Assembly (NCBI GenBank): GCA_949292215.1 | Contig: CASEYW010000043.1 | Coordinates: 12,736-76,735, forward strand | Source of the DNA: an uncultured bacterium | GTDB lineage: Bacteria > Verrucomicrobiota > Lentisphaeria > Victivallales > UBA1829 | DNA: 64,000 nucleotides | Direction: 5' to 3' | Shown: positions 1 through 64,000 of the stretch, in pieces | Position numbering within the stretch: position 1 is the stretch's first letter | Layout: every line of letters begins with the position of its first letter | Made by a program: the position numbers and the translations under genes | The notes under the pieces: model-generated | What the model was told of the DNA's origin: nothing | Database searches by the model: none | What the model saw: only the letters and a program-made list of their open reading frames with translations

Positions 1-2
1 GC

Positions 3-323
3 ACAGCAGGAATTCAGCGAAAGGTTGAAACGGACCAGCCTGGTATACAGGGCTTCCTGCTGAAGGATCAGCAATACAGATATCTGGTTGTCTCCGCCTT
101 CAACGGATTCGACAACCTTCGAAACCTCAAATCCGGAACCTCTCTTCCCGTGACCATCCGTCTGCATCTGGAATCTCCAGTCCCGCGAACATGGAAGATC
201 ACACGCCTCTATCCGGCGTCAGCTCCGATCACCCTAAGTACGGAAGAACTGCGCGGAAACGGAATCCGTACCATTCTTGCTCCTTCCGATCTGGAAATTT
301 ATCGGCTCGAATCAAAACAATAA
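3..323 (+). CDS. 3' end of an unidentified protein-coding gene (5' part lies outside the window)
   Basis: This frame is open from the window edge to TAA at 321-323 (my translation: ...GIRTILAPSDLEIYRLESKQ*). It is absent from the ORF track because it has no start codon in the window. It ends 18 nt before the next gene. No family recognised. Confidence 0.4.
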   Translation, partial: TAGIQRKVETDQPGIQGFLLKDQQYRYLVVSAFNGFDNLRNLKSGTSLPVTIRLHLESPVPRTWKITRLYPASAPITLSTEELRGNGIRTILAPSDLEIYRLESKQ

Positions 324-341
324 CAGAAAAAGGCGATTCAA

Positions 342-1082
342 ATGAACAGAAGAAAAATGGACTTCACTCTGATAGAACTCCTCGTGGTAATTGCGATCAT
401 TGCCATCCTGGCAGGCATGCTGCTTCCGGCACTGAACAGCGCAAGAGAAAAAGCCAGAACCATGACCTGCCTGAACCAGATGAAGCAGATCGGCGCAGCA
501 GTAAACACCTATACGGGAGAAAACGACGATGTCGTCCCCGGATACCGGATGAGTGAAACCGATACGGAGGAAAAAGACCGCTGGGTCGCCATGCTCAACC
601 ATTATGTCAATCAAATGCCATGGCTCTGGGCATGTCCAAGTTCTCCGCAGTCAAACAACCCGTCTGCAATGAATTATCTCCATAACTACCGGACTCCGGG
701 ACCGACTTTCTTTTCCGAACTCCGGAAAGTTCAGGGGATTGGAATCAACTCCATGGACTGGCGCGCCTCTGCGGTTCCCCGCGTATCCTTTGCCTATTCC
801 TGGTTCAAGGCGGGACAGATCAAAAACCCCTCCATGGTCATCTACAGTGGAGACTGCGCCGGAGAACTCCTCGGAAACACTCAGGGGCAGCTCCGTTTCG
901 AGGCCTATGTCTATCCCAGCACCAACGCTTTGAGAATGCAGCCCTATCACAATGGAGGCTTCGGGATCAACGCACATTTCTTCGACGGTCATGTGGAAAC
1001 CCTCCCTCAGAGCAGGGCTTACATGTGGACACAAACAGCATCCAACGGAGTCGGAAAAAATCACTTCTTCGTCACAAAATAG
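342..1082 (+). CDS. prepilin-type N-terminal cleavage/methylation protein, H-X9-DG/DUF1559-like
   Basis: The N-terminus [27 protein letters not shown] is a type IV pilin-like leader plus hydrophobic helix. The C-terminus [20 protein letters not shown] is the H..DG(H) signature of the DUF1559 family. Confidence 0.85.
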
Positions 1083-1112
1083 ACGATTGAAATCCGACGA
1101 AAAAGAAGAGGA

Positions 1113-1841
1113 TCATCTTGTCCTGTCCGAATGTTTCCGTTCCATCATCCGGATCATCCGGCACGCCAGCACTCCCGCGCCGAACCCGTTGTCGATGTTC
1201 ACCACCGACATTCCCTCCGCGCAGGAATTCAGCATTGCCAGCAGCGGCGCAACCCCGTTGAAACTCGCACCGTAACCGACCGACGTCGGAACCGCCACCA
1301 GCGGAGCTTCCACGAGTCCCGCAAGAACACTTCCCAGCGCACCTTCCATCCCGGCTACGGCAATCACCACATCCGCCCGGCGAATCTCCTCAATCCGCGC
1401 CAGCAGACGATGCAGTCCGGCAACCCCCACATCGAAATGACGCCCGACCTTCGCTCCGAAAAATTCCGCCGTCCGCGCCGCCTCCTCCGCTACCGGAATA
1501 TCCGCCGTACCTCCCGTGCAGACCGCGACAGAACCGTTCAACTCCGGCATGTTCCCCCACGTCGAACACAAAATACGCGAAACGGGATCGTACTCCACCG
1601 GAATTCCGTCCTGTCTCAGAAACTCCGCCTGAACCGGAGAACATTTTGTTCCGAGCGCGGGTGTTCCAGCCTCCCGAAACGCACGCATGATCGACAGAAG
1701 CTGTTCCGGCGTCTTCCCCGGACAATAGACCGTTTCCCCGAGACCGGTCCGCGCCGATCGTGTCATATCGAGCTTGGCAAATCCCAAATCCTTGAATGAA
1801 TCCATCTTCCTATCCTTCCTTCCGGATGTTTCCTGTCTCAA
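1113..1841 (-). CDS. larB: nickel-pincer cofactor biosynthesis protein LarB (PurE-like carboxylase/hydrolase)
   Basis: Motifs DLGFAKLD, YCPGKTPEQL, CTGGTADIPVAEEAARTAEFFG and IAVAGMEGALGSVLAGLV...VPTSVGYG are typical of LarB/NCAIR-mutase-like proteins. The true start may be the internal MDSFKDLGF at 1805. Confidence 0.8.
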   Translation of the reverse strand: MRQETSGRKDRKMDSFKDLGFAKLDMTRSARTGLGETVYCPGKTPEQLLSIMRAFREAGTPALGTKCSPVQAEFLRQDGIPVEYDPVSRILCSTWGNMPELNGSVAVCTGGTADIPVAEEAARTAEFFGAKVGRHFDVGVAGLHRLLARIEEIRRADVVIAVAGMEGALGSVLAGLVEAPLVAVPTSVGYGASFNGVAPLLAMLNSCAEGMSVVNIDNGFGAGVLACRMIRMMERKHSDRTR

Positions 1842-1877
1842 GAGACGACACTCCGACCGCAGATCTAAATTCCGATC

Positions 1878-1916
1878 GAAAACAAAACCGCCGTATGAAC
1901 ACTTTCCATACGGCGG
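1878..1916 (-). terminator. intrinsic terminator downstream of the 1950-2660 pseudopilin gene
   Basis: On the minus strand, a 10-bp stem CCGCCGTATG/CATACGGCGG (1888-1897 / 1907-1916) is followed by TTTTGTTTTC. Confidence 0.6.
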
Positions 1917-1949
1917 AATCGGAACATCGCACAGCAGAACCGGCGGTTC

Positions 1950-2660
1950 TTATTTCGTTTCAACGTAATTGTAGGTTTTCATCTTGTCTTTGATTCTGCT
2001 GGCGTCGAAATTATCGACACGGCCATCGGCCATCACGGCATTGGCACGGTCGGAATGGCGCAGGACAATATTTCCTTCTCCACCCGAACCGGCACCGCCG
2101 GATCCTTCATCAAGGAAGTAGGCTTCAGGTTCCTTACCGGTTCCCAGTGTGGAATCCGCGGCAAGAACATGCTTGTTGTCAATCTGCGAACGGATCCGGT
2201 AATACACAGAAGAAGAAGCCACTTTCACTGTGCCTTCATCCGAATTACCGACCGGAACGCCGTAAGAATTCAGTTTTCCGGGATTGCCATAGGTGATCGG
2301 ACAGTTCACAACGGTTCTTGCGGTATCGGTCGCATCAAATTTCGGCAGATATTTTTTCGTTCCGAGACGAATGTACCACGGAATGTTGGTTGCGTTCTCA
2401 AGTGCATCTTCCGATGTCGGCTGGGAAGTTGCTGCCGAGGAGGAAGGAGCTCCGGCAAAATCGGCCGGAGGCAGGAGATCGTCAAAATCGTTCGCATACA
2501 GCATGAAGGTCGCGCCCACCTGCTTCAGATTGCTGATGCAGGCCGCATTCTGCGCACTGGCACGCGATTTGTTCAGCGCAGGCAGAAGCAGTCCGGCAAG
2601 AATCGCGATAATAGAAATGACCACCAGGAGTTCCGTCAGGGTAAAATTTTGTTTCTTCAT
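1950..2660 (-). CDS. prepilin-type N-terminal cleavage/methylation protein, H-X9-DG/DUF1559-like
   Basis: The start was chosen at MKKQNFTLTELLVVISIIAILAGLLLPAL (ATG at 2660). The C-terminus LRHSDRANAVMADGRVDNF is an exact H-X9-DG spacing. The longer ORF start at 2702 would overlap the upstream gene. Confidence 0.85.
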   Translation of the reverse strand: MKKQNFTLTELLVVISIIAILAGLLLPALNKSRASAQNAACISNLKQVGATFMLYANDFDDLLPPADFAGAPSSSAATSQPTSEDALENATNIPWYIRLGTKKYLPKFDATDTARTVVNCPITYGNPGKLNSYGVPVGNSDEGTVKVASSSVYYRIRSQIDNKHVLAADSTLGTGKEPEAYFLDEGSGGAGSGGEGNIVLRHSDRANAVMADGRVDNFDASRIKDKMKTYNYVETK

Positions 2661-2671
2661 TTTTCTGTTCC

Positions 2672-3379
2672 TTATTTTGAATAGGTTTTTGCACCTTCCC
2701 ATGATGTTGCATAACGAACCGTATCATCTTTCTCCGGATTGCTCTTGGGAGTCCCTTCGCGGGTAAAGACAGCAATCGGAGTCAGGAGTTTTTCCTTTCT
2801 CTCTTTGGGCGACAGTCCTGCAGGAACAAAACTCGCATCAAGCCCTTCCAGTTTATTCAGCATTTCCCCATCGGTCTTATAAACGATGCTGTATGTTTTG
2901 CCCCACGGGTCCAGAAAACCCTTGCCTTTTGCATAATTGGAAGTCGGATCCAGAAATTTCATTCTCTTCTTATTGTTTGCCCAGTCAGCAGGATCAACAG
3001 CCGTATCGGTTTCGGAATCCAACCCAGTCTTTACCGACGGATTATCATACTGGTAACCGATCATCATGGAAAAGAAAAATTTATATTTAGTATCCGGAGA
3101 TGTTGTATAACCACCCACGCAATATTGTTTTTCTGAGGTAACTTCTGATCCTGTATTAGGCGGAGCACCGGTTTCCGCACTTTTCGGATACGGCATCATG
3201 CTGTATTCCGTTTCGAAATTCTTGATAGCGAGCTGAATGGTATTGCACTCCGCAGCCGCCTGATTCAGTTTTGCCGTCTCCATGCTCCGGCTGATCACGG
3301 GAATCGCAAGTCCGGCAAGAATCACTATAATTCCCACGACCACAAGGATTTCCACCAATGTGAAACTTCTCTTTTTCAT
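2672..3379 (-). CDS. type II secretion pseudopilin-like protein (GspG-like, prepilin-type N-terminus)
   Basis: MKKRSFTLVEILVVVGIIVILAGLAIPV is followed by AKLNQAAAECNTIQLAIKNFETEY, which resembles the GspG-type helix. There is no H-X9-DG tail. The start was set at the internal M (3379) that directly precedes the pilin motif. Confidence 0.7.
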   Translation of the reverse strand: MKKRSFTLVEILVVVGIIVILAGLAIPVISRSMETAKLNQAAAECNTIQLAIKNFETEYSMMPYPKSAETGAPPNTGSEVTSEKQYCVGGYTTSPDTKYKFFFSMMIGYQYDNPSVKTGLDSETDTAVDPADWANNKKRMKFLDPTSNYAKGKGFLDPWGKTYSIVYKTDGEMLNKLEGLDASFVPAGLSPKERKEKLLTPIAVFTREGTPKSNPEKDDTVRYATSWEGAKTYSK

Positions 3380-3554
3380 TGGAACATACTCCTTCACGTT
3401 CTTAAGGTTCTTCCGTGGAGCATTATACAACATTTTTTCCTGCAAGTCAACCCCGTTTCCCGGAAAAAAACGGGAAGTTTTGAAAAAAAATGATTTTTTC
3501 ATCATCTTCCCGCTTTTTTTCTTTCCGGCGAACCGGAACAGACAAATAAATCCT

Positions 3555-4601
3555 CTATTTCAGAATCAGCATGCAGTCGCCGTAACTGAAAAAACGCATC
3601 CGTTCGCGGACCGCCAGACGGTACGCGTTCCGAATGTTCTCGCATCCGGCAAATGCACTGACCAGCATCAGAAGAGTGCTTTTCGGAAGATGAAAATTCG
3701 TCAGCAGAATATCTGCCGACAACACCTCATACGGTGGATAAATGAAAATATCTGTGCTCCCCGTATGCGGTTTGAACAGACGATCCGGCTGTACGCAGGA
3801 TTCCAGCACCCGGAGCGTGGTCGTACCGACTGCCGCGATCCGATGCCCTCCCCGGCGCGTCCGGTTCAACAGATCGGCGGTTTCTTCCGTAAAGCAGAAG
3901 TCCTCCGAGTGCATCTTGTGCTCGGCGATCTCCTCGACCGTCACCGGTTTGAACGTTCCCTGTCCCACATGAAGCGTCACGGTTGCTTTCTGCACACCTT
4001 TCGCGGCAAGTTCTTCCAGAATCTCTTTTGTAAAATGCAGTCCGGCGGTGGGCGCGGCGACCGCGCCGGGAGCCTCCGCATAGACGGTCTGATACCGTTC
4101 GGCATCCGGGGGCAGATTCTGCCGTTTGATGTAGGGCGGCAGCGGCACATGTCCACACTGCTCAATAATCTCCTCCGGAGCTTCCCCCGAGAGCTCCACG
4201 ACACATTCCCCGGAAGGCTCTTTCTCCAGTACAGTCACATGCCAGCCGGATGGCTCACCCTCTGTTCGGAGCAGATTGAGAACCGTTCCTTCGGAAACAC
4301 GCTTTCCCGGTTTCAGGAAACAGGTCCAGCAACGGTGATCTGCCCTCGGCCGCAGCAGCATGATCTCAATCCTTGCCCCGGTCTCCTTCAAAGCGAACAG
4401 ACGCGCCCGGATCACCCGTGTGTTGTTGACCGCAATGCAGTCGCCGGGCTCCAGATAATCGACAATCCGGCGGAACGGCATGATCTCGCACTTTCCCGAC
4501 CGGGAATCCAGAACCAGCATGCGCGAATCCCCCCGGTGTTCCGGAGGATTCTGGGCAATGAGCTCTTCCGGAAGCTCGTAATCGAAATCAGAGGTGCGCA
4601 T
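3555..4601 (-). CDS. queA: S-adenosylmethionine:tRNA ribosyltransferase-isomerase
   Basis: MRTSDFDYELPEELIAQNP is the canonical QueA N-terminus, and the protein ends ...FFSYGDCMLI. The start at 4601 avoids an overlap with glgA. Confidence 0.9.
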   Translation of the reverse strand: MRTSDFDYELPEELIAQNPPEHRGDSRMLVLDSRSGKCEIMPFRRIVDYLEPGDCIAVNNTRVIRARLFALKETGARIEIMLLRPRADHRCWTCFLKPGKRVSEGTVLNLLRTEGEPSGWHVTVLEKEPSGECVVELSGEAPEEIIEQCGHVPLPPYIKRQNLPPDAERYQTVYAEAPGAVAAPTAGLHFTKEILEELAAKGVQKATVTLHVGQGTFKPVTVEEIAEHKMHSEDFCFTEETADLLNRTRRGGHRIAAVGTTTLRVLESCVQPDRLFKPHTGSTDIFIYPPYEVLSADILLTNFHLPKSTLLMLVSAFAGCENIRNAYRLAVRERMRFFSYGDCMLILK

Positions 4602-6057
4602 CTTGATACATCTTTTCATATTCGGAAGCGGTTCTGTTCCAGGAGAAGTCGGTGGTCATTCCCCTGCGCTGCATCAGACGGCAGTCGTCACGGTGATTGC
4701 GCCAGATATCGGCCGCCCAGCGGATCGTACCGTTGAGCGATGCCGCATTGAGATCCCACAGAACGAATCCCGTGGAGTTTTCCGGATGATTCGCATCATA
4801 ATTGAATACCGTATCCGCCAGTCCGCCGGTATGACGGACAATCGGGAGCGTTCCGTATGCCATCGAATACATCTGGTTGAGCCCGCAGGGCTCATAACGC
4901 GAAGGCATGACAAACAAGTCCGCGCCCGCCTCCACCAGGTGCGCCGCAGGTTCTCCGGCATAGCCGAGATAGAGAGCAAATTTCTGTGGGTATTTCTGCG
5001 CGAGATACTGCATATGCCCCTCAATTCCCTTCTCTCCGGAAGTGACGATCACGAACTGAAGATCGTCGTTGTAGAGCAGATCCTCCAGACCGAAGTTCAG
5101 GACATCCAGCCCTTTCTGGTGAGCGAGACGGGAAATGACGGCAAAAACGGGGACATCATCCCGGACAGGCAGTCCGTATTTTTCCTGAAGCACCCGCTTG
5201 CAGACCGCCTTTCCTTCCATCGAATCCGCGGAATAGACGGCAGGCAGGAAACGATCCGTCGCCGGATTCCAGACCTTTGCATCGATACCGTTCAGAATTC
5301 CCCGCAGCTTGCCGAGTCCGGCACGGGAACGAAGGGCTCCGTCGAGACCGAATCCATATTCAGAGGAGAGGATCTCCTGCGCATAGGTCGGGCTGACGGT
5401 CGAAACCATGTCCGCCGTCATAATACCGCCTTTCAGCAGATTGAGCTGGTCATACCACTCCAGACAGAGATAATTGAAATAGTCCCATCCGAGTCCCGTC
5501 CAGAAAAGATTGCCTTTGTTGAAGACGCCCTGATAGCCGATGTTGTGAATCGTCATAACGGAACGGCAGTTGCGGAACTGCTCATTGTCGCGGTACAGAT
5601 GGCTCTTGAGATAGACACAGCAGAGAGCCGCATGCCAGTCGTTCGCATGGAGAATATCCGGAGCAAGGCGGAAGTTGGAAGCAAGCTCCATCGCCGCACG
5701 GGAGAGGAAAATAAAACGCATGGCGTTGTCGGCAAATTCGCTTCCGCACCAGTCATAAAGGGCGGCACGGTCAAAAAAACGGTGATATTCAATAAAATAA
5801 TAGGTCAGGTTGTCGTTGATTCTCAACTCGTTGACCTTTGCCCACTCGCATCCGGAGCCGAATGGGACCCGGAGAAGATCGTGAGTCGCGCTGAACTTGA
5901 GATTGAGCTTTCCCATAATCTGCGGATAAAACGGCATTACGACGGAGACATGATGTCCGCGCTCCGAAAGAGCAAGAGGCAGAGCACTGGAAACATCTGC
6001 AAGACCACCAGTCTTCGCATACGGAACCGCTTCGCTTGTCACCCATAAGATATTCAT
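4588..6057 (-). CDS. glgA: glycogen synthase (ADP-glucose type, GT5)
   Basis: MNILWVTSEAVPYAKTGGLADV contains the KTGGL motif. Length is 489 aa, with PSRYEPCGLNQMY in the C-terminal half. Confidence 0.9.
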   Translation of the reverse strand: MNILWVTSEAVPYAKTGGLADVSSALPLALSERGHHVSVVMPFYPQIMGKLNLKFSATHDLLRVPFGSGCEWAKVNELRINDNLTYYFIEYHRFFDRAALYDWCGSEFADNAMRFIFLSRAAMELASNFRLAPDILHANDWHAALCCVYLKSHLYRDNEQFRNCRSVMTIHNIGYQGVFNKGNLFWTGLGWDYFNYLCLEWYDQLNLLKGGIMTADMVSTVSPTYAQEILSSEYGFGLDGALRSRAGLGKLRGILNGIDAKVWNPATDRFLPAVYSADSMEGKAVCKRVLQEKYGLPVRDDVPVFAVISRLAHQKGLDVLNFGLEDLLYNDDLQFVIVTSGEKGIEGHMQYLAQKYPQKFALYLGYAGEPAAHLVEAGADLFVMPSRYEPCGLNQMYSMAYGTLPIVRHTGGLADTVFNYDANHPENSTGFVLWDLNAASLNGTIRWAADIWRNHRDDCRLMQRRGMTTDFSWNRTASEYEKMYQDAHL

Positions 6058-6081
6058 ATTTCAACCCCTTTCTATCCTTGG

Positions 6082-6975
6082 TCAACGGGAGGATTGTCCC
6101 GATTTCATCTGTTCACGCGCTTTCCGCAGAGTCTCCATTTCGCTCTCGGAAAGACTGTTGATGCCGCTTCTGGAAATCTTGTCAAGAAGCCGGTCCAGCT
6201 CGGCACGGGAAACGGCATTGCCTTTGGTATAGGAATCATAGGCGGAAACGGTCCAGCCCCTTGGGGGTTTGGATGGTGCAGCTTCTCCCTGGTCCTCCGG
6301 ACGCGGAAACGAAACGCTCCGTTTCCCGAACAGAGCCCCCAGCGGATGCCAGACCACCACCTCCGCCGCCCACATCTCCATGAACAGAAATCCGCCGATG
6401 AATCCCCCGATATGAGCAAGATAGGCAATGTTCGAAGGCATCGTCTGCTGCTGAATCACTTCCAGAATAATGTAGACAATCGCCATCGTCTTCAGTTTAA
6501 CCGGCACCGGAAAAAAGAGAAGAAGCACCTGAATATTCGGCATCATCATCGCAGTCGCCATGATGACCCCCACGACTGCTCCGCTCGCACCAAGCAGCAG
6601 AAATGCGGAATTCATATTGAACACAAACCAGAGCAGATTGCCCGCCACTCCTGAAACCAGATACAGCGCCAGAAACCGCTTCCAGCCGAGAACAGACGCC
6701 GAAAGAGAACCGAACATGTAAAGCCCGAACATATTGAAAAACAGATGCCAGAAATCCACATGAGTGAATGCGGCAGTGACAAACCGCCAGATTTCAAACG
6801 TTGCAAGAACATTTCCGCTGAGAACAAACAACCCGGCGAACGACTGTCCCCCCAGAAGCGAAAGCAGATAAACCACCACATTGACCCCGATCAGCACAAG
6901 AAGACACTCCATTCCGCCTTCTGCCGACATCGGTCGTCCGGACGCCCTACGCATATAATCCCGATCTCCAAGCAT
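6082..6975 (-). CDS. rhomboid family intramembrane serine protease with C-terminal soluble extension
   Basis: Motifs FTHVDFWHLFFNM, GASGAVVGV (catalytic Ser) and HIGGFIGG (catalytic His), with multiple TM segments. The roughly 90-aa tail ends ...SRAELDRLLDKISRSGINSLSESEMETLRKAREQM. Confidence 0.85.
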   Translation of the reverse strand: MLGDRDYMRRASGRPMSAEGGMECLLVLIGVNVVVYLLSLLGGQSFAGLFVLSGNVLATFEIWRFVTAAFTHVDFWHLFFNMFGLYMFGSLSASVLGWKRFLALYLVSGVAGNLLWFVFNMNSAFLLLGASGAVVGVIMATAMMMPNIQVLLLFFPVPVKLKTMAIVYIILEVIQQQTMPSNIAYLAHIGGFIGGFLFMEMWAAEVVVWHPLGALFGKRSVSFPRPEDQGEAAPSKPPRGWTVSAYDSYTKGNAVSRAELDRLLDKISRSGINSLSESEMETLRKAREQMKSGQSSR

Positions 6976-7148
6976 AAAAAATCCCCTGTATCACAACTGT
7001 TGTCCACAACTGTAATATACAGCGGAAAACGACAAGTACAAGGGAACTTCGCACGCACGCACAACTTCGAACGATTTTCCGCGGAAAGGCATCGCAAATT
7101 CCTTCTCAACCTTCTCCTGATGCAGAAGATGAAAAAAAGGAACAATGC

Positions 7149-7919
7149 TCAATCGGAAGAACCGCTCGGAAAAGCAAAACGCTCCAGATTCCGCCGGAGA
7201 AGATAAATGGTCGACCAGCCTCCGTGATACTCGACATCCTTCAGAACACTGAACGGAGACTGCGCAGCGGCATGACCGTCATAAAACCAGGTATTCGTAG
7301 TATTGTCTGAATGAATCAGCCAGCGATGGTTGCTGGTGGCAACGCAGTCCTGAAACACGGAAGCGGAAGATCCTGCCTTCGAATTGCCCGCAATATACCC
7401 GCTGTCAACCGCACCGAACACTCTGGAGAGAGACAATTTCTTCTTTATGAAACTTTTGAGATCAACAAACGAATGCACGGCATCGCCGCTACCCACTTTC
7501 AGGAAATACTCCTCTCCATGAAAACCGTATTTATGACAGTAAGGAGTTCCGTAAAAGCGGTATTTGATATCGCTGACCGTTCCATTCGAGCTTGCAATCC
7601 TGGAAGAAGGACAGAAATAGGGTTTGAATTTTGCTATTCTGGTCGTTGAAGCATCACCGGGAAGATAACCGTACTGAATCAGGAATTGAATCGTGCGCAG
7701 GCCGTTGGCATCCTTGATCGCGGAATGAACGAGATCGTTGTTCTCCGCAGCATAGGAGGCAATTCCAAGCCCCACTTGTTTCAGATTCGACAGACAGGCA
7801 GCGCCTTTCGCCTTGTCGCGCGCCCGATTCAGCGCCGGAAGCAGAAGCGCCGCCAGAATCGCAATGACCGCAATGACCACAAGGAGCTCTATCAATGTGA
7901 AAAATGCTCTTTTCATCAT
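7149..7919 (-). CDS. prepilin-type N-terminal cleavage/methylation protein, H-X9-DG/DUF1559-like
   Basis: [30 protein letters not shown] at the N-terminus and [19 protein letters not shown] at the C-terminus. The start ATGATGA overlaps the stop of the upstream LacI gene. Confidence 0.85.
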
Positions 7920-8989
7920 ACCCTCTCTTTCCTTCGAAAATGTTTATGATCCATGAGGTGTGTTTTGTTTTCCGGTGCCGCCGTCGACTGCTGAATCACA
8001 AGCAGAGGCTCCACCCAGACTTCCCGATGGATGGGGCGGCGACCGTTCCGCAACTGCTCCAGAATAAACAGCGCGGCAGAATACATTCCATTGAAATTGA
8101 GTTCCACAGAAGTCAGTTCCGGATACGAACTGGAGCCCTCGTTGACAATCCCATGCGTAATAATGCTGAGTTGTTCCGGAATCCGGATGCCGAGCTTCAA
8201 CGCGGCGGAAATCAAAGCCCGTCCAGTGAAAGAGCCGGAACAGTAGAGGGCTGTCGGACGCGGTTTCTGCATCAGGACCCGGAGGCTCCAGTCGAACATC
8301 CGTTTCATATAGTGCCGCTCATCCTCTTCCGCCTGCGGTTCTGCGGAGAGATCATCCCCGAGACGGTTCAAACCGAACTCCGCAAATGCCTTCTGCACCC
8401 CGTTCCATCTCTGACGGTGATAGTCAAATTTGATCGGCCCGAACGAAGCCATCACCTCCCTATGACCAAGTGCCGCAAGATACTCGACGGCCTGATACGC
8501 CCCCTTTTCCAGAGCCGCTCTCACCGAATATCTCCCGGGTTCTCCAAACATCACCAGAGGATAATCCGGATTTGACTCAAGAAATTTTCGAACGCCAGGA
8601 GTAAGATAACCGACATGAATCACGCCGCCGGCAACCCCGTCACGAATCAGCTCCGGAATGGAATCCTTCTTCTCAACCCGCGTGAAAAATTCAATCCGGC
8701 TGGACAACCCGCCACGCGAACAGAGCGCAAGGAATTCACTGATGTGTGCCAAATACGTCCCTCCGCGACGCAAATTTGAATCGCTGTCATTGATCACCAA
8801 CCCGACATCCACCGCCGGCTTGTTCCGGAGCTGACGGGCAGCAGCATTGGGCTCATACCCCATCTCTTTCGCTGTACGCAGAAGAATTTCACGGGTTTCC
8901 GGCCTCATGTTGCCGCGTCCGTTCAAGGCAGCGGAAACCGTTGAGACGGTCACACCGGTCTTTTCCGCTATATCCTTCAGTTTCACCAT
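7916..8989 (-). CDS. LacI family transcriptional regulator
   Basis: [55 protein letters not shown] is a LacI-type HTH, followed by a periplasmic-binding-protein-like domain. The start was set at the M preceding the HTH (8989). Confidence 0.9.
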
Positions 8990-9023
8990 TCTTCCCGCTC
9001 CAAAAAACAATAGAATAATTAAG

Positions 9024-9035
9024 AATAACGTTATT
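9024..9035. promoter_or_regulatory. candidate LacI-family operator (perfect 12-bp palindrome AATAACGTTATT)
   Basis: Perfect palindrome with a central CG, about 35 nt upstream of the LacI start (8989), in an AT-rich intergenic region. Flanking bases extend the symmetry imperfectly. Confidence 0.45.
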
Positions 9036-9161
9036 TTAATGATATTTTACACTATTTTCATGAAAAAGTCAACTTTATTTTTGAAAAAAGAAGGTTCCAA
9101 GGGAATTGACAGGGAAAAGACGTTGCAATGGATCTCCACCATCTTCCTCCGAAAAGGGTGG

Positions 9162-10199
9162 TCATCCCTTCCGCGGCGGAGCTGTGGTTGCGCCGTTAAT
9201 GAATTCGACATCGAAGACTTCGTGAATAGGTTCCTCAATCTTTTTTTCGATCAGGGAAATCAGAAGCTCGGAGGCATAAAAACCGATCCGGTGAGGATGC
9301 TCATCCACGGTTGTGAGTTTGATCAGGCGCTGAACCTCGGGGAAACCGCTGAATCCGGTCAGAGAAATATCTCCCGGAATCCGGATCCCCATCTCTTTCA
9401 GACTCCAGTAGAATTCAAAGGCGACATTATCCCCGTCGCAGGCGATCGCGGTTGCCTCCGGGAAACGCTTCAGAAGACGCCGCAGAAATTCCTGCGGAGA
9501 AAGTCCGGAACGAAAATAGGATTCCTTTGTCAGCGGGAGGATCGAATGCTTCTGCAGCTCTTCACGGAACCCGTCGTAGCGGCGAGAAAGAATATCAGCA
9601 ACCTGGGATATATAAATAATTTTGCGATGACCGAGCTCATACAGATGCGATGCGAGCATCTGTCCGCCATGATAGTCGTCGTGCATCAGATGATTGAACT
9701 CTCCGCGAAGGACCGGTATCCGGTTTTTGTCGATCCAGAGCGTCGGAAGGGGCAGCGTTGAAAGGTGATAGAAGTTTGCAATGATGACCCCGGAAACTCC
9801 GCTCATTTTTAAAAACTGAAGTGTCTCTTCGGGATCGTTGTTCACAAGGCTGTGATAAAACAACGTATTGTAACCGTATGCCTGAGCCCCCTCCTGAATC
9901 CCGATCAGAAGGGAGGAATAGTACGACACGGAAACATCTCCGGTAAATACGGCAATTGCTCCTTTGAAACGGGAAGCGCGCGGACGAACCACTGTTCCGC
10001 CGCCTCGTGCACGGCGTTCCAGATAGCCTTTGACCACGAGTTCTTCCACGGCGGAATTAGCCGTCATCTTGTTGATTTGAAAACGCTCTGCCAAATCATA
10101 TTTGGAGGGGATGCGCTTTCCTTCCGGAAAGGCTCCGCTGCGGATCTGTTCGAGCAGCCATTCCGTCACTTTCTGTCGCTTGTTTCCGAGAGGTTCCAT
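9162..10199 (-). CDS. GntR-family HTH fused to a LacI/PBP-type sugar-binding domain
   Basis: KVTEWLLEQIRSGAFPEGKRIPSKYDLAERFQINKMTANSAVEELVVKGYLERR is a GntR winged helix. It is followed by a LacI-like effector domain (IAVFTGD..., ...LTGFSGF). The start was chosen at MEPLGNK (10199); the ORF extends to 10259. Confidence 0.8.
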   Translation of the reverse strand: MEPLGNKRQKVTEWLLEQIRSGAFPEGKRIPSKYDLAERFQINKMTANSAVEELVVKGYLERRARGGGTVVRPRASRFKGAIAVFTGDVSVSYYSSLLIGIQEGAQAYGYNTLFYHSLVNNDPEETLQFLKMSGVSGVIIANFYHLSTLPLPTLWIDKNRIPVLRGEFNHLMHDDYHGGQMLASHLYELGHRKIIYISQVADILSRRYDGFREELQKHSILPLTKESYFRSGLSPQEFLRRLLKRFPEATAIACDGDNVAFEFYWSLKEMGIRIPGDISLTGFSGFPEVQRLIKLTTVDEHPHRIGFYASELLISLIEKKIEEPIHEVFDVEFINGATTAPPRKG

Positions 10200-10319
10200 A
10201 CAATTCCGTTGTTTTGTTCCGGTTTCTGTTACTATAAACGCAAGGACTCTTTTTTGCAACTGTTTTTTTTGAAAAAATTAGACCGTCTAAGATTTTTTAT
10301 TTTTTCTATTCTTGTGATA

Positions 10320-10348
10320 TTGACAATCAATTTGAACCGTGATATAAT
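10320..10348 (+). promoter_or_regulatory. consensus sigma70-type promoter (TTGACA-17 nt-TATAAT)
   Basis: TTGACA at 10320-10325, an exact 17-nt spacer, then TATAAT at 10343-10348. It lies about 55 nt upstream of the SGNH gene start (10403). Confidence 0.65.
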
Positions 10349-10402
10349 TTTAATAGAACAAAAAATAACCCGGCAAAAATCAAAAAAAAAGAGGTTCGAG
10401 CC

Positions 10403-11146
10403 ATGAAAATGACAATCCTTTCAACCTGTCTTATGCTTCTGCTGTTTTCCGCTGCCGCCGAAGATCTGTATCGCCAGTTCCAGCCATCCCGGACAAGCCG
10501 GACCAGAGAAAGTACCGAATGGTCCATCACCTATACCTACAATGCCGTCGACAGCAAAAATCCGCGTCTTCTCCTGATCGGAGACTCCATCTGCAATGGG
10601 TACCAGGGAACTGTCCGGACAAAACTGGGAAAAGTCATGAACATCACCTTCTGGGCCACTTCGAAATGTGTCACGGACAAAGATTACTTCCGCGAACTGG
10701 ATCTGATCCTTTCGGCATACCGCTACGATGTGATCTCCTTTAACAACGGACTCCACAGTCTGACCACCGACCGCGAAGAGTGGAAGAATGCTTACAGCGC
10801 TGCCGTTGATTTCATTCGCAAAAAGTGCCCGGACGCCAAACTCTTCCTCACCAACAATACACCGCTGAAAGATCCGAAAAAAACAGCTCAGGCAAAAGAA
10901 TTGAACAGCATCATTGCGGAAACGGCAAGGCTCAAAAACCTGCCGGTCATTGATCTCTTTTCTCTGATGGACCCCCTCGACCGGAACAAATTCTGGAGCG
11001 ACACCTATCATTTTCGTAAACCGGCGGTGGAACTCCAGGCGGAACGGATCGCCCAAACAGTCCGCTCCGTAGCGAACAAGCTCAATCCGAAAGCCAATAT
11101 CGTTCAGCGCGGAACCGAAACCGGTCCGAATGGAGCACTGAAGTAA
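10403..11146 (+). CDS. secreted SGNH/GDSL-type hydrolase (probable carbohydrate esterase)
   Basis: Signal peptide [19 protein letters not shown]. The SGNH blocks are [19 protein letters not shown] and SDTYHF. Confidence 0.8.
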
Positions 11147-11181
11147 ATTCCCATACAATCCAAAAACGAAGGATCAGACAA

Positions 11182-11976
11182 ATGAATATCTCATTCCCAA
11201 GAAACAAGAAATCTGACGGAGAGTATTTTACATTGATAGAACTTCTTGTTGTAATAGCAATCATTGCGATTCTTACAGCAATCCTTCTTCCTGCACTGAA
11301 CAAAGCTCGTACCGCAGGAAACGCAGCAGCCTGCGTTTCAAATCTGAAACAGATCGGCATCGGAATGAACAGCTATTCCGCAGACAACAACGACTATTAT
11401 GTTGCCGCCAGCCAGAACAACGAAACCGGTCTGCAACTCTACTGGTACAGCGCAATCGGCGCCTATATTTCCACGGCACACCATCCGGAATACAAACTTC
11501 ATGGAACAATGGGATACAGGCCATGGATGAAAGTCTATCAGTGCAGTCCGGCGGAAAAACAGCTTTCCGGAACCATTTATCCTTACAACTGTGCGTTTTC
11601 CTATGGATATCTGCGCTGTCAGTCCGGCAACCTTTCCTATCGTTATCCGGGGAATGGAAGCGTAAAAATCGGGAGTCTGACCCGGCCGGCATCACGGCTT
11701 CTGGCAGCAGAAAGTTCGGCTATTGACAATAACAGCGACTGCGGTGCATTTCTCAGTGCCAATCAGGGCGGGAACACTCCGATCTACTTCAAACATGGCA
11801 GCAATCTCTCCAGGGCAGAACAGAAAGCGCTGTTCAATACCTGGAGCAATCCACCCTATCCCGGAACGATTCCCGGCAAGGCGAATCTGCTTCATGCTGA
11901 CTTTCATGTAGAATCCTATACAGCAGCAAAATACAATACAAAAATCCGAAATCTGGTTGACTACTACAATAATTAA
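11182..11976 (+). CDS. prepilin-type N-terminal cleavage/methylation protein, DUF1559-like (degenerate tail)
   Basis: [27 protein letters not shown] at the N-terminus. The tail [15 protein letters not shown] is a degenerate H..D motif. The gene lies 24 nt upstream of GH-A paralog 1. Confidence 0.8.
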
Positions 11977-12000
11977 TTCAATAGCACAAGGAATCAGCAA

Positions 12001-15000
12001 ATGAAAATCGCATACATCCTCATTCTCTCCGCATTCTGTATCCTACTTTCCGCCAACGAAGGTCTGAAAATTCCATCTTGGATTCAGGTAAAGGAAAACG
12101 GAAATCTGCTTGTTGATAAAATCAATTTTTATTTCGGAGTCACCAACTTCAAAAAGGGAAACGACGATTCCGGAAGTGCCAGTAAATTTCTTTGCCCGGT
12201 CTCCACTATTGAACTGGACAGCCGAATCTGGCGGAGTCTTCTGATCCCCTATGCCGATGATCCAGACTATAAAGTTACGGTGGACAAAAAACTTTCCGTG
12301 CTTTCCAGTGAGACTGTTGCATGGAGAAATTCTTTCACCGCCACCAAACCGGGTGTAATCAAAAGCTCTCATGTTACGCTCACACTGCCTCCGGAACCGT
12401 TTGACGTCATCATTGACGGCAAAAAGCTGAAATTCGGCAAGGAGTATGATCCCAAAGTTTATTTCCGCGGCCCCTGCAAACGAGTAGCCATTCTCGCTTC
12501 CGGCACCGAATTGGAAATCACGGGAAAGGATCTGTTCCTTTCCACCAGCGACATGCGCCGCTACAATCCGGTCTTCCGCATCAACCTGTCCTTTGAAATG
12601 AAAGCCGACGATCCAAAAACATGGCAGTCCTCGAATCTGGAACTTGTCATCCGCCGGAACGGAATCCGGATGGACCGGGAAACATTCTTCAAATTGGAAA
12701 AAAAATTCACTCCCGTTTCTCTTGCCGGAGTTCTGAACAATACCGTTACGGATGACAAGGCCGACGACGGCATCTGCGGATGGACCGACAAAGGTCCTGA
12801 TGATTGCCTTCACAGTTATAAATTCAAAGGACGCACAGAATTCTGCGGGATTCCTTTCGAACTGGCGGACCCGGCAGCCAATCAGGGCAAAGTTCTTGTC
12901 GGAATCAGCCATCCGGCGAGACGCCTGAACCTGCCATCGTCCGTAACGATCCCAATGAATGGCATTCGTGCAGAGGGACTCTATTTTCTGCATGCCAGCT
13001 CCTGGATCGGCAAAAACACTCCCGGTTCCTATACGATTTGCTACAAGGATGGTTCCCGTGTGAACATTCCGCTCCAAACCAACAAAACTATTTTCAACTG
13101 GTATACCTGCGGCGGCAGCGATCAGGCGGTAATCGGCTGGAAAGCGCCGCAAGGCAGCGCCGGACTGACGCTCTTTCCATGGACAAATCCAAACCCGGAT
13201 AAACCGATGGATTCCATTCTCTTTACGATCAATCCGGAACGGCAGTCGGAAAGCATGGAGTACACGCCGGTTCTGCTTCTGTTCGGTATTACAGCAGTCG
13301 ACATGAAACCTTTTCTGCCCGAGGAAGAGCCGCCAGCGGAGATCGATGACTCAAAATGGATCGCATTCGACGGCCACAACGAGATCGAAGGATCCTTTCT
13401 TGACAACTCCACTCTGAACCATGTTCCCGCAGGGAAACACGGCTGGGTTACGGTCAAAGACGACCGCTTCTTTTTTGAAAACGGCATGGAAGCACGCTTT
13501 TTTGGATTTACGACCGAGGTCACGGGACGCAGTTATCCTAAAGGGCAAATCGCGGCATTTGCCCGCAGACTTCATGCACTGGGAGGTAATATTATCCGCT
13601 TTATCGGACTGGTGGGCCCCGGGGAAGAAAATCCCGTTGACCGGATCTATCGGAAAGGAAGCAGGAATGAACTAGATCCGGAACGGATGGATACATTCTG
13701 CTATTTTATCAGCGAACTCAAAAAAAATGGAATTTATATTCAGCTTGACCTTCGTGGAAACAATGTCATCGATAACGAAATCCCCGGAATGAAAGGGATT
13801 AAATGGAGTCACTATTCTATTCTTTCGCCTTCCGTGGAAAAGCTCCAGATTGAAAATTTAAAACGGATTCTCTCCTACAAGAATCCATATACTGGGATAG
13901 CTGTCGGACAAGACCCCGTCATTGCCATGGTCATGGTGGAGAATGAGGATTCCCTTTTTTATGAAGCAAATCTGGCGTCAATCAGAAATCCGGTCGCAAA
14001 ACGGGAATTCCAGGCTGAATTCAACCGTTTTCTTCTGGAGAAATACAAACAACGAGAAGCTTTGAAAGCGGCATGGAAAGGAGCTCTTAAAGATTCCGAA
14101 GATCCCGCCAAAGGAACGGTGGAAGCTCCTCTGGATTTCAAAAAACGAGATTTCACGCCGGAACGGAAACAGGAAATGCGGATCTGGCTGGCGGATGTTC
14201 AGGGAAGACATTACCGGAATGTGATTCAGGCGGTCCGGGAAACCGGATGCAAAGCACCCTCCATCGGGAGCAACCACTGGACAAACGATCCCATGGACTT
14301 TTATGTCAATGCGAAGTACACGGATATTTTTGACCGTCACTCCTACTGGTCGCATCCCGTGGTGGAGATCGGGTGGGATCTGCATGAAATTTCGTTCAGC
14401 AATCAGCCCTCGGTCGGATTGTCGGATGGAGGTTTTCTGAGAAGTTTTATCTCGCGCCGCGTTGTTGGGAAACCATATGCGCAGACCGAATGGGATGTAT
14501 CTTCCACTAATGAATTCCGAGCCGATGCCCAGCTCTTCATCCCTGCCTATGCCTCCATGCACGGCTGGAGTCTGTTTCACTTTCATTTTCAAATGGAGGA
14601 TTTTCGTCTCAACTGGAATCCGCGTACAAGAACAAACACGCTTCTACCGCAACGGGATCCTCTCCAGATGGCCTTGTGGCCGGCGGTCGCCGCCATGTAC
14701 CTCAAGGGCGATGTCAAAAAGGCAGACCGGACCTATTATGAAACTCTGACTTATGAAGACGCCCTCGCGGGAAAAAAGGCAGACTCGGAACGGATCGCAC
14801 GGGCGGGACTGCGCGGAATCGCCGGAATCAATTTCGATCCGGAATATCCTGTCAAGTCCGATCCCTCGCTGATCCCGCCTGAAGATGCCGAGGTGATCGA
14901 ATCGGTCACAAAACAGCTTTACTGGGATATTCCAAACCGTCAGTTCCGGATCATCACGCAGGGAACAAAGGGCTTCGCCGGGTTTACCAACGGGAAAAAA

Positions 15001-15363
15001 GTCGTCTGCGGAAATACGGTTTTCGACATCAAAACCGATTTCGCCGCCATTATCCTGACCAGCCGCGACAATACCGCGCTGGACTCCTCCGGGCACATCC
15101 TCATGACGGCAGTTGCCCGCTGCTGGAATAGTGGAACGAAATACAATGCTTTGAAAACGCGCTTTGCCGAATCCGGAAAAGCGCCGATCCTGCTCCAGCC
15201 GGTCGAAGGGACCGTGCATCTTCCAGCCACGCGCAAACTCTCAGTCTATGCACTGGATCTTTCGGGAAAGAGGATGAAAAAAATCAATACGTCATTCAAC
15301 GGCAACCTTCTTTCAATTCCTCTCGACAACGCAATTCATTACGAACTGGTTGCCGAACCCTGA
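12001..15363 (+). CDS. secreted ~1100-aa clan GH-A-like glycoside hydrolase, paralog 1
   Basis: Signal peptide MKIAYILILSAFCILLSA. Blocks shared with the three paralogs are HVPAGKHGWVTV, ELKKNGIYIQLD, NPYTGIAVGQDPVIAMVMVENED (N-E acid/base motif) and GKPYAQTEWD (nucleophile-type T-E). CAZy family not assignable by eye. Confidence 0.7.
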   Translation: MKIAYILILSAFCILLSANEGLKIPSWIQVKENGNLLVDKINFYFGVTNFKKGNDDSGSASKFLCPVSTIELDSRIWRSLLIPYADDPDYKVTVDKKLSVLSSETVAWRNSFTATKPGVIKSSHVTLTLPPEPFDVIIDGKKLKFGKEYDPKVYFRGPCKRVAILASGTELEITGKDLFLSTSDMRRYNPVFRINLSFEMKADDPKTWQSSNLELVIRRNGIRMDRETFFKLEKKFTPVSLAGVLNNTVTDDKADDGICGWTDKGPDDCLHSYKFKGRTEFCGIPFELADPAANQGKVLVGISHPARRLNLPSSVTIPMNGIRAEGLYFLHASSWIGKNTPGSYTICYKDGSRVNIPLQTNKTIFNWYTCGGSDQAVIGWKAPQGSAGLTLFPWTNPNPDKPMDSILFTINPERQSESMEYTPVLLLFGITAVDMKPFLPEEEPPAEIDDSKWIAFDGHNEIEGSFLDNSTLNHVPAGKHGWVTVKDDRFFFENGMEARFFGFTTEVTGRSYPKGQIAAFARRLHALGGNIIRFIGLVGPGEENPVDRIYRKGSRNELDPERMDTFCYFISELKKNGIYIQLDLRGNNVIDNEIPGMKGIKWSHYSILSPSVEKLQIENLKRILSYKNPYTGIAVGQDPVIAMVMVENEDSLFYEANLASIRNPVAKREFQAEFNRFLLEKYKQREALKAAWKGALKDSEDPAKGTVEAPLDFKKRDFTPERKQEMRIWLADVQGRHYRNVIQAVRETGCKAPSIGSNHWTNDPMDFYVNAKYTDIFDRHSYWSHPVVEIGWDLHEISFSNQPSVGLSDGGFLRSFISRRVVGKPYAQTEWDVSSTNEFRADAQLFIPAYASMHGWSLFHFHFQMEDFRLNWNPRTRTNTLLPQRDPLQMALWPAVAAMYLKGDVKKADRTYYETLTYEDALAGKKADSERIARAGLRGIAGINFDPEYPVKSDPSLIPPEDAEVIESVTKQLYWDIPNRQFRIITQGTKGFAGFTNGKKVVCGNTVFDIKTDFAAIILTSRDNTALDSSGHILMTAVARCWNSGTKYNALKTRFAESGKAPILLQPVEGTVHLPATRKLSVYALDLSGKRMKKINTSFNGNLLSIPLDNAIHYELVAEP

Positions 15364-15393
15364 GAACCACTTTGCAGCACGGCATGAAAGGCA

Positions 15394-16644
15394 TCACTTC
15401 TCCGCCTGGCGGAAAATTGTGACGCCTTTCAGAATTTCAATGGCGCGTTCCAGTTGAATGTCGCGGTATTTTCCATCCCGGATCAGAGGGACCTTGTCTC
15501 CACGCATCGAAAGATGACGGGCAATCGCCATTGATCCCGCGGGACTCGTGTTGACCGCAATGTCCGGATCAACACCTCTGCCGTGGATTTCCTTCCGTCC
15601 GGGGGTATAATATTTGGCAGTGGTAATCCGAAGCGCGCCGCCGTCGGAAAGAGGAATGATCACTTGAACCGATCCCTTGCCGAAAGATCGCGCTCCGACC
15701 AGAATTGCCCGTTTGTAATCCTGCATACAAGCTGAAAAAATCTCCGCCGCGCTCGCGGAGTTCTCATTGATCAGAACGACAATCGGAAGATCAAGATCCT
15801 TGGTGCAGCCGACCGCATTGTGACAGACCGTTTTCTCCGCACGGCCTTCAATGGATACCACCAGTTTTCCCTTCTCAATAAAACGGCTGACCGTTTCGAT
15901 CGCCGCAGTCAGAAGTCCGCCCGGGTTGTTGCGGAGATCAATGATCAGACCGTCCAGTTTATCCTTTTTGAGTCTGGCGAGAGCTTTATCAAGATCGGAT
16001 GCGGTAGTCGCCGTAAACTGGGTAATGCGCAGATATCCGATCCGATCCGCTGCACATCCCGTCCCCTTCACGGAAGAGACGGCAATCACGGCGCGTTCTA
16101 TTTCCACATCTTTTGTTGTATCGTTGGAACGCCGGTAGATTTTCAGTTTCACCTTGGTGCCGACGGGACCTTTCATCATTTTGACACACTCGTCCAGAAA
16201 CATCATCCGCGTATTTTTCCCGTTGATTTCCAGAATGATATCCCCGCTCCGCAAACCGGACTTCGCCGCTGGACCGTCCTCCATAACGGAAACGATCTCC
16301 AGCGCATCATCCCGGGAAGTAATCACAACGCCGATTCCGGGGAATTTTCCCATGCTGTCTTCCATCGTATTCTTGAAGGCATCCGGTTCCTCGTAGGAAC
16401 TGAACGGGTCCAGTTCCTGCATCATCCCGCGCATCGCCGCCCGGAGAAGGTTCTCATAGGAGATCTTTCCCGTATCCACATACTTTGCCCGGAGAAGCAT
16501 CAGTGATTCCATAAACACGGACAAGTTCTTGTAAGGGAGTTCCTCTTCCTTTTTCTGTTCAGCAGACTTCTCCGCAGCAGGAACCGAACTTCCCATCAGC
16601 AGAAATCCGCAGGAAAACAATAGAATGAACAATCGTTTCATCAT
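15394..16644 (-). CDS. ctp: carboxy-terminal processing protease (peptidase S41)
   Basis: PDZ segment GIGVVITSRDDALEIVSVMEDGPAAKSGLRSGDIILEING. S41 catalytic blocks NENSASAAEIF and GKGSVQ. The start was set at MMKRLFILLFS (signal peptide). Confidence 0.9.
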   Translation of the reverse strand: MMKRLFILLFSCGFLLMGSSVPAAEKSAEQKKEEELPYKNLSVFMESLMLLRAKYVDTGKISYENLLRAAMRGMMQELDPFSSYEEPDAFKNTMEDSMGKFPGIGVVITSRDDALEIVSVMEDGPAAKSGLRSGDIILEINGKNTRMMFLDECVKMMKGPVGTKVKLKIYRRSNDTTKDVEIERAVIAVSSVKGTGCAADRIGYLRITQFTATTASDLDKALARLKKDKLDGLIIDLRNNPGGLLTAAIETVSRFIEKGKLVVSIEGRAEKTVCHNAVGCTKDLDLPIVVLINENSASAAEIFSACMQDYKRAILVGARSFGKGSVQVIIPLSDGGALRITTAKYYTPGRKEIHGRGVDPDIAVNTSPAGSMAIARHLSMRGDKVPLIRDGKYRDIQLERAIEILKGVTIFRQAEK

Positions 16645-16801
16645 GACTCCCGTCTCTTTGTTGTTGGTTCTTTTTTTGCCGGAACGGAGGAGCATTGTCA
16701 ATCGCCGGGACTCGTCCTCCCGACGACCAGTTTATTCTGTCTGGACTGGAGCAGGAGCCATCCGCACCAGTCCCCTTTTTCCTTCTTGTGCCGATTTCCT
16801 T

Positions 16802-17299
16802 TCAGCGTTTGCGAACGCGAAGAAAAAAGTCGCGGATCATTCGCCGGCACTCCTCCTCAAGAATTCCACCCGTTACCTGCACACGATGGAGCATTCCCGG
16901 AAAACCCGTTACATCCAGTGCAGACCCGGCACAGCCGGAACGCGGATCGGCCATTCCGTAGACGACACGATCCACCCGCGTATTCACCAGCGCCCCCGCG
17001 CACATTGCACACGGCTCTTTCGTGACATAGATCGTGACCCCGTCAAGGCGCCAATCCCCGACGGCAACAGCAGCAGCCGTCATCGCCAGCAGCTCCGCAT
17101 GGGCGGTGCCATCCTTCAAGCTCTCGACCTGATTCCATCCCCTGGCAATGATGCGTCCTTCCTTCACGGCAACGGCGCCGATCGGCACTTCTCCGCGTTC
17201 TCCCGCCATTTCAGCCAGGCGCAACGCGGCACGCATGAAATACTCATCGTCCCGAACAGGAAGAAAAGCCGGAACGGAATCTGTATCAGAACCGTCCAA
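16802..17299 (-). CDS. tadA: tRNA adenosine(34) deaminase
   Basis: Zinc-deaminase motifs HAELLAM and PCAMCAGAL, with overall TadA-like length. Confidence 0.9.
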   Translation of the reverse strand: MDGSDTDSVPAFLPVRDDEYFMRAALRLAEMAGERGEVPIGAVAVKEGRIIARGWNQVESLKDGTAHAELLAMTAAAVAVGDWRLDGVTIYVTKEPCAMCAGALVNTRVDRVVYGMADPRSGCAGSALDVTGFPGMLHRVQVTGGILEEECRRMIRDFFLRVRKR

Positions 17300-17302
17300 T
17301 GG

Positions 17303-18595
17303 TCACGTTCCCTGTTTCAAATCAGAACTGATCCGCATGGAACAGAAATCGGGACCGCACATGGTACAATATTTTGTACCGTGCTGATGTTTTGCATTGG
17401 AGGCTTCAAGAGCCTGTTTGCGATATTCGCGAGCCCGGTCGGGGTCCAGAGCAAGATCGAACTGTTTTTCCCAGTTGAATTCCGCCCGGGCCCTGCCGAT
17501 TGCGTTGTCACGGTCGATTGCCCCGGGTTTTCCGAGAGCAACATCCGCGGCATGAGCGGCGATCCGGAAAGCGACGCAGCCGTTGCGGACATCTTCCGCC
17601 TCAGGCAGTCCGATGTGCTCTTTCGGAGTGACATAGCAGAGCATTGCTGCTCCGTAGTAGGCGCCGGCGGTACCGCCAATGGAAGCAACGATATGATCAT
17701 AACCGGGAGCACAGTCGATGACGACCGGACCGAGAATGTAGAACGGAGCGTCGCCGCAGACCTCACGTTCCCGTTTCATATTCATTTCAATCTGATGGAA
17801 GGGGACGTGTCCGGGTCCCTCAACCATTGCCTGCACACCGGCGGCGCGGCAGCGTTTCACGAGTTCGCCGAGGACGTCCAGTTCCGCAAACTGCGCTTCG
17901 TCGCTGGCATCCGCCAGACAGCCAGGACGGAGCCCGTCTCCAAGCGAAAGTGTCACATCATATTGAAGGCAGATGTCCAGAATGTCGTCAAAACGGGTAT
18001 AAATCGGATTTTCCTTGTCGTACCGTTTCATCCACTGAGCCATCAACGATCCTCCACGGCTGACAATCCCCAGTACGCGTTTCAGTGCAATGGGAACATG
18101 TTTGCGGAGAAGCCCCGCGTGAATGGTCATATAATCGACGCCCTGTTTCGCCTGCGAGAGAATCGTGTCAAGGATGGCGGTTTCGTCGAAGTTATCGGCT
18201 CCGTACTTGGCGATGACCTCATAGATCGGCACGGTTCCGACCGGAATCGGACTGGCTTCAATAATGGAGGATCGGATAAAGTCGATATCCCCTCCCGTAC
18301 TGAGATCCATCACGGTGTCAGCTCCGTAGCGGATCGCCTGCTGGAGCTTCCGTTTCTCCGCCTGCGGACAGCTCGACATGGCGGAGTTGCCGATGTTGGC
18401 ATTGATCTTGCAAAGCAGTTCTCGACCGATTCCCATCGGATCCAGATTTTTATGGTTGACGTTGGCTGGTATGACAACGCGTCCATCCGCCACGCGTTCC
18501 AGAATAAATTCAACACTGCGCTGTTCTTTCTCGGCAACGGCCTTGATCTGCGGTGTGACGATCCCTTCACGGGCCTGAAGCATTTGGGTTTTCAA
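17303..18595 (-). CDS. thiC: phosphomethylpyrimidine synthase
   Basis: MKTQMLQAREGIVTPQ..., KINANIGNS, and the C-terminal CTMCGPDFCSM Fe-S motif. The apparent TTG start overlaps the waaA stop (TTGA). Confidence 0.9.
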   Translation of the reverse strand: MKTQMLQAREGIVTPQIKAVAEKEQRSVEFILERVADGRVVIPANVNHKNLDPMGIGRELLCKINANIGNSAMSSCPQAEKRKLQQAIRYGADTVMDLSTGGDIDFIRSSIIEASPIPVGTVPIYEVIAKYGADNFDETAILDTILSQAKQGVDYMTIHAGLLRKHVPIALKRVLGIVSRGGSLMAQWMKRYDKENPIYTRFDDILDICLQYDVTLSLGDGLRPGCLADASDEAQFAELDVLGELVKRCRAAGVQAMVEGPGHVPFHQIEMNMKREREVCGDAPFYILGPVVIDCAPGYDHIVASIGGTAGAYYGAAMLCYVTPKEHIGLPEAEDVRNGCVAFRIAAHAADVALGKPGAIDRDNAIGRARAEFNWEKQFDLALDPDRAREYRKQALEASNAKHQHGTKYCTMCGPDFCSMRISSDLKQGT

Positions 18596-19875
18596 AACAA
18601 CTTCTCCAATCGTTCGATGTTCTTCGCGATCGCGCCGCTGTGAGCCGTAATTGCCTCGTGCGCACGACGACCGAGTTTATTTCTCAATTCATGGTCCGAT
18701 GCCAGCATATAAAGAGCCTTGTCGAGTTCTCCATCGGTCTCGACGGTCAGGACGGCATCGGCTTTTTTCAAAATCTCCATTGCCTGCCGGAAATTCCGCA
18801 ATTCGCGTCCGGAGATAATCGCCTTGCCAAGCACTGCGGGCTCGATGATGTTCTGTCCCTCGTTGTTCCCTGCCAGAGTCTTACCCATGATGACAATATC
18901 CGATGCGGCAATGAATCCCATCAGTTCTCCGGTGGTGTCGGCAAGCAGACAATCCACATAGTGTTCCGGTTTCGGCCCCGTTGTCCGGCGGAAATAACGG
19001 ATTCCCTTTCCGCGGAGCATCTCGGCCAGTTCCGCACCGCGCTCCGCATGACGGGGAACGATCACCAGCACAGCATCCGGCAGTTTCCGCTTGAGACGGA
19101 GAAAGGCATCGGCAATCATCTTCTCCTCGTCAGGATGCGTGCTCGCAGCGATGATGACAGGTCCGGCGGAAGGAGCAAAAACGGAAGAGAGCTCCGGCAG
19201 TTTGAAATTTTCCGGCGCACGCTGGTCGAATTTGATATTTCCTCCGACGACAATCCGGTCCGACAGATCCGGGGCAACGGATTCAAAACGTTCGCGATCG
19301 GCCTCGGTCTGAACGCTGATCACATCAAAATTGCGGATCACAGGAGCGAAGAAACAGCGAAAGCGCCTGTATCCCCGCATGGACCGGTCCGACATCCGCG
19401 CATTGATCAGAGCGGTTTTCAGCCCCCGCAGCTTTGCGGTATGGATGAGATTCGGCCAGATCTCCGTCTCGAATACGACCAGACCGGATGGCTGAATCAG
19501 GCTGTAGGCCCTGCGGACAAACGGCAGAAAGTCAATCGGACAGAAAATGACCTCGACTCCTTCCGGAACCTTTTTCCGGGCGATCTCCTGAGCAGTCGTT
19601 GTGGATGTCGAGAGCACAAAACGGCGGTCCGGATTCACCTTGCGCCAGGCAAACAGCGCCGTCAGCGCAAGATTGGTCTCCCCGACGCTGACCGCATGGA
19701 GCCAGATCGGATGATCCAAAGCCTTCAAACGGGCTTTCTTTTCCTCCGAAAAAACAGCAAACCGTTCGGGATAGTTCCGCTTCGTTCCCGGACGACGGAT
19801 CAGCTTGACAATCAGGCCCGGCAGAAAAAACAGAAATACAAGAGGGAAAAAAAGATTATAGAAAAAAAGAAACAA
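18592..19875 (-). CDS. waaA: 3-deoxy-D-manno-octulosonic acid (Kdo) transferase
   Basis: An N-terminal membrane anchor, then WLHAVSVGE, typical of KdtA/WaaA. Length is 427 aa. Confidence 0.85.
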   Translation of the reverse strand: MFLFFYNLFFPLVFLFFLPGLIVKLIRRPGTKRNYPERFAVFSEEKKARLKALDHPIWLHAVSVGETNLALTALFAWRKVNPDRRFVLSTSTTTAQEIARKKVPEGVEVIFCPIDFLPFVRRAYSLIQPSGLVVFETEIWPNLIHTAKLRGLKTALINARMSDRSMRGYRRFRCFFAPVIRNFDVISVQTEADRERFESVAPDLSDRIVVGGNIKFDQRAPENFKLPELSSVFAPSAGPVIIAASTHPDEEKMIADAFLRLKRKLPDAVLVIVPRHAERGAELAEMLRGKGIRYFRRTTGPKPEHYVDCLLADTTGELMGFIAASDIVIMGKTLAGNNEGQNIIEPAVLGKAIISGRELRNFRQAMEILKKADAVLTVETDGELDKALYMLASDHELRNKLGRRAHEAITAHSGAIAKNIERLEKLF

Positions 19876-20379
19876 CTTGCACCTTCCAATTCCAAAAAAG
19901 TTTTTCTAATAAGGTAATCCGTTTTGCGGATTTTTCCAGACGGGAACCGAAAAAAGTTTTCCCGTTCATTCTCGGCGGCTTTCATAGAAAATTGTTGTTT
20001 TCCGTTTCCACGGGAGTTCCCCGGTTTCCTGAAACTCTTCTGCCGCAGCAGTGCCATCGGAACGGTGTTCTCCGAGTTCAAGATAAACCCTCCCGAACCT
20101 CTTGAAAAAGAGACATTCCGCCATTGTCTGGAAGCGCCGTCGGAAAGAGTTTGACGGAAAGATGGAAATAAACGAAAAAAAATGACATGCAATGCACTTT
20201 TTTTCCATATTTTTCCGGTACGATTATCTTTGCAAATCACCAGCGGGCACGATAACTTATTGACGTCAGATCTGCAAAGGACGGAATTTGCCGGAAACAA
20301 ATTTGCGGTAAACTTCCGGAATCAACAGAACGGCCGGGGAGATGTACACTCGAAGGCCGGTAAACTACAGGAGAGTGAC

Positions 20380-23300
20380 ATGACATTCGGAACAAGATCG
20401 TTTTGGGGCTCAGCAGCGGCGGGACTCCTGCTGCTGTTCGGCATCCCGCAAAGTGAAGGTGCTCTCAAAACCTCGAAGGATGGAAGTTTCCTCGCAGATA
20501 AAATGAGTTTTGCACCGGGAAAAAACAATACGGTAAAAATCACGGAGGAGAAAGACGGAACTTCTCGGTATGTCCAGACCGGAAAGAATCCTGTGCTCAG
20601 CTGCCAGCTGGAACCCAGCGACCGCCTTCTGCTGCTTGATGAAACCCCCTTCAACATCTCCCAGGAATTTCCGAGGGATAAAAAAGAGTTCTTCCGGAAC
20701 CGGAAAGTAAAATTTCTCAGCATACCCCTGTTCTGGGGACGCCGCCTGAACTTTTCCGGAAACATGCGGGTGACTCTTCAGGACAAGCGCTTCTATACGG
20801 AGTACAGTATGGGAGGCGCCTACATTCTGGAAATCAGACCGGAAAAGAATGAATCGCGCCTGGAACTGGAGATCCGGGAAGACAAACCGGAATTCACTGC
20901 AATTCCGCTGGACTCCTTCCTGAACGGAAAACTGCCGGAAGCAATCAAAAAAATACCGACGGGAAATTTCTCCTATCAGAACTTTCACAACTTCCTTTCC
21001 TTCCAATTTCCGAAAAAAGCAGGCAGCGTTCTTTTTCCATCCGGAGAAGTAACGATTCCGTTCACACAAAAGGATGCGAAAGCACTGGTGCTCGTACATG
21101 GAGTTGATCCGGAGTTCCAAAAAGCGGAAATCGGAACGCTTTCCATCGTCTATCAGGACGGCAGGGAGGAAAACTTCCCGATCGAAGCCGGAAAAAATGC
21201 GGCATCCTGGAAAAACTGCGATCCCGTATCCAATTTCCGTCTGGTCTGGAGTTCCATCAGCGACAGTGACTTCTATGCGTTCGGCATGTCCCAGTTTCCG
21301 CTGAAACCGGGTGCGGTTTCCCTCAAGCTGAAGACGGGAGAAAACAGCCGTCACTGGGGAGTTCTCGCCGCAAGTCTTCTGAACCGCCCGATCCCGGATC
21401 GCGATCTTCCGGAAACCTTCTATGTCAGAGAGGGTAAAGAATGGAATACTTTCACCTTTGAGAAAGATATCGTAAAGGGGTCCTTCCTGGATTTTTCCGG
21501 ACAGAACCATGCCCCGGCGGGAAAGTTCGGGCATATGACAGTCAATGCAAAAGGACAGCTCGTTTTTGAAAAAGATCCGTCGAAACGCTTCCGGATCGTC
21601 GGAGCCAATCTCTGCAGCGGGGTCTGTTTCCCGACAAAAGGTGAAGCGAAAACCATTGCCAGACGTCTCGCCACACTCGGCTACAACATGGTCCGATTCC
21701 ACCGCTACGATGAGGCGCTCATCAAAAAGAAAGCCCGGACAAGCACCGAGATCGACATGAAGCAGCTGGATCTTCTGGAGTACTTTGTCTATGAACTGAA
21801 AAAGAACGGCATCTACTTCACGGCAGATATCTATTGTCTCCGCAACACCCGTCCAGGGGATAAAATTCCGGAGGCCGATCTTCAGCAGAAATCGAAAGCG
21901 CAGATGAAAACACTGCTTCCGCTTTCCGAATCAGCCATGGAAAACTGGAAAGCCTTCACAAAAAACTGGCTGACCCATCGGAATCCTTACACCGGATTGA
22001 AATGGACGGAAGAACCCGCGTTCGCCTTCGTCCAGTTTCTGAACGAAAACAATATTGACCACCGCTGGGATGATTTTTCAAAACTGCAGACCATGTACCT
22101 TCTGAACTTCGATCCCTGGCTGAAGGCAAACGGTATTGTTCCGAAATCGCATGAGCTGACCACGGACAACCCCGCCTTCTGCGCCTATCTGTTCACGCTT
22201 CAGGAAAAAAACATCCGGGAACAGAGAGACTTCCTGCGCAATGAACTGAAAATGAAGACTCTCATCACCGACTGCAACATGGAAACCTCCAGTTATCCGC
22301 TGGCTCATTTCAAGGCCCGTTATTTCGATCTTGCAGACGCCCACGGCTATTTCGATCATCCAAAATCCAAATACGGATTTGGAAAAGGGACCCACACAAT
22401 GCAGCTGAATCCGCTGACGGCAACCTTCCTGCCGATCGTACACGATCTCTCCCGTGCGCGTCTTTATGGCAAGCCGGTTGTATCCACCGAATGGAAATTC
22501 TGTGTACCGAACCGTTTCCGCGCTTACAGCGGCCCCATCATGGGCGCATATCTCGCACTTCAGGACTGGGACGGGCTGTTCCAGTACTCCTGGGCGCATG
22601 CACGGCACATTGCCATCTGGAATACGGGACACTCCACTTTTGACTCCGCAAACGATCCGCTCGCACATGCCACGGACCGGATCACGATGCTGCTGTTCCG
22701 CCGCGGTGATGTCGCACCAGCCAAAGAGGCTGTCGCGTACCAGGTTCCGGCGGACTATCGGAGAGCCTCCGCCCAGAATCCGCCTATGGAGGTCGAATCA
22801 TTCGCAGCCCTGGTCCGTACCGGATCCGTGATCGAAGGAACACGGGTTCCCGGAGTCACGGTTCTTTCCGATAAAGAAATCCGAAGCAGAAATCCTTTCC
22901 CGAACAAAAAACTGAACAATCTCTACAACGAGATGCGGACCCGGGGTATTGCACGCAGCTCAACCGGAGAAATCACGCATGACATCCGGCAGGGAACACT
23001 TTCAGTCATAACTCCGAGGGCGGAAGTCTTCTCGCTGGACAAAGGGGGACTGAAAGGGAAATGCGTCTCCGTTGCCGAAGCGAAAACGCCGCAGACGATC
23101 GCCTTTTTCTCCATGGATGGCAAGTCCATTGCGGAAAGTCGCGATCTGCTGATCATTCATCTGACGAATTCTCTCAACCGCAACACCCGGTTCGATTCCC
23201 CGTCAATGCGGGAACAGCAGCCTGCAACGAGCTATCGTCAGCAGCTGATCCGGACCGCGGCTCCGAAGGTTCATCTGAAACTGGACGGACCGGTTGCAAA

Positions 23301-23439
23301 TCTGAAGATCACGGCTCTTGCCTCCAATGGCAAGGAACTCGGTCCTGTGCAATTTACCGGAAGAAACGGTTCCCTGGATTTCGTTCTGAACAATGCACTG
23401 TATCCGGATGGAGTTCTCTACTATCGGATTCAGCGCTGA
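20380..23439 (+). CDS. secreted clan GH-A-like glycoside hydrolase, paralog 2
   Basis: The start was set at MTFGTRSFWGSAAAGLLLLFG (signal peptide, GGAGAG RBS upstream). Shared blocks are HAPAGKFGHMTV, ELKKNGIYFTAD, NPYTGLKWTEEPAFAFVQFLNEN and GKPVVSTEWK. Confidence 0.7.
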   Translation: MTFGTRSFWGSAAAGLLLLFGIPQSEGALKTSKDGSFLADKMSFAPGKNNTVKITEEKDGTSRYVQTGKNPVLSCQLEPSDRLLLLDETPFNISQEFPRDKKEFFRNRKVKFLSIPLFWGRRLNFSGNMRVTLQDKRFYTEYSMGGAYILEIRPEKNESRLELEIREDKPEFTAIPLDSFLNGKLPEAIKKIPTGNFSYQNFHNFLSFQFPKKAGSVLFPSGEVTIPFTQKDAKALVLVHGVDPEFQKAEIGTLSIVYQDGREENFPIEAGKNAASWKNCDPVSNFRLVWSSISDSDFYAFGMSQFPLKPGAVSLKLKTGENSRHWGVLAASLLNRPIPDRDLPETFYVREGKEWNTFTFEKDIVKGSFLDFSGQNHAPAGKFGHMTVNAKGQLVFEKDPSKRFRIVGANLCSGVCFPTKGEAKTIARRLATLGYNMVRFHRYDEALIKKKARTSTEIDMKQLDLLEYFVYELKKNGIYFTADIYCLRNTRPGDKIPEADLQQKSKAQMKTLLPLSESAMENWKAFTKNWLTHRNPYTGLKWTEEPAFAFVQFLNENNIDHRWDDFSKLQTMYLLNFDPWLKANGIVPKSHELTTDNPAFCAYLFTLQEKNIREQRDFLRNELKMKTLITDCNMETSSYPLAHFKARYFDLADAHGYFDHPKSKYGFGKGTHTMQLNPLTATFLPIVHDLSRARLYGKPVVSTEWKFCVPNRFRAYSGPIMGAYLALQDWDGLFQYSWAHARHIAIWNTGHSTFDSANDPLAHATDRITMLLFRRGDVAPAKEAVAYQVPADYRRASAQNPPMEVESFAALVRTGSVIEGTRVPGVTVLSDKEIRSRNPFPNKKLNNLYNEMRTRGIARSSTGEITHDIRQGTLSVITPRAEVFSLDKGGLKGKCVSVAEAKTPQTIAFFSMDGKSIAESRDLLIIHLTNSLNRNTRFDSPSMREQQPATSYRQQLIRTAAPKVHLKLDGPVANLKITALASNGKELGPVQFTGRNGSLDFVLNNALYPDGVLYYRIQR

Positions 23440-24347
23440 ACAGACTTCCGATACGCCGAAGGAGAAAGACCGTGCACATGTTTGAACATCTTGCTGAAAT
23501 GAAGCTGGTTGGGGAAACCGGTCTGTCCGGCGATCTGCTTGATGGTCAGAGTGGAGGACGCAAGCAGATCCGCCGCGGTCTGAAGTTTCAGCTCCAGGAA
23601 ATACTGCTTCGGCGATTTTCCGAAATGTCTGCGGAACAGGCGGTTCAAAGTCGAAGGGCTGAGATCCAGCGTATCGGCAAGAACAGAAAGTCGAAGGGGG
23701 TTTGTGATATTGCTTCCCAGCAGGTTCACAGCCTCCTGAAGCCGGAGATCGCCGCAGGCAGCACTCTTCGCCTCTCCGCCGGAAGCGATTCCAGAAAGTT
23801 CGCTCAGGAACTCGAAACAGAGTCCCTGAATATGAATCCGCGACTCCTGATCCTTCTGAAACAGCAGATTTCTCAGCTCCAGGAGACGCCGAAGAACCGA
23901 TTCCGGATGGGGAAGGCAGAGATACTGCTTCTGAACAAGTCCGTTCAGAGAAAGCAGATGCGGCAGAATGGCGCCCCTGAAACCAATCGAGAATTTCCGG
24001 CAGAAGCCTCCCGGGCCACACCGAAGAACACTATCCTCGCCACGGGGAATCAAATAGGCGTCTCCCGGTTTGAGGAGGGTTTTCTTTTCCCTGGAGATCA
24101 CGAGGAGCTCTCCCTCCACAATGATTTCCACGGCAAACAGAAAATAGTTCTCATGCTTCCAGAAATTCTCCTTGCGCCAAACCGAATGGGCGATGAAATC
24201 CGGCCAGAGAAGCATCGCAGCTGTGGCGTCCGTGTTCCAGGTCACGGTTTGCCCGCTGCTCTGCTGCTCAAAAAAATAATCGGTCGAAAGTTTCGCCACA
24301 AGAGAATCGAAGACAAATTTCTTCATAACCGCGGAAAACTCCAGCAA
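23430..24347 (-). CDS. AraC family transcriptional regulator
   Basis: The C-terminal double HTH reads LSVLADTLDLSPSTLNRLFRRHFGKSPKQYFLELKLQTAADLL...IKQIAGQTGFPNQLHFSKMFKHVHGLSPSAYRK. The N-terminal half is cupin-like. Confidence 0.9.
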   Translation of the reverse strand: MLEFSAVMKKFVFDSLVAKLSTDYFFEQQSSGQTVTWNTDATAAMLLWPDFIAHSVWRKENFWKHENYFLFAVEIIVEGELLVISREKKTLLKPGDAYLIPRGEDSVLRCGPGGFCRKFSIGFRGAILPHLLSLNGLVQKQYLCLPHPESVLRRLLELRNLLFQKDQESRIHIQGLCFEFLSELSGIASGGEAKSAACGDLRLQEAVNLLGSNITNPLRLSVLADTLDLSPSTLNRLFRRHFGKSPKQYFLELKLQTAADLLASSTLTIKQIAGQTGFPNQLHFSKMFKHVHGLSPSAYRKSVQR

Positions 24348-24551
24348 TCTTGTTTTCCGGTAACAATAGCATCTGGAACAAAAAAAGCAAATTTACAGGA
24401 GGCCAGTCAAAAAACTCCGCCATAAACGGTCCAAGCGGAAAAAATAAAACATCAAATCTCGGATATCGGCAAAATTGAAAAGGAAAGCAAGTCGGACAAT
24501 CAAACAACAAGTAAAATGATGGGAATATGGTAATCTAAGGAGGAAGGATTT

Positions 24552-25217
24552 ATGAATAAGGCAAACCATCAATTCACTCTCGTGGAGCTCCTGGTGACAA
24601 TCGCAATCATTGCCATTCTTGCCAGTCTGCTCCTGCCGGTTCTTCAGCAGGGACGCCGCAAAGCTCTGGACATCAGTTGCTCTGCCAATCTCAAACAGAT
24701 GGGAACCCTGTTCGCCCTCTATGCAGATTCAAATGATCAGTTCACGCCTCCCTATGAAGCGACCTGCGGCACCGTGACTTATGCCAAGTGGCAGGACTTC
24801 TTTCTCCCGATCCTGAAAAAACCGTTCAAGTACAACCATGACTCCTGGAAATACAAAGAATTCTACTGTCCGGCACAGCAGCCGGTCAAGAACACACGAA
24901 TGCACTACGGCATGAACGGTTACATCACAACTCCTACGAAACGTGCTCTTTTCATTCGTTTGAAACGTCCCTCCGCACGCCACCTTGTTTCCGATATCGA
25001 AAAAATGCCCGATACCTACTGGGACTGGAAACCAACCGCTCTGTATCGCGGTTCCAAAGTGAACCCGAGCATCTCTCCGGACGGAGTCACTTCCCGCCAC
25101 CTGAACCGCTTCGGAGCGAACATTCTTTTCGCGGACCTGCACGTACAGGCAATGAAAATTTCTCAGATTCCTGTCAACGGGAATAACTATTTCTTCGGCC
25201 AATACACGGAAGATTGA
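24552..25217 (+). CDS. prepilin-type N-terminal cleavage/methylation protein, DUF1559-like
   Basis: [27 protein letters not shown] at the N-terminus. The tail [19 protein letters not shown] is a degenerate H..D(L)H motif. The gene is divergent from the AraC gene. Confidence 0.8.
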
Positions 25218-25469
25218 TCCCGAAATATAGCTCTTCCGGAAAAACCGTCTCCGGCATTGCCGGAACCGCTTTTCAGTGTCTGATGCTGATTGCTTTCCCC
25301 GCGCTTTTCCTCCGCGATTTCCAGCCTTTTTCTTCTTCCGCCGTCGGGAACCTCTGAACCTTCCCGGCGGCAATTTGCTGTAAAAACGATCTCTTTTCAC
25401 TTGCATTTTTCCCTGCAATCATGTAATATACCATATATGACACGTGACATATAAAACAGAGAGCGCAAA

Positions 25470-26483
25470 ATGCTTCGGAAAAAAACGACGGCCAAAGATG
25501 TGGCTGAACGAGCGGGAGTTTCCCGTTCACTGGTCTCCATGTACCTCAGGAGGAATCCGAACCTCTGGATTTCAGAGGAAACAAGGACACGGCTTGATGC
25601 GGCCATCCGGGAACTGGGATATCGGCCGAATCGGTCGGCTCAGATTCTGCGGAGCGGGAAATCCCGTATTGCCGGGGTTGTCCTGGGCGGGATTTCGGGT
25701 TCCTTTGCCTCCTGTCTTTCCGAAGCCCTCATGGAAAAGATGGAGGAAGCGGGCTACCGTGTATTTCTCGGAATCACACGCTACGACCCCGAACGAGAAC
25801 GCCGTGTTCTGGAATCCATGATGAATTTTGAAATTGATGTCCTTTTCTACACCCTTGAACCGGACTATGTCAAAGATCTGCTTCTGCAATGTGCGGCATC
25901 CATTCCGGTTTTTGTATCAGAGAAGAGAACGGGGATGCCATTCCACAGCATCCGTTTCGATCTGACAGGCGCTTTGAAAAACGCATTGAGATATCTTTCC
26001 ATGCGGCGGATAAAGCGCGCAGCTCTGCTCACCAACCGCATTGGTTTCGGCGAGCAGGATTTTTTTACATCGAATGAGAAAGGGTTTCCGGAATTGCGCG
26101 CCTTCCGTTTCAACAGCCGGAATGGAAACGAGGAAACTGTTCTTCGGGAAGTTGCCCGTTTTTCTCCGGAAGCCGTGATTTCCCTTGCAGGAATTCCGAT
26201 GGCTCCGGCAAGAGAACACCTCAACCCGGCGACTCTCTGGATCGATTCCTGGGCGCTTCCGTTTCAGAGACAGGAAGCGGAAATCCATCCGACTGGCTCA
26301 GTTGTCCGCCCCTTCCGGGAGTACGTGGAAACTTTATCGGAAGCGCTGCTCGATGCAGCCCGCAATCCGGAACGCAAACCATCCGACCGGACCATCCCAG
26401 CCATCTTCCTGAAAAGGAAAGAGCAGAACGATCTCCGGAAATCCCTGCTCAACGATCCTTATTACCAAACTTTTGAATATTAG
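25470..26483 (+). CDS. LacI family transcriptional regulator
   Basis: KKTTAKDVAERAGVSRSLVSMYLRRNPNLWISEETRTRLDAAIRELGYRPNRSAQILR is the HTH. A PBP-like effector domain follows. Confidence 0.9.
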   Translation: MLRKKTTAKDVAERAGVSRSLVSMYLRRNPNLWISEETRTRLDAAIRELGYRPNRSAQILRSGKSRIAGVVLGGISGSFASCLSEALMEKMEEAGYRVFLGITRYDPERERRVLESMMNFEIDVLFYTLEPDYVKDLLLQCAASIPVFVSEKRTGMPFHSIRFDLTGALKNALRYLSMRRIKRAALLTNRIGFGEQDFFTSNEKGFPELRAFRFNSRNGNEETVLREVARFSPEAVISLAGIPMAPAREHLNPATLWIDSWALPFQRQEAEIHPTGSVVRPFREYVETLSEALLDAARNPERKPSDRTIPAIFLKRKEQNDLRKSLLNDPYYQTFEY

Positions 26484-26498
26484 AACCTTGAAACTTGT

Positions 26499-28691
26499 AT
26501 GGAGGAATCAATGGATACAGTCATTCCGATCTGGAGCGGATGTGCAAAGGAAGCGTTTTTCCGCAGGAAATTCACTCTTCAGGAGAACGTTTTCCGGGCA
26601 GTGGCGCGAATCTTCGTTGATACCGGCTATGAATTGTTTCTGAATGAACATCCGGTTGCAACCGTTGATGAGTGGAACAACACACGGGACTACGATGTGA
26701 CGCCTTTTCTGCAGAAAGGAGAAAATCTGATCGCGGTACATGGACTGAACCATTCCGGACATCGCGGTTTTTCCTTCGAACTCTGCTGCAACGGAACTCC
26801 GATCCTTGTTTCGGATGAAACATGGAAGGTCGCGGACCGCGAAACCCGGAATTGGAACCGGATGGACGTTGACGACCATAGCTGGCCAACCGCACAACCG
26901 CTTCCGCTTCAGTATGCTGGACTCCCCCAATGGCGCGGTCATGCGGGCGATCATCCGGAAAAAGTGATTCCATATCTGAATGGGTCCCCGTTTTTCACCG
27001 GTGCGATCCCAAAGGCGATCCGTTCACCGTTCTACCGGAAAACAGACCATACGAAACATGAAATTTCCCCGGAAATTCTCGCCGTGACTGGAGAAGAGTA
27101 CCGGAAGAGCAGGAATGCCATGCCGGGAGAAGAAATCCATCCGGTCGCCTGGCCCGAAGTCCAGGGATGTTCTCACGGATCGGATGGGAAATTCCGTCTG
27201 ACGGGAAAGTCCCGCTATGAAGGCCCCTTTTTCTTTGTCGATTTCGGAGAGGAAACCGTTGGATATCTGCGTTTCCGCACCTCGTCCGCCGGACCGGTGC
27301 GCGTGCGTCTCCGCTACGGGGAAACTCTGGCGGAATCGGTTGCCGAACCGGCAAGAGATCAACTGCTGCACCGGATGCTGGTGGAGGAAATCATGCTCGG
27401 AAATGGTGTGCAGGAGTGGGAGAGCCGGATGAGAGTCGGATTCCGGTTTGTCAGGGTGGAACTGTTTGACTCTCCCGCAGAGGTGGAATTCTCTGATTTT
27501 TCTGTCCGCTCCACACTGTATCCGGTGGAGTATTCCGGATACTTCCACTGTTCCGATCCGCTGCTCAACCGGATCTGGGAGGCCGGAAGAAAAACACTGC
27601 ATCTCTGCATGCAGGAGTATTATCTGGACGGGATTAAGCGCGATCGCTTCCTGTGGGTCGGAGATGCCCGTGCCGAAGCGCTTTACAATTATTATCTTTT
27701 CGGAGACCAGGAGCTTTTCCGGTTCTGCTGGGAGGAACTGGCCTCGGTTCAGTATGCCGATGGAGCGATTCCATCGGAGATGGGGGAAGGAGCATCGTGT
27801 CTCTGGGACTATGTCGCATGGTGGGTCATCGCACTCCACGATTATCGTCTCTTTACCGGAGACGATGAATTTCCCCTGAAATTACGCGGGAATCTCTATG
27901 CCGCAGTCGAGTGGCTTGCCGCACGCGCCGGAGAGGATGGACGCATCCATCTTCCGGAAAATCCGTATCCGTCATGGATGGTCGTTCTGAACAAGGCGGT
28001 CGGGGTATCCCCGTTTTTGAATCTGCTCTATCTGCGGGCTCTGCAAACGGCACTTGAAATTGCCGAGCTCGCCGGTGACACCACGGAACGTTCCCGGTAT
28101 CGAAAATTGCTCAATCGGAGCAAACCCTCTGTGGAAATGCTCCTCTCCGAACAGCCGCTTTCAGAGGAAGAAGGACTGAAAAGCGCCTCCACTGGACTCT
28201 ATGAAATTCTGGAACAACAATTCGCATGCGGAGAAAGCGGAACAGCGCTGGATTCAATCCGCCGGAACTGGGGAGCACTCCTTGCCAGCGGAGCAGATAC
28301 CTTGTACGAAGGATTCTATGCGCAGGACAACCACTATCCTTCCGTTACCGATCCGTATGGGAAACCCCTCTTCATCAGTTTCTGTCACGGCTGGACTGCC
28401 GGCCCCTGTGCGCTTCTTCCGGCGGAAATTGCCGGGATCAAACCGCTGGAACCGGGATTCCGCCGCTTCCGTGTCGCACCGAAACCGGAAAATCTGGACG
28501 AGATCAAAGCAGTCGTTCCGACTCCGTTCGGAGAAATCGCCCTCGCCCTGACCCGTTCGGAACTGCACCTGCGAATCCCGCAGGGGACCGTGGCAGAAGT
28601 GGAACTCCGCTCTCCGATCCCGCTGCGGCAGACTTTGCACGCAGGCGTCCACCGCATTCCGCTGAATCTCTCCGGAAAAAACGGACAGTAA
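26499..28691 (+). CDS. GH78-like (alpha-L-rhamnosidase-type) six-hairpin glycosidase, probably cytoplasmic
   Basis: The N-terminal sugar-binding-like segment reads FRRKFTL...ARIFVDTGYELFLNEHPV...GENLIAVHG. The catalytic-domain block YYLDGIKRDRFLWVGDARAE resembles the D-G-x-K-R-D-R..W-x-G-D block of rhamnosidases. No signal peptide. Confidence 0.6.
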   Translation: MEESMDTVIPIWSGCAKEAFFRRKFTLQENVFRAVARIFVDTGYELFLNEHPVATVDEWNNTRDYDVTPFLQKGENLIAVHGLNHSGHRGFSFELCCNGTPILVSDETWKVADRETRNWNRMDVDDHSWPTAQPLPLQYAGLPQWRGHAGDHPEKVIPYLNGSPFFTGAIPKAIRSPFYRKTDHTKHEISPEILAVTGEEYRKSRNAMPGEEIHPVAWPEVQGCSHGSDGKFRLTGKSRYEGPFFFVDFGEETVGYLRFRTSSAGPVRVRLRYGETLAESVAEPARDQLLHRMLVEEIMLGNGVQEWESRMRVGFRFVRVELFDSPAEVEFSDFSVRSTLYPVEYSGYFHCSDPLLNRIWEAGRKTLHLCMQEYYLDGIKRDRFLWVGDARAEALYNYYLFGDQELFRFCWEELASVQYADGAIPSEMGEGASCLWDYVAWWVIALHDYRLFTGDDEFPLKLRGNLYAAVEWLAARAGEDGRIHLPENPYPSWMVVLNKAVGVSPFLNLLYLRALQTALEIAELAGDTTERSRYRKLLNRSKPSVEMLLSEQPLSEEEGLKSASTGLYEILEQQFACGESGTALDSIRRNWGALLASGADTLYEGFYAQDNHYPSVTDPYGKPLFISFCHGWTAGPCALLPAEIAGIKPLEPGFRRFRVAPKPENLDEIKAVVPTPFGEIALALTRSELHLRIPQGTVAEVELRSPIPLRQTLHAGVHRIPLNLSGKNGQ

Positions 28692-28723
28692 GAAGCACAT
28701 CCCTCTGCGAAACTCCGATCCAT

Positions 28724-28750
28724 AAAAAAAGCCGCCAAATGGCGGCTTTG
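28724..28750. terminator. bidirectional intrinsic terminator between convergent genes
   Basis: AAAAAAA-GCCGCC-AAAT-GGCGGC-TTTG. On the minus strand the hairpin is followed by a 7-T run, directly downstream of the 28770 stop. Confidence 0.65.
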
Positions 28751-28769
28751 CAATTCCGTATCCGGAAGT

Positions 28770-29618
28770 TTACTTGGCGTATGCCTCAACCTCCCAGAGG
28801 GAATATCCAAACGGAGTGGTTCGTTTCACGCCCTGAATCCGAATGTAACGCGTATTCTGCGGTTTGACTTTGATCGTCTCCACAGCGCCCGATTTTCCGT
28901 CTTTCTTGCGGAAAACTTCCGTGAAATTCTTGCCGTCCTGCGAGAACTGGACAGCATACTCCTTGCCGGCAGCCTGTTCCCATCTGAGGACGAGTCTTCC
29001 GATCGTCTTGGCGGCACCGAGATCAAGCATAAGCCATTCGTTGTCCTTGCGTTCGGAGGACCAGCGGGTGTTGTTCCTGCCGTCCACAGCATTTTCCGGA
29101 ACCAGATTCCGCTCCTTTGAGCTGGACGTTGCCTTGGCGCCGAATGCCAGATTATCGGAGGCAGGATAAACCATCATTTCCCACAAAGAGTAGCCGAACT
29201 GAGAAGCACGCTTTTTACCAAGAATACGGATATAACGCGTTTCACGTGGCTTGATCCGGATAATCTCACGAGCACCCTTCCTGCCGTCAGTCACGGTGAA
29301 GACATCCGTGAAGGTCTTGCCGTCGTTGGAAAACTGTACAACGTAATCCCTGCCGGCAGCCGCCTCCCAGTCAAGGCGGATCTGCCCGACCTTCTTCGGC
29401 TGACCGAGATCAAGCATAAACCACTCGTTGTCGTTGCGTTTGGAGGACCAGCGGGTGTTCCCCCTGCCGTCGATTGCCTTGCCGGGCTCATACTGTGCAG
29501 ATTCCGAAGAACTCGCGCTCGCAGTCGCCCCTTTTGCAAGATTCACCATTTCATCCGCGTAAAGCCCGCAGGCCGCGGCGGAAACGAAGGCCAGAAAAGC
29601 CAACATTGTCTTTTTCAT
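28770..29618 (-). CDS. secreted protein with two tandem F5/8 type C (discoidin, CBM32-like) domains
   Basis: Signal peptide MKKTMLAFLAFVSAAA. There are two ~125-aa repeats, each with AIDGR.NTRWSS...NEW.MLDLG...G...L.WE.AAG..Y.VQFS.DGK.FT.VF and a ...TRYIRI.G..R...FGYSLWE ending. Confidence 0.85.
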   Translation of the reverse strand: MKKTMLAFLAFVSAAACGLYADEMVNLAKGATASASSSESAQYEPGKAIDGRGNTRWSSKRNDNEWFMLDLGQPKKVGQIRLDWEAAAGRDYVVQFSNDGKTFTDVFTVTDGRKGAREIIRIKPRETRYIRILGKKRASQFGYSLWEMMVYPASDNLAFGAKATSSSKERNLVPENAVDGRNNTRWSSERKDNEWLMLDLGAAKTIGRLVLRWEQAAGKEYAVQFSQDGKNFTEVFRKKDGKSGAVETIKVKPQNTRYIRIQGVKRTTPFGYSLWEVEAYAK

Positions 29619-29663
29619 TTATAATCTCCCTTTCCAGGCGGATTTTGAGAACCGCCCGTATTC

Positions 29664-29692
29664 AATATAGCAATCAAACAGGGATTTGTCAA
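29664..29692 (-). promoter_or_regulatory. sigma70-type promoter (TTGACA-17 nt-TATATT) for the discoidin-domain gene
   Basis: Minus strand: TTGACA (29692-29687), a 17-nt spacer, then TATATT (29669-29664), about 45 nt upstream of the start at 29618. Confidence 0.6.
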
Positions 29693-29740
29693 GCAGAAAA
29701 ACATTCCTGCAGATATTTACACCCTCTGCGGAAGCACCCC

Positions 29741-31441
29741 TCAGGGAACGGCAAGCTTTTCCAGAACAGCCAGAACCAGGCGGCTTCCGAAGGAGTCCAA
29801 TTCGGGCTTCGACCAGTCCGGCATGGAAGAATCGTCGGAAAAAAGGAAGGGCATCAGAAGATACTGCGGAATCCATGCGCCAGTCATCCGGCCGCTGGCA
29901 TCCCGTTTCATAGCGGCAATGCAGAAACGCCCTGAAGCATTGTTCAGGTCAAATAATGGAATCACGGAAGCATCCCCCCTCCGGATAACAACATTGGAAA
30001 AGGGCTTGTTCCATCCGGCTGGAGTATTCGGATTCTCTTTAAACGCAAACGACTTCCGTCCGAAAAGCCCCGCCATCGGACCGACCGGGCAAACCGTCAT
30101 TGTACCAATCACCTCCTGATTCGCCCTGCCATAAACAGAGGAAACGGGAATTTCCCCGTTCTGTTTCCGTTCAAAAAAAGGAGCAAGACCTGTCAGATTC
30201 ATCTCCGAACGTCCGCCGATCACAATGACCTTTCCGCCCCGGGCAACATACGTCTTCAGCGCATTCACTGCAAATCCGGGGGCTCCGCCGTTCGAACAGA
30301 TCACAATAACCGGAATCCGTTCGGGGGACGGCACAATGCTCTTAAGACGGTACAGAGGAATTACCTCAACATTTTTTCCATTCTTCAGAAGAGTGCGTCC
30401 AAGCGAGCCGATGAGAAATTTGGATCCAAAACCGAGAAATGACTGATTCATCGCGTATGTCGCTTCACAGACGAGCCCAACGGTACCCGTTTTCCCGCCT
30501 CCGGTCTGGTCGAACAGACCCGCATAAACAGCATCCGTCCGCGGATCGCGCCGTTCCAGCTTCTCATTTCTGCGTCTCTCGTATTCCGGACGAATCGAAC
30601 GCATCTTTTCCGTTTTTGACAGCGCAGCAAACGCTTTCGGATCGAAATCAGATGGACTGAGATCCAGTTTTTCTCCGCCTCCGGCAAGACGCCACGCGGC
30701 ACAAATCACATTGACACCGCTCCTGGTCTGATATGCCGCGATATCCGCCATTGCCCCAAGCGCCGCATCAGAGGTGCTGCCGTCAGGATTGGCAAGCACC
30801 AGAAGATTCTCCCGGGCACACATGAAGGCGTTGCTGTCGATCTCCTCCAGCATCAGACAGATGACCGTTTCACGAAGATTCCCCTTCCCCGCATCAGGAC
30901 GGAATCCAGCAAGACGCTTCTTGATCATTCCGGCCAACACTTTGTTCCCCCGCATCATGGAAAGATCCAGATCCACACGCGGATACCGAATATGACGGTA
31001 GCGCGTATAGGTCAGATGATGAATCAACGGCGCATGATTAAACGCATTGGCATCGGCAATGCCGTGCATCAGAACTCCGGCAAAAAACGCCGCCGCATCA
31101 TACTGCTTCCCGCGGAAAGCACGGACCAGCAGAAAAAATGCCGCACCCTTTCCGGAATCATTGTGAAAGCTGTAACAGGTTTTCAGCCGGGATTCGTTCA
31201 GGAAACGGGCGGCATCAGGACCGATCAGGTTCAGAATCTCCGGTGCAATTTTCTTATGCGAGTCAGGGTAGTGGGACCAGTGGCTCTGAAACTTCTTTTT
31301 CGCAGCATCACTCCAGGTGGACACGATTTCCTGCGGTAGATATTGCAGTACCAATCCGGCGTGGTCTTCATGACCGCTGCCCCAGCCGAACAGAGAAAAC
31401 GCAGCGGTCAGAGTCAGAAAAACAACCATTGCTTTTTTCAT
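29741..31441 (-). CDS. secreted S1/P1-nuclease / zinc phospholipase C-fold protein with an uncharacterised C-terminal alpha/beta domain
   Basis: The signal peptide is followed by FGWGSGHEDHA, compare the WGxxGH mature N-terminus of S1/P1 nucleases. LMHGIADANAFNHAP is an H..D.....H zinc-ligand-like block. The C-terminal half (IPVIVICSNGGAPGF...ARGGKVIVIGG) looks like a flavodoxin/ThuA-like fold. Motif-level call only. Confidence 0.45.
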   Translation of the reverse strand: MKKAMVVFLTLTAAFSLFGWGSGHEDHAGLVLQYLPQEIVSTWSDAAKKKFQSHWSHYPDSHKKIAPEILNLIGPDAARFLNESRLKTCYSFHNDSGKGAAFFLLVRAFRGKQYDAAAFFAGVLMHGIADANAFNHAPLIHHLTYTRYRHIRYPRVDLDLSMMRGNKVLAGMIKKRLAGFRPDAGKGNLRETVICLMLEEIDSNAFMCARENLLVLANPDGSTSDAALGAMADIAAYQTRSGVNVICAAWRLAGGGEKLDLSPSDFDPKAFAALSKTEKMRSIRPEYERRRNEKLERRDPRTDAVYAGLFDQTGGGKTGTVGLVCEATYAMNQSFLGFGSKFLIGSLGRTLLKNGKNVEVIPLYRLKSIVPSPERIPVIVICSNGGAPGFAVNALKTYVARGGKVIVIGGRSEMNLTGLAPFFERKQNGEIPVSSVYGRANQEVIGTMTVCPVGPMAGLFGRKSFAFKENPNTPAGWNKPFSNVVIRRGDASVIPLFDLNNASGRFCIAAMKRDASGRMTGAWIPQYLLMPFLFSDDSSMPDWSKPELDSFGSRLVLAVLEKLAVP

Positions 31442-31462
31442 TTCCGTCTCCTTTCCAGTTTT

Positions 31463-32701
31463 TCAACGCAAGAGTTGCGGCTTTCCCCAGTAGGCGTGAT
31501 TCCGCCAGAAGCTGGAACCGTTGTTGGCATCAAGCACCTTCAGCGTGATGGTTGATGCGGAACCGAGTTCAACAGAGATTGCAGCAGCATCCATCTCCAT
31601 GGTCATGCGCCCGCTGGACCAGACAGTTTCTCCGTCCAGCAGGACCTGGAATTCCGCTGCCCCCCCGACCGCCAGAGTCGCGTGCATGCCGGCAAGCGCC
31701 GTAAAGCGTTTGAAAACCTGTCTGGGAAGAACCCAGGTCATGTAACAACTGCGCTCTCCGTTCATCCCGCTGTGAGGCAGCATTCCCAGTCCGGGAAAAG
31801 TTTCGGGCCGACCATTGACACGGAGCAGACCGGGAGTCACAGGCACATTGTTCGGAGGAACATTCCGATTGCCGTCAAGAACCGCCGCCCCGTAGACAAG
31901 ATCATGAAACTCCTCCACGGGCAGCAGACGCCGAAGATCCACAGGGGGAAGTTCACCGATCTCGCACCGAGCAATCCGAATTGCCGAATATATCGCGTTG
32001 GCGGTCAACTCCGCAGCGATTGTCACCGGTTCAGCGGCAAATGATTCCGCTTTTTTCAGATCGTTATCGAAGAGAGCCTGAATGGTCGGAATGATGAATC
32101 TCCGGCAATACACAACAGCATTCTGTGCATCGGACGCTGTTTTCCATGCGACCTCGGCTTCGGATGCGCCGAGCAGACGCGGAGGAGGAAGCGGTCCGCA
32201 CTCCCCGTTGACCGCTTCCACCGAAGTATGATAGTGAAACGCCTTGAGGTGCGGACGACCCGGAGGCACGGGAAGCATCTGGCTCAGAAAGACATTGCTG
32301 GAGTCCGGCCCGATGTGTGCCGGTTGAGTCGCATCGCCCATGGCATGACTCAGGCAGCCGGAAAACTTGATGAAGTCGGAATATTTTTTCTCCCGGAAGG
32401 AAACTGTCATCCGTTTCAAAAGATAGGTATAAATTCCGATCCGCTTCCATTGTTCGGAAGGTGGCGCCGGGAAAAAATGAAGCATCGGGGCTTCCAGTTC
32501 TTCCGGATAGACGGTATATGTTTCCCAATCGGGATCAATCGCTCTTTTCTGTTCAACGGGACGGGTTGGATCATCAAAATAATCCGGATAGTTTCCGACA
32601 TTGCCGACAAGCTCCAGCGGCAGATTCAGAGTCCGCCGCATCTCCTCCGGCAGAGAGAGATAGGCGCCGATCATGATCTTCGGGTGAGAAAGACCGTTCA
32701 T
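31463..32701 (-). CDS. S1/P1-nuclease / PLC-fold protein fused to an NPCBM-like carbohydrate-binding module
   Basis: CLSHAMGDATQPAHIG matches the HxxGDxxQPxH zinc motif of S1/P1 nucleases. The C-terminal ~130 aa (FTALAGMHATLAVGGAAEFQVLLDGETVWSSGRMT...ITLKVLDANNGSSFWRNHAYWGKPQLL) resembles NPCBM. No signal peptide is evident. Confidence 0.45.
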   Translation of the reverse strand: MNGLSHPKIMIGAYLSLPEEMRRTLNLPLELVGNVGNYPDYFDDPTRPVEQKRAIDPDWETYTVYPEELEAPMLHFFPAPPSEQWKRIGIYTYLLKRMTVSFREKKYSDFIKFSGCLSHAMGDATQPAHIGPDSSNVFLSQMLPVPPGRPHLKAFHYHTSVEAVNGECGPLPPPRLLGASEAEVAWKTASDAQNAVVYCRRFIIPTIQALFDNDLKKAESFAAEPVTIAAELTANAIYSAIRIARCEIGELPPVDLRRLLPVEEFHDLVYGAAVLDGNRNVPPNNVPVTPGLLRVNGRPETFPGLGMLPHSGMNGERSCYMTWVLPRQVFKRFTALAGMHATLAVGGAAEFQVLLDGETVWSSGRMTMEMDAAAISVELGSASTITLKVLDANNGSSFWRNHAYWGKPQLLR

Positions 32702-33372
32702 GGCAAAAGCTCCTTGAGTTTTGAGATTGAGGAAATCAGGGTCATGCCTTCCATGACTTTGCCGTCGTTGCTGCCATTGCGGTTCAGGAGAAAACAGCTC
32801 CGGATTCCCTCGGATAACGGAAGAAGACAGTCATCATTGAAATCGTCGCCGAGTGTACAAAGCGTTTCCTTCCGGCATTGAGTCAAAGGAATCACTTTCC
32901 GCCAGAAAACCGGATCAGCCTTCATTGCCTGCATCTGAGTTGCTCCGAGAAACGATGTGAAAATCGTTTCAGGCTCATGAAATCCGGCGAGTCTCAGCTT
33001 GTGGAGAATCCCGTCCAGCGGATTGTTGCTGGTAATGAAAAAACCGGCACCGCGACGTTTCAATTCGGCAAAGGTCCCATACAGATCCGGTTCCGCCGGC
33101 TGAAGATATCCGGACTCAAACTCATAGGCATAGTCCCAGAAAAGTACGGGATCAATCTCCAGCAGCTCCAGAAACGTCCACCAGCTCCACCAGGGAACTG
33201 TTTTTCTTACGAAGTCGATTTTTGCATTCACAGACTCCAAAGCCATCTTTTTTTCCTCGACTGCGTATTTCCGGATCACGTTGATCACTCCGGAAGTGGA
33301 GCGGGGCACCTGGGCCTCCGGCTTGAAAGTCAGAAGCGTATTGTCGATATCCGTCAGGAAATTCCGGTTCAT
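32698..33372 (-). CDS. HAD-superfamily hydrolase (phosphatase-like)
   Basis: Motif I is FLTDIDNTLL (DxDxT). Motif IV-like is LGDDFNDD. The stop overlaps the downstream gene start by 4 nt. Confidence 0.7.
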   Translation of the reverse strand: MNRNFLTDIDNTLLTFKPEAQVPRSTSGVINVIRKYAVEEKKMALESVNAKIDFVRKTVPWWSWWTFLELLEIDPVLFWDYAYEFESGYLQPAEPDLYGTFAELKRRGAGFFITSNNPLDGILHKLRLAGFHEPETIFTSFLGATQMQAMKADPVFWRKVIPLTQCRKETLCTLGDDFNDDCLLPLSEGIRSCFLLNRNGSNDGKVMEGMTLISSISKLKELLP

Positions 33373-33612
33373 TTTCTGTCTCCTGTTTGTTCCGGTGTTT
33401 CATTTTAAATGCCAACCCCTTCCCTGTCAAGAAGCCGGAAGGGAGGAATGCTGGAAAAACAGGGAAAAAAACAAAAATCCAGACAAAGTGTTATAAAAAA
33501 AATAACACTTTCAGGATCTCATGCTTAATTTGCGCTGCCAGATTGAAAAAAAGGAAAACGATGTTATGTTTATCCGAATTCAAAGGAAAGGAAGCGGAAG
33601 CACCGGAGCGGT

Positions 33613-34443
33613 ATGGACAGGGAATCGGAAGAACACATTCTGATCATTGAAGCTGGACGGACTCACTCCCGGTATCTGCGGGATCTCTGGCTGTACCGGG
33701 AGTTGTTTCTGATTCTGGCATGGAGGGATATTATTGTCCGGTACAAACAGACGGTGATCGGAATTACATGGAGCATTATCCGTCCGCTTCTGGGAATGAT
33801 TATCTTCACGGCAGTATTCAGCAAAATAGCAAACTTGCCATCGGATGACGTACCATATCCGTTGACAGTATATGCGGCAATGCTGATCTGGCAGTTTTTC
33901 AGCAATACGGTATCAATCGGAAGCGAGTCGCTCCTGAACAATTCGAATTTGATCTCGAAGGTCTATTTTCCGCGCCTGATCATCCCGTCGACAAGCATGA
34001 CGGTGAGTCTGACGGACTTTCTGATTTCGGCATTGGTATTCCTGCCGCTTTTTTTCTATTACCGGGTTCTTCCAGACTGGAAGGTCGTATTTCTGCCGCT
34101 GTTTCTTTTTCTGACGGTTATTGTTTCCCTCGGAGTGACTTATATCATTTCGGCACTGAATGTCAAATTCCGGGATTTCCGCTTCGCCGTCCCGTTTGCG
34201 ATGCAGGTGGGGATGTACCTTTCTCCGGTTGGATTCATCAGTTCGGTTGTTCCGGGGAACTGGCGTCTGCTGTTCAGTTTGAATCCGCTGACGGGAATCA
34301 TTGACGGAGTGCGATGGTCGCTGTTCGGAACGCCGCTGTATCTGCCGTCGGTAATGATATCCGCGGCAGTCTCACTGCTGCTTCTTTTGAGCGGGTATTT
34401 TATCTTTCGTTCCATGGAACGGGAATTTGCGGATGTGATCTGA
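33613..34443 (+). CDS. wzm: ABC-2 type polysaccharide export permease (Wzm/TagG-like)
   Basis: LWLYRELFLILAWRDIIVRYKQTVIGITWSIIRPLL is the hallmark ABC-2 N-terminal block. There are about 6 TM segments. The stop overlaps the wzt start (TGATG). Confidence 0.85.
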   Translation: MDRESEEHILIIEAGRTHSRYLRDLWLYRELFLILAWRDIIVRYKQTVIGITWSIIRPLLGMIIFTAVFSKIANLPSDDVPYPLTVYAAMLIWQFFSNTVSIGSESLLNNSNLISKVYFPRLIIPSTSMTVSLTDFLISALVFLPLFFYYRVLPDWKVVFLPLFLFLTVIVSLGVTYIISALNVKFRDFRFAVPFAMQVGMYLSPVGFISSVVPGNWRLLFSLNPLTGIIDGVRWSLFGTPLYLPSVMISAAVSLLLLLSGYFIFRSMEREFADVI

Positions 34444-35684
34444 TGAGTAAACCGATTATTACAGTGGAACATCTGAGCAAGTATTACCAGATCAGCCACC
34501 GGAGGCGCGGCGTAGATACGTTTGTCGAATCGGCCACCGCATTCGGGAAAGGATTGATCGAGCGGCTCCGCCATCCGTTCAGTCCGAACCGCGTGCATAT
34601 GGATCTGGAAGAATTTCACGCGCTGGATGATGTTTCCTTTGAAGTCGAACCCGGGGACAGGGTTGGCATCATTGGTCGCAACGGAGCGGGAAAATCGACA
34701 CTTCTGAAACTTCTCAGCCGAATCACGGAACCGACCAAAGGGCGCATCATCATGCGCGGACGCGTGGCAAGTCTTCTGGAAGTCGGAACAGGGTTTCATC
34801 CGGAATTGAGCGGGCGGGAAAACATTTATCTGAACGGAGCAATTCTGGGGATGAAGCGATCCGAAGTCAAAGCCAAATTCGACGAGATTGTGGAGTTCTC
34901 CGGAGTGGAAAAATTTCTGGATACGCCGGTCAAACGGTATTCGAGCGGAATGTATGTCCGGCTGGCATTTGCGGTTGCTGCGCATCTGGAGCCGGAGATT
35001 CTTCTGATCGATGAAGTGCTCGCCGTCGGAGATTCCGAATTCCAGAAAAAATGCGTCGGGAAGATGGGCGATATTGCAGAAAAGGAAGGCAGAACCATCC
35101 TCTTCATCAGCCATAACATGGGATTAATCAAACAGTTGTGCAACAAGGGGATTTTACTGGATCAAGGACAGAAAATCATGGAAGCGGAAGCATCTCCCGT
35201 AATTGATTGTTACGAGCTTCTCAGGAGAAACAATCAAGGGTTTATCCCGGTCGGGCAACGTAAGGACCGCTCCGGCAATGGCGAGGTCCGCATTACCAAT
35301 ATTGAATTGAATGAACCGGATATTGATCAGAACATACAAATGACAATCCGCTATGAATCCAATTCACCGCTGACACATCCCAGATTGGCCGTGAGCATCA
35401 ATAAATATTGCCAAACAATCATTTTCATGGATTCCAACCTGATTGATCATTTTCCAACAGAACTGCCGTGTCGGGGAACAATTCATATTGCCCTTCCGGA
35501 CGATTTTTTCCTTCCACCCGGTTTTTATGACATAAATATTGCTTTTTTCATAGAAGGAGCGTTGGGAGATTATATCCAGAACGCATACAGTTTCGAAACA
35601 AAAACATGCCCTGGATACGGACAGCGAATGCCTTTGGCGGAAGGATTCTGCTTCCCTAAACAAAAATGGACATTTGAATTATGA
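34443..35684 (+). CDS. wzt: polysaccharide export ABC ATPase with C-terminal substrate-binding-like extension (Wzt-like)
   Basis: The start was set at MSKPIITVEHLSKYY. Walker A is GRNGAGKST, the signature is YSSGM, and Walker B is ILLIDE. The ~160-aa tail begins ...RSGNGEVRITNIEL, as in Wzt C-terminal beta-sandwich domains. Confidence 0.85.
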   Translation: MSKPIITVEHLSKYYQISHRRRGVDTFVESATAFGKGLIERLRHPFSPNRVHMDLEEFHALDDVSFEVEPGDRVGIIGRNGAGKSTLLKLLSRITEPTKGRIIMRGRVASLLEVGTGFHPELSGRENIYLNGAILGMKRSEVKAKFDEIVEFSGVEKFLDTPVKRYSSGMYVRLAFAVAAHLEPEILLIDEVLAVGDSEFQKKCVGKMGDIAEKEGRTILFISHNMGLIKQLCNKGILLDQGQKIMEAEASPVIDCYELLRRNNQGFIPVGQRKDRSGNGEVRITNIELNEPDIDQNIQMTIRYESNSPLTHPRLAVSINKYCQTIIFMDSNLIDHFPTELPCRGTIHIALPDDFFLPPGFYDINIAFFIEGALGDYIQNAYSFETKTCPGYGQRMPLAEGFCFPKQKWTFEL

Positions 35685-37027
35685 ACATAGAAAATGATGA
35701 CAATCAGCCGGAATTCATCAGTTCAGGAACAGATCCTGTCGGAAAAGTTTTTCAATATCAATCAAAAATCTACAGGCAGATCAACAGCGAATACAAAAAT
35801 TCCATATTGGAATTCCTTCATTCCGATTTATATTCCGTTCTCCTGCAAAAAAAATTCATTCTCCCGGCAACGATAGCAACGGATCTTCCCTTCAAGAAAG
35901 ATTCTCTCATTCTTGAACACCCGAAACTTCCCTGCCCCGTCCAGCCCTATGAATGGACCTTCCATATGTTGCAGGATGCCTGCATCACTCTGTTGAATCT
36001 TTTTTTGATCTGCCGAGAACATGGGTATACCCTGAAAGATGGACACCCCTGGAACATTTCCTTCTACTATACACACCCGGTTTTTCTTGACTTCGGCAGT
36101 TTCAAAAAAAGAACAGAACAGGATGAGGAAAGTTTTCAGCAGGAATTCATATCCTCCTTCTATTTCCCGTTGAAAATGTGGAGCCAGAACGAGTTCTACT
36201 TTGCCCATAGAATGTTAAGCGATGATTATTATCCGAGATTCGATTTTTATAATCAGCCTTTCCAGAAGTACAACCGTTATCTATGGAAGGAATATTGCGT
36301 CTATGCGGCAAAACACCACCTCAACGCCCTTGCAGAAAAAACAATCAAAAAAAGGATCTTTCATGATGAATACTCCCTGCCCTCTCTACTGAAGAAAATC
36401 AGGAAAATGAAAATCAATTCCACCTCTTCCTGGAAGCATTATCATGATGGAATATTAAATGACCAATCCACGGTTTCCCGTTATACCAGCCTCCTGGAAC
36501 TCCTGAAAAAATATGATATTGACTCCATGATCGACCTTGCAGGAAACCAGGGCGCATTTTCCCTCTTTGCATTGCAGCACTCTAAAATACATTCGTCCAT
36601 TTGCACAGATTATGATGAAGGAGCTTTGGATGTATTATACTGTTCAACGCGAACAGAAAACAATCCCATCCATATCACTCCTGTTCTGATGAATGTATTG
36701 TTCCCCATTCATGCAAGCAATCCGGCAGAACGACCGAAAACAGCAGATGTTGCCGTTGCATTGGCCCTGACTCATCATCTGATTCTGACCCAAAAACATT
36801 CCATTGATTTGATCTTTTCCCGCATAGGGGCTTATACCAGGAAATATGTCCTGATCGAGTTCATGCCCCTTGGATTGTGGGACGGTTTGCATCCGGCCCC
36901 ACCCCTACCTGAGTGGTACACTCGAAACTGGTTCCGAACCAATTTTCAAAATCATTTTGATTTATTGGAGGAACAGGAAATCTGCACAAACCGAATCGCG
37001 TTTCTTGGAAAAATAAAACAAACATAA
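35681..37027 (+). CDS. two-domain protein: kinase-like N-terminal region plus class I SAM-methyltransferase-like C-terminal region
   Basis: The N-terminal half has LKDGHPWNISF...VFLDFGSF (a D-x-H-P-x-N catalytic-loop-like block plus DFG-like). The C-terminal half has MIDLAGNQGAF (a glycine-rich motif I-like block) and VAVALALTHHL. The start overlaps the wzt stop (ATGA). Function inferred. Confidence 0.5.
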   Translation: MNIENDDNQPEFISSGTDPVGKVFQYQSKIYRQINSEYKNSILEFLHSDLYSVLLQKKFILPATIATDLPFKKDSLILEHPKLPCPVQPYEWTFHMLQDACITLLNLFLICREHGYTLKDGHPWNISFYYTHPVFLDFGSFKKRTEQDEESFQQEFISSFYFPLKMWSQNEFYFAHRMLSDDYYPRFDFYNQPFQKYNRYLWKEYCVYAAKHHLNALAEKTIKKRIFHDEYSLPSLLKKIRKMKINSTSSWKHYHDGILNDQSTVSRYTSLLELLKKYDIDSMIDLAGNQGAFSLFALQHSKIHSSICTDYDEGALDVLYCSTRTENNPIHITPVLMNVLFPIHASNPAERPKTADVAVALALTHHLILTQKHSIDLIFSRIGAYTRKYVLIEFMPLGLWDGLHPAPPLPEWYTRNWFRTNFQNHFDLLEEQEICTNRIAFLGKIKQT

Positions 37028-37045
37028 CACCAAAGATGATGAAAA

Positions 37046-37750
37046 ATGCAGCTCTCGTTTCATAAACAAATTATTAAACTGTTGCGCTATCTTCTCTATG
37101 CGCCTCTGAATTGGCTCCGCTATCTCTTGCGCATGGATTCCACGGTTCCGGTTTCCAGACTGTTTGGATTTGACAGAGGGACTTCCATCGACCGTTATTA
37201 TATTGAGCAGTTTCTGAAAAAACATGCCGCGCGCATTCATGGAGATGTTTTGGAAATTGCGGAGAATACCTATACCATGCGCTATGGCACAAATCCGGTG
37301 AGCCATGTACTTCATGCCGTAGAGGGAAATCCGAATGCAACATTTGTCGGAAATCTTGAAACCGGAGAGAATATTCCGCAAAACGCCTATGACTGCATGA
37401 TTTTAACACAAACCCTTCCTTTTATTTATGATACCAGAGCTGTAATCAGAAATTGCTATCAGGCTTTGAAAAAAGGTGGAACCATTCTGATCACGGTTCC
37501 CTGCATTTCCCAGATCAGCCGCTATGACATGGATCGCTGGGGAGATTACTGGCGCTTTACAGACATGGGACTGCGACGCCTCTTCGAGGAAACGTTCGAC
37601 CCCAAAAAAATTTCCACGGAAATTTTCGGGAATGTCTACGCGGCAAAAGCATTCTTATATGGGGTGGCATGTGAGGATGTCAATCTCAAACTTCTGCAGC
37701 CAGTTGATCCGGACTACCAGCTGATAATCTGTTTAATTGCGGAGAAATGA
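37046..37750 (+). CDS. class I SAM-dependent methyltransferase
   Basis: GDVLEIAEN..., YDCMILTQTLPFIYD and LKKGGTILITVP are typical of the Methyltransf_11/23-like fold. Confidence 0.7.
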   Translation: MQLSFHKQIIKLLRYLLYAPLNWLRYLLRMDSTVPVSRLFGFDRGTSIDRYYIEQFLKKHAARIHGDVLEIAENTYTMRYGTNPVSHVLHAVEGNPNATFVGNLETGENIPQNAYDCMILTQTLPFIYDTRAVIRNCYQALKKGGTILITVPCISQISRYDMDRWGDYWRFTDMGLRRLFEETFDPKKISTEIFGNVYAAKAFLYGVACEDVNLKLLQPVDPDYQLIICLIAEK

Positions 37751-37753
37751 ATC

Positions 37754-38725
37754 ATGCTGAAAGACCGTTTGATCCGGAAGACTGTTTCCTGCTTTCCCGC
37801 GACAGAAAAGATGTTCCGGGAACTGCACCGCCTCAAAATGAAATGGAACTTCCGCAGACATTCCAGGGGAGTTATCCTGCTGTATCATCGGGTATCTGAT
37901 CCTTCCGGCGGAGATCCCCAACTGCTTTGTGTCTCTCCGGAAAATTTCCGGAATCATCTGAAATTTCTGTCTGAACATTTTATTCCCACTCCTGTTTCGG
38001 AACTTCTGGCCGCTCCCGGCAGCAGCCATCGGATCGCTATCACCTTTGATGACGGATATCGGGACAACCTTACCAATGCAGCACCGATTCTGGAAGAATT
38101 CAACTTTCCCGCAGAATTTTTTGTGGCAACCGCGGGCTTGGAACAGAAATACGAGTTCTACTGGGATCTTCTGGAGCAATTTTTCCCTCTGGGAAACGAC
38201 TGGAATGTTGAGCTTGAACCGCAGACGGAAAATCAGAAGCGCTATCTGCGGGAATGTTCCATTTTCCACAATCTGAATGTTTCAGGACGGGAAAAACGAA
38301 TGGAACAACTCGCAGCAGAACTGAACAGAGAAACCGTACTGAGAGATAAAAAACGATTCCTGACCCCGGAAGAACTCTCTTCTCTTGCAAAAAAGAAAAA
38401 TATCACAATCGGTGCACATACGAACAACCACGTCTCGCTGGCTCACCTCTCCGAAGAAGAAGCTCGCAGGGAAATCATGGATAGTAAACGGATTCTGGAA
38501 CAGCTTCTTGAGCGAAACATCTGCTCGTTCTCCTATCCATTCGGAACTCTGGCAGATTTTTCCTCCCGGGAAAAACGTCTGCTGGAAGAAGCTGGATTTT
38601 CCTATGGAATCGCCAACTATGAATCGCCAGTCCTGAAAAAGACCCGGTATGATGTTCCACGTTTTCTGGTACGCAACTGGTCGGTTGAAGTGTTTGCGGA
38701 AAAAATAAAGGACGTTCTGCCATGA
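37754..38725 (+). CDS. polysaccharide deacetylase (NodB-homology) family protein
   Basis: RIAITFDDGYRDN (the DD motif) and GAHTNNHVSL (H-x-x-x-x-H). Confidence 0.8.
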   Translation: MLKDRLIRKTVSCFPATEKMFRELHRLKMKWNFRRHSRGVILLYHRVSDPSGGDPQLLCVSPENFRNHLKFLSEHFIPTPVSELLAAPGSSHRIAITFDDGYRDNLTNAAPILEEFNFPAEFFVATAGLEQKYEFYWDLLEQFFPLGNDWNVELEPQTENQKRYLRECSIFHNLNVSGREKRMEQLAAELNRETVLRDKKRFLTPEELSSLAKKKNITIGAHTNNHVSLAHLSEEEARREIMDSKRILEQLLERNICSFSYPFGTLADFSSREKRLLEEAGFSYGIANYESPVLKKTRYDVPRFLVRNWSVEVFAEKIKDVLP

Positions 38726-39933
38726 AGATTCTGCATGTCACAACCTGTCTGACCGGAGGTGCCGGTGTTGCATGCAGACGAATTCACGAGGCATTATGCC
38801 GCTACGGTATCGAAAGTTCCATTCTGACAAAACCAGATTTTATTGCAACAGGATATGCACCCTCCGTTCTTCCATACCGTTTCTGGCGAAAATTAAGTTT
38901 TTATCTGGAAAAATTCCATCATACCGCCAATCCGATCCTGCATTCCTCCGGACTTGTTTCAACCTTCGATGTTGAACAGTTGAACCGATCCGATGCAGAC
39001 ATCATTCATCTGCATTGGATCAACGATGAATTTCTCAGCATCCGGGACATCGCACGGATCCGGAAACCTCTCGTATGGACCCTGCATGACTCCTGGCCGT
39101 TCTGCGGAGCAGAGCACCATCCGAATCTCCCAGCCAATGACAGACGTTATGCTGAAGGGTATTCCAGACGCAATTTCCCCGCCACTTCCAGCGGTCTGGA
39201 TTATGACCGCTATATCTGGCTTTACAAACGGTTTTACTGGCGCTCCCTGAATGCTGCTTTTGTTGCGCCAAGCAATTTTGAATTGAATCTTTGCAGGGAA
39301 AGTGCAATCGGCCGACGGCACTCTGCCAGAAGAATCCCCTATCCATTGGATCTCGATATGTTTTCCACTTCCGGAAAAACGCACAGGACTTCCACGGAAA
39401 GAACGATCTGTTTCGGAGCCTGTACACTGCGGGATCCGAACAAGGGATTCGGACTCCTCCTGGAGGCTCTGAAAATCCTGAAAACAAAGAATACGGATTT
39501 TAAAATCCGGCTGCTCTGTTTCGGCAGAGGAGATCCCTCTCTCTTCCGGGAAACCGGATTTCCATGCGATAGTTCAGGCTCCATTTCAGCAGAAACGGAA
39601 CTTGCGGGAATTTACAGGAAAGCAGATCTCTTTGTCTGCCCAAGTCTGGTCGACAATTACCCCAACACCTGTCTGGAGGCTCTAGCCTGCGGAGTGCCTC
39701 TGGCGGGTTTTGCAGAAGGAGGATTGACCGACATGGTAACACAAGGATGGAACGGCTCTCTTGCAACCCCCTATGATCCGGAAGATTTAGCGGAAAAAAT
39801 CTTGTATTGTCTGCAAAACTGTGATACATTGAGTATGAACGCGCGGAAAACTGCGGAAGAAATCTGTAATCCGGCTGAAATTGCGCAGCAATATGTCTCG
39901 TTATATGAAGAAGTTTTACGGTGCAAAAAGTGA
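38722..39933 (+). CDS. GT4-type (GT-B) glycosyltransferase
   Basis: MKILHVTTCLTGGAGVACRRIH at the N-terminus. The C-terminal block is ...LFVCPSLVDNYPNTCLEALACGVPL (E-x7-E-like). Confidence 0.8.
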   Translation: MKILHVTTCLTGGAGVACRRIHEALCRYGIESSILTKPDFIATGYAPSVLPYRFWRKLSFYLEKFHHTANPILHSSGLVSTFDVEQLNRSDADIIHLHWINDEFLSIRDIARIRKPLVWTLHDSWPFCGAEHHPNLPANDRRYAEGYSRRNFPATSSGLDYDRYIWLYKRFYWRSLNAAFVAPSNFELNLCRESAIGRRHSARRIPYPLDLDMFSTSGKTHRTSTERTICFGACTLRDPNKGFGLLLEALKILKTKNTDFKIRLLCFGRGDPSLFRETGFPCDSSGSISAETELAGIYRKADLFVCPSLVDNYPNTCLEALACGVPLAGFAEGGLTDMVTQGWNGSLATPYDPEDLAEKILYCLQNCDTLSMNARKTAEEICNPAEIAQQYVSLYEEVLRCKK

Positions 39934-40712
39934 AGTTCACCATCATAACCGTCTGCAGAAACAGTGAGAAAACGATTCGGAGAACCTTCGATGCAATGCT
40001 GGCTCAGTCCTGCGGGGATTACGAGTATCTTGTGATAGACGGGGCTTCCGGCGATTCCACACTTGACATTATCCGTGAATATGAACCGCGCTTTGCAGGA
40101 CGCATGAAATGGATTTCAGAACCAGATAACGGTCTCTACGACGCCATGAACAAAGGAATCCGCATGGCAGAGGGAGAAATCATCGGTATCTGCAACAGCG
40201 ACGACTTTTACGAACCGGAAACTTTGCTGAACCTGAAAATCATTGCTGAGAAGAACCGCGATGTGGATGTCTATTACGGAATTGTCCGTTTTCTGGATTC
40301 CCGTGGAATTGAAAAGAAACTCCGTCGCCATTCCGACTCCTTTTTAACAGAGAAGCCGATGGACCACCCCGGCTGTTTTGTTCGCCGAAGCGCATATCAG
40401 AAGTATGGAGTATTCCAGCCTCGCTTCCGAATCGCCGCAGATTATGATTTTCTGCTCCGACTTCATCTGCAGAAGGCCCGCTTCCTGCCAATGGATTTCA
40501 TTGTGTCCAACTTTATGGAAGTTGACGGTATCAGTTCTATTGACTGGCGGAAATCTCAGATGGATGCCAGACGGGTACGATTCGAACATGGTTTATTATC
40601 CACTCCCGCCTATTCTCTTCTATACAGCCGTTATTTGATCGGACGGCTTTTGAAATTTTTCCATCTGCTCCAAATCATTCTATTATTTTTCATAAATGGC
40701 GATATAGTATAA
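39921..40712 (+). CDS. GT2 glycosyltransferase
   Basis: FTIITVCRNSEKTI..., YLVIDGASGDST and ICNSDDFY (DxD). The GTG start (39921 or 39930) overlaps the upstream stop. Confidence 0.8.
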   Translation: MQKVKFTIITVCRNSEKTIRRTFDAMLAQSCGDYEYLVIDGASGDSTLDIIREYEPRFAGRMKWISEPDNGLYDAMNKGIRMAEGEIIGICNSDDFYEPETLLNLKIIAEKNRDVDVYYGIVRFLDSRGIEKKLRRHSDSFLTEKPMDHPGCFVRRSAYQKYGVFQPRFRIAADYDFLLRLHLQKARFLPMDFIVSNFMEVDGISSIDWRKSQMDARRVRFEHGLLSTPAYSLLYSRYLIGRLLKFFHLLQIILLFFINGDIV

Positions 40713-40721
40713 CAATATTGA

Positions 40722-41795
40722 ATGAAAACGGAAAAAACAACTGCCATGGATCAGTCAGAAACAGCTCAAACACATTTCATCCACAAGATCCCCATCGTAT
40801 TCTCCGTGGATGACCAATACGCGCTGTACTTATCCGTGACGATCCAGTCCATTGTGGAAAATTCATCCGCTGAAAACATGTATGAACTTCTTGTGCTGGA
40901 AGAGGAGCTCTCGGAATCCAATCAACAGCTTCTTTCTTCTGTCATCACGGGAAAAGAGAACTTTTCCATTCGCTTTCTCAACGTTGCATCCATCATCGAA
41001 ACCTTTGGGAAACACAATCTGTATACATGCTCCTACTTTTCCAGAACCATCTATTACCGTCTGTTTCTCTCTGACATCTTAGTTAATCACAATAGAGTCA
41101 TTTATTTGGATTCCGATCTGATTATCCAAAAAGATCCAGCAGAAATGTTCCGTATGAATCTTGCAAACTGTTATCTTGCAGCCGGTCATGAATGGGTCTG
41201 CCTATCACCCCATTTCCGACTGTATTTGAAAGCGACGCTAAAATGGAAAGGAACTTATAACGACTATTTTGCAGCGGGTCACATGGTAATGAATCTGGAA
41301 AAAATCAGAAAGGACAATCTGACAGAAAAGTTCATGAAAACCCTGCGGCAATTTCAAAGACTGCGGGCTCCTGACCAGGATGTCCTCAATCTGGTTTGTC
41401 GGGGACAGATTGTTTTTCTGCCGCCGGAATGGAATCTCTGCTGGCACTGGAAAGAATTTCTTTCTCCCCGCATATTGAACAAATACAGCGTATATGGATC
41501 GCCGGGAACCCCTCCGGCCCTGATTCACTATGCGTCCGATCAGAAGCCATGGAACAGTCCCGAAAAAGAATGGGCGGAACTGTGGTGGTTCTATGCAAAC
41601 CAGCTTCCGTTCAAAGAGAAAATTCAGAGGAAGGCTATGGAAGACAGATGCCGTTTCCTGCAAAACAATTATGATATGGTTGTCAATTCCATCCCCTGGA
41701 AAATGACGGCGCCTCTGCGGAAACTTTACGACTTTCTGAAATTCGATCTCCCGGAACTTTCAAAACTGCTGACCGGACAAAGGAACCACAGATGA
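40722..41795 (+). CDS. GT8 glycosyltransferase (RfaJ/LgtC-like)
   Basis: IPIVFSVDDQYALYLSVTIQSI, VIYLDSDLII (DxD) and APDQDVLN. Confidence 0.8.
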   Translation: MKTEKTTAMDQSETAQTHFIHKIPIVFSVDDQYALYLSVTIQSIVENSSAENMYELLVLEEELSESNQQLLSSVITGKENFSIRFLNVASIIETFGKHNLYTCSYFSRTIYYRLFLSDILVNHNRVIYLDSDLIIQKDPAEMFRMNLANCYLAAGHEWVCLSPHFRLYLKATLKWKGTYNDYFAAGHMVMNLEKIRKDNLTEKFMKTLRQFQRLRAPDQDVLNLVCRGQIVFLPPEWNLCWHWKEFLSPRILNKYSVYGSPGTPPALIHYASDQKPWNSPEKEWAELWWFYANQLPFKEKIQRKAMEDRCRFLQNNYDMVVNSIPWKMTAPLRKLYDFLKFDLPELSKLLTGQRNHR

Positions 41796-42844
41796 ACCAC
41801 AAGCCATTTGTTTCCATATTGATCCCGGTTTACGGTGCGGAAAAATACCTGCGGCGCTGCCTTGATTCCATCCTCAATCAGAATTTTCAGGATCTGGAAG
41901 TCATTCTCGTCAACGATGCCTCCCCGGATGCCTCTCTTTTGATCATGGAAGAGTATGCCGCCAGGGATTCCCGTTTCAAAATCATTCAGCACGATCGGAA
42001 TTACGGACGGGTAAAAGCACGGAACACCGGAATTGATGCCGCTTCCGGAACTTACATCGTTTTCTGCGATGACGACGATGAACTTCTGCCCGGATTCCTG
42101 CAAAATGCCTATTCAGCATCTCTTTCGGGTGACTTTGACATAATCCATTTCGGAGTTGAAATTGCAACGTCCCGTTCTCTCCGAGTCCATGGGTTCTTCG
42201 AACTCTATCGTCTGCCGCACGGAACAATTCTTCAAGGCAAAGATATTTTCAAAACCTATTTTCTGGACAATAAAATCTGTTGCCGTTTATGGGGAAATCT
42301 GCTGAAAACCGAACTTGTCAAACACCATCAGCCATCAGGAATCCCCCATTGTACCAATGAGGATTTCCTGAGAATGACCTATCTGATGTATCATGCGAAA
42401 ACCTTGTTTTACATCAGGAAGCGAGCCTACCGTTATCATTACGGAGCCGGAGCTTTCGGTCAGAAGACTTATACATTGGAACAGTTCCGGCAATTTGCAA
42501 ACAGCATGGAAAGCTACCGGGAACTCTCGCGTTTTTTCCGGAGTGTTTCTCTGCCGCCCGTTTATGAGGAAGCGCTGGAATACAAAAGACGGGATAATTG
42601 TCTTGCTGTGCTGGAAATTCTGCATCGTTTGCCTGCCGGGGAACAGGAACAGGGAATGAATCTTCTCCTTGACACCTGGGGAACGGAAGAGTTCTGCAAA
42701 ACGTTTCTAGTACAATACACAAAAATTGCAACGTCCATCCCCGGACGCATCAGAGCTTTGCTCTGCGTTCTCTACGATGTGCTGAAATACTATGTTCCCA
42801 GTCTGCTGAACCATCTGGAATGGCGGAAAAACAGAATGCGGTAA
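41792..42844 (+). CDS. GT2 glycosyltransferase
   Basis: VSILIPVYGAEKYLRRCLDSILNQNFQDLEVILVNDASPD and FCDDDDEL. Confidence 0.85.
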   Translation: MNHKPFVSILIPVYGAEKYLRRCLDSILNQNFQDLEVILVNDASPDASLLIMEEYAARDSRFKIIQHDRNYGRVKARNTGIDAASGTYIVFCDDDDELLPGFLQNAYSASLSGDFDIIHFGVEIATSRSLRVHGFFELYRLPHGTILQGKDIFKTYFLDNKICCRLWGNLLKTELVKHHQPSGIPHCTNEDFLRMTYLMYHAKTLFYIRKRAYRYHYGAGAFGQKTYTLEQFRQFANSMESYRELSRFFRSVSLPPVYEEALEYKRRDNCLAVLEILHRLPAGEQEQGMNLLLDTWGTEEFCKTFLVQYTKIATSIPGRIRALLCVLYDVLKYYVPSLLNHLEWRKNRMR

Positions 42845-42846
42845 TT

Positions 42847-43881
42847 TTACTCTTCCCGAACAGGAGAAGTTCCATACCGTTTGAGAAACGTTTTTACCGC
42901 ATTGACAACCATTTCAACCGAAATGGCATCAATACACCTGGATGGATATCCGTATTTGCAAAGGTTTCTTCCGCATTCCTCACACGCAATCTCCGTACGC
43001 AGGATCAGATTTTCATCTCCGAAAGGGAACCATAACCTCCTGGAAGCTATGGAGGAATAAATTCCAATACATGGAATCCCCGCAGCAGCAGCCATGTGAA
43101 TGCTGCCGGTATCATTGCCCAGGTAAAATCTGCAGAATTTCAGAAATGCAATTGATTCCCGCAGGGAAAGATCCGGAGCATCCTGTAAAAAGAAACCGTA
43201 TCCGGTGGACCGGATCAGAGATTCCGCATCCGCCCGATCTTTTCCGCCCCCCAAAAAGATCGGATACAGCAGATGAGGCTTGAAATCATGACATAAGACC
43301 TGTCTATATTTTTCAACGGGCCAACGACAGGATTCTTTTTTTCCTCCGATCCCCACAGCAATCGGAATTCTGTCCGCCGGAATCTTCAAGCGCTGCAACA
43401 ACTCCTCCGCCGACTTCTGTTCCTGTTCCGTAAAAATGAACTGGAACGGCTGTGATGCACGGAATCCGTAATTTGCAACCGTCTCAAGATAATTTCGGTA
43501 AATCGGAATCCCCTTCCGCGTCTGATCCAGACAGCAGTAAACATTCCGAATCCCCAGCAGCGAAAACAGAAGAAAATCAATCTTACGCGGCGCATACGCA
43601 AAATAGAAAACCGTGTCATAATGACCTTCATAAATGTAACGGATGATTTTACAGCGCGTCAGAGTCCGCTGCAGCACGTTGCCCGTCGTAGGAGTGAAAT
43701 TCATCCGGGAAAACCAGTTCAGGTGTTTGTACAGTTCCTGATGAACATGACCTTCAATGAGAGCCGCATTGAAAAGATCAATTCTGGCATCCTTCAGGTA
43801 TTCCATTACAGCGTGCATCGCCGGCATCACCACGATGGTATCTCCGATGGATCCCACATGAAAAAACAAAACCTTCCGCAT
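42847..43881 (-). CDS. GT9 glycosyltransferase (heptosyltransferase-like)
   Basis: VLFFHVGSIGDTIVVMPAM and YLGNDTGSIHMAAAAGIPCIGIY are typical GT9 blocks. It is the only reverse-strand gene in the glycan cluster. Confidence 0.8.
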   Translation of the reverse strand: MRKVLFFHVGSIGDTIVVMPAMHAVMEYLKDARIDLFNAALIEGHVHQELYKHLNWFSRMNFTPTTGNVLQRTLTRCKIIRYIYEGHYDTVFYFAYAPRKIDFLLFSLLGIRNVYCCLDQTRKGIPIYRNYLETVANYGFRASQPFQFIFTEQEQKSAEELLQRLKIPADRIPIAVGIGGKKESCRWPVEKYRQVLCHDFKPHLLYPIFLGGGKDRADAESLIRSTGYGFFLQDAPDLSLRESIAFLKFCRFYLGNDTGSIHMAAAAGIPCIGIYSSIASRRLWFPFGDENLILRTEIACEECGRNLCKYGYPSRCIDAISVEMVVNAVKTFLKRYGTSPVREE

Positions 43882-44083
43882 CCGTTTTCCTGAATTTCTG
43901 TTTGTTTTCCGGTCAAAGCCATCCAGACAGCCTTTTTCTCCGATGGTCTGCTGTAATATGGCACAATTCTTAAAAAATACCAGTAAAAACAGTTTCCGGA
44001 AAAGAAACTCCGGACTTTTCCTGTTGCAATCGGAAGAATTCAGGTATATCTTAAAACAAATCCCGCAACCATTTCAGGACAGA

Positions 44084-45178
44084 ATGAACCGGATTTCACA
44101 GATGAAAACACCATCCCTGACACTTATCGTACCGTTCTTCAATGGAAGACATTATCTCGAAAAACTATTTTCATCCCTTCTTCCACAAGCGGAAACATTC
44201 CATGAGATCATTGCCGTAGATGATGCTTCGACGGACTCCTCTGCGGAAATCATCAAAACATTCTGCCACAAACTGCCGGTCAGAATACTTCATCTTCCGG
44301 AACATTCCGGTCCGGCTGAAGCCAGAAACACCGGTCTGAGAAAAGCTGCCGGACAGTATATTGCCTTTGCCGATTCCGACGACTGGACAGCTCCCACCCT
44401 CTATTCCTTTCTGCTGGAAACCGCGGAACGAACCTCGGCAGACCTCGTTCAATGCGGCTATTATTACGTTCATGAAGCAGAACATCTTCTGATTCCACGC
44501 TGCTCCAAATGGGCAAAAACGGATCATGCCACGCTCCGCACCTTTCCCGAACTTCTGTTTCTGGACAATGTCATCTGGAACAAAATCTACCGACGTTCCA
44601 TGCTTGAGCAGTATGGCATCCGATTCGATTCCTCCATGAAAATGGCGGAAGACCTCCCCTTCTTCTTTTCAACTCTGATGGCGGCGGAAAAGATTGTCAT
44701 TACGGACCATCCCCTCTACTACTATCGGCAGAATCGCCCCGGACAGCTGACCGCACAGAAAAACCGGAACCGCTTCGCCGTTTTCCGGGCATTCGAAAAT
44801 ACCAATGAATTCATCGACCGCCATCATTTTGAATACATCAACCCCTATCTGCTGCATTCCGCACTGAGTCTATTCGCCTACATGTACGAACCGCTTGACG
44901 AAGAGTTCAGAGAGGAGTTCTTCTCCTGCATGCGCGACTATTTTCTCCGCCACGAAATCTCCGGGAAAGCCCATATTCCTCCCGGTCCCTGGAAAAACGC
45001 ATCCTTCTCCGATAAAATGCGCTGGCTGATTCTCCGGCGGATGCACCCGCTTGCCTTGAAAGCTGTTCTGAACAATGACCGGAAGGCATATGACCGCCTG
45101 ATCGCCCTCCGGTCATTTCTTCAGGAACTGCCGCGCAAAATCCCTCACATTGCAGGAAAAAACGCTGCGGCAGATTGA
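44084..45178 (+). CDS. GT2 glycosyltransferase
   Basis: SLTLIVPFFNGRHYLEKLFSSLL, IAVDDASTDSS and FADSDDW. The start was chosen at MNRISQMKTP (44084); 44102 is an alternative. Confidence 0.8.
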   Translation: MNRISQMKTPSLTLIVPFFNGRHYLEKLFSSLLPQAETFHEIIAVDDASTDSSAEIIKTFCHKLPVRILHLPEHSGPAEARNTGLRKAAGQYIAFADSDDWTAPTLYSFLLETAERTSADLVQCGYYYVHEAEHLLIPRCSKWAKTDHATLRTFPELLFLDNVIWNKIYRRSMLEQYGIRFDSSMKMAEDLPFFFSTLMAAEKIVITDHPLYYYRQNRPGQLTAQKNRNRFAVFRAFENTNEFIDRHHFEYINPYLLHSALSLFAYMYEPLDEEFREEFFSCMRDYFLRHEISGKAHIPPGPWKNASFSDKMRWLILRRMHPLALKAVLNNDRKAYDRLIALRSFLQELPRKIPHIAGKNAAAD

Positions 45179-45189
45179 ATTTCTCACCG

Positions 45190-47523
45190 TTATCTGCCCT
45201 GAAATACGGCTTTTTTAAGACCTTTTACCTCAGCAGTAAAGGTGAATTTTCCTCCCTGATCCGAAGGCCTCAGGTACGCCGCGCAGAGGCCGTGGAATGC
45301 GCTGTAGCCGGTTCCGGAAAACGGTTCCAGCGATGTTGCATCGCCATTGCCGCAGGCGGCAAGCTCAGCGCCGCCTGTCACTTTGAACTCCACACGATCT
45401 GACGCATCCGGACAGCGGTTGCCTTTCCGGTCCACGATCCGGAGTTCAACGAAAATCATATCATCCGCATCGTCAAAACTCTTCTTTGAGGGAATCGCCA
45501 CCACCGCGTATGGCTCTCCGGCGGTCATAACGATTTCCTCCTTGACGGGATTGAAGTTGTCATCATAAGCCACTACTTTCAGCTCTCCCGGTTCGTAACG
45601 GACCTCATCCCAGATGAGCCGATACGCACAGGCGCTTGGCTTAATGGATTTCTCCCGCACCCCCTGAGACTTTCCATTCACAAACAGTTCCGCATAGCGG
45701 AAGGAGGTATAGCAATGCACCGGAGTGATCTCGCCTTCCCGTCCGGGCCAGGTCCAGTGAGGCAGCAGATGCAGTGTCTTCTTTTCGGGCGCCCAGCGGC
45801 TCTGATACAGGTAAAAACGGTCCTTCGGGAAACCGGCGAGGTCATTGATCCCGAAATACGAGCTGCGCGCCGGCCAGTCGTCGTAGGGGGTTGTCTCACC
45901 GAGGTAATCGAACCCGGTCCAGACAAATTCCCCCAGCGCATACGGCAGATAATCCAGATAGCCGAATTCCATATCCGGCAGCACACCCCACGGCGGAGCG
46001 GCAAGATCGTATCCGTTGACTTGAAGATTCTTCCGGCACGGCGGACGCTCCTCGCCCACAGGGAAGTAATACTCGCCATTGCTGCTGACGGTCGAAGCAC
46101 TTTCCGTCGCCACCAGGAAATACTCCGGATGGAGATCATGAATCTGAGGAAACAGATGAAGATGATAATTGAAGCCGACAACATCCACAGCCTCCGCCAT
46201 TCCATTCATACAGACGGCAAGTCCGCAACAGCAGCCGACCGTAATCGGACGAGTCGGGTCCTCCGCCCGGGTAATCGCCGCAAGTTTGTGCGCCATGCGG
46301 ACATTGGCCGGTTCCTGCTCACCGACCTCGTTTCCAATGCTCCACATGATGATGGACGGATGATTCCAGTCCCGCTGGATCATCTCCCGCAGTGAGGTTT
46401 CCGCATAGGAAGCAAAATCGGGATCAGGCCCGGTCTCCCATTTATCAAACGCCTCCTCAATGACGACAAAACCCATTTCATCGCAGAGCTCCAGAAATCC
46501 CGAAGCCGCCGGATTGTGACTTGTCCGGATCGCGTTGCATCCCATCTCCTTCAGCAGTTTGAACCGTTCCCGCATCAGGGACTTGTTGAACGCCGCACCG
46601 AGCGGGCCGAGATCATGGTGCAGACAGACCCCCTTGAATACAATCGGCTTCTCATTCAGGAGAAATCCTCTGCCTTGCTCCAGACGGATCGAACGGATTC
46701 CGAATGGAACCGTCAATTCATCAACAGGCCGGCCGGCACGTTTCAGCTTCAGCCGGAGCGAATACTGGACCGGTGTTTCAATATCCCAAAGTTTCGGATT
46801 TCTGACCGGAATACATCCATCATACTCCAGATATTTGTAGGAAAAAGACCAGACCGTTTTCTGATCCCTGTACTTCCCGATTACTTTCCCGTCCGGAGCG
46901 AGGAGCTCCGCTTCCAGAAGGACCTCCTTTTTCTCCGTCGGGAAATCATGCACGGCAACCCGGAAATGGACCTCTGCGGACTCCTCCGACACCTTCTCCG
47001 TCGTAATTTTCACCCCGTTGCGGAGAATATGCGTCTGATTGAAAATCACCAGCCGGACATCGCGGAAAATCCCTCCTCCGGGATACCAGCGGCTCATATA
47101 GTGATAATTTTCCCCCTCGACCGTAATCTTGTTTTTCCCCTTTTTCAAAACCCCTGTCAGATTGCACGCAAACGGAGAATAACCGTAACTGTTTCCACCG
47201 ACCCGGACGCCATTGCAGCTGACTTCCGCATGGCTCATGACGCCATCAAACTCCAGGCGTGCCATCTCGTCCTTTCCGAGCGATTCAATTTCGATTTCCT
47301 TCTGGTAGATGAATTTGCCGCAGAAGGGAAGTCCGCCGGTATTTCCGGGCCGTTCAACCAGGGTCTTTTTCCCCCTGATTTCACGGATTGAAAATGACAT
47401 GTCGCTGTTACGGTCGAAGTTCTCCCTGATGGCGAAATCATGAGGGACGCGGACCTGTGTCCATTTCCGGGAATCAGCCTTCCGGAATTGCCAATTGTCT
47501 TTCAGCAGAACAGTTTTGCGCAT
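45190..47523 (-). CDS. GH2 glycoside hydrolase (beta-galactosidase/beta-glucuronidase-like), probably cytoplasmic
   Basis: NAIRTSHNPAASGFLELCDEMGFVVIEEAF and HPSIIMWSIGNEV (acid/base N-E). Length is 777 aa with no signal peptide. Confidence 0.85.
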   Translation of the reverse strand: MRKTVLLKDNWQFRKADSRKWTQVRVPHDFAIRENFDRNSDMSFSIREIRGKKTLVERPGNTGGLPFCGKFIYQKEIEIESLGKDEMARLEFDGVMSHAEVSCNGVRVGGNSYGYSPFACNLTGVLKKGKNKITVEGENYHYMSRWYPGGGIFRDVRLVIFNQTHILRNGVKITTEKVSEESAEVHFRVAVHDFPTEKKEVLLEAELLAPDGKVIGKYRDQKTVWSFSYKYLEYDGCIPVRNPKLWDIETPVQYSLRLKLKRAGRPVDELTVPFGIRSIRLEQGRGFLLNEKPIVFKGVCLHHDLGPLGAAFNKSLMRERFKLLKEMGCNAIRTSHNPAASGFLELCDEMGFVVIEEAFDKWETGPDPDFASYAETSLREMIQRDWNHPSIIMWSIGNEVGEQEPANVRMAHKLAAITRAEDPTRPITVGCCCGLAVCMNGMAEAVDVVGFNYHLHLFPQIHDLHPEYFLVATESASTVSSNGEYYFPVGEERPPCRKNLQVNGYDLAAPPWGVLPDMEFGYLDYLPYALGEFVWTGFDYLGETTPYDDWPARSSYFGINDLAGFPKDRFYLYQSRWAPEKKTLHLLPHWTWPGREGEITPVHCYTSFRYAELFVNGKSQGVREKSIKPSACAYRLIWDEVRYEPGELKVVAYDDNFNPVKEEIVMTAGEPYAVVAIPSKKSFDDADDMIFVELRIVDRKGNRCPDASDRVEFKVTGGAELAACGNGDATSLEPFSGTGYSAFHGLCAAYLRPSDQGGKFTFTAEVKGLKKAVFQGR

Positions 47524-47525
47524 GA

Positions 47526-48572
47526 TTAACTCCTTTTATGATAATGAGATGCAATAAAAAATTGATCGCCTGGCAACGCCCTGCCGTCAATCTGGCGGAT
47601 CAAAAGCTCAAGGGACATCTCAATGAGTTTGTCCCAATCATTCCGGACTGTGGCGATCTGCGGCAGAGGATTCTCCATCAGATGGGAACCAGCAACAATC
47701 TCCACATCCTCCGGACAGCGAACCCCGAGTTTTTCAAGTTCCTCGAGCAGAATCGCTGCAAAATGAAAGTTGGTTGTCGCAACTGCGGAAACAATTTCTT
47801 TCCGCAAAGCATCCTGAATCCTCAATGCGGCTATGACGATCTGTTCCCGCAGAGAACAGGAATCATTCCACTCCAGCCGGAGATCGGCGGACTCCGGAAT
47901 CTCCAGACCGCAATAGTCCGCAGCACCGCGAAGAGCATCGTAATTCAGTTTTTCCTTGTTGAAACTCGGCTGAACAGGACGGGCATCCAGCTGGGCAATA
48001 CGGATATGCCCCGATGCCTTCAAATCACGGAACGCATCCAGAAACCCCTGTTTCATATCGGCATTGACCGAGGGAATCCCCGCCGTTTCGAACGGCATGG
48101 ATATATCCAGAAGAACGGCTGGGAGTTTGTTCCTGACAATATGAATGACCTCCGGATGCGGCGACTTGATCACAACTCCGTCGATCAGTTCGTTCAACAG
48201 CACCGGACAGCGGAACCCCTCTTCCCTGACATAATGATAATTGGTCATGAAGTAGCCGTAGCGAGCGGCGGTTTCCTCGAACTTCTGGGAAAGATCCGCG
48301 TCAAAGCGTTTTTTCCAGGGATACTGCGTCCCATAGTATTTGATCCGCATCAGAAGCCCGGAACGGAGACGCCTCCCCGAATCATTTCCGCATCGCAATC
48401 TTTTTGCCTGTGTGTTCGGCACATAATTCAGAACATGAACGGCATCCCAGACTTTTTTCCGCGTTTCCTCCGAAAAACCATGCAGATTGTTGACAACCCC
48501 GCTGACGGTTGACATACTCAGGTGCGCATATTCCGCAATTTCTTTGAGAGTTGTCTTCTTTTTTCCAGGCAT
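47526..48572 (-). CDS. LacI family transcriptional regulator
   Basis: TLKEIAEYAHLSMSTVSGVVNNLHGFSEETRKKVWDAVHVLNYVPNTQAKRLR. The gene ends 2 nt before the start of the downstream GH2 gene (co-directional). Confidence 0.9.
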   Translation of the reverse strand: MPGKKKTTLKEIAEYAHLSMSTVSGVVNNLHGFSEETRKKVWDAVHVLNYVPNTQAKRLRCGNDSGRRLRSGLLMRIKYYGTQYPWKKRFDADLSQKFEETAARYGYFMTNYHYVREEGFRCPVLLNELIDGVVIKSPHPEVIHIVRNKLPAVLLDISMPFETAGIPSVNADMKQGFLDAFRDLKASGHIRIAQLDARPVQPSFNKEKLNYDALRGAADYCGLEIPESADLRLEWNDSCSLREQIVIAALRIQDALRKEIVSAVATTNFHFAAILLEELEKLGVRCPEDVEIVAGSHLMENPLPQIATVRNDWDKLIEMSLELLIRQIDGRALPGDQFFIASHYHKRS

Positions 48573-48593
48573 TGAAAATTTCCAAAAGATTCA

Positions 48594-48609
48594 TTTGTAA
48601 CGTTGCAAA
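48594..48609. promoter_or_regulatory. candidate LacI-family operator TTTGTAACGTTGCAAA (14/16 palindrome)
   Basis: Imperfect palindrome centred on CG, 22 nt upstream of the LacI start and downstream of a TATATA/ATATTT -10-like element on the minus strand. Confidence 0.45.
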
Positions 48610-48649
48610 ACAAATATATAACCGATTGCGGAAAAATCAAATGAAAGTT

Positions 48650-49630
48650 TCATTTCACCGCGGCGGTATAGCAGAGAATCCCGGCAACGATGGCATCCAC
48701 GGTTGCCTTCTGGCGCTTTGCCGTCAGCAGGGATGTTCCCTCCCGGTAATTCGACAGAAATCCGGTCTCAATCAGAACCGCCGGACAATTGACGTTTCGA
48801 ATTACATAAAACCGTGCATGCTTCACCCCTCTGTCATTGGCACCGGTTTTAGCAATCAGCTGTCGCTGAATCTCATAAGCAAGACGGTAGTTCTGCTTGT
48901 CAAAACTGTTGCCGCGCCCCTTGACAAAACTTGCCTTCGTATCGCTGGAAGAAGGCGCCCCGGCCGGTGTCATGGCAAAGGTCTCTATCCCGGAAATACT
49001 CTTCACCACGGAAGCGTTGCAGTGAATGGAGATAAACAGATCGGCCTTGGTTCTCGCATGCATGTTGACGCGGTCATCCAGAGTCGGATAGCGATCGGTG
49101 GAACGGGTCATCATCACAGTGTAGCCTTTTGCCCTCAGCGCCGTCTGGAGCTGTTTTGCCATGGAAAGGACAACCTGCTTCTCCCAGACACCGCGCGGAC
49201 CGGGAGCCCCTTTGTCTTTTCCGCCATGCCCGGGATCAATCATGATCGTTTTGATCCTTTTTCTGGGAAGAACGGCCTTCCGGAGCACAGGATCAATCAC
49301 AAGCGAAAAATCCATCTCCGAAATGAACGGCAGTCCGCGCCGCAGAACGGGTGCAAAAAGATATGTCACTCCGGTCCCGTTAATGGAACCGAAACGCTTG
49401 TTGATGTTAAATACCAGACGGGAATATTTGGAGGAAAGCACATAACGGTTTCCACTCTTCGAAACGGTCATTCCGTAAAAAGCAGCCACATCATACAGAT
49501 ACACATACCGGCGTCCTGCATTCCACTGATACCGAATCCGGTTTTTCGTCTGCGCGGAAAGATCCGGCAGGAACCATAGAACTGGCAGCGCAACCAACAG
49601 CAGCAGGAGAAGTTTTCGATTCCAAAACAT
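48650..49630 (-). CDS. N-acetylmuramoyl-L-alanine amidase (Amidase_3 family)
   Basis: Signal peptide, then IMIDPGHGGKDKGA...VVLSMAKQL...GYTVMMTRSTD...ADLFISIHCNA. Confidence 0.85.
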   Translation of the reverse strand: MFWNRKLLLLLLVALPVLWFLPDLSAQTKNRIRYQWNAGRRYVYLYDVAAFYGMTVSKSGNRYVLSSKYSRLVFNINKRFGSINGTGVTYLFAPVLRRGLPFISEMDFSLVIDPVLRKAVLPRKRIKTIMIDPGHGGKDKGAPGPRGVWEKQVVLSMAKQLQTALRAKGYTVMMTRSTDRYPTLDDRVNMHARTKADLFISIHCNASVVKSISGIETFAMTPAGAPSSSDTKASFVKGRGNSFDKQNYRLAYEIQRQLIAKTGANDRGVKHARFYVIRNVNCPAVLIETGFLSNYREGTSLLTAKRQKATVDAIVAGILCYTAAVK

Positions 49631-50511
49631 TACGATTTTTCCTTTTTCAAAAATCCGGCAGGGAACATGGAATGGAACTTTCTTCCGGTTCTCACATTGT
49701 GTTCCAGCGAGGACCGGACAAACTCCTTCGCTCCTGCGATAGCATCCTTCAGCGGCAATCCGTTCGCAATTCCGGCTGCAATCGCCGCACTGAAGGTACA
49801 GCCGGTACCGTGCGTGGTCAGTTCCGGCAGCGGGAGACGTTTCGTTGAAAGCGTAAAGGCTCCATCCTCCAGAAGCACATAATCGGAGGCATCCTCCGCA
49901 TCCGCGAAATGCCCTCCTTTGATAATGATTCCGCAGCCGAATTTCTTCCGGCAGGACTCCGCGGCAGCTCTGACATCCTCCGATGCGGCAATCGTTCGCC
50001 CAGACAGAATTTCCGCTTCAAAACGATTCGGAGTTGCAATGGTTGCACGCGGCAGAAGACGTTCCGCCAGAGTTTCGATGGCATCGTCGCGAAGGAGACG
50101 CGACCCGCTGGTGGAAACCATAACCGGATCGACGATTACCGCTCCACGGAAATCCTCAAGACATTCCGCAACCGTTTCGATAATCTCCCGCGAAAAAAGC
50201 ATTCCTGTTTTGAGCGCCTTCACCTCGAATTCCGATAGGACGGCTTCCATCTGCGCCTTCACGATCTCCGGAGAAACCGGCATAATGCCTGAAACCCCGA
50301 GGGGATTCTGCGCCGTCAGCGCCGTCACAGCGGAACAGCCGAAGACCCCCAGCGCGGCAAATGTTCTCAAATCCGCCTGAATTCCGGCTCCGCCGCCGCT
50401 GTCACTTCCCGCGATTGTCATTGCGACCGGGTAAAAATTGTCCTGAATCACGTTCTTTGCTCCCTTGCCGTCCAATGGGCGACGGCTTCCATTCCTGTAA
50501 CTTATGTTCAT
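49630..50511 (-). CDS. thiD: hydroxymethylpyrimidine/phosphomethylpyrimidine kinase
   Basis: MTIAGSDSGGGAGIQADLRTFAALGV...ALTAQN and the C-terminal HGTGCTFSAAIAAG. Confidence 0.9.
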   Translation of the reverse strand: MNISYRNGSRRPLDGKGAKNVIQDNFYPVAMTIAGSDSGGGAGIQADLRTFAALGVFGCSAVTALTAQNPLGVSGIMPVSPEIVKAQMEAVLSEFEVKALKTGMLFSREIIETVAECLEDFRGAVIVDPVMVSTSGSRLLRDDAIETLAERLLPRATIATPNRFEAEILSGRTIAASEDVRAAAESCRKKFGCGIIIKGGHFADAEDASDYVLLEDGAFTLSTKRLPLPELTTHGTGCTFSAAIAAGIANGLPLKDAIAGAKEFVRSSLEHNVRTGRKFHSMFPAGFLKKEKS

Positions 50512-50647
50512 TCTTCAAATAAACAAAGGTATTCTTGAAAAAAAATTGAAAAAAAACAAAAAAAACATCCGTTTTCCCCGGAAACAAAAACCAACGATGC
50601 CTCTTTTTTCCTTCCTCAGCCGTTTCCGCCAGACGATCCGGAGTCCA

Positions 50648-50696
50648 TAAAAAAACATTCCGCCGTCCAGACAGTTCTCATGGACAAACGGAATGT
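50648..50696 (-). terminator. intrinsic terminator downstream of the sugar-phosphate isomerase gene
   Basis: Minus strand: ACATTCCG..GTCCA...TGGAC..CGGAATGT forms a long hairpin and is followed by TTTTTTTA. Confidence 0.6.
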
Positions 50697-50769
50697 CTTT
50701 TCCGGTATCCAGTCCGACATGCGGCAACGGGAACCGGGAAAACGGAGCTCCGCCGGCCTTCCGAAACGA

Positions 50770-51483
50770 TCACGCTTTACGGATCGCCTCGACGCACTGC
50801 TTGAGCGCAGGAACCGGATGATCCGCATCACCTTCATATTCCAGAGTCAGATAGCCCTGATAATCCGTTTCGCGGAGATACGCAAGATATGCGGAAAGAG
50901 CCAGATTTCCCGTACCGACGACAACATCCTCCGGATTCCCCGCCCGGTCAAAGACAAAATCCTTGATGTGAGTCCCGTAAAGACGGGTACGGAATTTTTT
51001 GGCGATCTCAAGCGGATTCTCTCCGGAATCCAGCATCCACGCGGTATCAAGGCAAAGTCCGATATTTTCACTGGAACGGCTGAACAGCTCCTCCAGAGCC
51101 CAGACCGGGCCCAGTTTGTGTTTGCGCCCGTGATTGTGGACCGCAATTTTTTTGCCGTATTCAACGCAGAGTTTTTCCACAAGATCAAGCGCACCGGGAG
51201 CAAGATCTGCGCTGATCGCGGGAAAATCTGCCATGACGGCAAATTCAAAAACCTTCCTTGCAGCCGCTTCATCCGTGGAGAATCCGTTCACACCGAACGA
51301 GGAAATCCGGATGCCGTTATCAGTGAACTGCTGCAAGGTCTCCTGCGGATGGTTGAGATCAATGTGGATTCCGCAGAGTTCAATCCGGTCGACGCCGCAG
51401 AGTTTCAGCGCCTCAATGATTTTCCCGGTCTCCTTGTAGGACCGGAAACACCAGCTTTGAATGCCAAGTCGGGATGTCAGCAT
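50770..51483 (-). CDS. sugar phosphate isomerase/epimerase (xylose isomerase-like TIM barrel)
   Basis: LGIQSWCFRSYKE...GVDRIELCGIH...HNHG...LDTAW...THIKD...LTLEYEGD pattern. The start was set at MLTSRLG, which has an AAGGAG RBS and a TATAAT box upstream. Confidence 0.75.
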   Translation of the reverse strand: MLTSRLGIQSWCFRSYKETGKIIEALKLCGVDRIELCGIHIDLNHPQETLQQFTDNGIRISSFGVNGFSTDEAAARKVFEFAVMADFPAISADLAPGALDLVEKLCVEYGKKIAVHNHGRKHKLGPVWALEELFSRSSENIGLCLDTAWMLDSGENPLEIAKKFRTRLYGTHIKDFVFDRAGNPEDVVVGTGNLALSAYLAYLRETDYQGYLTLEYEGDADHPVPALKQCVEAIRKA

Positions 51484-51606
51484 AAGAACAACTCCTTTTT
51501 TAGTGACTGCCTGTATTATACCGCACATTCCTCCGGGAAACAAGACCTGGCGAAAAAAAAAGATACATCATTGATATTTTTCCAAAAAATCAACACTCGA
51601 ACCGGT

Positions 51607-52563
51607 TCACTGCGGGCACAATCCCGTAGAACCGCGGACCAGCAGTTTTGTCGGCACAATGATCTGGCTTTTCCCATTCTGCCCGCACATTTCCAGATGC
51701 AGCTGGTCCAGAGCGTTCCTCACAAGTTCTGGATAATCAAACGCAAGAGTGGTAAGCGGCGGGGTCTGAAAAAGAGAAAAGCTGCTTTCCTCATAAGTAA
51801 TGAGCGAAACATCCCGCGGAATTTCCTTTCCCGAGTCATGAATGATTTTCATCGACAGAGCGGTCCATTCCATCGGGATAATAATGAACGCGGTAAACCC
51901 TTCCGCCAGCAAATGCCGGAGAGCCTGCTCAAACTCCGCATCTCCCTCCAGACAAAGATTGCGGACACTTTCCCGAATTCCATATTGATCCGCGATCCGA
52001 AAAAATTCACCGAGTCCCCGGTTCAACTCCCGCTCGGTTGCAACCGTTCTCCGCAACCGGGCAATTTTCCGGTGTCCAAGCTGGATGAGATGCTCCATGA
52101 CAAGTCTGCTTTCCCCATCCGCATCGGGAAAGACACAGCCGATATTGTCCAGAGTCCAGCCGAACTGGTTAACGACAACCAGCGGAATATTATAACCGCA
52201 GCACCATTCGGGGGGAATCCGGGAATTGATCACAAGTGCGCCGTCGATCAGCTGACTGTCCAGAAGCGGAAAACCGTTCGGCGGAATGAAAAGCAGCTGC
52301 AGTTTCCGGGCTTTTGTCTGCAGAATCACCTGGTTCAAATAGGGAAGCAACGCTGCATTCATCCAGGGGACAAGCACACCGATTGTTTTCGTATGTTTTC
52401 CAGATATATTCCGATAGTTGCGCTCAGTTGCCAGAGCAAGGACCTTCGCACGAATCTCTGGAGCGACATCCGGCTTCCGGTTCAGCGCCCGGGATGCCTG
52501 GGAAATAGAGATCCCCAGTTCCCCGGCAATATCCCGCAAAGTCGTTTTCCTGTCTGGACTCAT
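51607..52563 (-). CDS. LacI family transcriptional regulator
   Basis: TTLRDIAGELGISISQASRALNRKPDVAPEIRAKVLALATERNYR. The start overlaps the stop of the upstream AraC gene by 4 nt. Confidence 0.9.
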   Translation of the reverse strand: MSPDRKTTLRDIAGELGISISQASRALNRKPDVAPEIRAKVLALATERNYRNISGKHTKTIGVLVPWMNAALLPYLNQVILQTKARKLQLLFIPPNGFPLLDSQLIDGALVINSRIPPEWCCGYNIPLVVVNQFGWTLDNIGCVFPDADGESRLVMEHLIQLGHRKIARLRRTVATERELNRGLGEFFRIADQYGIRESVRNLCLEGDAEFEQALRHLLAEGFTAFIIIPMEWTALSMKIIHDSGKEIPRDVSLITYEESSFSLFQTPPLTTLAFDYPELVRNALDQLHLEMCGQNGKSQIIVPTKLLVRGSTGLCPQ

Positions 52564-53402
52564 TGCTGTTCGGCTCCGTTCTCCTTCTCTTCCCGTGAAC
52601 GCTTCATGATGCCGATCGCATTTTTCCGGTATTCGGCAGGGGATGTACCATGCAGCTTCTTGAAGGTTCTGGAAAAGTGGAAGCGATCCCGGACACCAAC
52701 TGCCTCACAGATATCATCAATGGTTGAGTGCCCGGAAACCAGCAGATGCGCCGCTCGCGAATAGCGCAGATGCAGGAGATACTGATAAGGCGTTACGCCG
52801 GTCTGCTCCCGGAAAAGACGCAGAAACGCATTTTCCGAGAGACCGATGGAGCGTCCCATTGTCTCCACATCAAGCGGCAGAGCCAGCTTCTCGCGCATCA
52901 TGGAACAGAGTTCGACAATGCGGGAATCGGAAGTAATTTCGCAGAAGGCATCTCCGGGCAGCTTCGCCGCAGCCGCGGAGGCAAGAGCAGATGCCAGGAA
53001 ACTGCGTCGAAAAAAATCCGCCCCTGCTGATGTCAGGTTCCGTTCCAACTCCAGATAGAGCTCCCGGAGTCCCCCTTCCAGCGGCAGTTCGTTCAAAAGA
53101 CGCACCCCGCTCCCGACCACTCCCGTCAACTCGAAATGCAGATACACCTGAAGAGGTGTGCCAACATTCCAGGTAAGCAGATTGCAATTCGGCGGTAGAA
53201 GGTAGAGGCAATCCGGCCGCAACTCCACTTTCCGTCCCCGGAGAAAAACGCCTGCTCCGCCGGAATCATTCCGGTACAGACGCCAGTAATACCCGTTGAG
53301 ACGAATTCCGTTCCATGCCGTCCCGAGCCGGGTGCATGTCACCGTCTCAAGATGAAGTTCCGGAAACGAAAAGTAACTGGAATCAGCGGCTGCCGGAATC
53401 AT
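52560..53402 (-). CDS. AraC family transcriptional regulator
   Basis: The C-terminal double HTH reads ...MGRSIGLSENAFLRLFREQTGVTPYQYLLHLRYSRAAHLL...IDDICEAVGVRDRFHFSRTFKKLHGTSPAEYRK. Confidence 0.9.
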   Translation of the reverse strand: MIPAAADSSYFSFPELHLETVTCTRLGTAWNGIRLNGYYWRLYRNDSGGAGVFLRGRKVELRPDCLYLLPPNCNLLTWNVGTPLQVYLHFELTGVVGSGVRLLNELPLEGGLRELYLELERNLTSAGADFFRRSFLASALASAAAAKLPGDAFCEITSDSRIVELCSMMREKLALPLDVETMGRSIGLSENAFLRLFREQTGVTPYQYLLHLRYSRAAHLLVSGHSTIDDICEAVGVRDRFHFSRTFKKLHGTSPAEYRKNAIGIMKRSREEKENGAEQQ

Positions 53403-53409
53403 ATGCAGA

Positions 53410-53952
53410 TCAGATCAGTTCACGAACTTTTGCCAGAATTTCAGGGACTTCCGCCATGCGCCCCTCTCCGTTGTCCCCGCAGGCAAGCCTGCCCGACCCA
53501 GGCCCGACAAAATTCACCCCCCAGCTTCTCAATGCGGCGCAATTGCGCTGAACCGCCGGGCTGTGCCACATGCGTGTGTTCATTGCCGGAGCAAGCAGAA
53601 CAGGGCCGTTATACGCCATCGCAGTTGTGGTCAGAGCGTCGTCTGCAATCCCGTTGGCGTACTTGCCGAGGAAATTCGCGGTACAAGGAGCAATGACCAT
53701 CAGAGAACAGAGCTCCGAAATCTCAATATGTCCGGGTCTCCAGGTAGGAGTCTGCCAGAGATCGAAGATCACGGGGTTGCGGGAAAGCGTAAAAAAAAGT
53801 TTATCGGATATCAGATGACGCGCCGCATCCGTCATCATCACATGCACGTCGTAATTCAAGGTGGTCAGTTTGGAGCAGAGATCCGCCGCTTTATACGCGG
53901 CAATTCCGCCTGTCACTCCGAGCAGGATCGCGTTTTTTTCAGCCATTGACAT
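53410..53952 (-). CDS. coaC: stand-alone phosphopantothenoylcysteine decarboxylase-type flavoprotein (CoaC domain only)
   Basis: ILLGVTGGIAAYKAADLCSKL, APCTANFLGKYANGIADD, PAMNTRMW and ACGDNGEGRM. At 180 aa it lacks a CoaB half. Confidence 0.8.
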   Translation of the reverse strand: MSMAEKNAILLGVTGGIAAYKAADLCSKLTTLNYDVHVMMTDAARHLISDKLFFTLSRNPVIFDLWQTPTWRPGHIEISELCSLMVIAPCTANFLGKYANGIADDALTTTAMAYNGPVLLAPAMNTRMWHSPAVQRNCAALRSWGVNFVGPGSGRLACGDNGEGRMAEVPEILAKVRELI

Positions 53953-54562
53953 CCTCTTTCCATCGTTTGGTGGACATTCTGAACGCCAGAAGCAGGGAAT
54001 TGAATTTTTCCACGGCTCCGGCGAAGTCGTCGTTAATCAACAGATAAGAATACTCTCTCCAGCGACTGATTTCAAGTTTGGAATTGTAAAGTCTTTTCTG
54101 AATCACCTCTTCGGAGTCCGTAGCACGTCCCCGAAGTCGCCGTTCGAGCTCGGCATGGGAAGGCGGAGCCACAAAAACGAATTCCGCACAAGCCTTGAAG
54201 AGAGCATCCTTCCGGCAGAGCTCGCGAACCTTTGCGGCACCCTGAACATCAATGTCGAGGATCACGTCAATTCCCTGAGAGACCCGGTCGACCACCTCGG
54301 ATTTCAACGTCCCGTAAAAATTGCCATGGACTTCGGCGTACTCAATGAACGCATCCTCCGCAATTTTTTTCTCAAACGCGTCCCGGGAAAGAAAATAATA
54401 ATCGATTCCGTCACGCTCCGCTCCGCGCGGCGCTCTGGTCGTACAGGAAATGGAGAAGCAAACCTCCGGATGTCTCCTCATAACCTCTTGGCTGATGCTG
54501 GACTTGCCCGAACCGCTCGGACCGGAAAGAATCAATGCCACCCCTAAACGCTGAATCTCCAT
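53939..54562 (-). CDS. gmk: guanylate kinase
   Basis: P-loop LILSGPSGSGKSSI, with TTRAPRGAERDGIDYYF and EYAEVHGNFYGT. Confidence 0.9.
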   Translation of the reverse strand: MEIQRLGVALILSGPSGSGKSSISQEVMRRHPEVCFSISCTTRAPRGAERDGIDYYFLSRDAFEKKIAEDAFIEYAEVHGNFYGTLKSEVVDRVSQGIDVILDIDVQGAAKVRELCRKDALFKACAEFVFVAPPSHAELERRLRGRATDSEEVIQKRLYNSKLEISRWREYSYLLINDDFAGAVEKFNSLLLAFRMSTKRWKEDVNG

Positions 54563-54669
54563 AAGGAAAACTGTCTCCGTATCAAAGCCGTACTCCGGAT
54601 TTTGCGGAGAGGTGAACTGTCTGCAAAAGCGAATAACCGGCAGGGTTCATAAGATTTGGAAAAAAAGAA

Positions 54670-54745
54670 TGGTGAGTCGGCCGGGGCTCGAACCCGGGAC
54701 CACCGCCTTAAAAGGGCGATGCTCTACCGACTGAGCTACCGACTC
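54670..54745 (-). tRNA. tRNA-Lys (anticodon UUU), CCA encoded
   Basis: The reverse complement folds as a cloverleaf: GAGTCGG-TA-GCTC-AGTCGGTA-GAGC-A-TCGCC-CTTTTAA-GGCGG-TGGTC-CCGGG-TTCGAGC-CCCGG-CCGACTC-A-CCA. It is 76 nt, with anticodon loop C-T-TTT-A-A. Confidence 0.9.
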
Positions 54746-54911
54746 ACTCGAGTTCATCTTATCTTGTGCAGATGCCTATAAAATACAGCCTTTTCGCGAT
54801 TTGTCAAATACAATTTTCAAAAAAAATCATTTTTTTATGTTTTCCTCCGAAGAATCATGATGCACCAGTTCCTATTTGCGTTTTTTTGCGGCGCTTTTCT
54901 CGTTTGAAGGG

Positions 54912-54940
54912 TTGCCTCTTGTTTTGTTTTGAATTATAAT
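54912..54940 (+). promoter_or_regulatory. sigma70-type promoter (TTGCCT-17 nt-TATAAT) for the pseudopilin/GH-A operon
   Basis: TATAAT at 54935-54940 and TTGCCT at 54912-54917 with a 17-nt spacer, about 65 nt upstream of the ATG at 55005. Confidence 0.5.
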
Positions 54941-55004
54941 TAAAGCAAAGAACAAGAACCGGTTCAAATAAGAAAAAAAGAAAAATGGGGAGAAAAAAGA
55001 AAAA

Positions 55005-55748
55005 ATGAGAAAAATATTTACATTGATAGAACTTCTTATCGTTATTGCAATTATTGCTGTTCTTGCATCACTTCTGCTTCCCGCTCTGAATTCCGCGATG
55101 GGGAAAGCGAGACTGGTCAACTGTGTCAACAATATGCGGACCATCGGTCAGGGGCTTGTTTCCTATATCAACGACAATAACGACTGGCTGCCTTATACCA
55201 AACAGGATTATGGAGAACATACCTACAGCCTTCTTGTCTACATCAAACAAGATCTGTATGGAGGGTTCGAGGGTGACTTTACCTATAAAAGGACCAGATT
55301 CGGAAAACCGAAAGGGGTCTTTTTCTGCCCGGAACAGACCCAGCCGACGGCATCCCGCGCCTGGGTCGGCGGCAACACCACAGGAAACACTTATTACACA
55401 ACATACATGGCGACCACAAACCGAACTCTGGGAACGTTTTTTACCAATCCGAACGCCGGAGGATGGATCAACGAATCCACCGAACTGACCCGTTACCGCA
55501 AGTTCTCCACCGTCATGCGCGGATCCGCCATTCTCTCCGATCAGGACTGGTATTCCGTTACAAGCGACACAAAAACCTACAACTGCACATCCCCCGTCGG
55601 CGGATATGTGACAAGGTCTCTGACGAATCCCTACGGACCAGGCTGGAAACATGCCCTCTCCTCTCCGTTTCTTTTTGTGGACAGCAGCGTCAGAACATAC
55701 CGATATCAGCCACGGGACACCTTCAATGAAAACTGGATTCCGCAATGA
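55005..55748 (+). CDS. prepilin-type N-terminal cleavage/methylation protein, DUF1559-like
   Basis: MRKIFTLIELLIVIAIIAVLASLLLPAL at the N-terminus and WKHALSSPFLFVDSSVRTY in the tail (a degenerate H..D motif). The gene lies 34 nt upstream of GH-A paralog 3. Confidence 0.8.
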   Translation: MRKIFTLIELLIVIAIIAVLASLLLPALNSAMGKARLVNCVNNMRTIGQGLVSYINDNNDWLPYTKQDYGEHTYSLLVYIKQDLYGGFEGDFTYKRTRFGKPKGVFFCPEQTQPTASRAWVGGNTTGNTYYTTYMATTNRTLGTFFTNPNAGGWINESTELTRYRKFSTVMRGSAILSDQDWYSVTSDTKTYNCTSPVGGYVTRSLTNPYGPGWKHALSSPFLFVDSSVRTYRYQPRDTFNENWIPQ

Positions 55749-55782
55749 CAGGCATCATCCATCAAACAGAAAAGGATCTTCC

Positions 55783-58700
55783 ATGTTGAAACCATTGATT
55801 TTTTCCAGCGTGATTCTTGCAGCATCGCTCTGCGCACAAAATCCCGAATGGAGATTTGACATTCCCGGGGAACTGAAACAAACCGCATCCAGAAATGCCG
55901 TCTGCACGATCGCGGAGTCGGAAAAGACTCCGGATTATTACTCATCGGTCCGCATTGAAACAGGAACGTCTGCCGAGTTTTCCTGTCTGCCGGGAAAACA
56001 GACGCTAGAACGGGCGGACCGTTACCGACTTTCCTTTTATATCAAAGCGGACAGGAAGGGAACAGGCGAACTCAAATGCGGCGGACGGAACGGGCAAACA
56101 TTTCCGTTGTCGCCAGTCTGGGAAAAAATAGAGTTTACGATATCGGACGCAAAGCCCGAAGTCTCATTCAAACTGCCCCCTCAAACGACCGTCTGGCTCG
56201 GTCCGGTTACGCTCCATCCCGTCCGAACTGAAATTCCCTATTCGCTGAACCGGGAATATTTCTATCTGCGGAAAGAAGGTCCCATCGACCGCATTCCCGA
56301 AAACGCTCTGCGGGGAAAAGGAGAAAGTCTGGTTTTCGGCAGGGCAAAATTTGAGAAGGAACCCGCAATGCTCTGGATGAAACTTCCAGCCGCTGTGGAC
56401 GGCTGGATGGAGGTCGCAATGCGGGCCGACTGGTATTTTGAATGTTTTCTGAACGGAAAGAAGATTTACAGCACCTTGAAAACAGGCAATCTGGAACCGA
56501 GCCGCTTTTTCCGTTTTTTCCTTCCATTGAAAAAAGGGGAAAATCTGCTTGCCGTGAAGATCTTTTCCGGAAGCGGAGGATTCGGGCTCGTATGGACAAA
56601 AGGGAGCTCGCACCGTCCAGTCCGCTTCATTCCTTCTGCGGAATTCAAGCCGATGAATATGGCAAATTTCGAATACAAAAAAGGAACCGTTCTGGATTTC
56701 TCCTCTCTTCTGGATCACGCTCCCGCAGGAAAATTCGGTCGCGTTGTTGCCGGAAAAGACGGACACCTTGTCTTTGAAAAACGCCGGACGCCAATCCGTT
56801 TCAAAGCATTCAATTTTTTGATTACAGACTGGCGCGGCCGCTATGAACTGCTCTCCCACCGCGAACTGGAGGATCTTGCCGAACGGATTGCCGTTGCCGG
56901 ATATAATATGGTCCGCTTTCACTTTCTGGACCGTTTCCTGCTGGGACATGAGGCAAAACTCGCCTTCAAACAGGGATTCAACTGGAAAAAAATGGCTCGG
57001 ACCGAAGCGGAACTGAGAATCAATGAAAAATGTTATGACGCTTTTGCCTACCTGTTTTACTGTCTCAAAAAACGGGGCATATACGCTCATATGGATATGA
57101 TGAGTTACGCCGACGGATATGAATTCTGCCGCGACGGGCTAAGCCCGGGAGAAAACAGCGGATTCAAATGGAATCTCTTTTTCAATGAACGTTACCGGGC
57201 AAACTACCGGATGGCGGTAACGTGGCTGATGACCCGGGTGAATCCTTATACAAAACTGGCGCTGAGGGAGGACCCCGCAGTTGCGGTTGTCACCATGTTA
57301 AATGAACAGGATCTCCGTCTGGAAAATGTCAATTTCCGTCTGATATTCACAAACCGTTCCGGGCGTATCTGAAACAGAAATATCCGGATGACACCTCATT
57401 TCGGACCGTCTGGGGAGAGAATGCAGACATCAATACAGTCTCTATCTCAGCGGAACAGTTCAAGGAAGGCAGCTCGCGATCCCGAGACATCGGTGATTTC
57501 ATCCGGAAAACCATGCTGGAAATGACCGACTGGTACCGTGGCATTCTCCGGGAAATCGGTTACAAAGGACTCTATTCCCAGTGGGATATGGTGACAAGAA
57601 ATTTTTCCATGCCGGTCCAGAACACGCTTCCTGTCATCATGAGCCATACATATTTCAATCATCCGACTCCGCTCTCCATCGTGCCGGAGATCCGGCCGAA
57701 TGCAAAATTCAACTGGGCGCAGAATCAGCGCAACCGGTTTGTCGGACAGGGGAGTTCTCTGGATTCCCAATACCTCCGTGCGATTGCGTCGACCCGTTTT
57801 GCAGACCGCCCGTTTCTGGTAACAGAATTTTCCCACAGTGCACCGAACCGCTTCCGACATGAACGAGGACTGTATTTCAGCAGTTATGCCGCCCTTCAGG
57901 ACTGGGACTGCCTGACGGTTCATTCGGATACGGTAAAAAGAAGGAATCCGGATCCGATCTACTTTCATTTTGATTCCGCGCTGGATCCCATAAGCCGGAT
58001 CAATGAAATTCTGGAAAATCTGATCTGGCTCCGCGGAGACGTCAAACCGGCCCGGCATCGGGTGGAACTGCGGCTGCTTCCGGAAAAAATGTATCCGAAA
58101 TACTGCATTGCCAAAGCCAGTGACGACTATGATCGTCTCGCCATGCTGACCCGAATCGGGATTTCCTGTGGTCCGAAACTCAATCCGGATGCCCCGGCAG
58201 CGGATCTCATTCTTTTTCCGGCGAAATTCGGAACTCTTTCCATTCAAGGATTTTTCGCCCGAATTGATTCTTCCGGCAATGGGGAAATCGCTCCATTTGC
58301 AGAACTCCTGCGAAAAAAAGCGATTCTGCCGCCTGAAAACCGGACAAATCCGCAAGAGGGAATTTATGAAAGCGAAACAGGCGAACTGTTCCTGAATACT
58401 CGGACAAAAACGATGAGAGTAATAACTCCGCGACTGGAAGGCTGCATCATCAAGGAAAACGTCATAGTCAATCTGAAGTGCCTGAAAGTGAAAAAGAGCT
58501 CCGTCCCTGCCTGTATCGCAGCGGCAAGCCTGAATCCAAAGGAACCGCTGAAACAGGCGGAGCGCATACTTCTCATCATCGCAACGGATGCACATCCGAG
58601 CGGACAGACCTTTACAGATCCGAGCCTCTCCGTCATGACGGACCCAGGCGAATCCCCTCCTTTGATCCGAAGCGGAAAATTTCATCTGAAGTTCCGTTTC

Positions 58701-58877
58701 ACAAGAAACATTCTGCCGAAGGTCTATGCTTTGAATATGGACGGGACCCGTTCCGAAGAACTTTCCTGTTCACTTCACAACGGAGTGCTGACCCTCCGAC
58801 TGGACACCTCAAAACTGAAATACGGAACCCCTTGTTTTGAAATTTCTTATGAAAAAAATCCCCGAGCAGATATCTAA
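55783..58877 (+). pseudogene. clan GH-A-like glycoside hydrolase, paralog 3, interrupted by a frameshift near 57335-57345
   Basis: The signal peptide MLKPLIFSSVILAASLCA starts at 55783. Frame 1 runs to TGA at 57370-57372 (...VVTMLNEQDLRLENVNFRL...). Homology to the paralogs continues in the -1 frame (DIHKPFRAYLKQKYPDDTSFRTVWG..., open from 57306 to 58877). Both catalytic blocks are retained (MLNEQD, FLVTEFS). Confidence 0.7.
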
Positions 58878-58940
58878 CGTCTGAAACAGAGATCTTTCCG
58901 CAACTGGAATATACAGAAACACAGAAAGGAAGCGACAAAC

Positions 58941-60503
58941 ATGTTTCACAAAAAACAACCGGGCAGAAGTTTCATCAACCGCAAAGAATACCGGGACAAA
59001 GTATTCGGATGCTGGACTGGAAAAAACATTGGCGGAACCCTCGGAGCTCCGATGGAGGGAAAAAGAGAACTCTTTGACGTCTCTTTCTACACCCAGGATC
59101 TGCATGGGAATCCGGTACCGAATGACGATCTGGATCTTCAACTTGCCTGGCTGCGGGCGGTTGAAACACACGGCGTTTACCGGATCAATGAAAAAATTCT
59201 GGGAGAGCAGTGGCTCGCCCATGTCACCGGCCCCTGGAATGAATATGGTGTGGCCCGATTCAACATGGCAAATGGAATTCTGCCTCCACTCTCCGGTCTC
59301 TGCGGCAACGACCGCTGGAAAAACAGCAATGGAGCGTGGATCCGATCGGAACTGTGGGCGTGCCTGTTTCCCGGAGAACCCGACGAGGCAGCCCCCCTCG
59401 CCTGGTATGACGCCTGCGTTGATCACGCAGAAGACGGCATCTACGCAGAAATTTTCACTGCGGCACTGGAATCGGCGGCATTCATCGAGAACGATATCCG
59501 GAAATTGATTGCAGCTGCACTGGTCCGCATTCCGCCAGAGTGCCGAATCGCCCGGAGCGTAAAACTGGCCATCGCAGAATTCGACGCCGGACACGACTGG
59601 CAGACAGCACGAAACCGCGTGGTGGAGGACAGCCGCGATCTCGGCTGGTTCCAGGCCCCCGCCAATGTTGCCTTTACAATCATTGGCCTTCTTTACGGAA
59701 ACGGCGATTTCGGGAAATCTGTCTGCACTGCAGTCAACTGCGGAGATGATACCGACTGTACCGGAGCGACCTGCGGAGCGATTCTCGGGATTCTCAAAGG
59801 ACGTTCCGGCATACCGGAAAAATGGATTCAGCCGATCGGAGAAAACATCCGGACCGTCGCACTGAATCCGTTGGACATGTTTCTCCCGGATACTCTCGGC
59901 GAACTGACAGACCGCGTCATCGCGTGCAAAATGCTCGCGGAAAGCGAAAATCCAACCCTTCTGCGCCTTACCGACGGAGAAACTGTAATTCATCCAGAAC
60001 TTCTGGAACGCTTGAATGACGGATCGGAAAACAGGGCTCGCGTCCTTGCCCGCTCCTCCAGGCGGATAACTTACGATCTGCCGTTCGGAAGATTTGCCGT
60101 CGAATATGAAAAAGGACCGACAATCCATCCGGGAGAAACACAGAAACTGAAGCTCTCTTTTGAAAATTCTCCTTTTGACTGCCGTGCACTTTTCATCCAC
60201 TGGGATCTGCCGGACGGATGGACGATGTTCCCTTCCCCCCGTCAGACAATGATGATCCGGAAATCCCTCACAATCTCCATGGAAGTCGAACTGAATCCAG
60301 GAGAATTCCCGGATATTATACTGCATCCGCGAGTGGAACTCCGGATTTCCGACCGGAACTATCCGATCTGGATCACAGTTCCGTTTCAGCTTGCGGGAAC
60401 CATCCGGAGTGAACATTCTACCGGTACCCCCGGGAACTGGGACGCCTTCGACCGACGCGTTGCCCGGCAGATTCTAGCCCGGGAAAATGGATCAAAAGAA
60501 TAA
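58941..60503 (+). CDS. ADP-ribosylglycohydrolase (ARH/DraG) family protein with ~190-aa C-terminal beta-rich extension
   Basis: VFGCWTGKNIGGTLGAPMEG near the N-terminus and AVNCGDDTDCTGATCGAILG (the GDDTD metal-binding block). No signal peptide. Confidence 0.8.
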   Translation: MFHKKQPGRSFINRKEYRDKVFGCWTGKNIGGTLGAPMEGKRELFDVSFYTQDLHGNPVPNDDLDLQLAWLRAVETHGVYRINEKILGEQWLAHVTGPWNEYGVARFNMANGILPPLSGLCGNDRWKNSNGAWIRSELWACLFPGEPDEAAPLAWYDACVDHAEDGIYAEIFTAALESAAFIENDIRKLIAAALVRIPPECRIARSVKLAIAEFDAGHDWQTARNRVVEDSRDLGWFQAPANVAFTIIGLLYGNGDFGKSVCTAVNCGDDTDCTGATCGAILGILKGRSGIPEKWIQPIGENIRTVALNPLDMFLPDTLGELTDRVIACKMLAESENPTLLRLTDGETVIHPELLERLNDGSENRARVLARSSRRITYDLPFGRFAVEYEKGPTIHPGETQKLKLSFENSPFDCRALFIHWDLPDGWTMFPSPRQTMMIRKSLTISMEVELNPGEFPDIILHPRVELRISDRNYPIWITVPFQLAGTIRSEHSTGTPGNWDAFDRRVARQILARENGSKE

Positions 60504-60509
60504 AACCAT

Positions 60510-60560
60510 GCCGGGGTCCGCCACAGGAAAACCTGGAACGGACTCCGGCATCGAAATTTC
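60510..60560. terminator. hairpin between convergent genes (probable bidirectional terminator)
   Basis: An 11-bp stem GCCGGGGTCCG / CGGACTCCGGC (60510-60520 / 60539-60549, one G-U pair), with T-rich flanks on both strands. Confidence 0.45.
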
Positions 60561-60562
60561 TC

Positions 60563-63500
60563 TTATTTCAATTCAAAATAGATTGATGGACCGTTTCTGA
60601 TCTTTGCCGTATCAACGGTGAATTCGATTCCACCTTCGATTTTCCGAACAGGAATTTCATCGATTCGGCTTCCGTCCAGAGCAAGCGCGTAGAGTTTCAT
60701 CCGGGATGCGTTCGGATTCTTCAGGGAGAGAGAAAACGTGCCGGTTTCGAGAAGCAGAGGAGTCGTTCCGGAATTGATCCTTGTCTGCTGATCCGCGTTC
60801 TCAAAGCTCATTCCGGAATTCAGGGCATTGGTCGAGATGATCAGCAGAATCCGCTCAGCAGCCTTCAGATCTCTTTCTCCGTCGATAGCGGCGAAAGCGA
60901 TGCAGGCATCGCGGTTCATAGAGCGAATGACGGCATTGCTCAGTTCCGCAGACGTTCCGGCGACTCCGCAGATCCCCTGAAAACGGGGCGTGTCAATCCG
61001 CATGAATTTTTTTCCGCAATCCAGATAAAGTTCTCCGGTGGAGCTTTCAAAAATCTCCTTTGCGGGATCGGTCCGGTTGGACTGCGGCAGAAGATTCCGT
61101 TTTTTCAGGGAAGCGATCAGCCGGGGCATGTCGAACGCGGAATCTCCGGAATCCACGACATTGGAATCGGCACTGCGGACCGCGGTCCCCGAACCGCCCG
61201 TCCGCGTCATCCGCACTTCGTTTTTCCCGACAGGCAGAGAGGTCTGATCCACATGGCACTGCCCGATCAGTCCCATCCGGAGCTGGGAGGAGTTGATTCC
61301 GTCTGTCACAGCACCGCCCGCGATGACATCGTCGAGATTCATGGAAATTCGTGTGACGAGCCCGGAGGAACGGACATCTCCGCGGCGGAACAGCAGATTC
61401 GTCATAAGTTCCGACGCCCGTGAGACCGGATCGTGCCGGATCTCAAACGATGTCATCCGGACGCTCGGATGCGTGGTCACCGGCATGAAAAACGCAGTGA
61501 GTCCGTCGAACGCGTTCAGTGCCGCCAGTCCGCCCATGACAAAGCCCTGCTCATAGCGGTAGCGGTTCCAGAACGTGTGTCCGTGCTCCGTCACAATAAA
61601 CGGTTTCGCATAAAGCCGTGCCGCGATGAAACTGCGGATGATGTTGGCGGCACTCCCGATGGAACTGATCTGCGCAACCCGCCCGCCGGTTGTCACAGTC
61701 CCGCCTGAAGGATGCGCATGGTACCCGTTCTGCGCAACAAAATCGAACTCTTTCCGTACTCCCGCATGACGCATGGATTTTCCCATCAGGAAAGTGGTCA
61801 CGGGTCCCTTCCAGCCGAGCCTGCGCAGCCACGCCCGTTCCCGTTCATAGAGAGAACGCTCCTCTCCGGTGACAAATTCGGCGCGGTCCCGGCTGAGCTG
61901 TCCGGGCTTGTCCATGCCGAGCGGATGAAAGGTCCGGATGTCCTCAAAGCTCTTCAGGGAGGAGGCATCCTTTCCCCACGCCTGCTTCAGTGCGGAAAAT
62001 GTGCCGTACTTCTTCCGGAGATACTCCCGGAACAGAGGAGCATAGCGGTTGTCCGCACGGAGAAATGCGAATTCCTGCTCGTTGTTGCAGTCGATCATGG
62101 CGATCTGCGGATCGTCGATCCAGCGGGTCCCGGTATAGGGATTGACATGCAGGAGAACCATCTCCGCACTTCTGCACCAGTTGTCGAAATCACGTTTGTT
62201 CCGGTAGAGATTCCAGTCTTTGAGACGGGAATCCCCCCAGGGATAGGCGGCATTCACACCGATCGTCGCGATCTGAATGGAAAGGAAAACATAGATTCCC
62301 CGCTTCTTCAGGCAGGAAAAGAAATAATCCACCTTGTCGAGCGTTTCAGAGGAGAACTGGAACGCTTTGTTGTTTTTGTAATCCGTATCCTTCAGGACAC
62401 TCGCCCAGAAGCGGACCATGTTGTAGCCGGCGCGCTGAATCTGATCGGCATACCGTTCGATCATCGCCTTGTCCCTCATCTCCACCGGAGCCCCGAAAAA
62501 GCTGCCGAACTCGCGCCCCATGCAGGCGGAGAAGAAACGGACGGGAACCCCCGGGCGCTTCTCAAATTCAAAATGACCGCTTTTCCCAATTACAACCCGT
62601 CCGAACTCCCCTGCGGTATGATGCGGATAGAGGACGGAAACATCCAGCGCGCTCCCCGCCTTCGGGACGGGAGGATGGCGCTGCGGAAGCGCTTTCCAGA
62701 CCTCATCCTCCTTCATCACCAGCTTCCTCGCTTCCGGATACCGGAACGAAGTGTCGGAAATGGTCGCGCCGATCAGCATCCACATGACATTCGCACCCGG
62801 CTGCTTCCGGAATACAACCGAACGGATCCTCCCGAGTTCCCGGGGAATGTCAAAGCGGGAAACATACGCTGCGCCGAGTCCGCCCTTTGCAGCGATCTGA
62901 ACGCCGACCACCGCATTTTCTCCGGGTTTGGCGCCCCACCATTCCACCAGATCCCGACCGTAGATCACAGGCAGCTCCGCCGTCTTTCCGTTCTCCCCTT
63001 CCAGAATGATGGTTCCCGCAGGAGTTCCGTTCTTCTGCCCCCAGGCGGAGCAGTGGAGAAGATAAAGGTATTTTCCATTGTATGTTGTATTCAATTCCAC
63101 CTTCGCTTCCCGGATGCCGCGCGGCAGTCTGGGGCATTCAAACACCAGAATTGCTTTTCCGCCGTTCTCTTTCGGGTTCACGATCCGGAACGGCACATTG
63201 GCAAATTTTTTTTCCTTGACGGGAAAGGAGGAGGCATCATAATCGGCCCCCTGATCGTGCCATCCGCCCCGTCCGTCACCCGCGGTCTCATCGGCGAATC
63301 CCATATTGGCAAACGATTCCAGAGGCAGCGTGACGCCCTCTGTTTCAACCTTGACATTCCGATACAGGATCCGCCCCCGCGCGCCTGAAATCCCGAGATG
63401 AAGCAGTGCATGGGAAACATCCCCGGGGACATCAAGTTCCATCCGGTATGTTTTCCATCCGCTCTTTCCCGCCCCCACATACCGGTGCTCCCATACCCCT

Positions 63501-63850
63501 TTCTTTCCCCTGGGAGCCGGGGCCCAGACCACGAACTGCCCTCCCCCCCAGCGGGAAACCGGATTGCCCATATCGCATTTGATCTCCGCGGAAACCGAAA
63601 GACGGGTGTTCCGGATCCGTTCTCCGGGAAGATGGATTGCAATTAAGTTTTTCGCCTCCCTGAAACTCTCCGGGACTTGAATTTCCAGTGCAGATCCCCC
63701 CTCTTCCAGTTTCCGGATCCGCATGGTTTTCCGATCCAGATTGTAAATTCCTTTCAGGTCGTTTTCCGACTGGAACGGACGGTTGCCGAGCATTTCAGCG
63801 GACAACGGCAGGAACAGCCCCGCCAGTACTGCGAACAGGATATGTTTCAT
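60563..63850 (-). CDS. secreted clan GH-A-like glycoside hydrolase, paralog 4
   Basis: The start was set at MKHILFAVLAGLFLPLSA (63850). Shared blocks are HHTAGEFGRVVI, CLKKRGIYVFLS, NPYTGTRWIDDPQIAMIDCNNEQE and AKPFIVTEHG. Confidence 0.7.
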   Translation of the reverse strand: MKHILFAVLAGLFLPLSAEMLGNRPFQSENDLKGIYNLDRKTMRIRKLEEGGSALEIQVPESFREAKNLIAIHLPGERIRNTRLSVSAEIKCDMGNPVSRWGGGQFVVWAPAPRGKKGVWEHRYVGAGKSGWKTYRMELDVPGDVSHALLHLGISGARGRILYRNVKVETEGVTLPLESFANMGFADETAGDGRGGWHDQGADYDASSFPVKEKKFANVPFRIVNPKENGGKAILVFECPRLPRGIREAKVELNTTYNGKYLYLLHCSAWGQKNGTPAGTIILEGENGKTAELPVIYGRDLVEWWGAKPGENAVVGVQIAAKGGLGAAYVSRFDIPRELGRIRSVVFRKQPGANVMWMLIGATISDTSFRYPEARKLVMKEDEVWKALPQRHPPVPKAGSALDVSVLYPHHTAGEFGRVVIGKSGHFEFEKRPGVPVRFFSACMGREFGSFFGAPVEMRDKAMIERYADQIQRAGYNMVRFWASVLKDTDYKNNKAFQFSSETLDKVDYFFSCLKKRGIYVFLSIQIATIGVNAAYPWGDSRLKDWNLYRNKRDFDNWCRSAEMVLLHVNPYTGTRWIDDPQIAMIDCNNEQEFAFLRADNRYAPLFREYLRKKYGTFSALKQAWGKDASSLKSFEDIRTFHPLGMDKPGQLSRDRAEFVTGEERSLYERERAWLRRLGWKGPVTTFLMGKSMRHAGVRKEFDFVAQNGYHAHPSGGTVTTGGRVAQISSIGSAANIIRSFIAARLYAKPFIVTEHGHTFWNRYRYEQGFVMGGLAALNAFDGLTAFFMPVTTHPSVRMTSFEIRHDPVSRASELMTNLLFRRGDVRSSGLVTRISMNLDDVIAGGAVTDGINSSQLRMGLIGQCHVDQTSLPVGKNEVRMTRTGGSGTAVRSADSNVVDSGDSAFDMPRLIASLKKRNLLPQSNRTDPAKEIFESSTGELYLDCGKKFMRIDTPRFQGICGVAGTSAELSNAVIRSMNRDACIAFAAIDGERDLKAAERILLIISTNALNSGMSFENADQQTRINSGTTPLLLETGTFSLSLKNPNASRMKLYALALDGSRIDEIPVRKIEGGIEFTVDTAKIRNGPSIYFELK

Positions 63851-63881
63851 CTTTTGATCCTTTCTGAGTAAATCCTTTGTT

Positions 63882-64000
63882 TCAATCAATCGGATTCCAG
63901 TTTTTCACCATGGATTCCGGCTGCAATGTCCGATATGCAAAGTTTCCCGAATGACCGTCCACAAACGTAATATTCACCGTACTGCGGTTCCCGTGACGAT
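63882..64000 (-). CDS. 3' end of a prepilin-type H-X9-DG/DUF1559-like gene (5' part outside the window)
   Basis: My translation of the minus strand is ...RHGNRSTVNITFVDGHSGNFAYRTLQPESMVKNWNPID*, with the stop at 63884-63882. It lies 31 nt upstream of GH-A paralog 4. It is absent from the ORF track because its start lies beyond the window. Confidence 0.65.
   Translation of the reverse strand, partial: RHGNRSTVNITFVDGHSGNFAYRTLQPESMVKNWNPID

Follow-up and report, generated by a model that had tools for sequence, protein, structure and literature searches.

Type II secretion (T2S) pseudopilins and type IV pilins, such as GspG, PilA, and ComGC, are class III signal-peptide proteins whose genes are clustered with gsp or pil machinery, and a glycine at position −1 is a requirement of classical prepilin peptidases. 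Other prepilin-type proteins, the DUF1559 (PF07596, “SBP_bac_10”) and H-X9-DG (TIGR04294) paralogs, are found in Planctomycetes, Verrucomicrobia, and Lentisphaerae, and the DUF1559 family is reported to outnumber, in Planctopirus limnophila, every other group of paralogs whose function is unknown (PMC10632474). With respect to glycan utilisation, SusC/SusD PULs of Bacteroidetes and AraR arabinan operons of Bacillus have a substrate-responsive regulator, an exported esterase and glycosidase, and one non-catalytic, operon-specific accessory protein. Among glycosidases, EngU of the GH42-like orphan family GH148 is weakly GH42-like and has homologues in Lentisphaerae (PMC5725463). We searched the literature and found no paper linking DUF1559/H-X9-DG-type pilins to sugar-regulated glycosidase operons. 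Pilin-like genes kept beside several large sugar-cleaving enzymes within sugar-regulated operons, as found here, offer a lead, open to testing, on what this very large and functionally obscure protein family does.

Our locus lies in a 64-kb window (the whole stretch of DNA analysed) from an uncultured Victivallales bacterium (phylum Lentisphaerae) of a bird gut (Table 1). As in the Bacteroidetes and Bacillus systems, a regulator, an exported esterase and glycosidase, and one accessory protein are found together; the differences are that the cassette carries neither a SusC/SusD pair nor a transporter of the ABC or any other type, and that the accessory protein, pp1, is pilin-like. The sequence-only reading had described an exact TTGACA-17-TATAAT promoter before three co-directional genes, and this is confirmed, with gaps of 35 nt (esterase to pp1) and 24 nt (pp1 to the hydrolase H1). 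RBS motifs precede the downstream ATGs (GAAGGA for pp1, AAGGAA for H1), and neither gap contains a terminator-like site. The promoter hexamers (TTGACA at 10320–10325, TATAAT at 10343–10348) occur in this exact arrangement once in the 64 kb, compared with 0.01 expected from shuffles (a match in 1 of 100), and are kept at orthologous loci with hydrolases 87% and 78% identical to H1. They are also invariant between the window and five loci of a paralogous cassette, whose hydrolase is 43% identical.

The regulator is AraR-like in its domain pair, and two palindromes flank the promoter, another feature common to these systems. Pfam domains of the regulator are GntR (1e-10), Peripla_BP_3 (4e-21), and Peripla_BP_1 (2e-16), and its PDB matches are effector domains of the LacI family, among them the C-domain of AraR (3tb6, 1.7e-14). 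Orthologues (93, 80, and 61% identity) hold the same position, and the paralogous cassettes have regulators 76–79% identical to it; as gene calls for the orthologues give 343 aa, its start is likely near 10193. The first palindrome, present as a single perfect copy in the window, is conserved across orthologous loci and takes the form TTRAC-N3-GTYAA in paralogous cassettes, and may act as an operator. The second is a half-degenerate copy of the paralogous-cassette palindrome TAACCCGGTTA, and alignment of the window with those cassettes shows a conserved block, ATAACCCGGTTAAA, downstream of the −10 element; this palindrome, too, is conserved in orthologues, and may likewise be an operator.

Table 1. 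Features of the 64-kb window (positions count from its first nucleotide)
Feature	Position	Strand	Remarks
Pilin-like gene	7149..7919	-	two-gene unit with LacI-family regulator, 7916-9010 (-)
AraR-like regulator (GntR-type winged helix, LacI-type sugar-binding domain)	9162..10259	-	divergent from esterase operon
Candidate operator 1, perfect palindrome TTAGAC-C-GTCTAA	10278..10290	.	~72 nt upstream of inferred transcription start
Sigma-70 consensus promoter TTGACA-17-TATAAT, extended -10 TGn	10320..10348	+	score 12/12
Candidate operator 2, ATAACCCGGCAAAA	10365..10378	.	about +10 to +23 of inferred transcript
Secreted SGNH/GDSL esterase, 247 aa	10403..11146	+	first gene after promoter
pp1, pilin-like, 264 aa	11182..11976	+	TIGR02532 above cut-off
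H1, secreted clan GH-A glycosidase, 1120 aa	12001..15363	+	AF2 fold, PDB profile search
H4, fourth hydrolase paralog	20377..23439	+	pilin-like neighbour absent
AraC-family gene	23430-24347	-	directly downstream of H4
pp4, pilin-like	24552..25217	+	first gene of pp4, LacI, GH78-like cassette
LacI gene of pp4 cassette	25470-26483		second gene
GH78-like rhamnosidase of pp4 cassette	26499-28691		third gene
Promoter-like TTGCCT-17-TATAAT	54912-54940		upstream of pp2
pp2, pilin-like, 247 aa	55005..55748	+	gap to H2 34 nt
H2, hydrolase paralog, 1031 aa as repaired	55783..58877	+	paralog of H1
H3, hydrolase paralog, 1095 aa	60563..63850	-	Pfam Glyco_hydro_42 1e-12, weak Cellulase (GH5)
pp3 C-terminus, 38 codons, ending NWNPID*	63882..64000	-	gap to H3 31 nt

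The esterase and H1 both carry Sec-type signal peptides, as first proposed, with predicted junctions before ED in the esterase and before NEG in H1 (MKIAYILILSAFCILLSA). The esterase (Pfam Lipase_GDSL_2, 39.2 bits, cut-off 32.9) has the GDS motif of block I and DTYH of block V, and its closest solved structure is 4h08 (6e-19). It is probably a carbohydrate deacetylase, and has a weak NCBIfam match to AxeC2 (acetylxylan esterase/glucomannan deacetylase). H1 has no match in a Pfam search and is only 10–15% identical to any solved enzyme, but its AF2 model (pLDDT 84) has N-terminal beta-sandwiches, a (beta/alpha)8 barrel spanning residues ~480–905, and a C-terminal beta domain. Foldseek matches it to GH50 exo-beta-agarases (2e-11), a GH42 beta-galactosidase, and GH5 mannanases/mannosidases, and PDB profile searches to GH5 mannanases (1e-7) and a GH42 enzyme (2e-7). 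Like GH42, GH50, GH5, and GH148 enzymes, H1 combines the barrel with an invariant NE acid/base motif; the second invariant glutamate follows 181 residues later, a GH42-like spacing, and the beta-sandwiches N-terminal to the barrel are GH50-like. N648, E649, and E830 are invariant in alignments of 18 and 32 sequences, and E649 is the candidate acid/base and E830 the candidate nucleophile. On the other hand, H1 is without the CBM4 insertion by which the EngU architecture is recognised, and differs from these enzymes in its length of ~1100 aa, its extra N- and C-terminal domains, and its lack of a Pfam match. The H1 family is large in its own right, with 4866 clusters at 50% identity (E ≤ 1e-30). 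From the distant similarity to GH5 mannanases, GH42, and GH50, together with the esterase, a beta-linked mannan- or galactan-type polymer would be our low-confidence guess at the substrate.

The pilin-like character of pp1 lies in its N-terminus. A short basic leader of 15 residues is followed by F1-T-L-I-E5 and a long hydrophobic helix, as in T2S pseudopilins and type IV pilins, and then by a head rich in aromatic residues, in which Cys51 and Cys121 are conserved. TIGR02532 is matched at 20.5 bits (cut-off 16.3), and weak matches to GspG, PilA, and ComGC cover the N-terminus only. The prepilin leader noted in the sequence-only reading needs correcting in one respect: the canonical Gly(−1) is absent, as it is from every leader of the pilin-like genes in the window. 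Also unlike pseudopilins and type IV pilins, pp1 has a ~200-residue head that shows no significant structural match, and the window genes are scattered singly among catabolic operons. The AF2 model (pLDDT 79) has an N-terminal helix of 51 residues and a small alpha/beta head. Orthologues are 79, 79, 79, 71, 69, and 61% identical, and the next relatives, below 40%, are thousands of DUF1559/H-X9-DG-type proteins, many of which carry PF07596 and are named “DUF1559 domain-containing protein” or “type II secretion system protein” in their sources. The consensus CxSNLKQIG...CPS...H...DG is common to these relatives and both families, but pp1, pp2, and pp3 fall below the PF07596 threshold (as does pp1 for Pfam N_methyl), none of pp1–pp4 matches TIGR04294, DG is replaced by DF in pp1 and by DS in pp2, and the pp1 sequence is interrupted by a 28-residue insert. 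With a dN/dS of 0.10–0.15, similar to the adjoining enzymes, pp1 is under purifying selection.

The pilin-then-hydrolase order recurs at two more sites, as had been reported (pp2/H2 and pp3/H3), and H4 alone of the four hydrolase paralogs is unpaired; what the earlier count of three pairs did not convey is that the window has eight pilin-like genes among ~55 genes, or about one per 8 kb. Given this density, the chance of at least three of four window hydrolases having a pilin gene directly upstream is ~0.011. At orthologous loci (hydrolase identity 87, 78, and 48%), the regulator, esterase, pilin, and hydrolase are all kept, with the order permuted at 48%. The paralogous cassette, from the same genomes, has a pilin with an unrelated head downstream of the hydrolase, and the esterase gene is present in all orthologous and paralogous cassettes. 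Pairing is also found in three further paralog lineages. Of the 14 hydrolase genes from Victivallales whose two flanks can both be seen, 13 have a same-strand adjacent pilin gene (chance ~1e-6 for either side, or ~0.002 counting only five independent lineages), and in a metagenome sample the two adjoin in 27 of the 31 loci having any pilin-like gene. The divergence of pilins and hydrolases is correlated (Mantel r 0.89), and the co-divergence expected of partners is thus borne out, in a comparison that any two vertically inherited neighbours would also pass. These comparisons support a conserved, selected gene pair, but not a dedicated two-protein system as the idea of a conserved functional pair might imply: the pairing is not specific to the H1 family, such pilin genes accompany GH78-like, GH99, GH130, and GH127-like genes as well, or a LacI regulator only, and hydrolase homologues from lineages poor in pilins are partnerless. 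For example, all four pilin-like genes taken as unbiased examples from other Lentisphaeria are in operons with LacI or AraR-like (GntR-LacI) regulation and other glycosidase families, some operons with several different enzymes are headed by a single pilin gene, and the pp4-LacI-GH78 and LacI-pilin units of the window agree with this regulator-linked rule.

We tentatively favour, as plausible though by no means assured, a repressor-controlled glycan-utilisation operon in which the pilin-like protein is an operon-specific subunit of a T2S or type IV pilus-like fibre. The divergent regulator, through the two flanking candidate operators, would repress the strong consensus promoter, from which the three exported proteins would be co-transcribed. 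The esterase may strip acyl groups off the glycan, which H1, as a retaining clan GH-A glycosidase, would then cleave. One of many operon-specific paralogs with a common N-terminal assembly helix (F1, E5) and an individual head, pp1 would be built as a substrate-specific subunit into a fibre by a shared T2S or type IV pilus-like machine, where its head may bind the operon’s glycan or keep the operon’s enzymes at the cell surface. It could be a functional counterpart of SusD-like and surface glycan-binding proteins in Bacteroidetes loci. In the related phylum Planctomycetes, pili-like fibres bind gold-labelled dextran (PMC5394234). Several observations count against this proposal: no RNA run contains the locus, secretion or pilus machinery genes were not found within the 64 kb, four of the eight window pilin-like genes have no adjoining enzyme gene, H4 and some homologues from pilin-rich genomes are unpaired, and Foldseek on the AF2 model found neither a significant PDB match nor a carbohydrate-binding fold for the pp1 head.

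Alternatively, along the lines of the anchoring or presentation partner proposed in the sequence-only reading, the pilin-like protein might be a cargo-specific secretion adaptor or surface anchor: bound in the periplasm to its cognate enzyme (hydrolase or esterase), it would load that enzyme onto a T2S pseudopilus or tether it at the surface. The tight linkage of its gene to enzymes that are Sec-exported and very large, mostly immediately upstream of them, is consistent with this, as are the divergence of head and enzyme in step within clades and the replacement of the head in cassettes whose enzyme is 43% identical. In addition, the lipobox cysteine kept in the 48% orthologue and the 43% clade is lost in close H1 orthologues, so H1 may need another anchor. 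Yet the 48% orthologue combines a lipobox with an orthologous pilin, hydrolase homologues in other phyla do without a partner (in Planctomycetota and Sumerlaeota; 27 pilin-free metagenome loci are also partnerless), some pilin genes stand alone or with a regulator only, and one can head an operon of several different enzymes. To our knowledge, cargo-specific pseudopilins are not a feature of any characterised type II system, and we regard this alternative as unlikely.

The N-terminus also bears on whether pp1 enters a fibre at all. Of 119 homologues only 9 have Gly(−1), as do only 4 of the 75 pilin genes encoded at the loci, which weighs against the fibre reading and leaves processing and assembly putative. 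An uncleaved N-terminal helix might instead anchor the protein in the inner membrane for periplasmic glycan or oligosaccharide binding or sensing, in line with the short, basic leaders, the recurrent coupling to LacI- and AraR-type regulators (including the enzyme-less regulator-pilin pair), and the Pfam name SBP_bac_10. A plain membrane anchor would, however, have no use for F(+1), found in 119 of 119 homologues, or for E(+5), carried by all identified members (no independent count, because the search pattern demanded it), both of which have a part in cleavage, methylation, and the packing of the filament; moreover, in a related genome, a prepilin peptidase (Peptidase_A24) gene adjoins a hydrolase homologue. 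We consider this membrane-anchored role improbable. That the pairing is meaningless adjacency among dense pilin-like genes, as their number in the window and the one unpaired paralog in four might suggest, is very hard to reconcile with the chance probabilities above, the 27 metagenome loci, and a pairing that outlasts rearrangement and head replacement.

In the second pair, the window sequence breaks H2 into two frames (55783–57372 and 57513–58877), and the H2 reading is intact with AAAA where the window has AAA (57351–57353). A truly split gene was rejected: contigs from two runs of the source study, X1 (depth 40.8) and X4, have an extra A after 57350, and an independent scaffold, L025, encodes an intact 1031-aa H2 equal to the repaired reading, so the split reflects a flaw in the window sequence. 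H3 shares 24% identity with H1 across 964 aa. Just beyond the window edge lie the rest of pp3, which has 224 aa in full, and, ahead of it, a gene for an AraR-like regulator; at L025 the order is regulator (346 aa, weak GntR), pp3 (N_methyl 2.5e-7), and H3.

In this Victivallales window, the pairing of pilin-like genes with large hydrolases is one instance of a lineage-wide rule, that of one pilin-like gene per sugar-regulated catabolic operon. The sequence-only reading had proposed that pseudopilin and hydrolase form a conserved functional pair. The gene pair is indeed conserved, as orthologous, paralogous and metagenome loci all bear out, but it is not specific, and pilin genes also accompany other glycosidase families or no enzyme at all. 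Each of the parts can be assigned to a superfamily already known, and that DUF1559-type proteins have expanded is known as well (PMC10632474); the locus reads as a glycan-utilisation operon with a pilin-like accessory.

The cassette of H1, one of four paralogous large hydrolases in the window (H1 to H4), and its two recurrences had been located accurately. Its promoter matches the sigma-70 consensus at 12 of 12 positions, with a 17-nt spacer and an extended -10 TGn, and this exact consensus has a single match in the 64 kb, against 0.01 expected from dinucleotide-preserving shuffles. The co-directional genes that follow (esterase, the pilin-like gene pp1, and H1) are separated by gaps of 35 and 24 nt, which contain GAAGGA and AAGGAA respectively, and no terminator-like site was found in either gap. 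The product of the divergent gene joins a GntR winged helix to a sugar-binding domain of LacI type (Pfam GntR, Peripla_BP_1 and Peripla_BP_3); in a PDB search it matched the AraR effector domain (3tb6, 1.7e-14) as well as the YvoA HTH, and its predicted architecture is that of AraR. Two palindromes flanking the promoter are candidate operators, the second of them half-degenerate in the window. We infer that the cassette is co-transcribed and that the AraR-like regulator represses it via these two palindromes.

Coordinates of features in the window
Feature	Position	Strand	Remark
Pilin-like gene	342-1082		
Pilin-like gene, downstream one of tandem	1950-2702	-	tandem spans 1950-3433
Pilin-like gene, upstream one of tandem	2672-3433	-	
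Rhomboid protease	6082-6975	-	
Pilin-like gene	7149-7919	-	
LacI-family regulator	7916-9010	-	
AraR-like regulator	9162-10259	-	divergent from H1 cassette
Candidate operator 1	10278-10290		palindrome TTAGAC-C-GTCTAA
-35 hexamer	10320-10325		TTGACA
-10 hexamer	10343-10348		TATAAT
Candidate operator 2	about +10 to +23		TAACCCGGTTA-type palindrome
Esterase	10403-11146	+	
pp1	11182-11976	+	pilin-like
H1	12001-15363	+	hydrolase
H4	20377-23439		hydrolase
AraC-pp4-LacI-GH78-like cassette	23430-28691		AraC-family gene on -
pp4	24552-25217		pilin-like
F5/8 type C protein	28770-29618		strand opposite to GH78-like gene
Surface-polysaccharide cluster	33613-45178		
LacI-GH2 unit	45190-48572	-	
pp2	from 55005		pilin-like; 34-nt gap to H2
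H2	from 55783		hydrolase
AAA run	57351-57353		within H2
ADP-ribosylglycohydrolase-family gene	58941-60503	+	
H3	60563-63850	-	hydrolase; 31-nt gap to pp3
pp3 tail	63882-64000	-	pilin-like; runs off window end

The promoter hexamers are conserved in the orthologous loci whose hydrolases are 87% and 78% identical to H1, and do not vary among the paralog cassettes that were aligned with the window. Both paralogous cassettes have the promoter and the two palindromes in common (window 10250-10402 compared with the intergenic regions of L012-L015 and L017). Their pilin heads are unrelated, and their regulators are 76-79% identical despite hydrolases at 43%, which suggests related effectors. The cassette supplies a clean conserved promoter-operator pair, the operators being candidates, for a poorly studied gut phylum. 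The DNA of the window is present in bird and chicken gut metagenomes, and among RNA runs none was found to contain the locus. Close homologues carry the labels Victivallales or Victivallaceae.

The recurrence of the pilin-then-hydrolase order was also borne out, both for pp2 and H2, where a small gene precedes a large one, and for pp3 and H3 at the window end. The complete third cassette of the window's organism consists of an AraR-like regulator, then pp3, then H3. In the window, H2 is divided into two ORFs in two frames by a one-base deficit in a run that reads AAA. At this site contigs from two runs of the source study read AAAA, as does an independent scaffold (L025), which encodes an intact protein of 1031 aa, identical to the repaired reading. 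The split is an error in the window sequence. A pseudogene was considered for H2 and ruled out, as the frameshift is missing from the source-study run contigs and from the independent scaffold. A 520-aa ADP-ribosylglycohydrolase-family gene lies between H2 and H3, convergent with H3, and L025 has the same layout.

Among relatives, the 87% and 78% orthologous loci retain the layout of a divergent regulator followed by esterase, pilin and hydrolase. The 48% orthologue has the order pilin-hydrolase-esterase after the divergent regulator, with a full-length and orthologous pilin, and a clade at 43% has hydrolase-pilin-esterase, with a pilin head unrelated to that of pp1; the 43% clade is paralogous, because two metagenome-assembled genomes contain both copies. 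In the neighbouring cassettes of one relative, pilin-hydrolase units from two more paralog lineages are paired with AraC-type regulators. A same-strand pilin gene adjoins 13 of the 14 Victivallales family members for which both flanks are visible. Purifying selection acts on pp1 (dN/dS 0.10-0.15) as it does on the neighbouring genes, for which dN/dS is 0.06-0.15 (esterase), 0.08-0.10 (H1) and 0.04-0.09 (regulator).

A wider sample comprised 80 metagenome loci, 58 of them with both flanks visible. By a relaxed regular expression that covers variants (for example FSLIELLMIV in L028), with adjacency counts as lower bounds, a pilin gene lay directly upstream of the hydrolase in 25 of these 58, directly downstream in 2 and on neither side in 31, of which 27 have no pilin-like gene within 5 kb either. 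Where a metagenome locus holds any pilin-like gene, one stands beside the hydrolase in 27 of 31 cases. Hydrolases without a pilin partner are found among pilin-free lineages, Planctomycetota and Sumerlaeota homologues. Four metagenome loci (L075, L076, L086 and L087) have two tandem pilin-like genes ahead of the hydrolase homologue instead of one. A scan of genome contigs with a narrow alignment of the family returned only 11 loci. Co-divergence of pilin and hydrolase had been suggested as a sign of their partnership. The two do co-diverge (Mantel r 0.89, P 1e-4), but this cannot discriminate partnership from synteny because syntenic neighbours co-diverge anyway. End gaps were free, which makes the identities between unrelated heads in the matrix noisy.

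The pairing extends well beyond this hydrolase family. Eight pilin-like genes are present in the window, in place of the three initially recognised. In the pp4 cassette, an AraC-family gene is divergent from a run of pp4, a LacI regulator gene and the gene for a GH78-like rhamnosidase of 730 aa, after which comes a gene whose product has two F5/8 type C domains. A LacI-family regulator gene overlaps a pilin-like gene by 4 nt in a two-gene unit without an enzyme, and three further pilin genes of the window also stand without enzymes. The tandem pilin-like genes lie downstream of queA. The upstream one of the two is without DUF1559 features; it has a DPWG motif like that of GspG and, at 5e-9, scores best for GspG among the window's proteins. 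For an unbiased view, four pilin-like proteins were picked solely for lying on long contigs. All four belong to operons whose regulator is of LacI or GntR-LacI type and which also encode other glycosidases (GH99, GH130 and GH127-like) or large unannotated proteins.

The pilin-like genes encode the N-terminal cleavage/methylation domain, with its hydrophobic helix, Phe(+1) and Glu(+5). TIGR02532 (cut-off 16.3) gave 20.5 bits for pp1, 21.2 for pp2 and 19.9 for pp4, Phe(+1) is found in 119 of 119 homologues, and PilA, geopilin and GspG can be aligned with pp1 over their first 60-100 residues. The AlphaFold2 model of pp1 (pLDDT 79) has a 51-residue helix at residues 18-68 and a small alpha/beta head whose strands pack after the helix. 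A Foldseek search of the PDB with this model gave nothing significant for the head, the best match being M. xanthus PilA (E 0.76, helix region alone). The middle gene of the H1 cassette had been described as having a prepilin leader, but the canonical Gly(-1) is missing from all eight pilin-like genes in the window, which have Y, I, R, Q, D, F, N or S at this position. Among the 119 homologues Gly(-1) occurs in 9, and among the 75 distinct proteins encoded in the loci compared (L001-L106) it occurs in 4. The near absence of Gly(-1), with Phe(+1) invariant, argues for a peptidase of other specificity or for no cleavage. A search of the 64-kb window for assembly machinery (prepilin peptidase, ATPase, platform and secretin) found none. 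A rhomboid protease gene lies 173 nt downstream of the LacI-pilin unit, and from this one adjacency we considered a tie to the processing of leaders without Gly(-1). On a Victivallaceae contig, a Peptidase_A24 prepilin peptidase gene (L009 4188-5045, the same as L016) is immediately upstream of a hydrolase homologue, the N-terminal part of which is called as a separate 224-aa gene.

In terms of family, pp1 (18.9 bits), pp2 (18.9) and pp3 (19.1) fall below the PF07596 (DUF1559) cut-off of 23.3, and the window's first pilin-like gene passes it at 38.9 bits. None of pp1 to pp4 matched TIGR04294, the model of the H-X9-DG family; the downstream tandem gene (1950-2702), at 18.1 bits against a cut-off of 19, is the sole window protein close to it. 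By eye the H-X9-DG motif is degenerate, reading H...ADF in pp1, H-X9-DS in pp2 and H-X11-DG in pp3. Searching about 5.8 billion proteins with pp1 (phmmer) gave nearly 8000 relatives. Because most of these carry PF07596, pp1 is best seen as a divergent DUF1559 / H-X9-DG relative despite its score below threshold. Planctopirus limnophila has 68 DUF1559-type copies, two of which are essential (PMC10632474). In our literature searches, which covered DUF1559, H-X9-DG, Victivallis pseudopilins and CAZyme operons of Lentisphaerae, no functional study came up, nor did any account of such genes being placed systematically in glycosidase operons under sugar regulation or lacking Gly(-1).

The esterase scores 39.2 bits with PF13472 (cut-off 32.9), carries the GDS serine of block I and the DxxH of block V (SDTYHF), and is an SGNH/GDSL hydrolase, with 4h08 as its nearest solved relative. 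For H1, the AlphaFold2 model (pLDDT 84) matched GH50 exo-agarases, GH42 and GH5 enzymes in Foldseek with probability 1.00, and a PDB search with the profile of its family brought up GH5 mannanases and beta-galactosidases of GH42. N648, E649 and E830 do not vary in either of two family alignments, of 18 and 32 sequences; from the GH5/GH42 alignment, the acid/base Glu of the NE motif would lie on strand 4 of the barrel and the nucleophile Glu on strand 7. Fold matches and invariant N648-E649/E830 together place H1, to clan level, as a retaining clan GH-A glycosidase. It has extra N- and C-terminal beta-domains, and a DxxGGW(T/H)DQG motif is conserved within the second N-terminal beta-domain of the family. 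PF02449 (GH42) gave zero matches for H1, H2 and H4 and matched H3 at profile positions 115-299 of 376 only; no full-length match to this GH42 catalytic-domain model was found for H1 to H4, and H1 is at most 15% identical to solved GH42 enzymes. In Pfam as a whole, three of the four window paralogs (H1, H2 and H4) have no match. The family amounts to 4866 clusters at 50% identity (E<=1e-30), mostly full-length, and a very large group of roughly 1100-aa clan GH-A glycosidases is thereby brought to attention.

Lipobox-like signals (LTAC, FAC, LAC, LSC and LTC) start the hydrolases of the 48% orthologue (L005 5051-8398) and the 43% clade (L012-L015, L017), whereas in H1 (window 12001-12060) and in its close orthologues A|N(E/D)G stands in place of the lipobox; the H1 lineage seems to have lost its lipid anchor. 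With low confidence, we would guess that the cassette acts on an acetylated beta-mannan or beta-galactan-type glycan, given the esterase, the similarities to GH5 mannanases, GH42 and GH50, and the GH130 and GH38 genes next to one of the paralog cassettes.

In the Planctomycetes-Verrucomicrobia-Lentisphaerae group, the DUF1559-type pilin-like proteins rank with the largest paralog families that have no known function. In Lentisphaerae such genes are embedded singly in sugar-regulated glycosidase operons, with heads that differ between operons, and this one-per-operon placement turns "unknown function" into a hypothesis, that of a fibre subunit specific for a substrate or a cargo. A pilin-type protein that is operon-specific and under selection, and that the enzyme family does without in other phyla, points to lineage-specific envelope logistics, not catalysis. 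The reading we favour, tentatively and at just short of an even chance, is a substrate-specific subunit that would be built with its own head into a fibre, where the head would bind glycan or hold enzymes at the surface. Filament assembly is suggested by the invariant Phe(+1), the shared Glu(+5) and the long helix. Pili-like fibres of Planctomycetes bind labelled dextran (PMC5394234). One variable pilin head per regulon also parallels SusD-like proteins, although the cassettes differ from Bacteroidetes-type PULs with their adjacent SusC/SusD gene pair: no SusC-like TonB-dependent transporter with a SusD-like partner was found in or beside any cassette examined. A broader version, rather unlikely, is that the DUF1559-type pilin genes of Lentisphaerae form a repertoire of glycan-specific adaptor subunits, each induced with its own operon and inserted in one shared type II secretion/type IV pilus-like fibre, with leader processing that does not need Gly(-1). 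If true, this would be a third polysaccharide-capture strategy, alongside SusCD systems and the binding proteins of ABC transporters.

As an alternative, the sequence-only reading had the pilin as an anchoring or presentation partner of its hydrolase. A cargo-specific secretion adaptor or anchor of this kind is rather unlikely, as pilin genes exist without enzymes and a single pilin gene serves several enzymes. The missing Gly(-1) favours an uncleaved inner-membrane binding or sensor protein, which we nevertheless regard as improbable. Chance adjacency is effectively excluded.

Elsewhere in the window lies a cluster typical of surface-polysaccharide synthesis, with an ABC-2 permease, a Wzt-like ATPase, a methyltransferase, a polysaccharide deacetylase, GT4, GT2 and GT8 enzymes and a GT9 heptosyltransferase, and it is followed by a LacI-GH2 unit.
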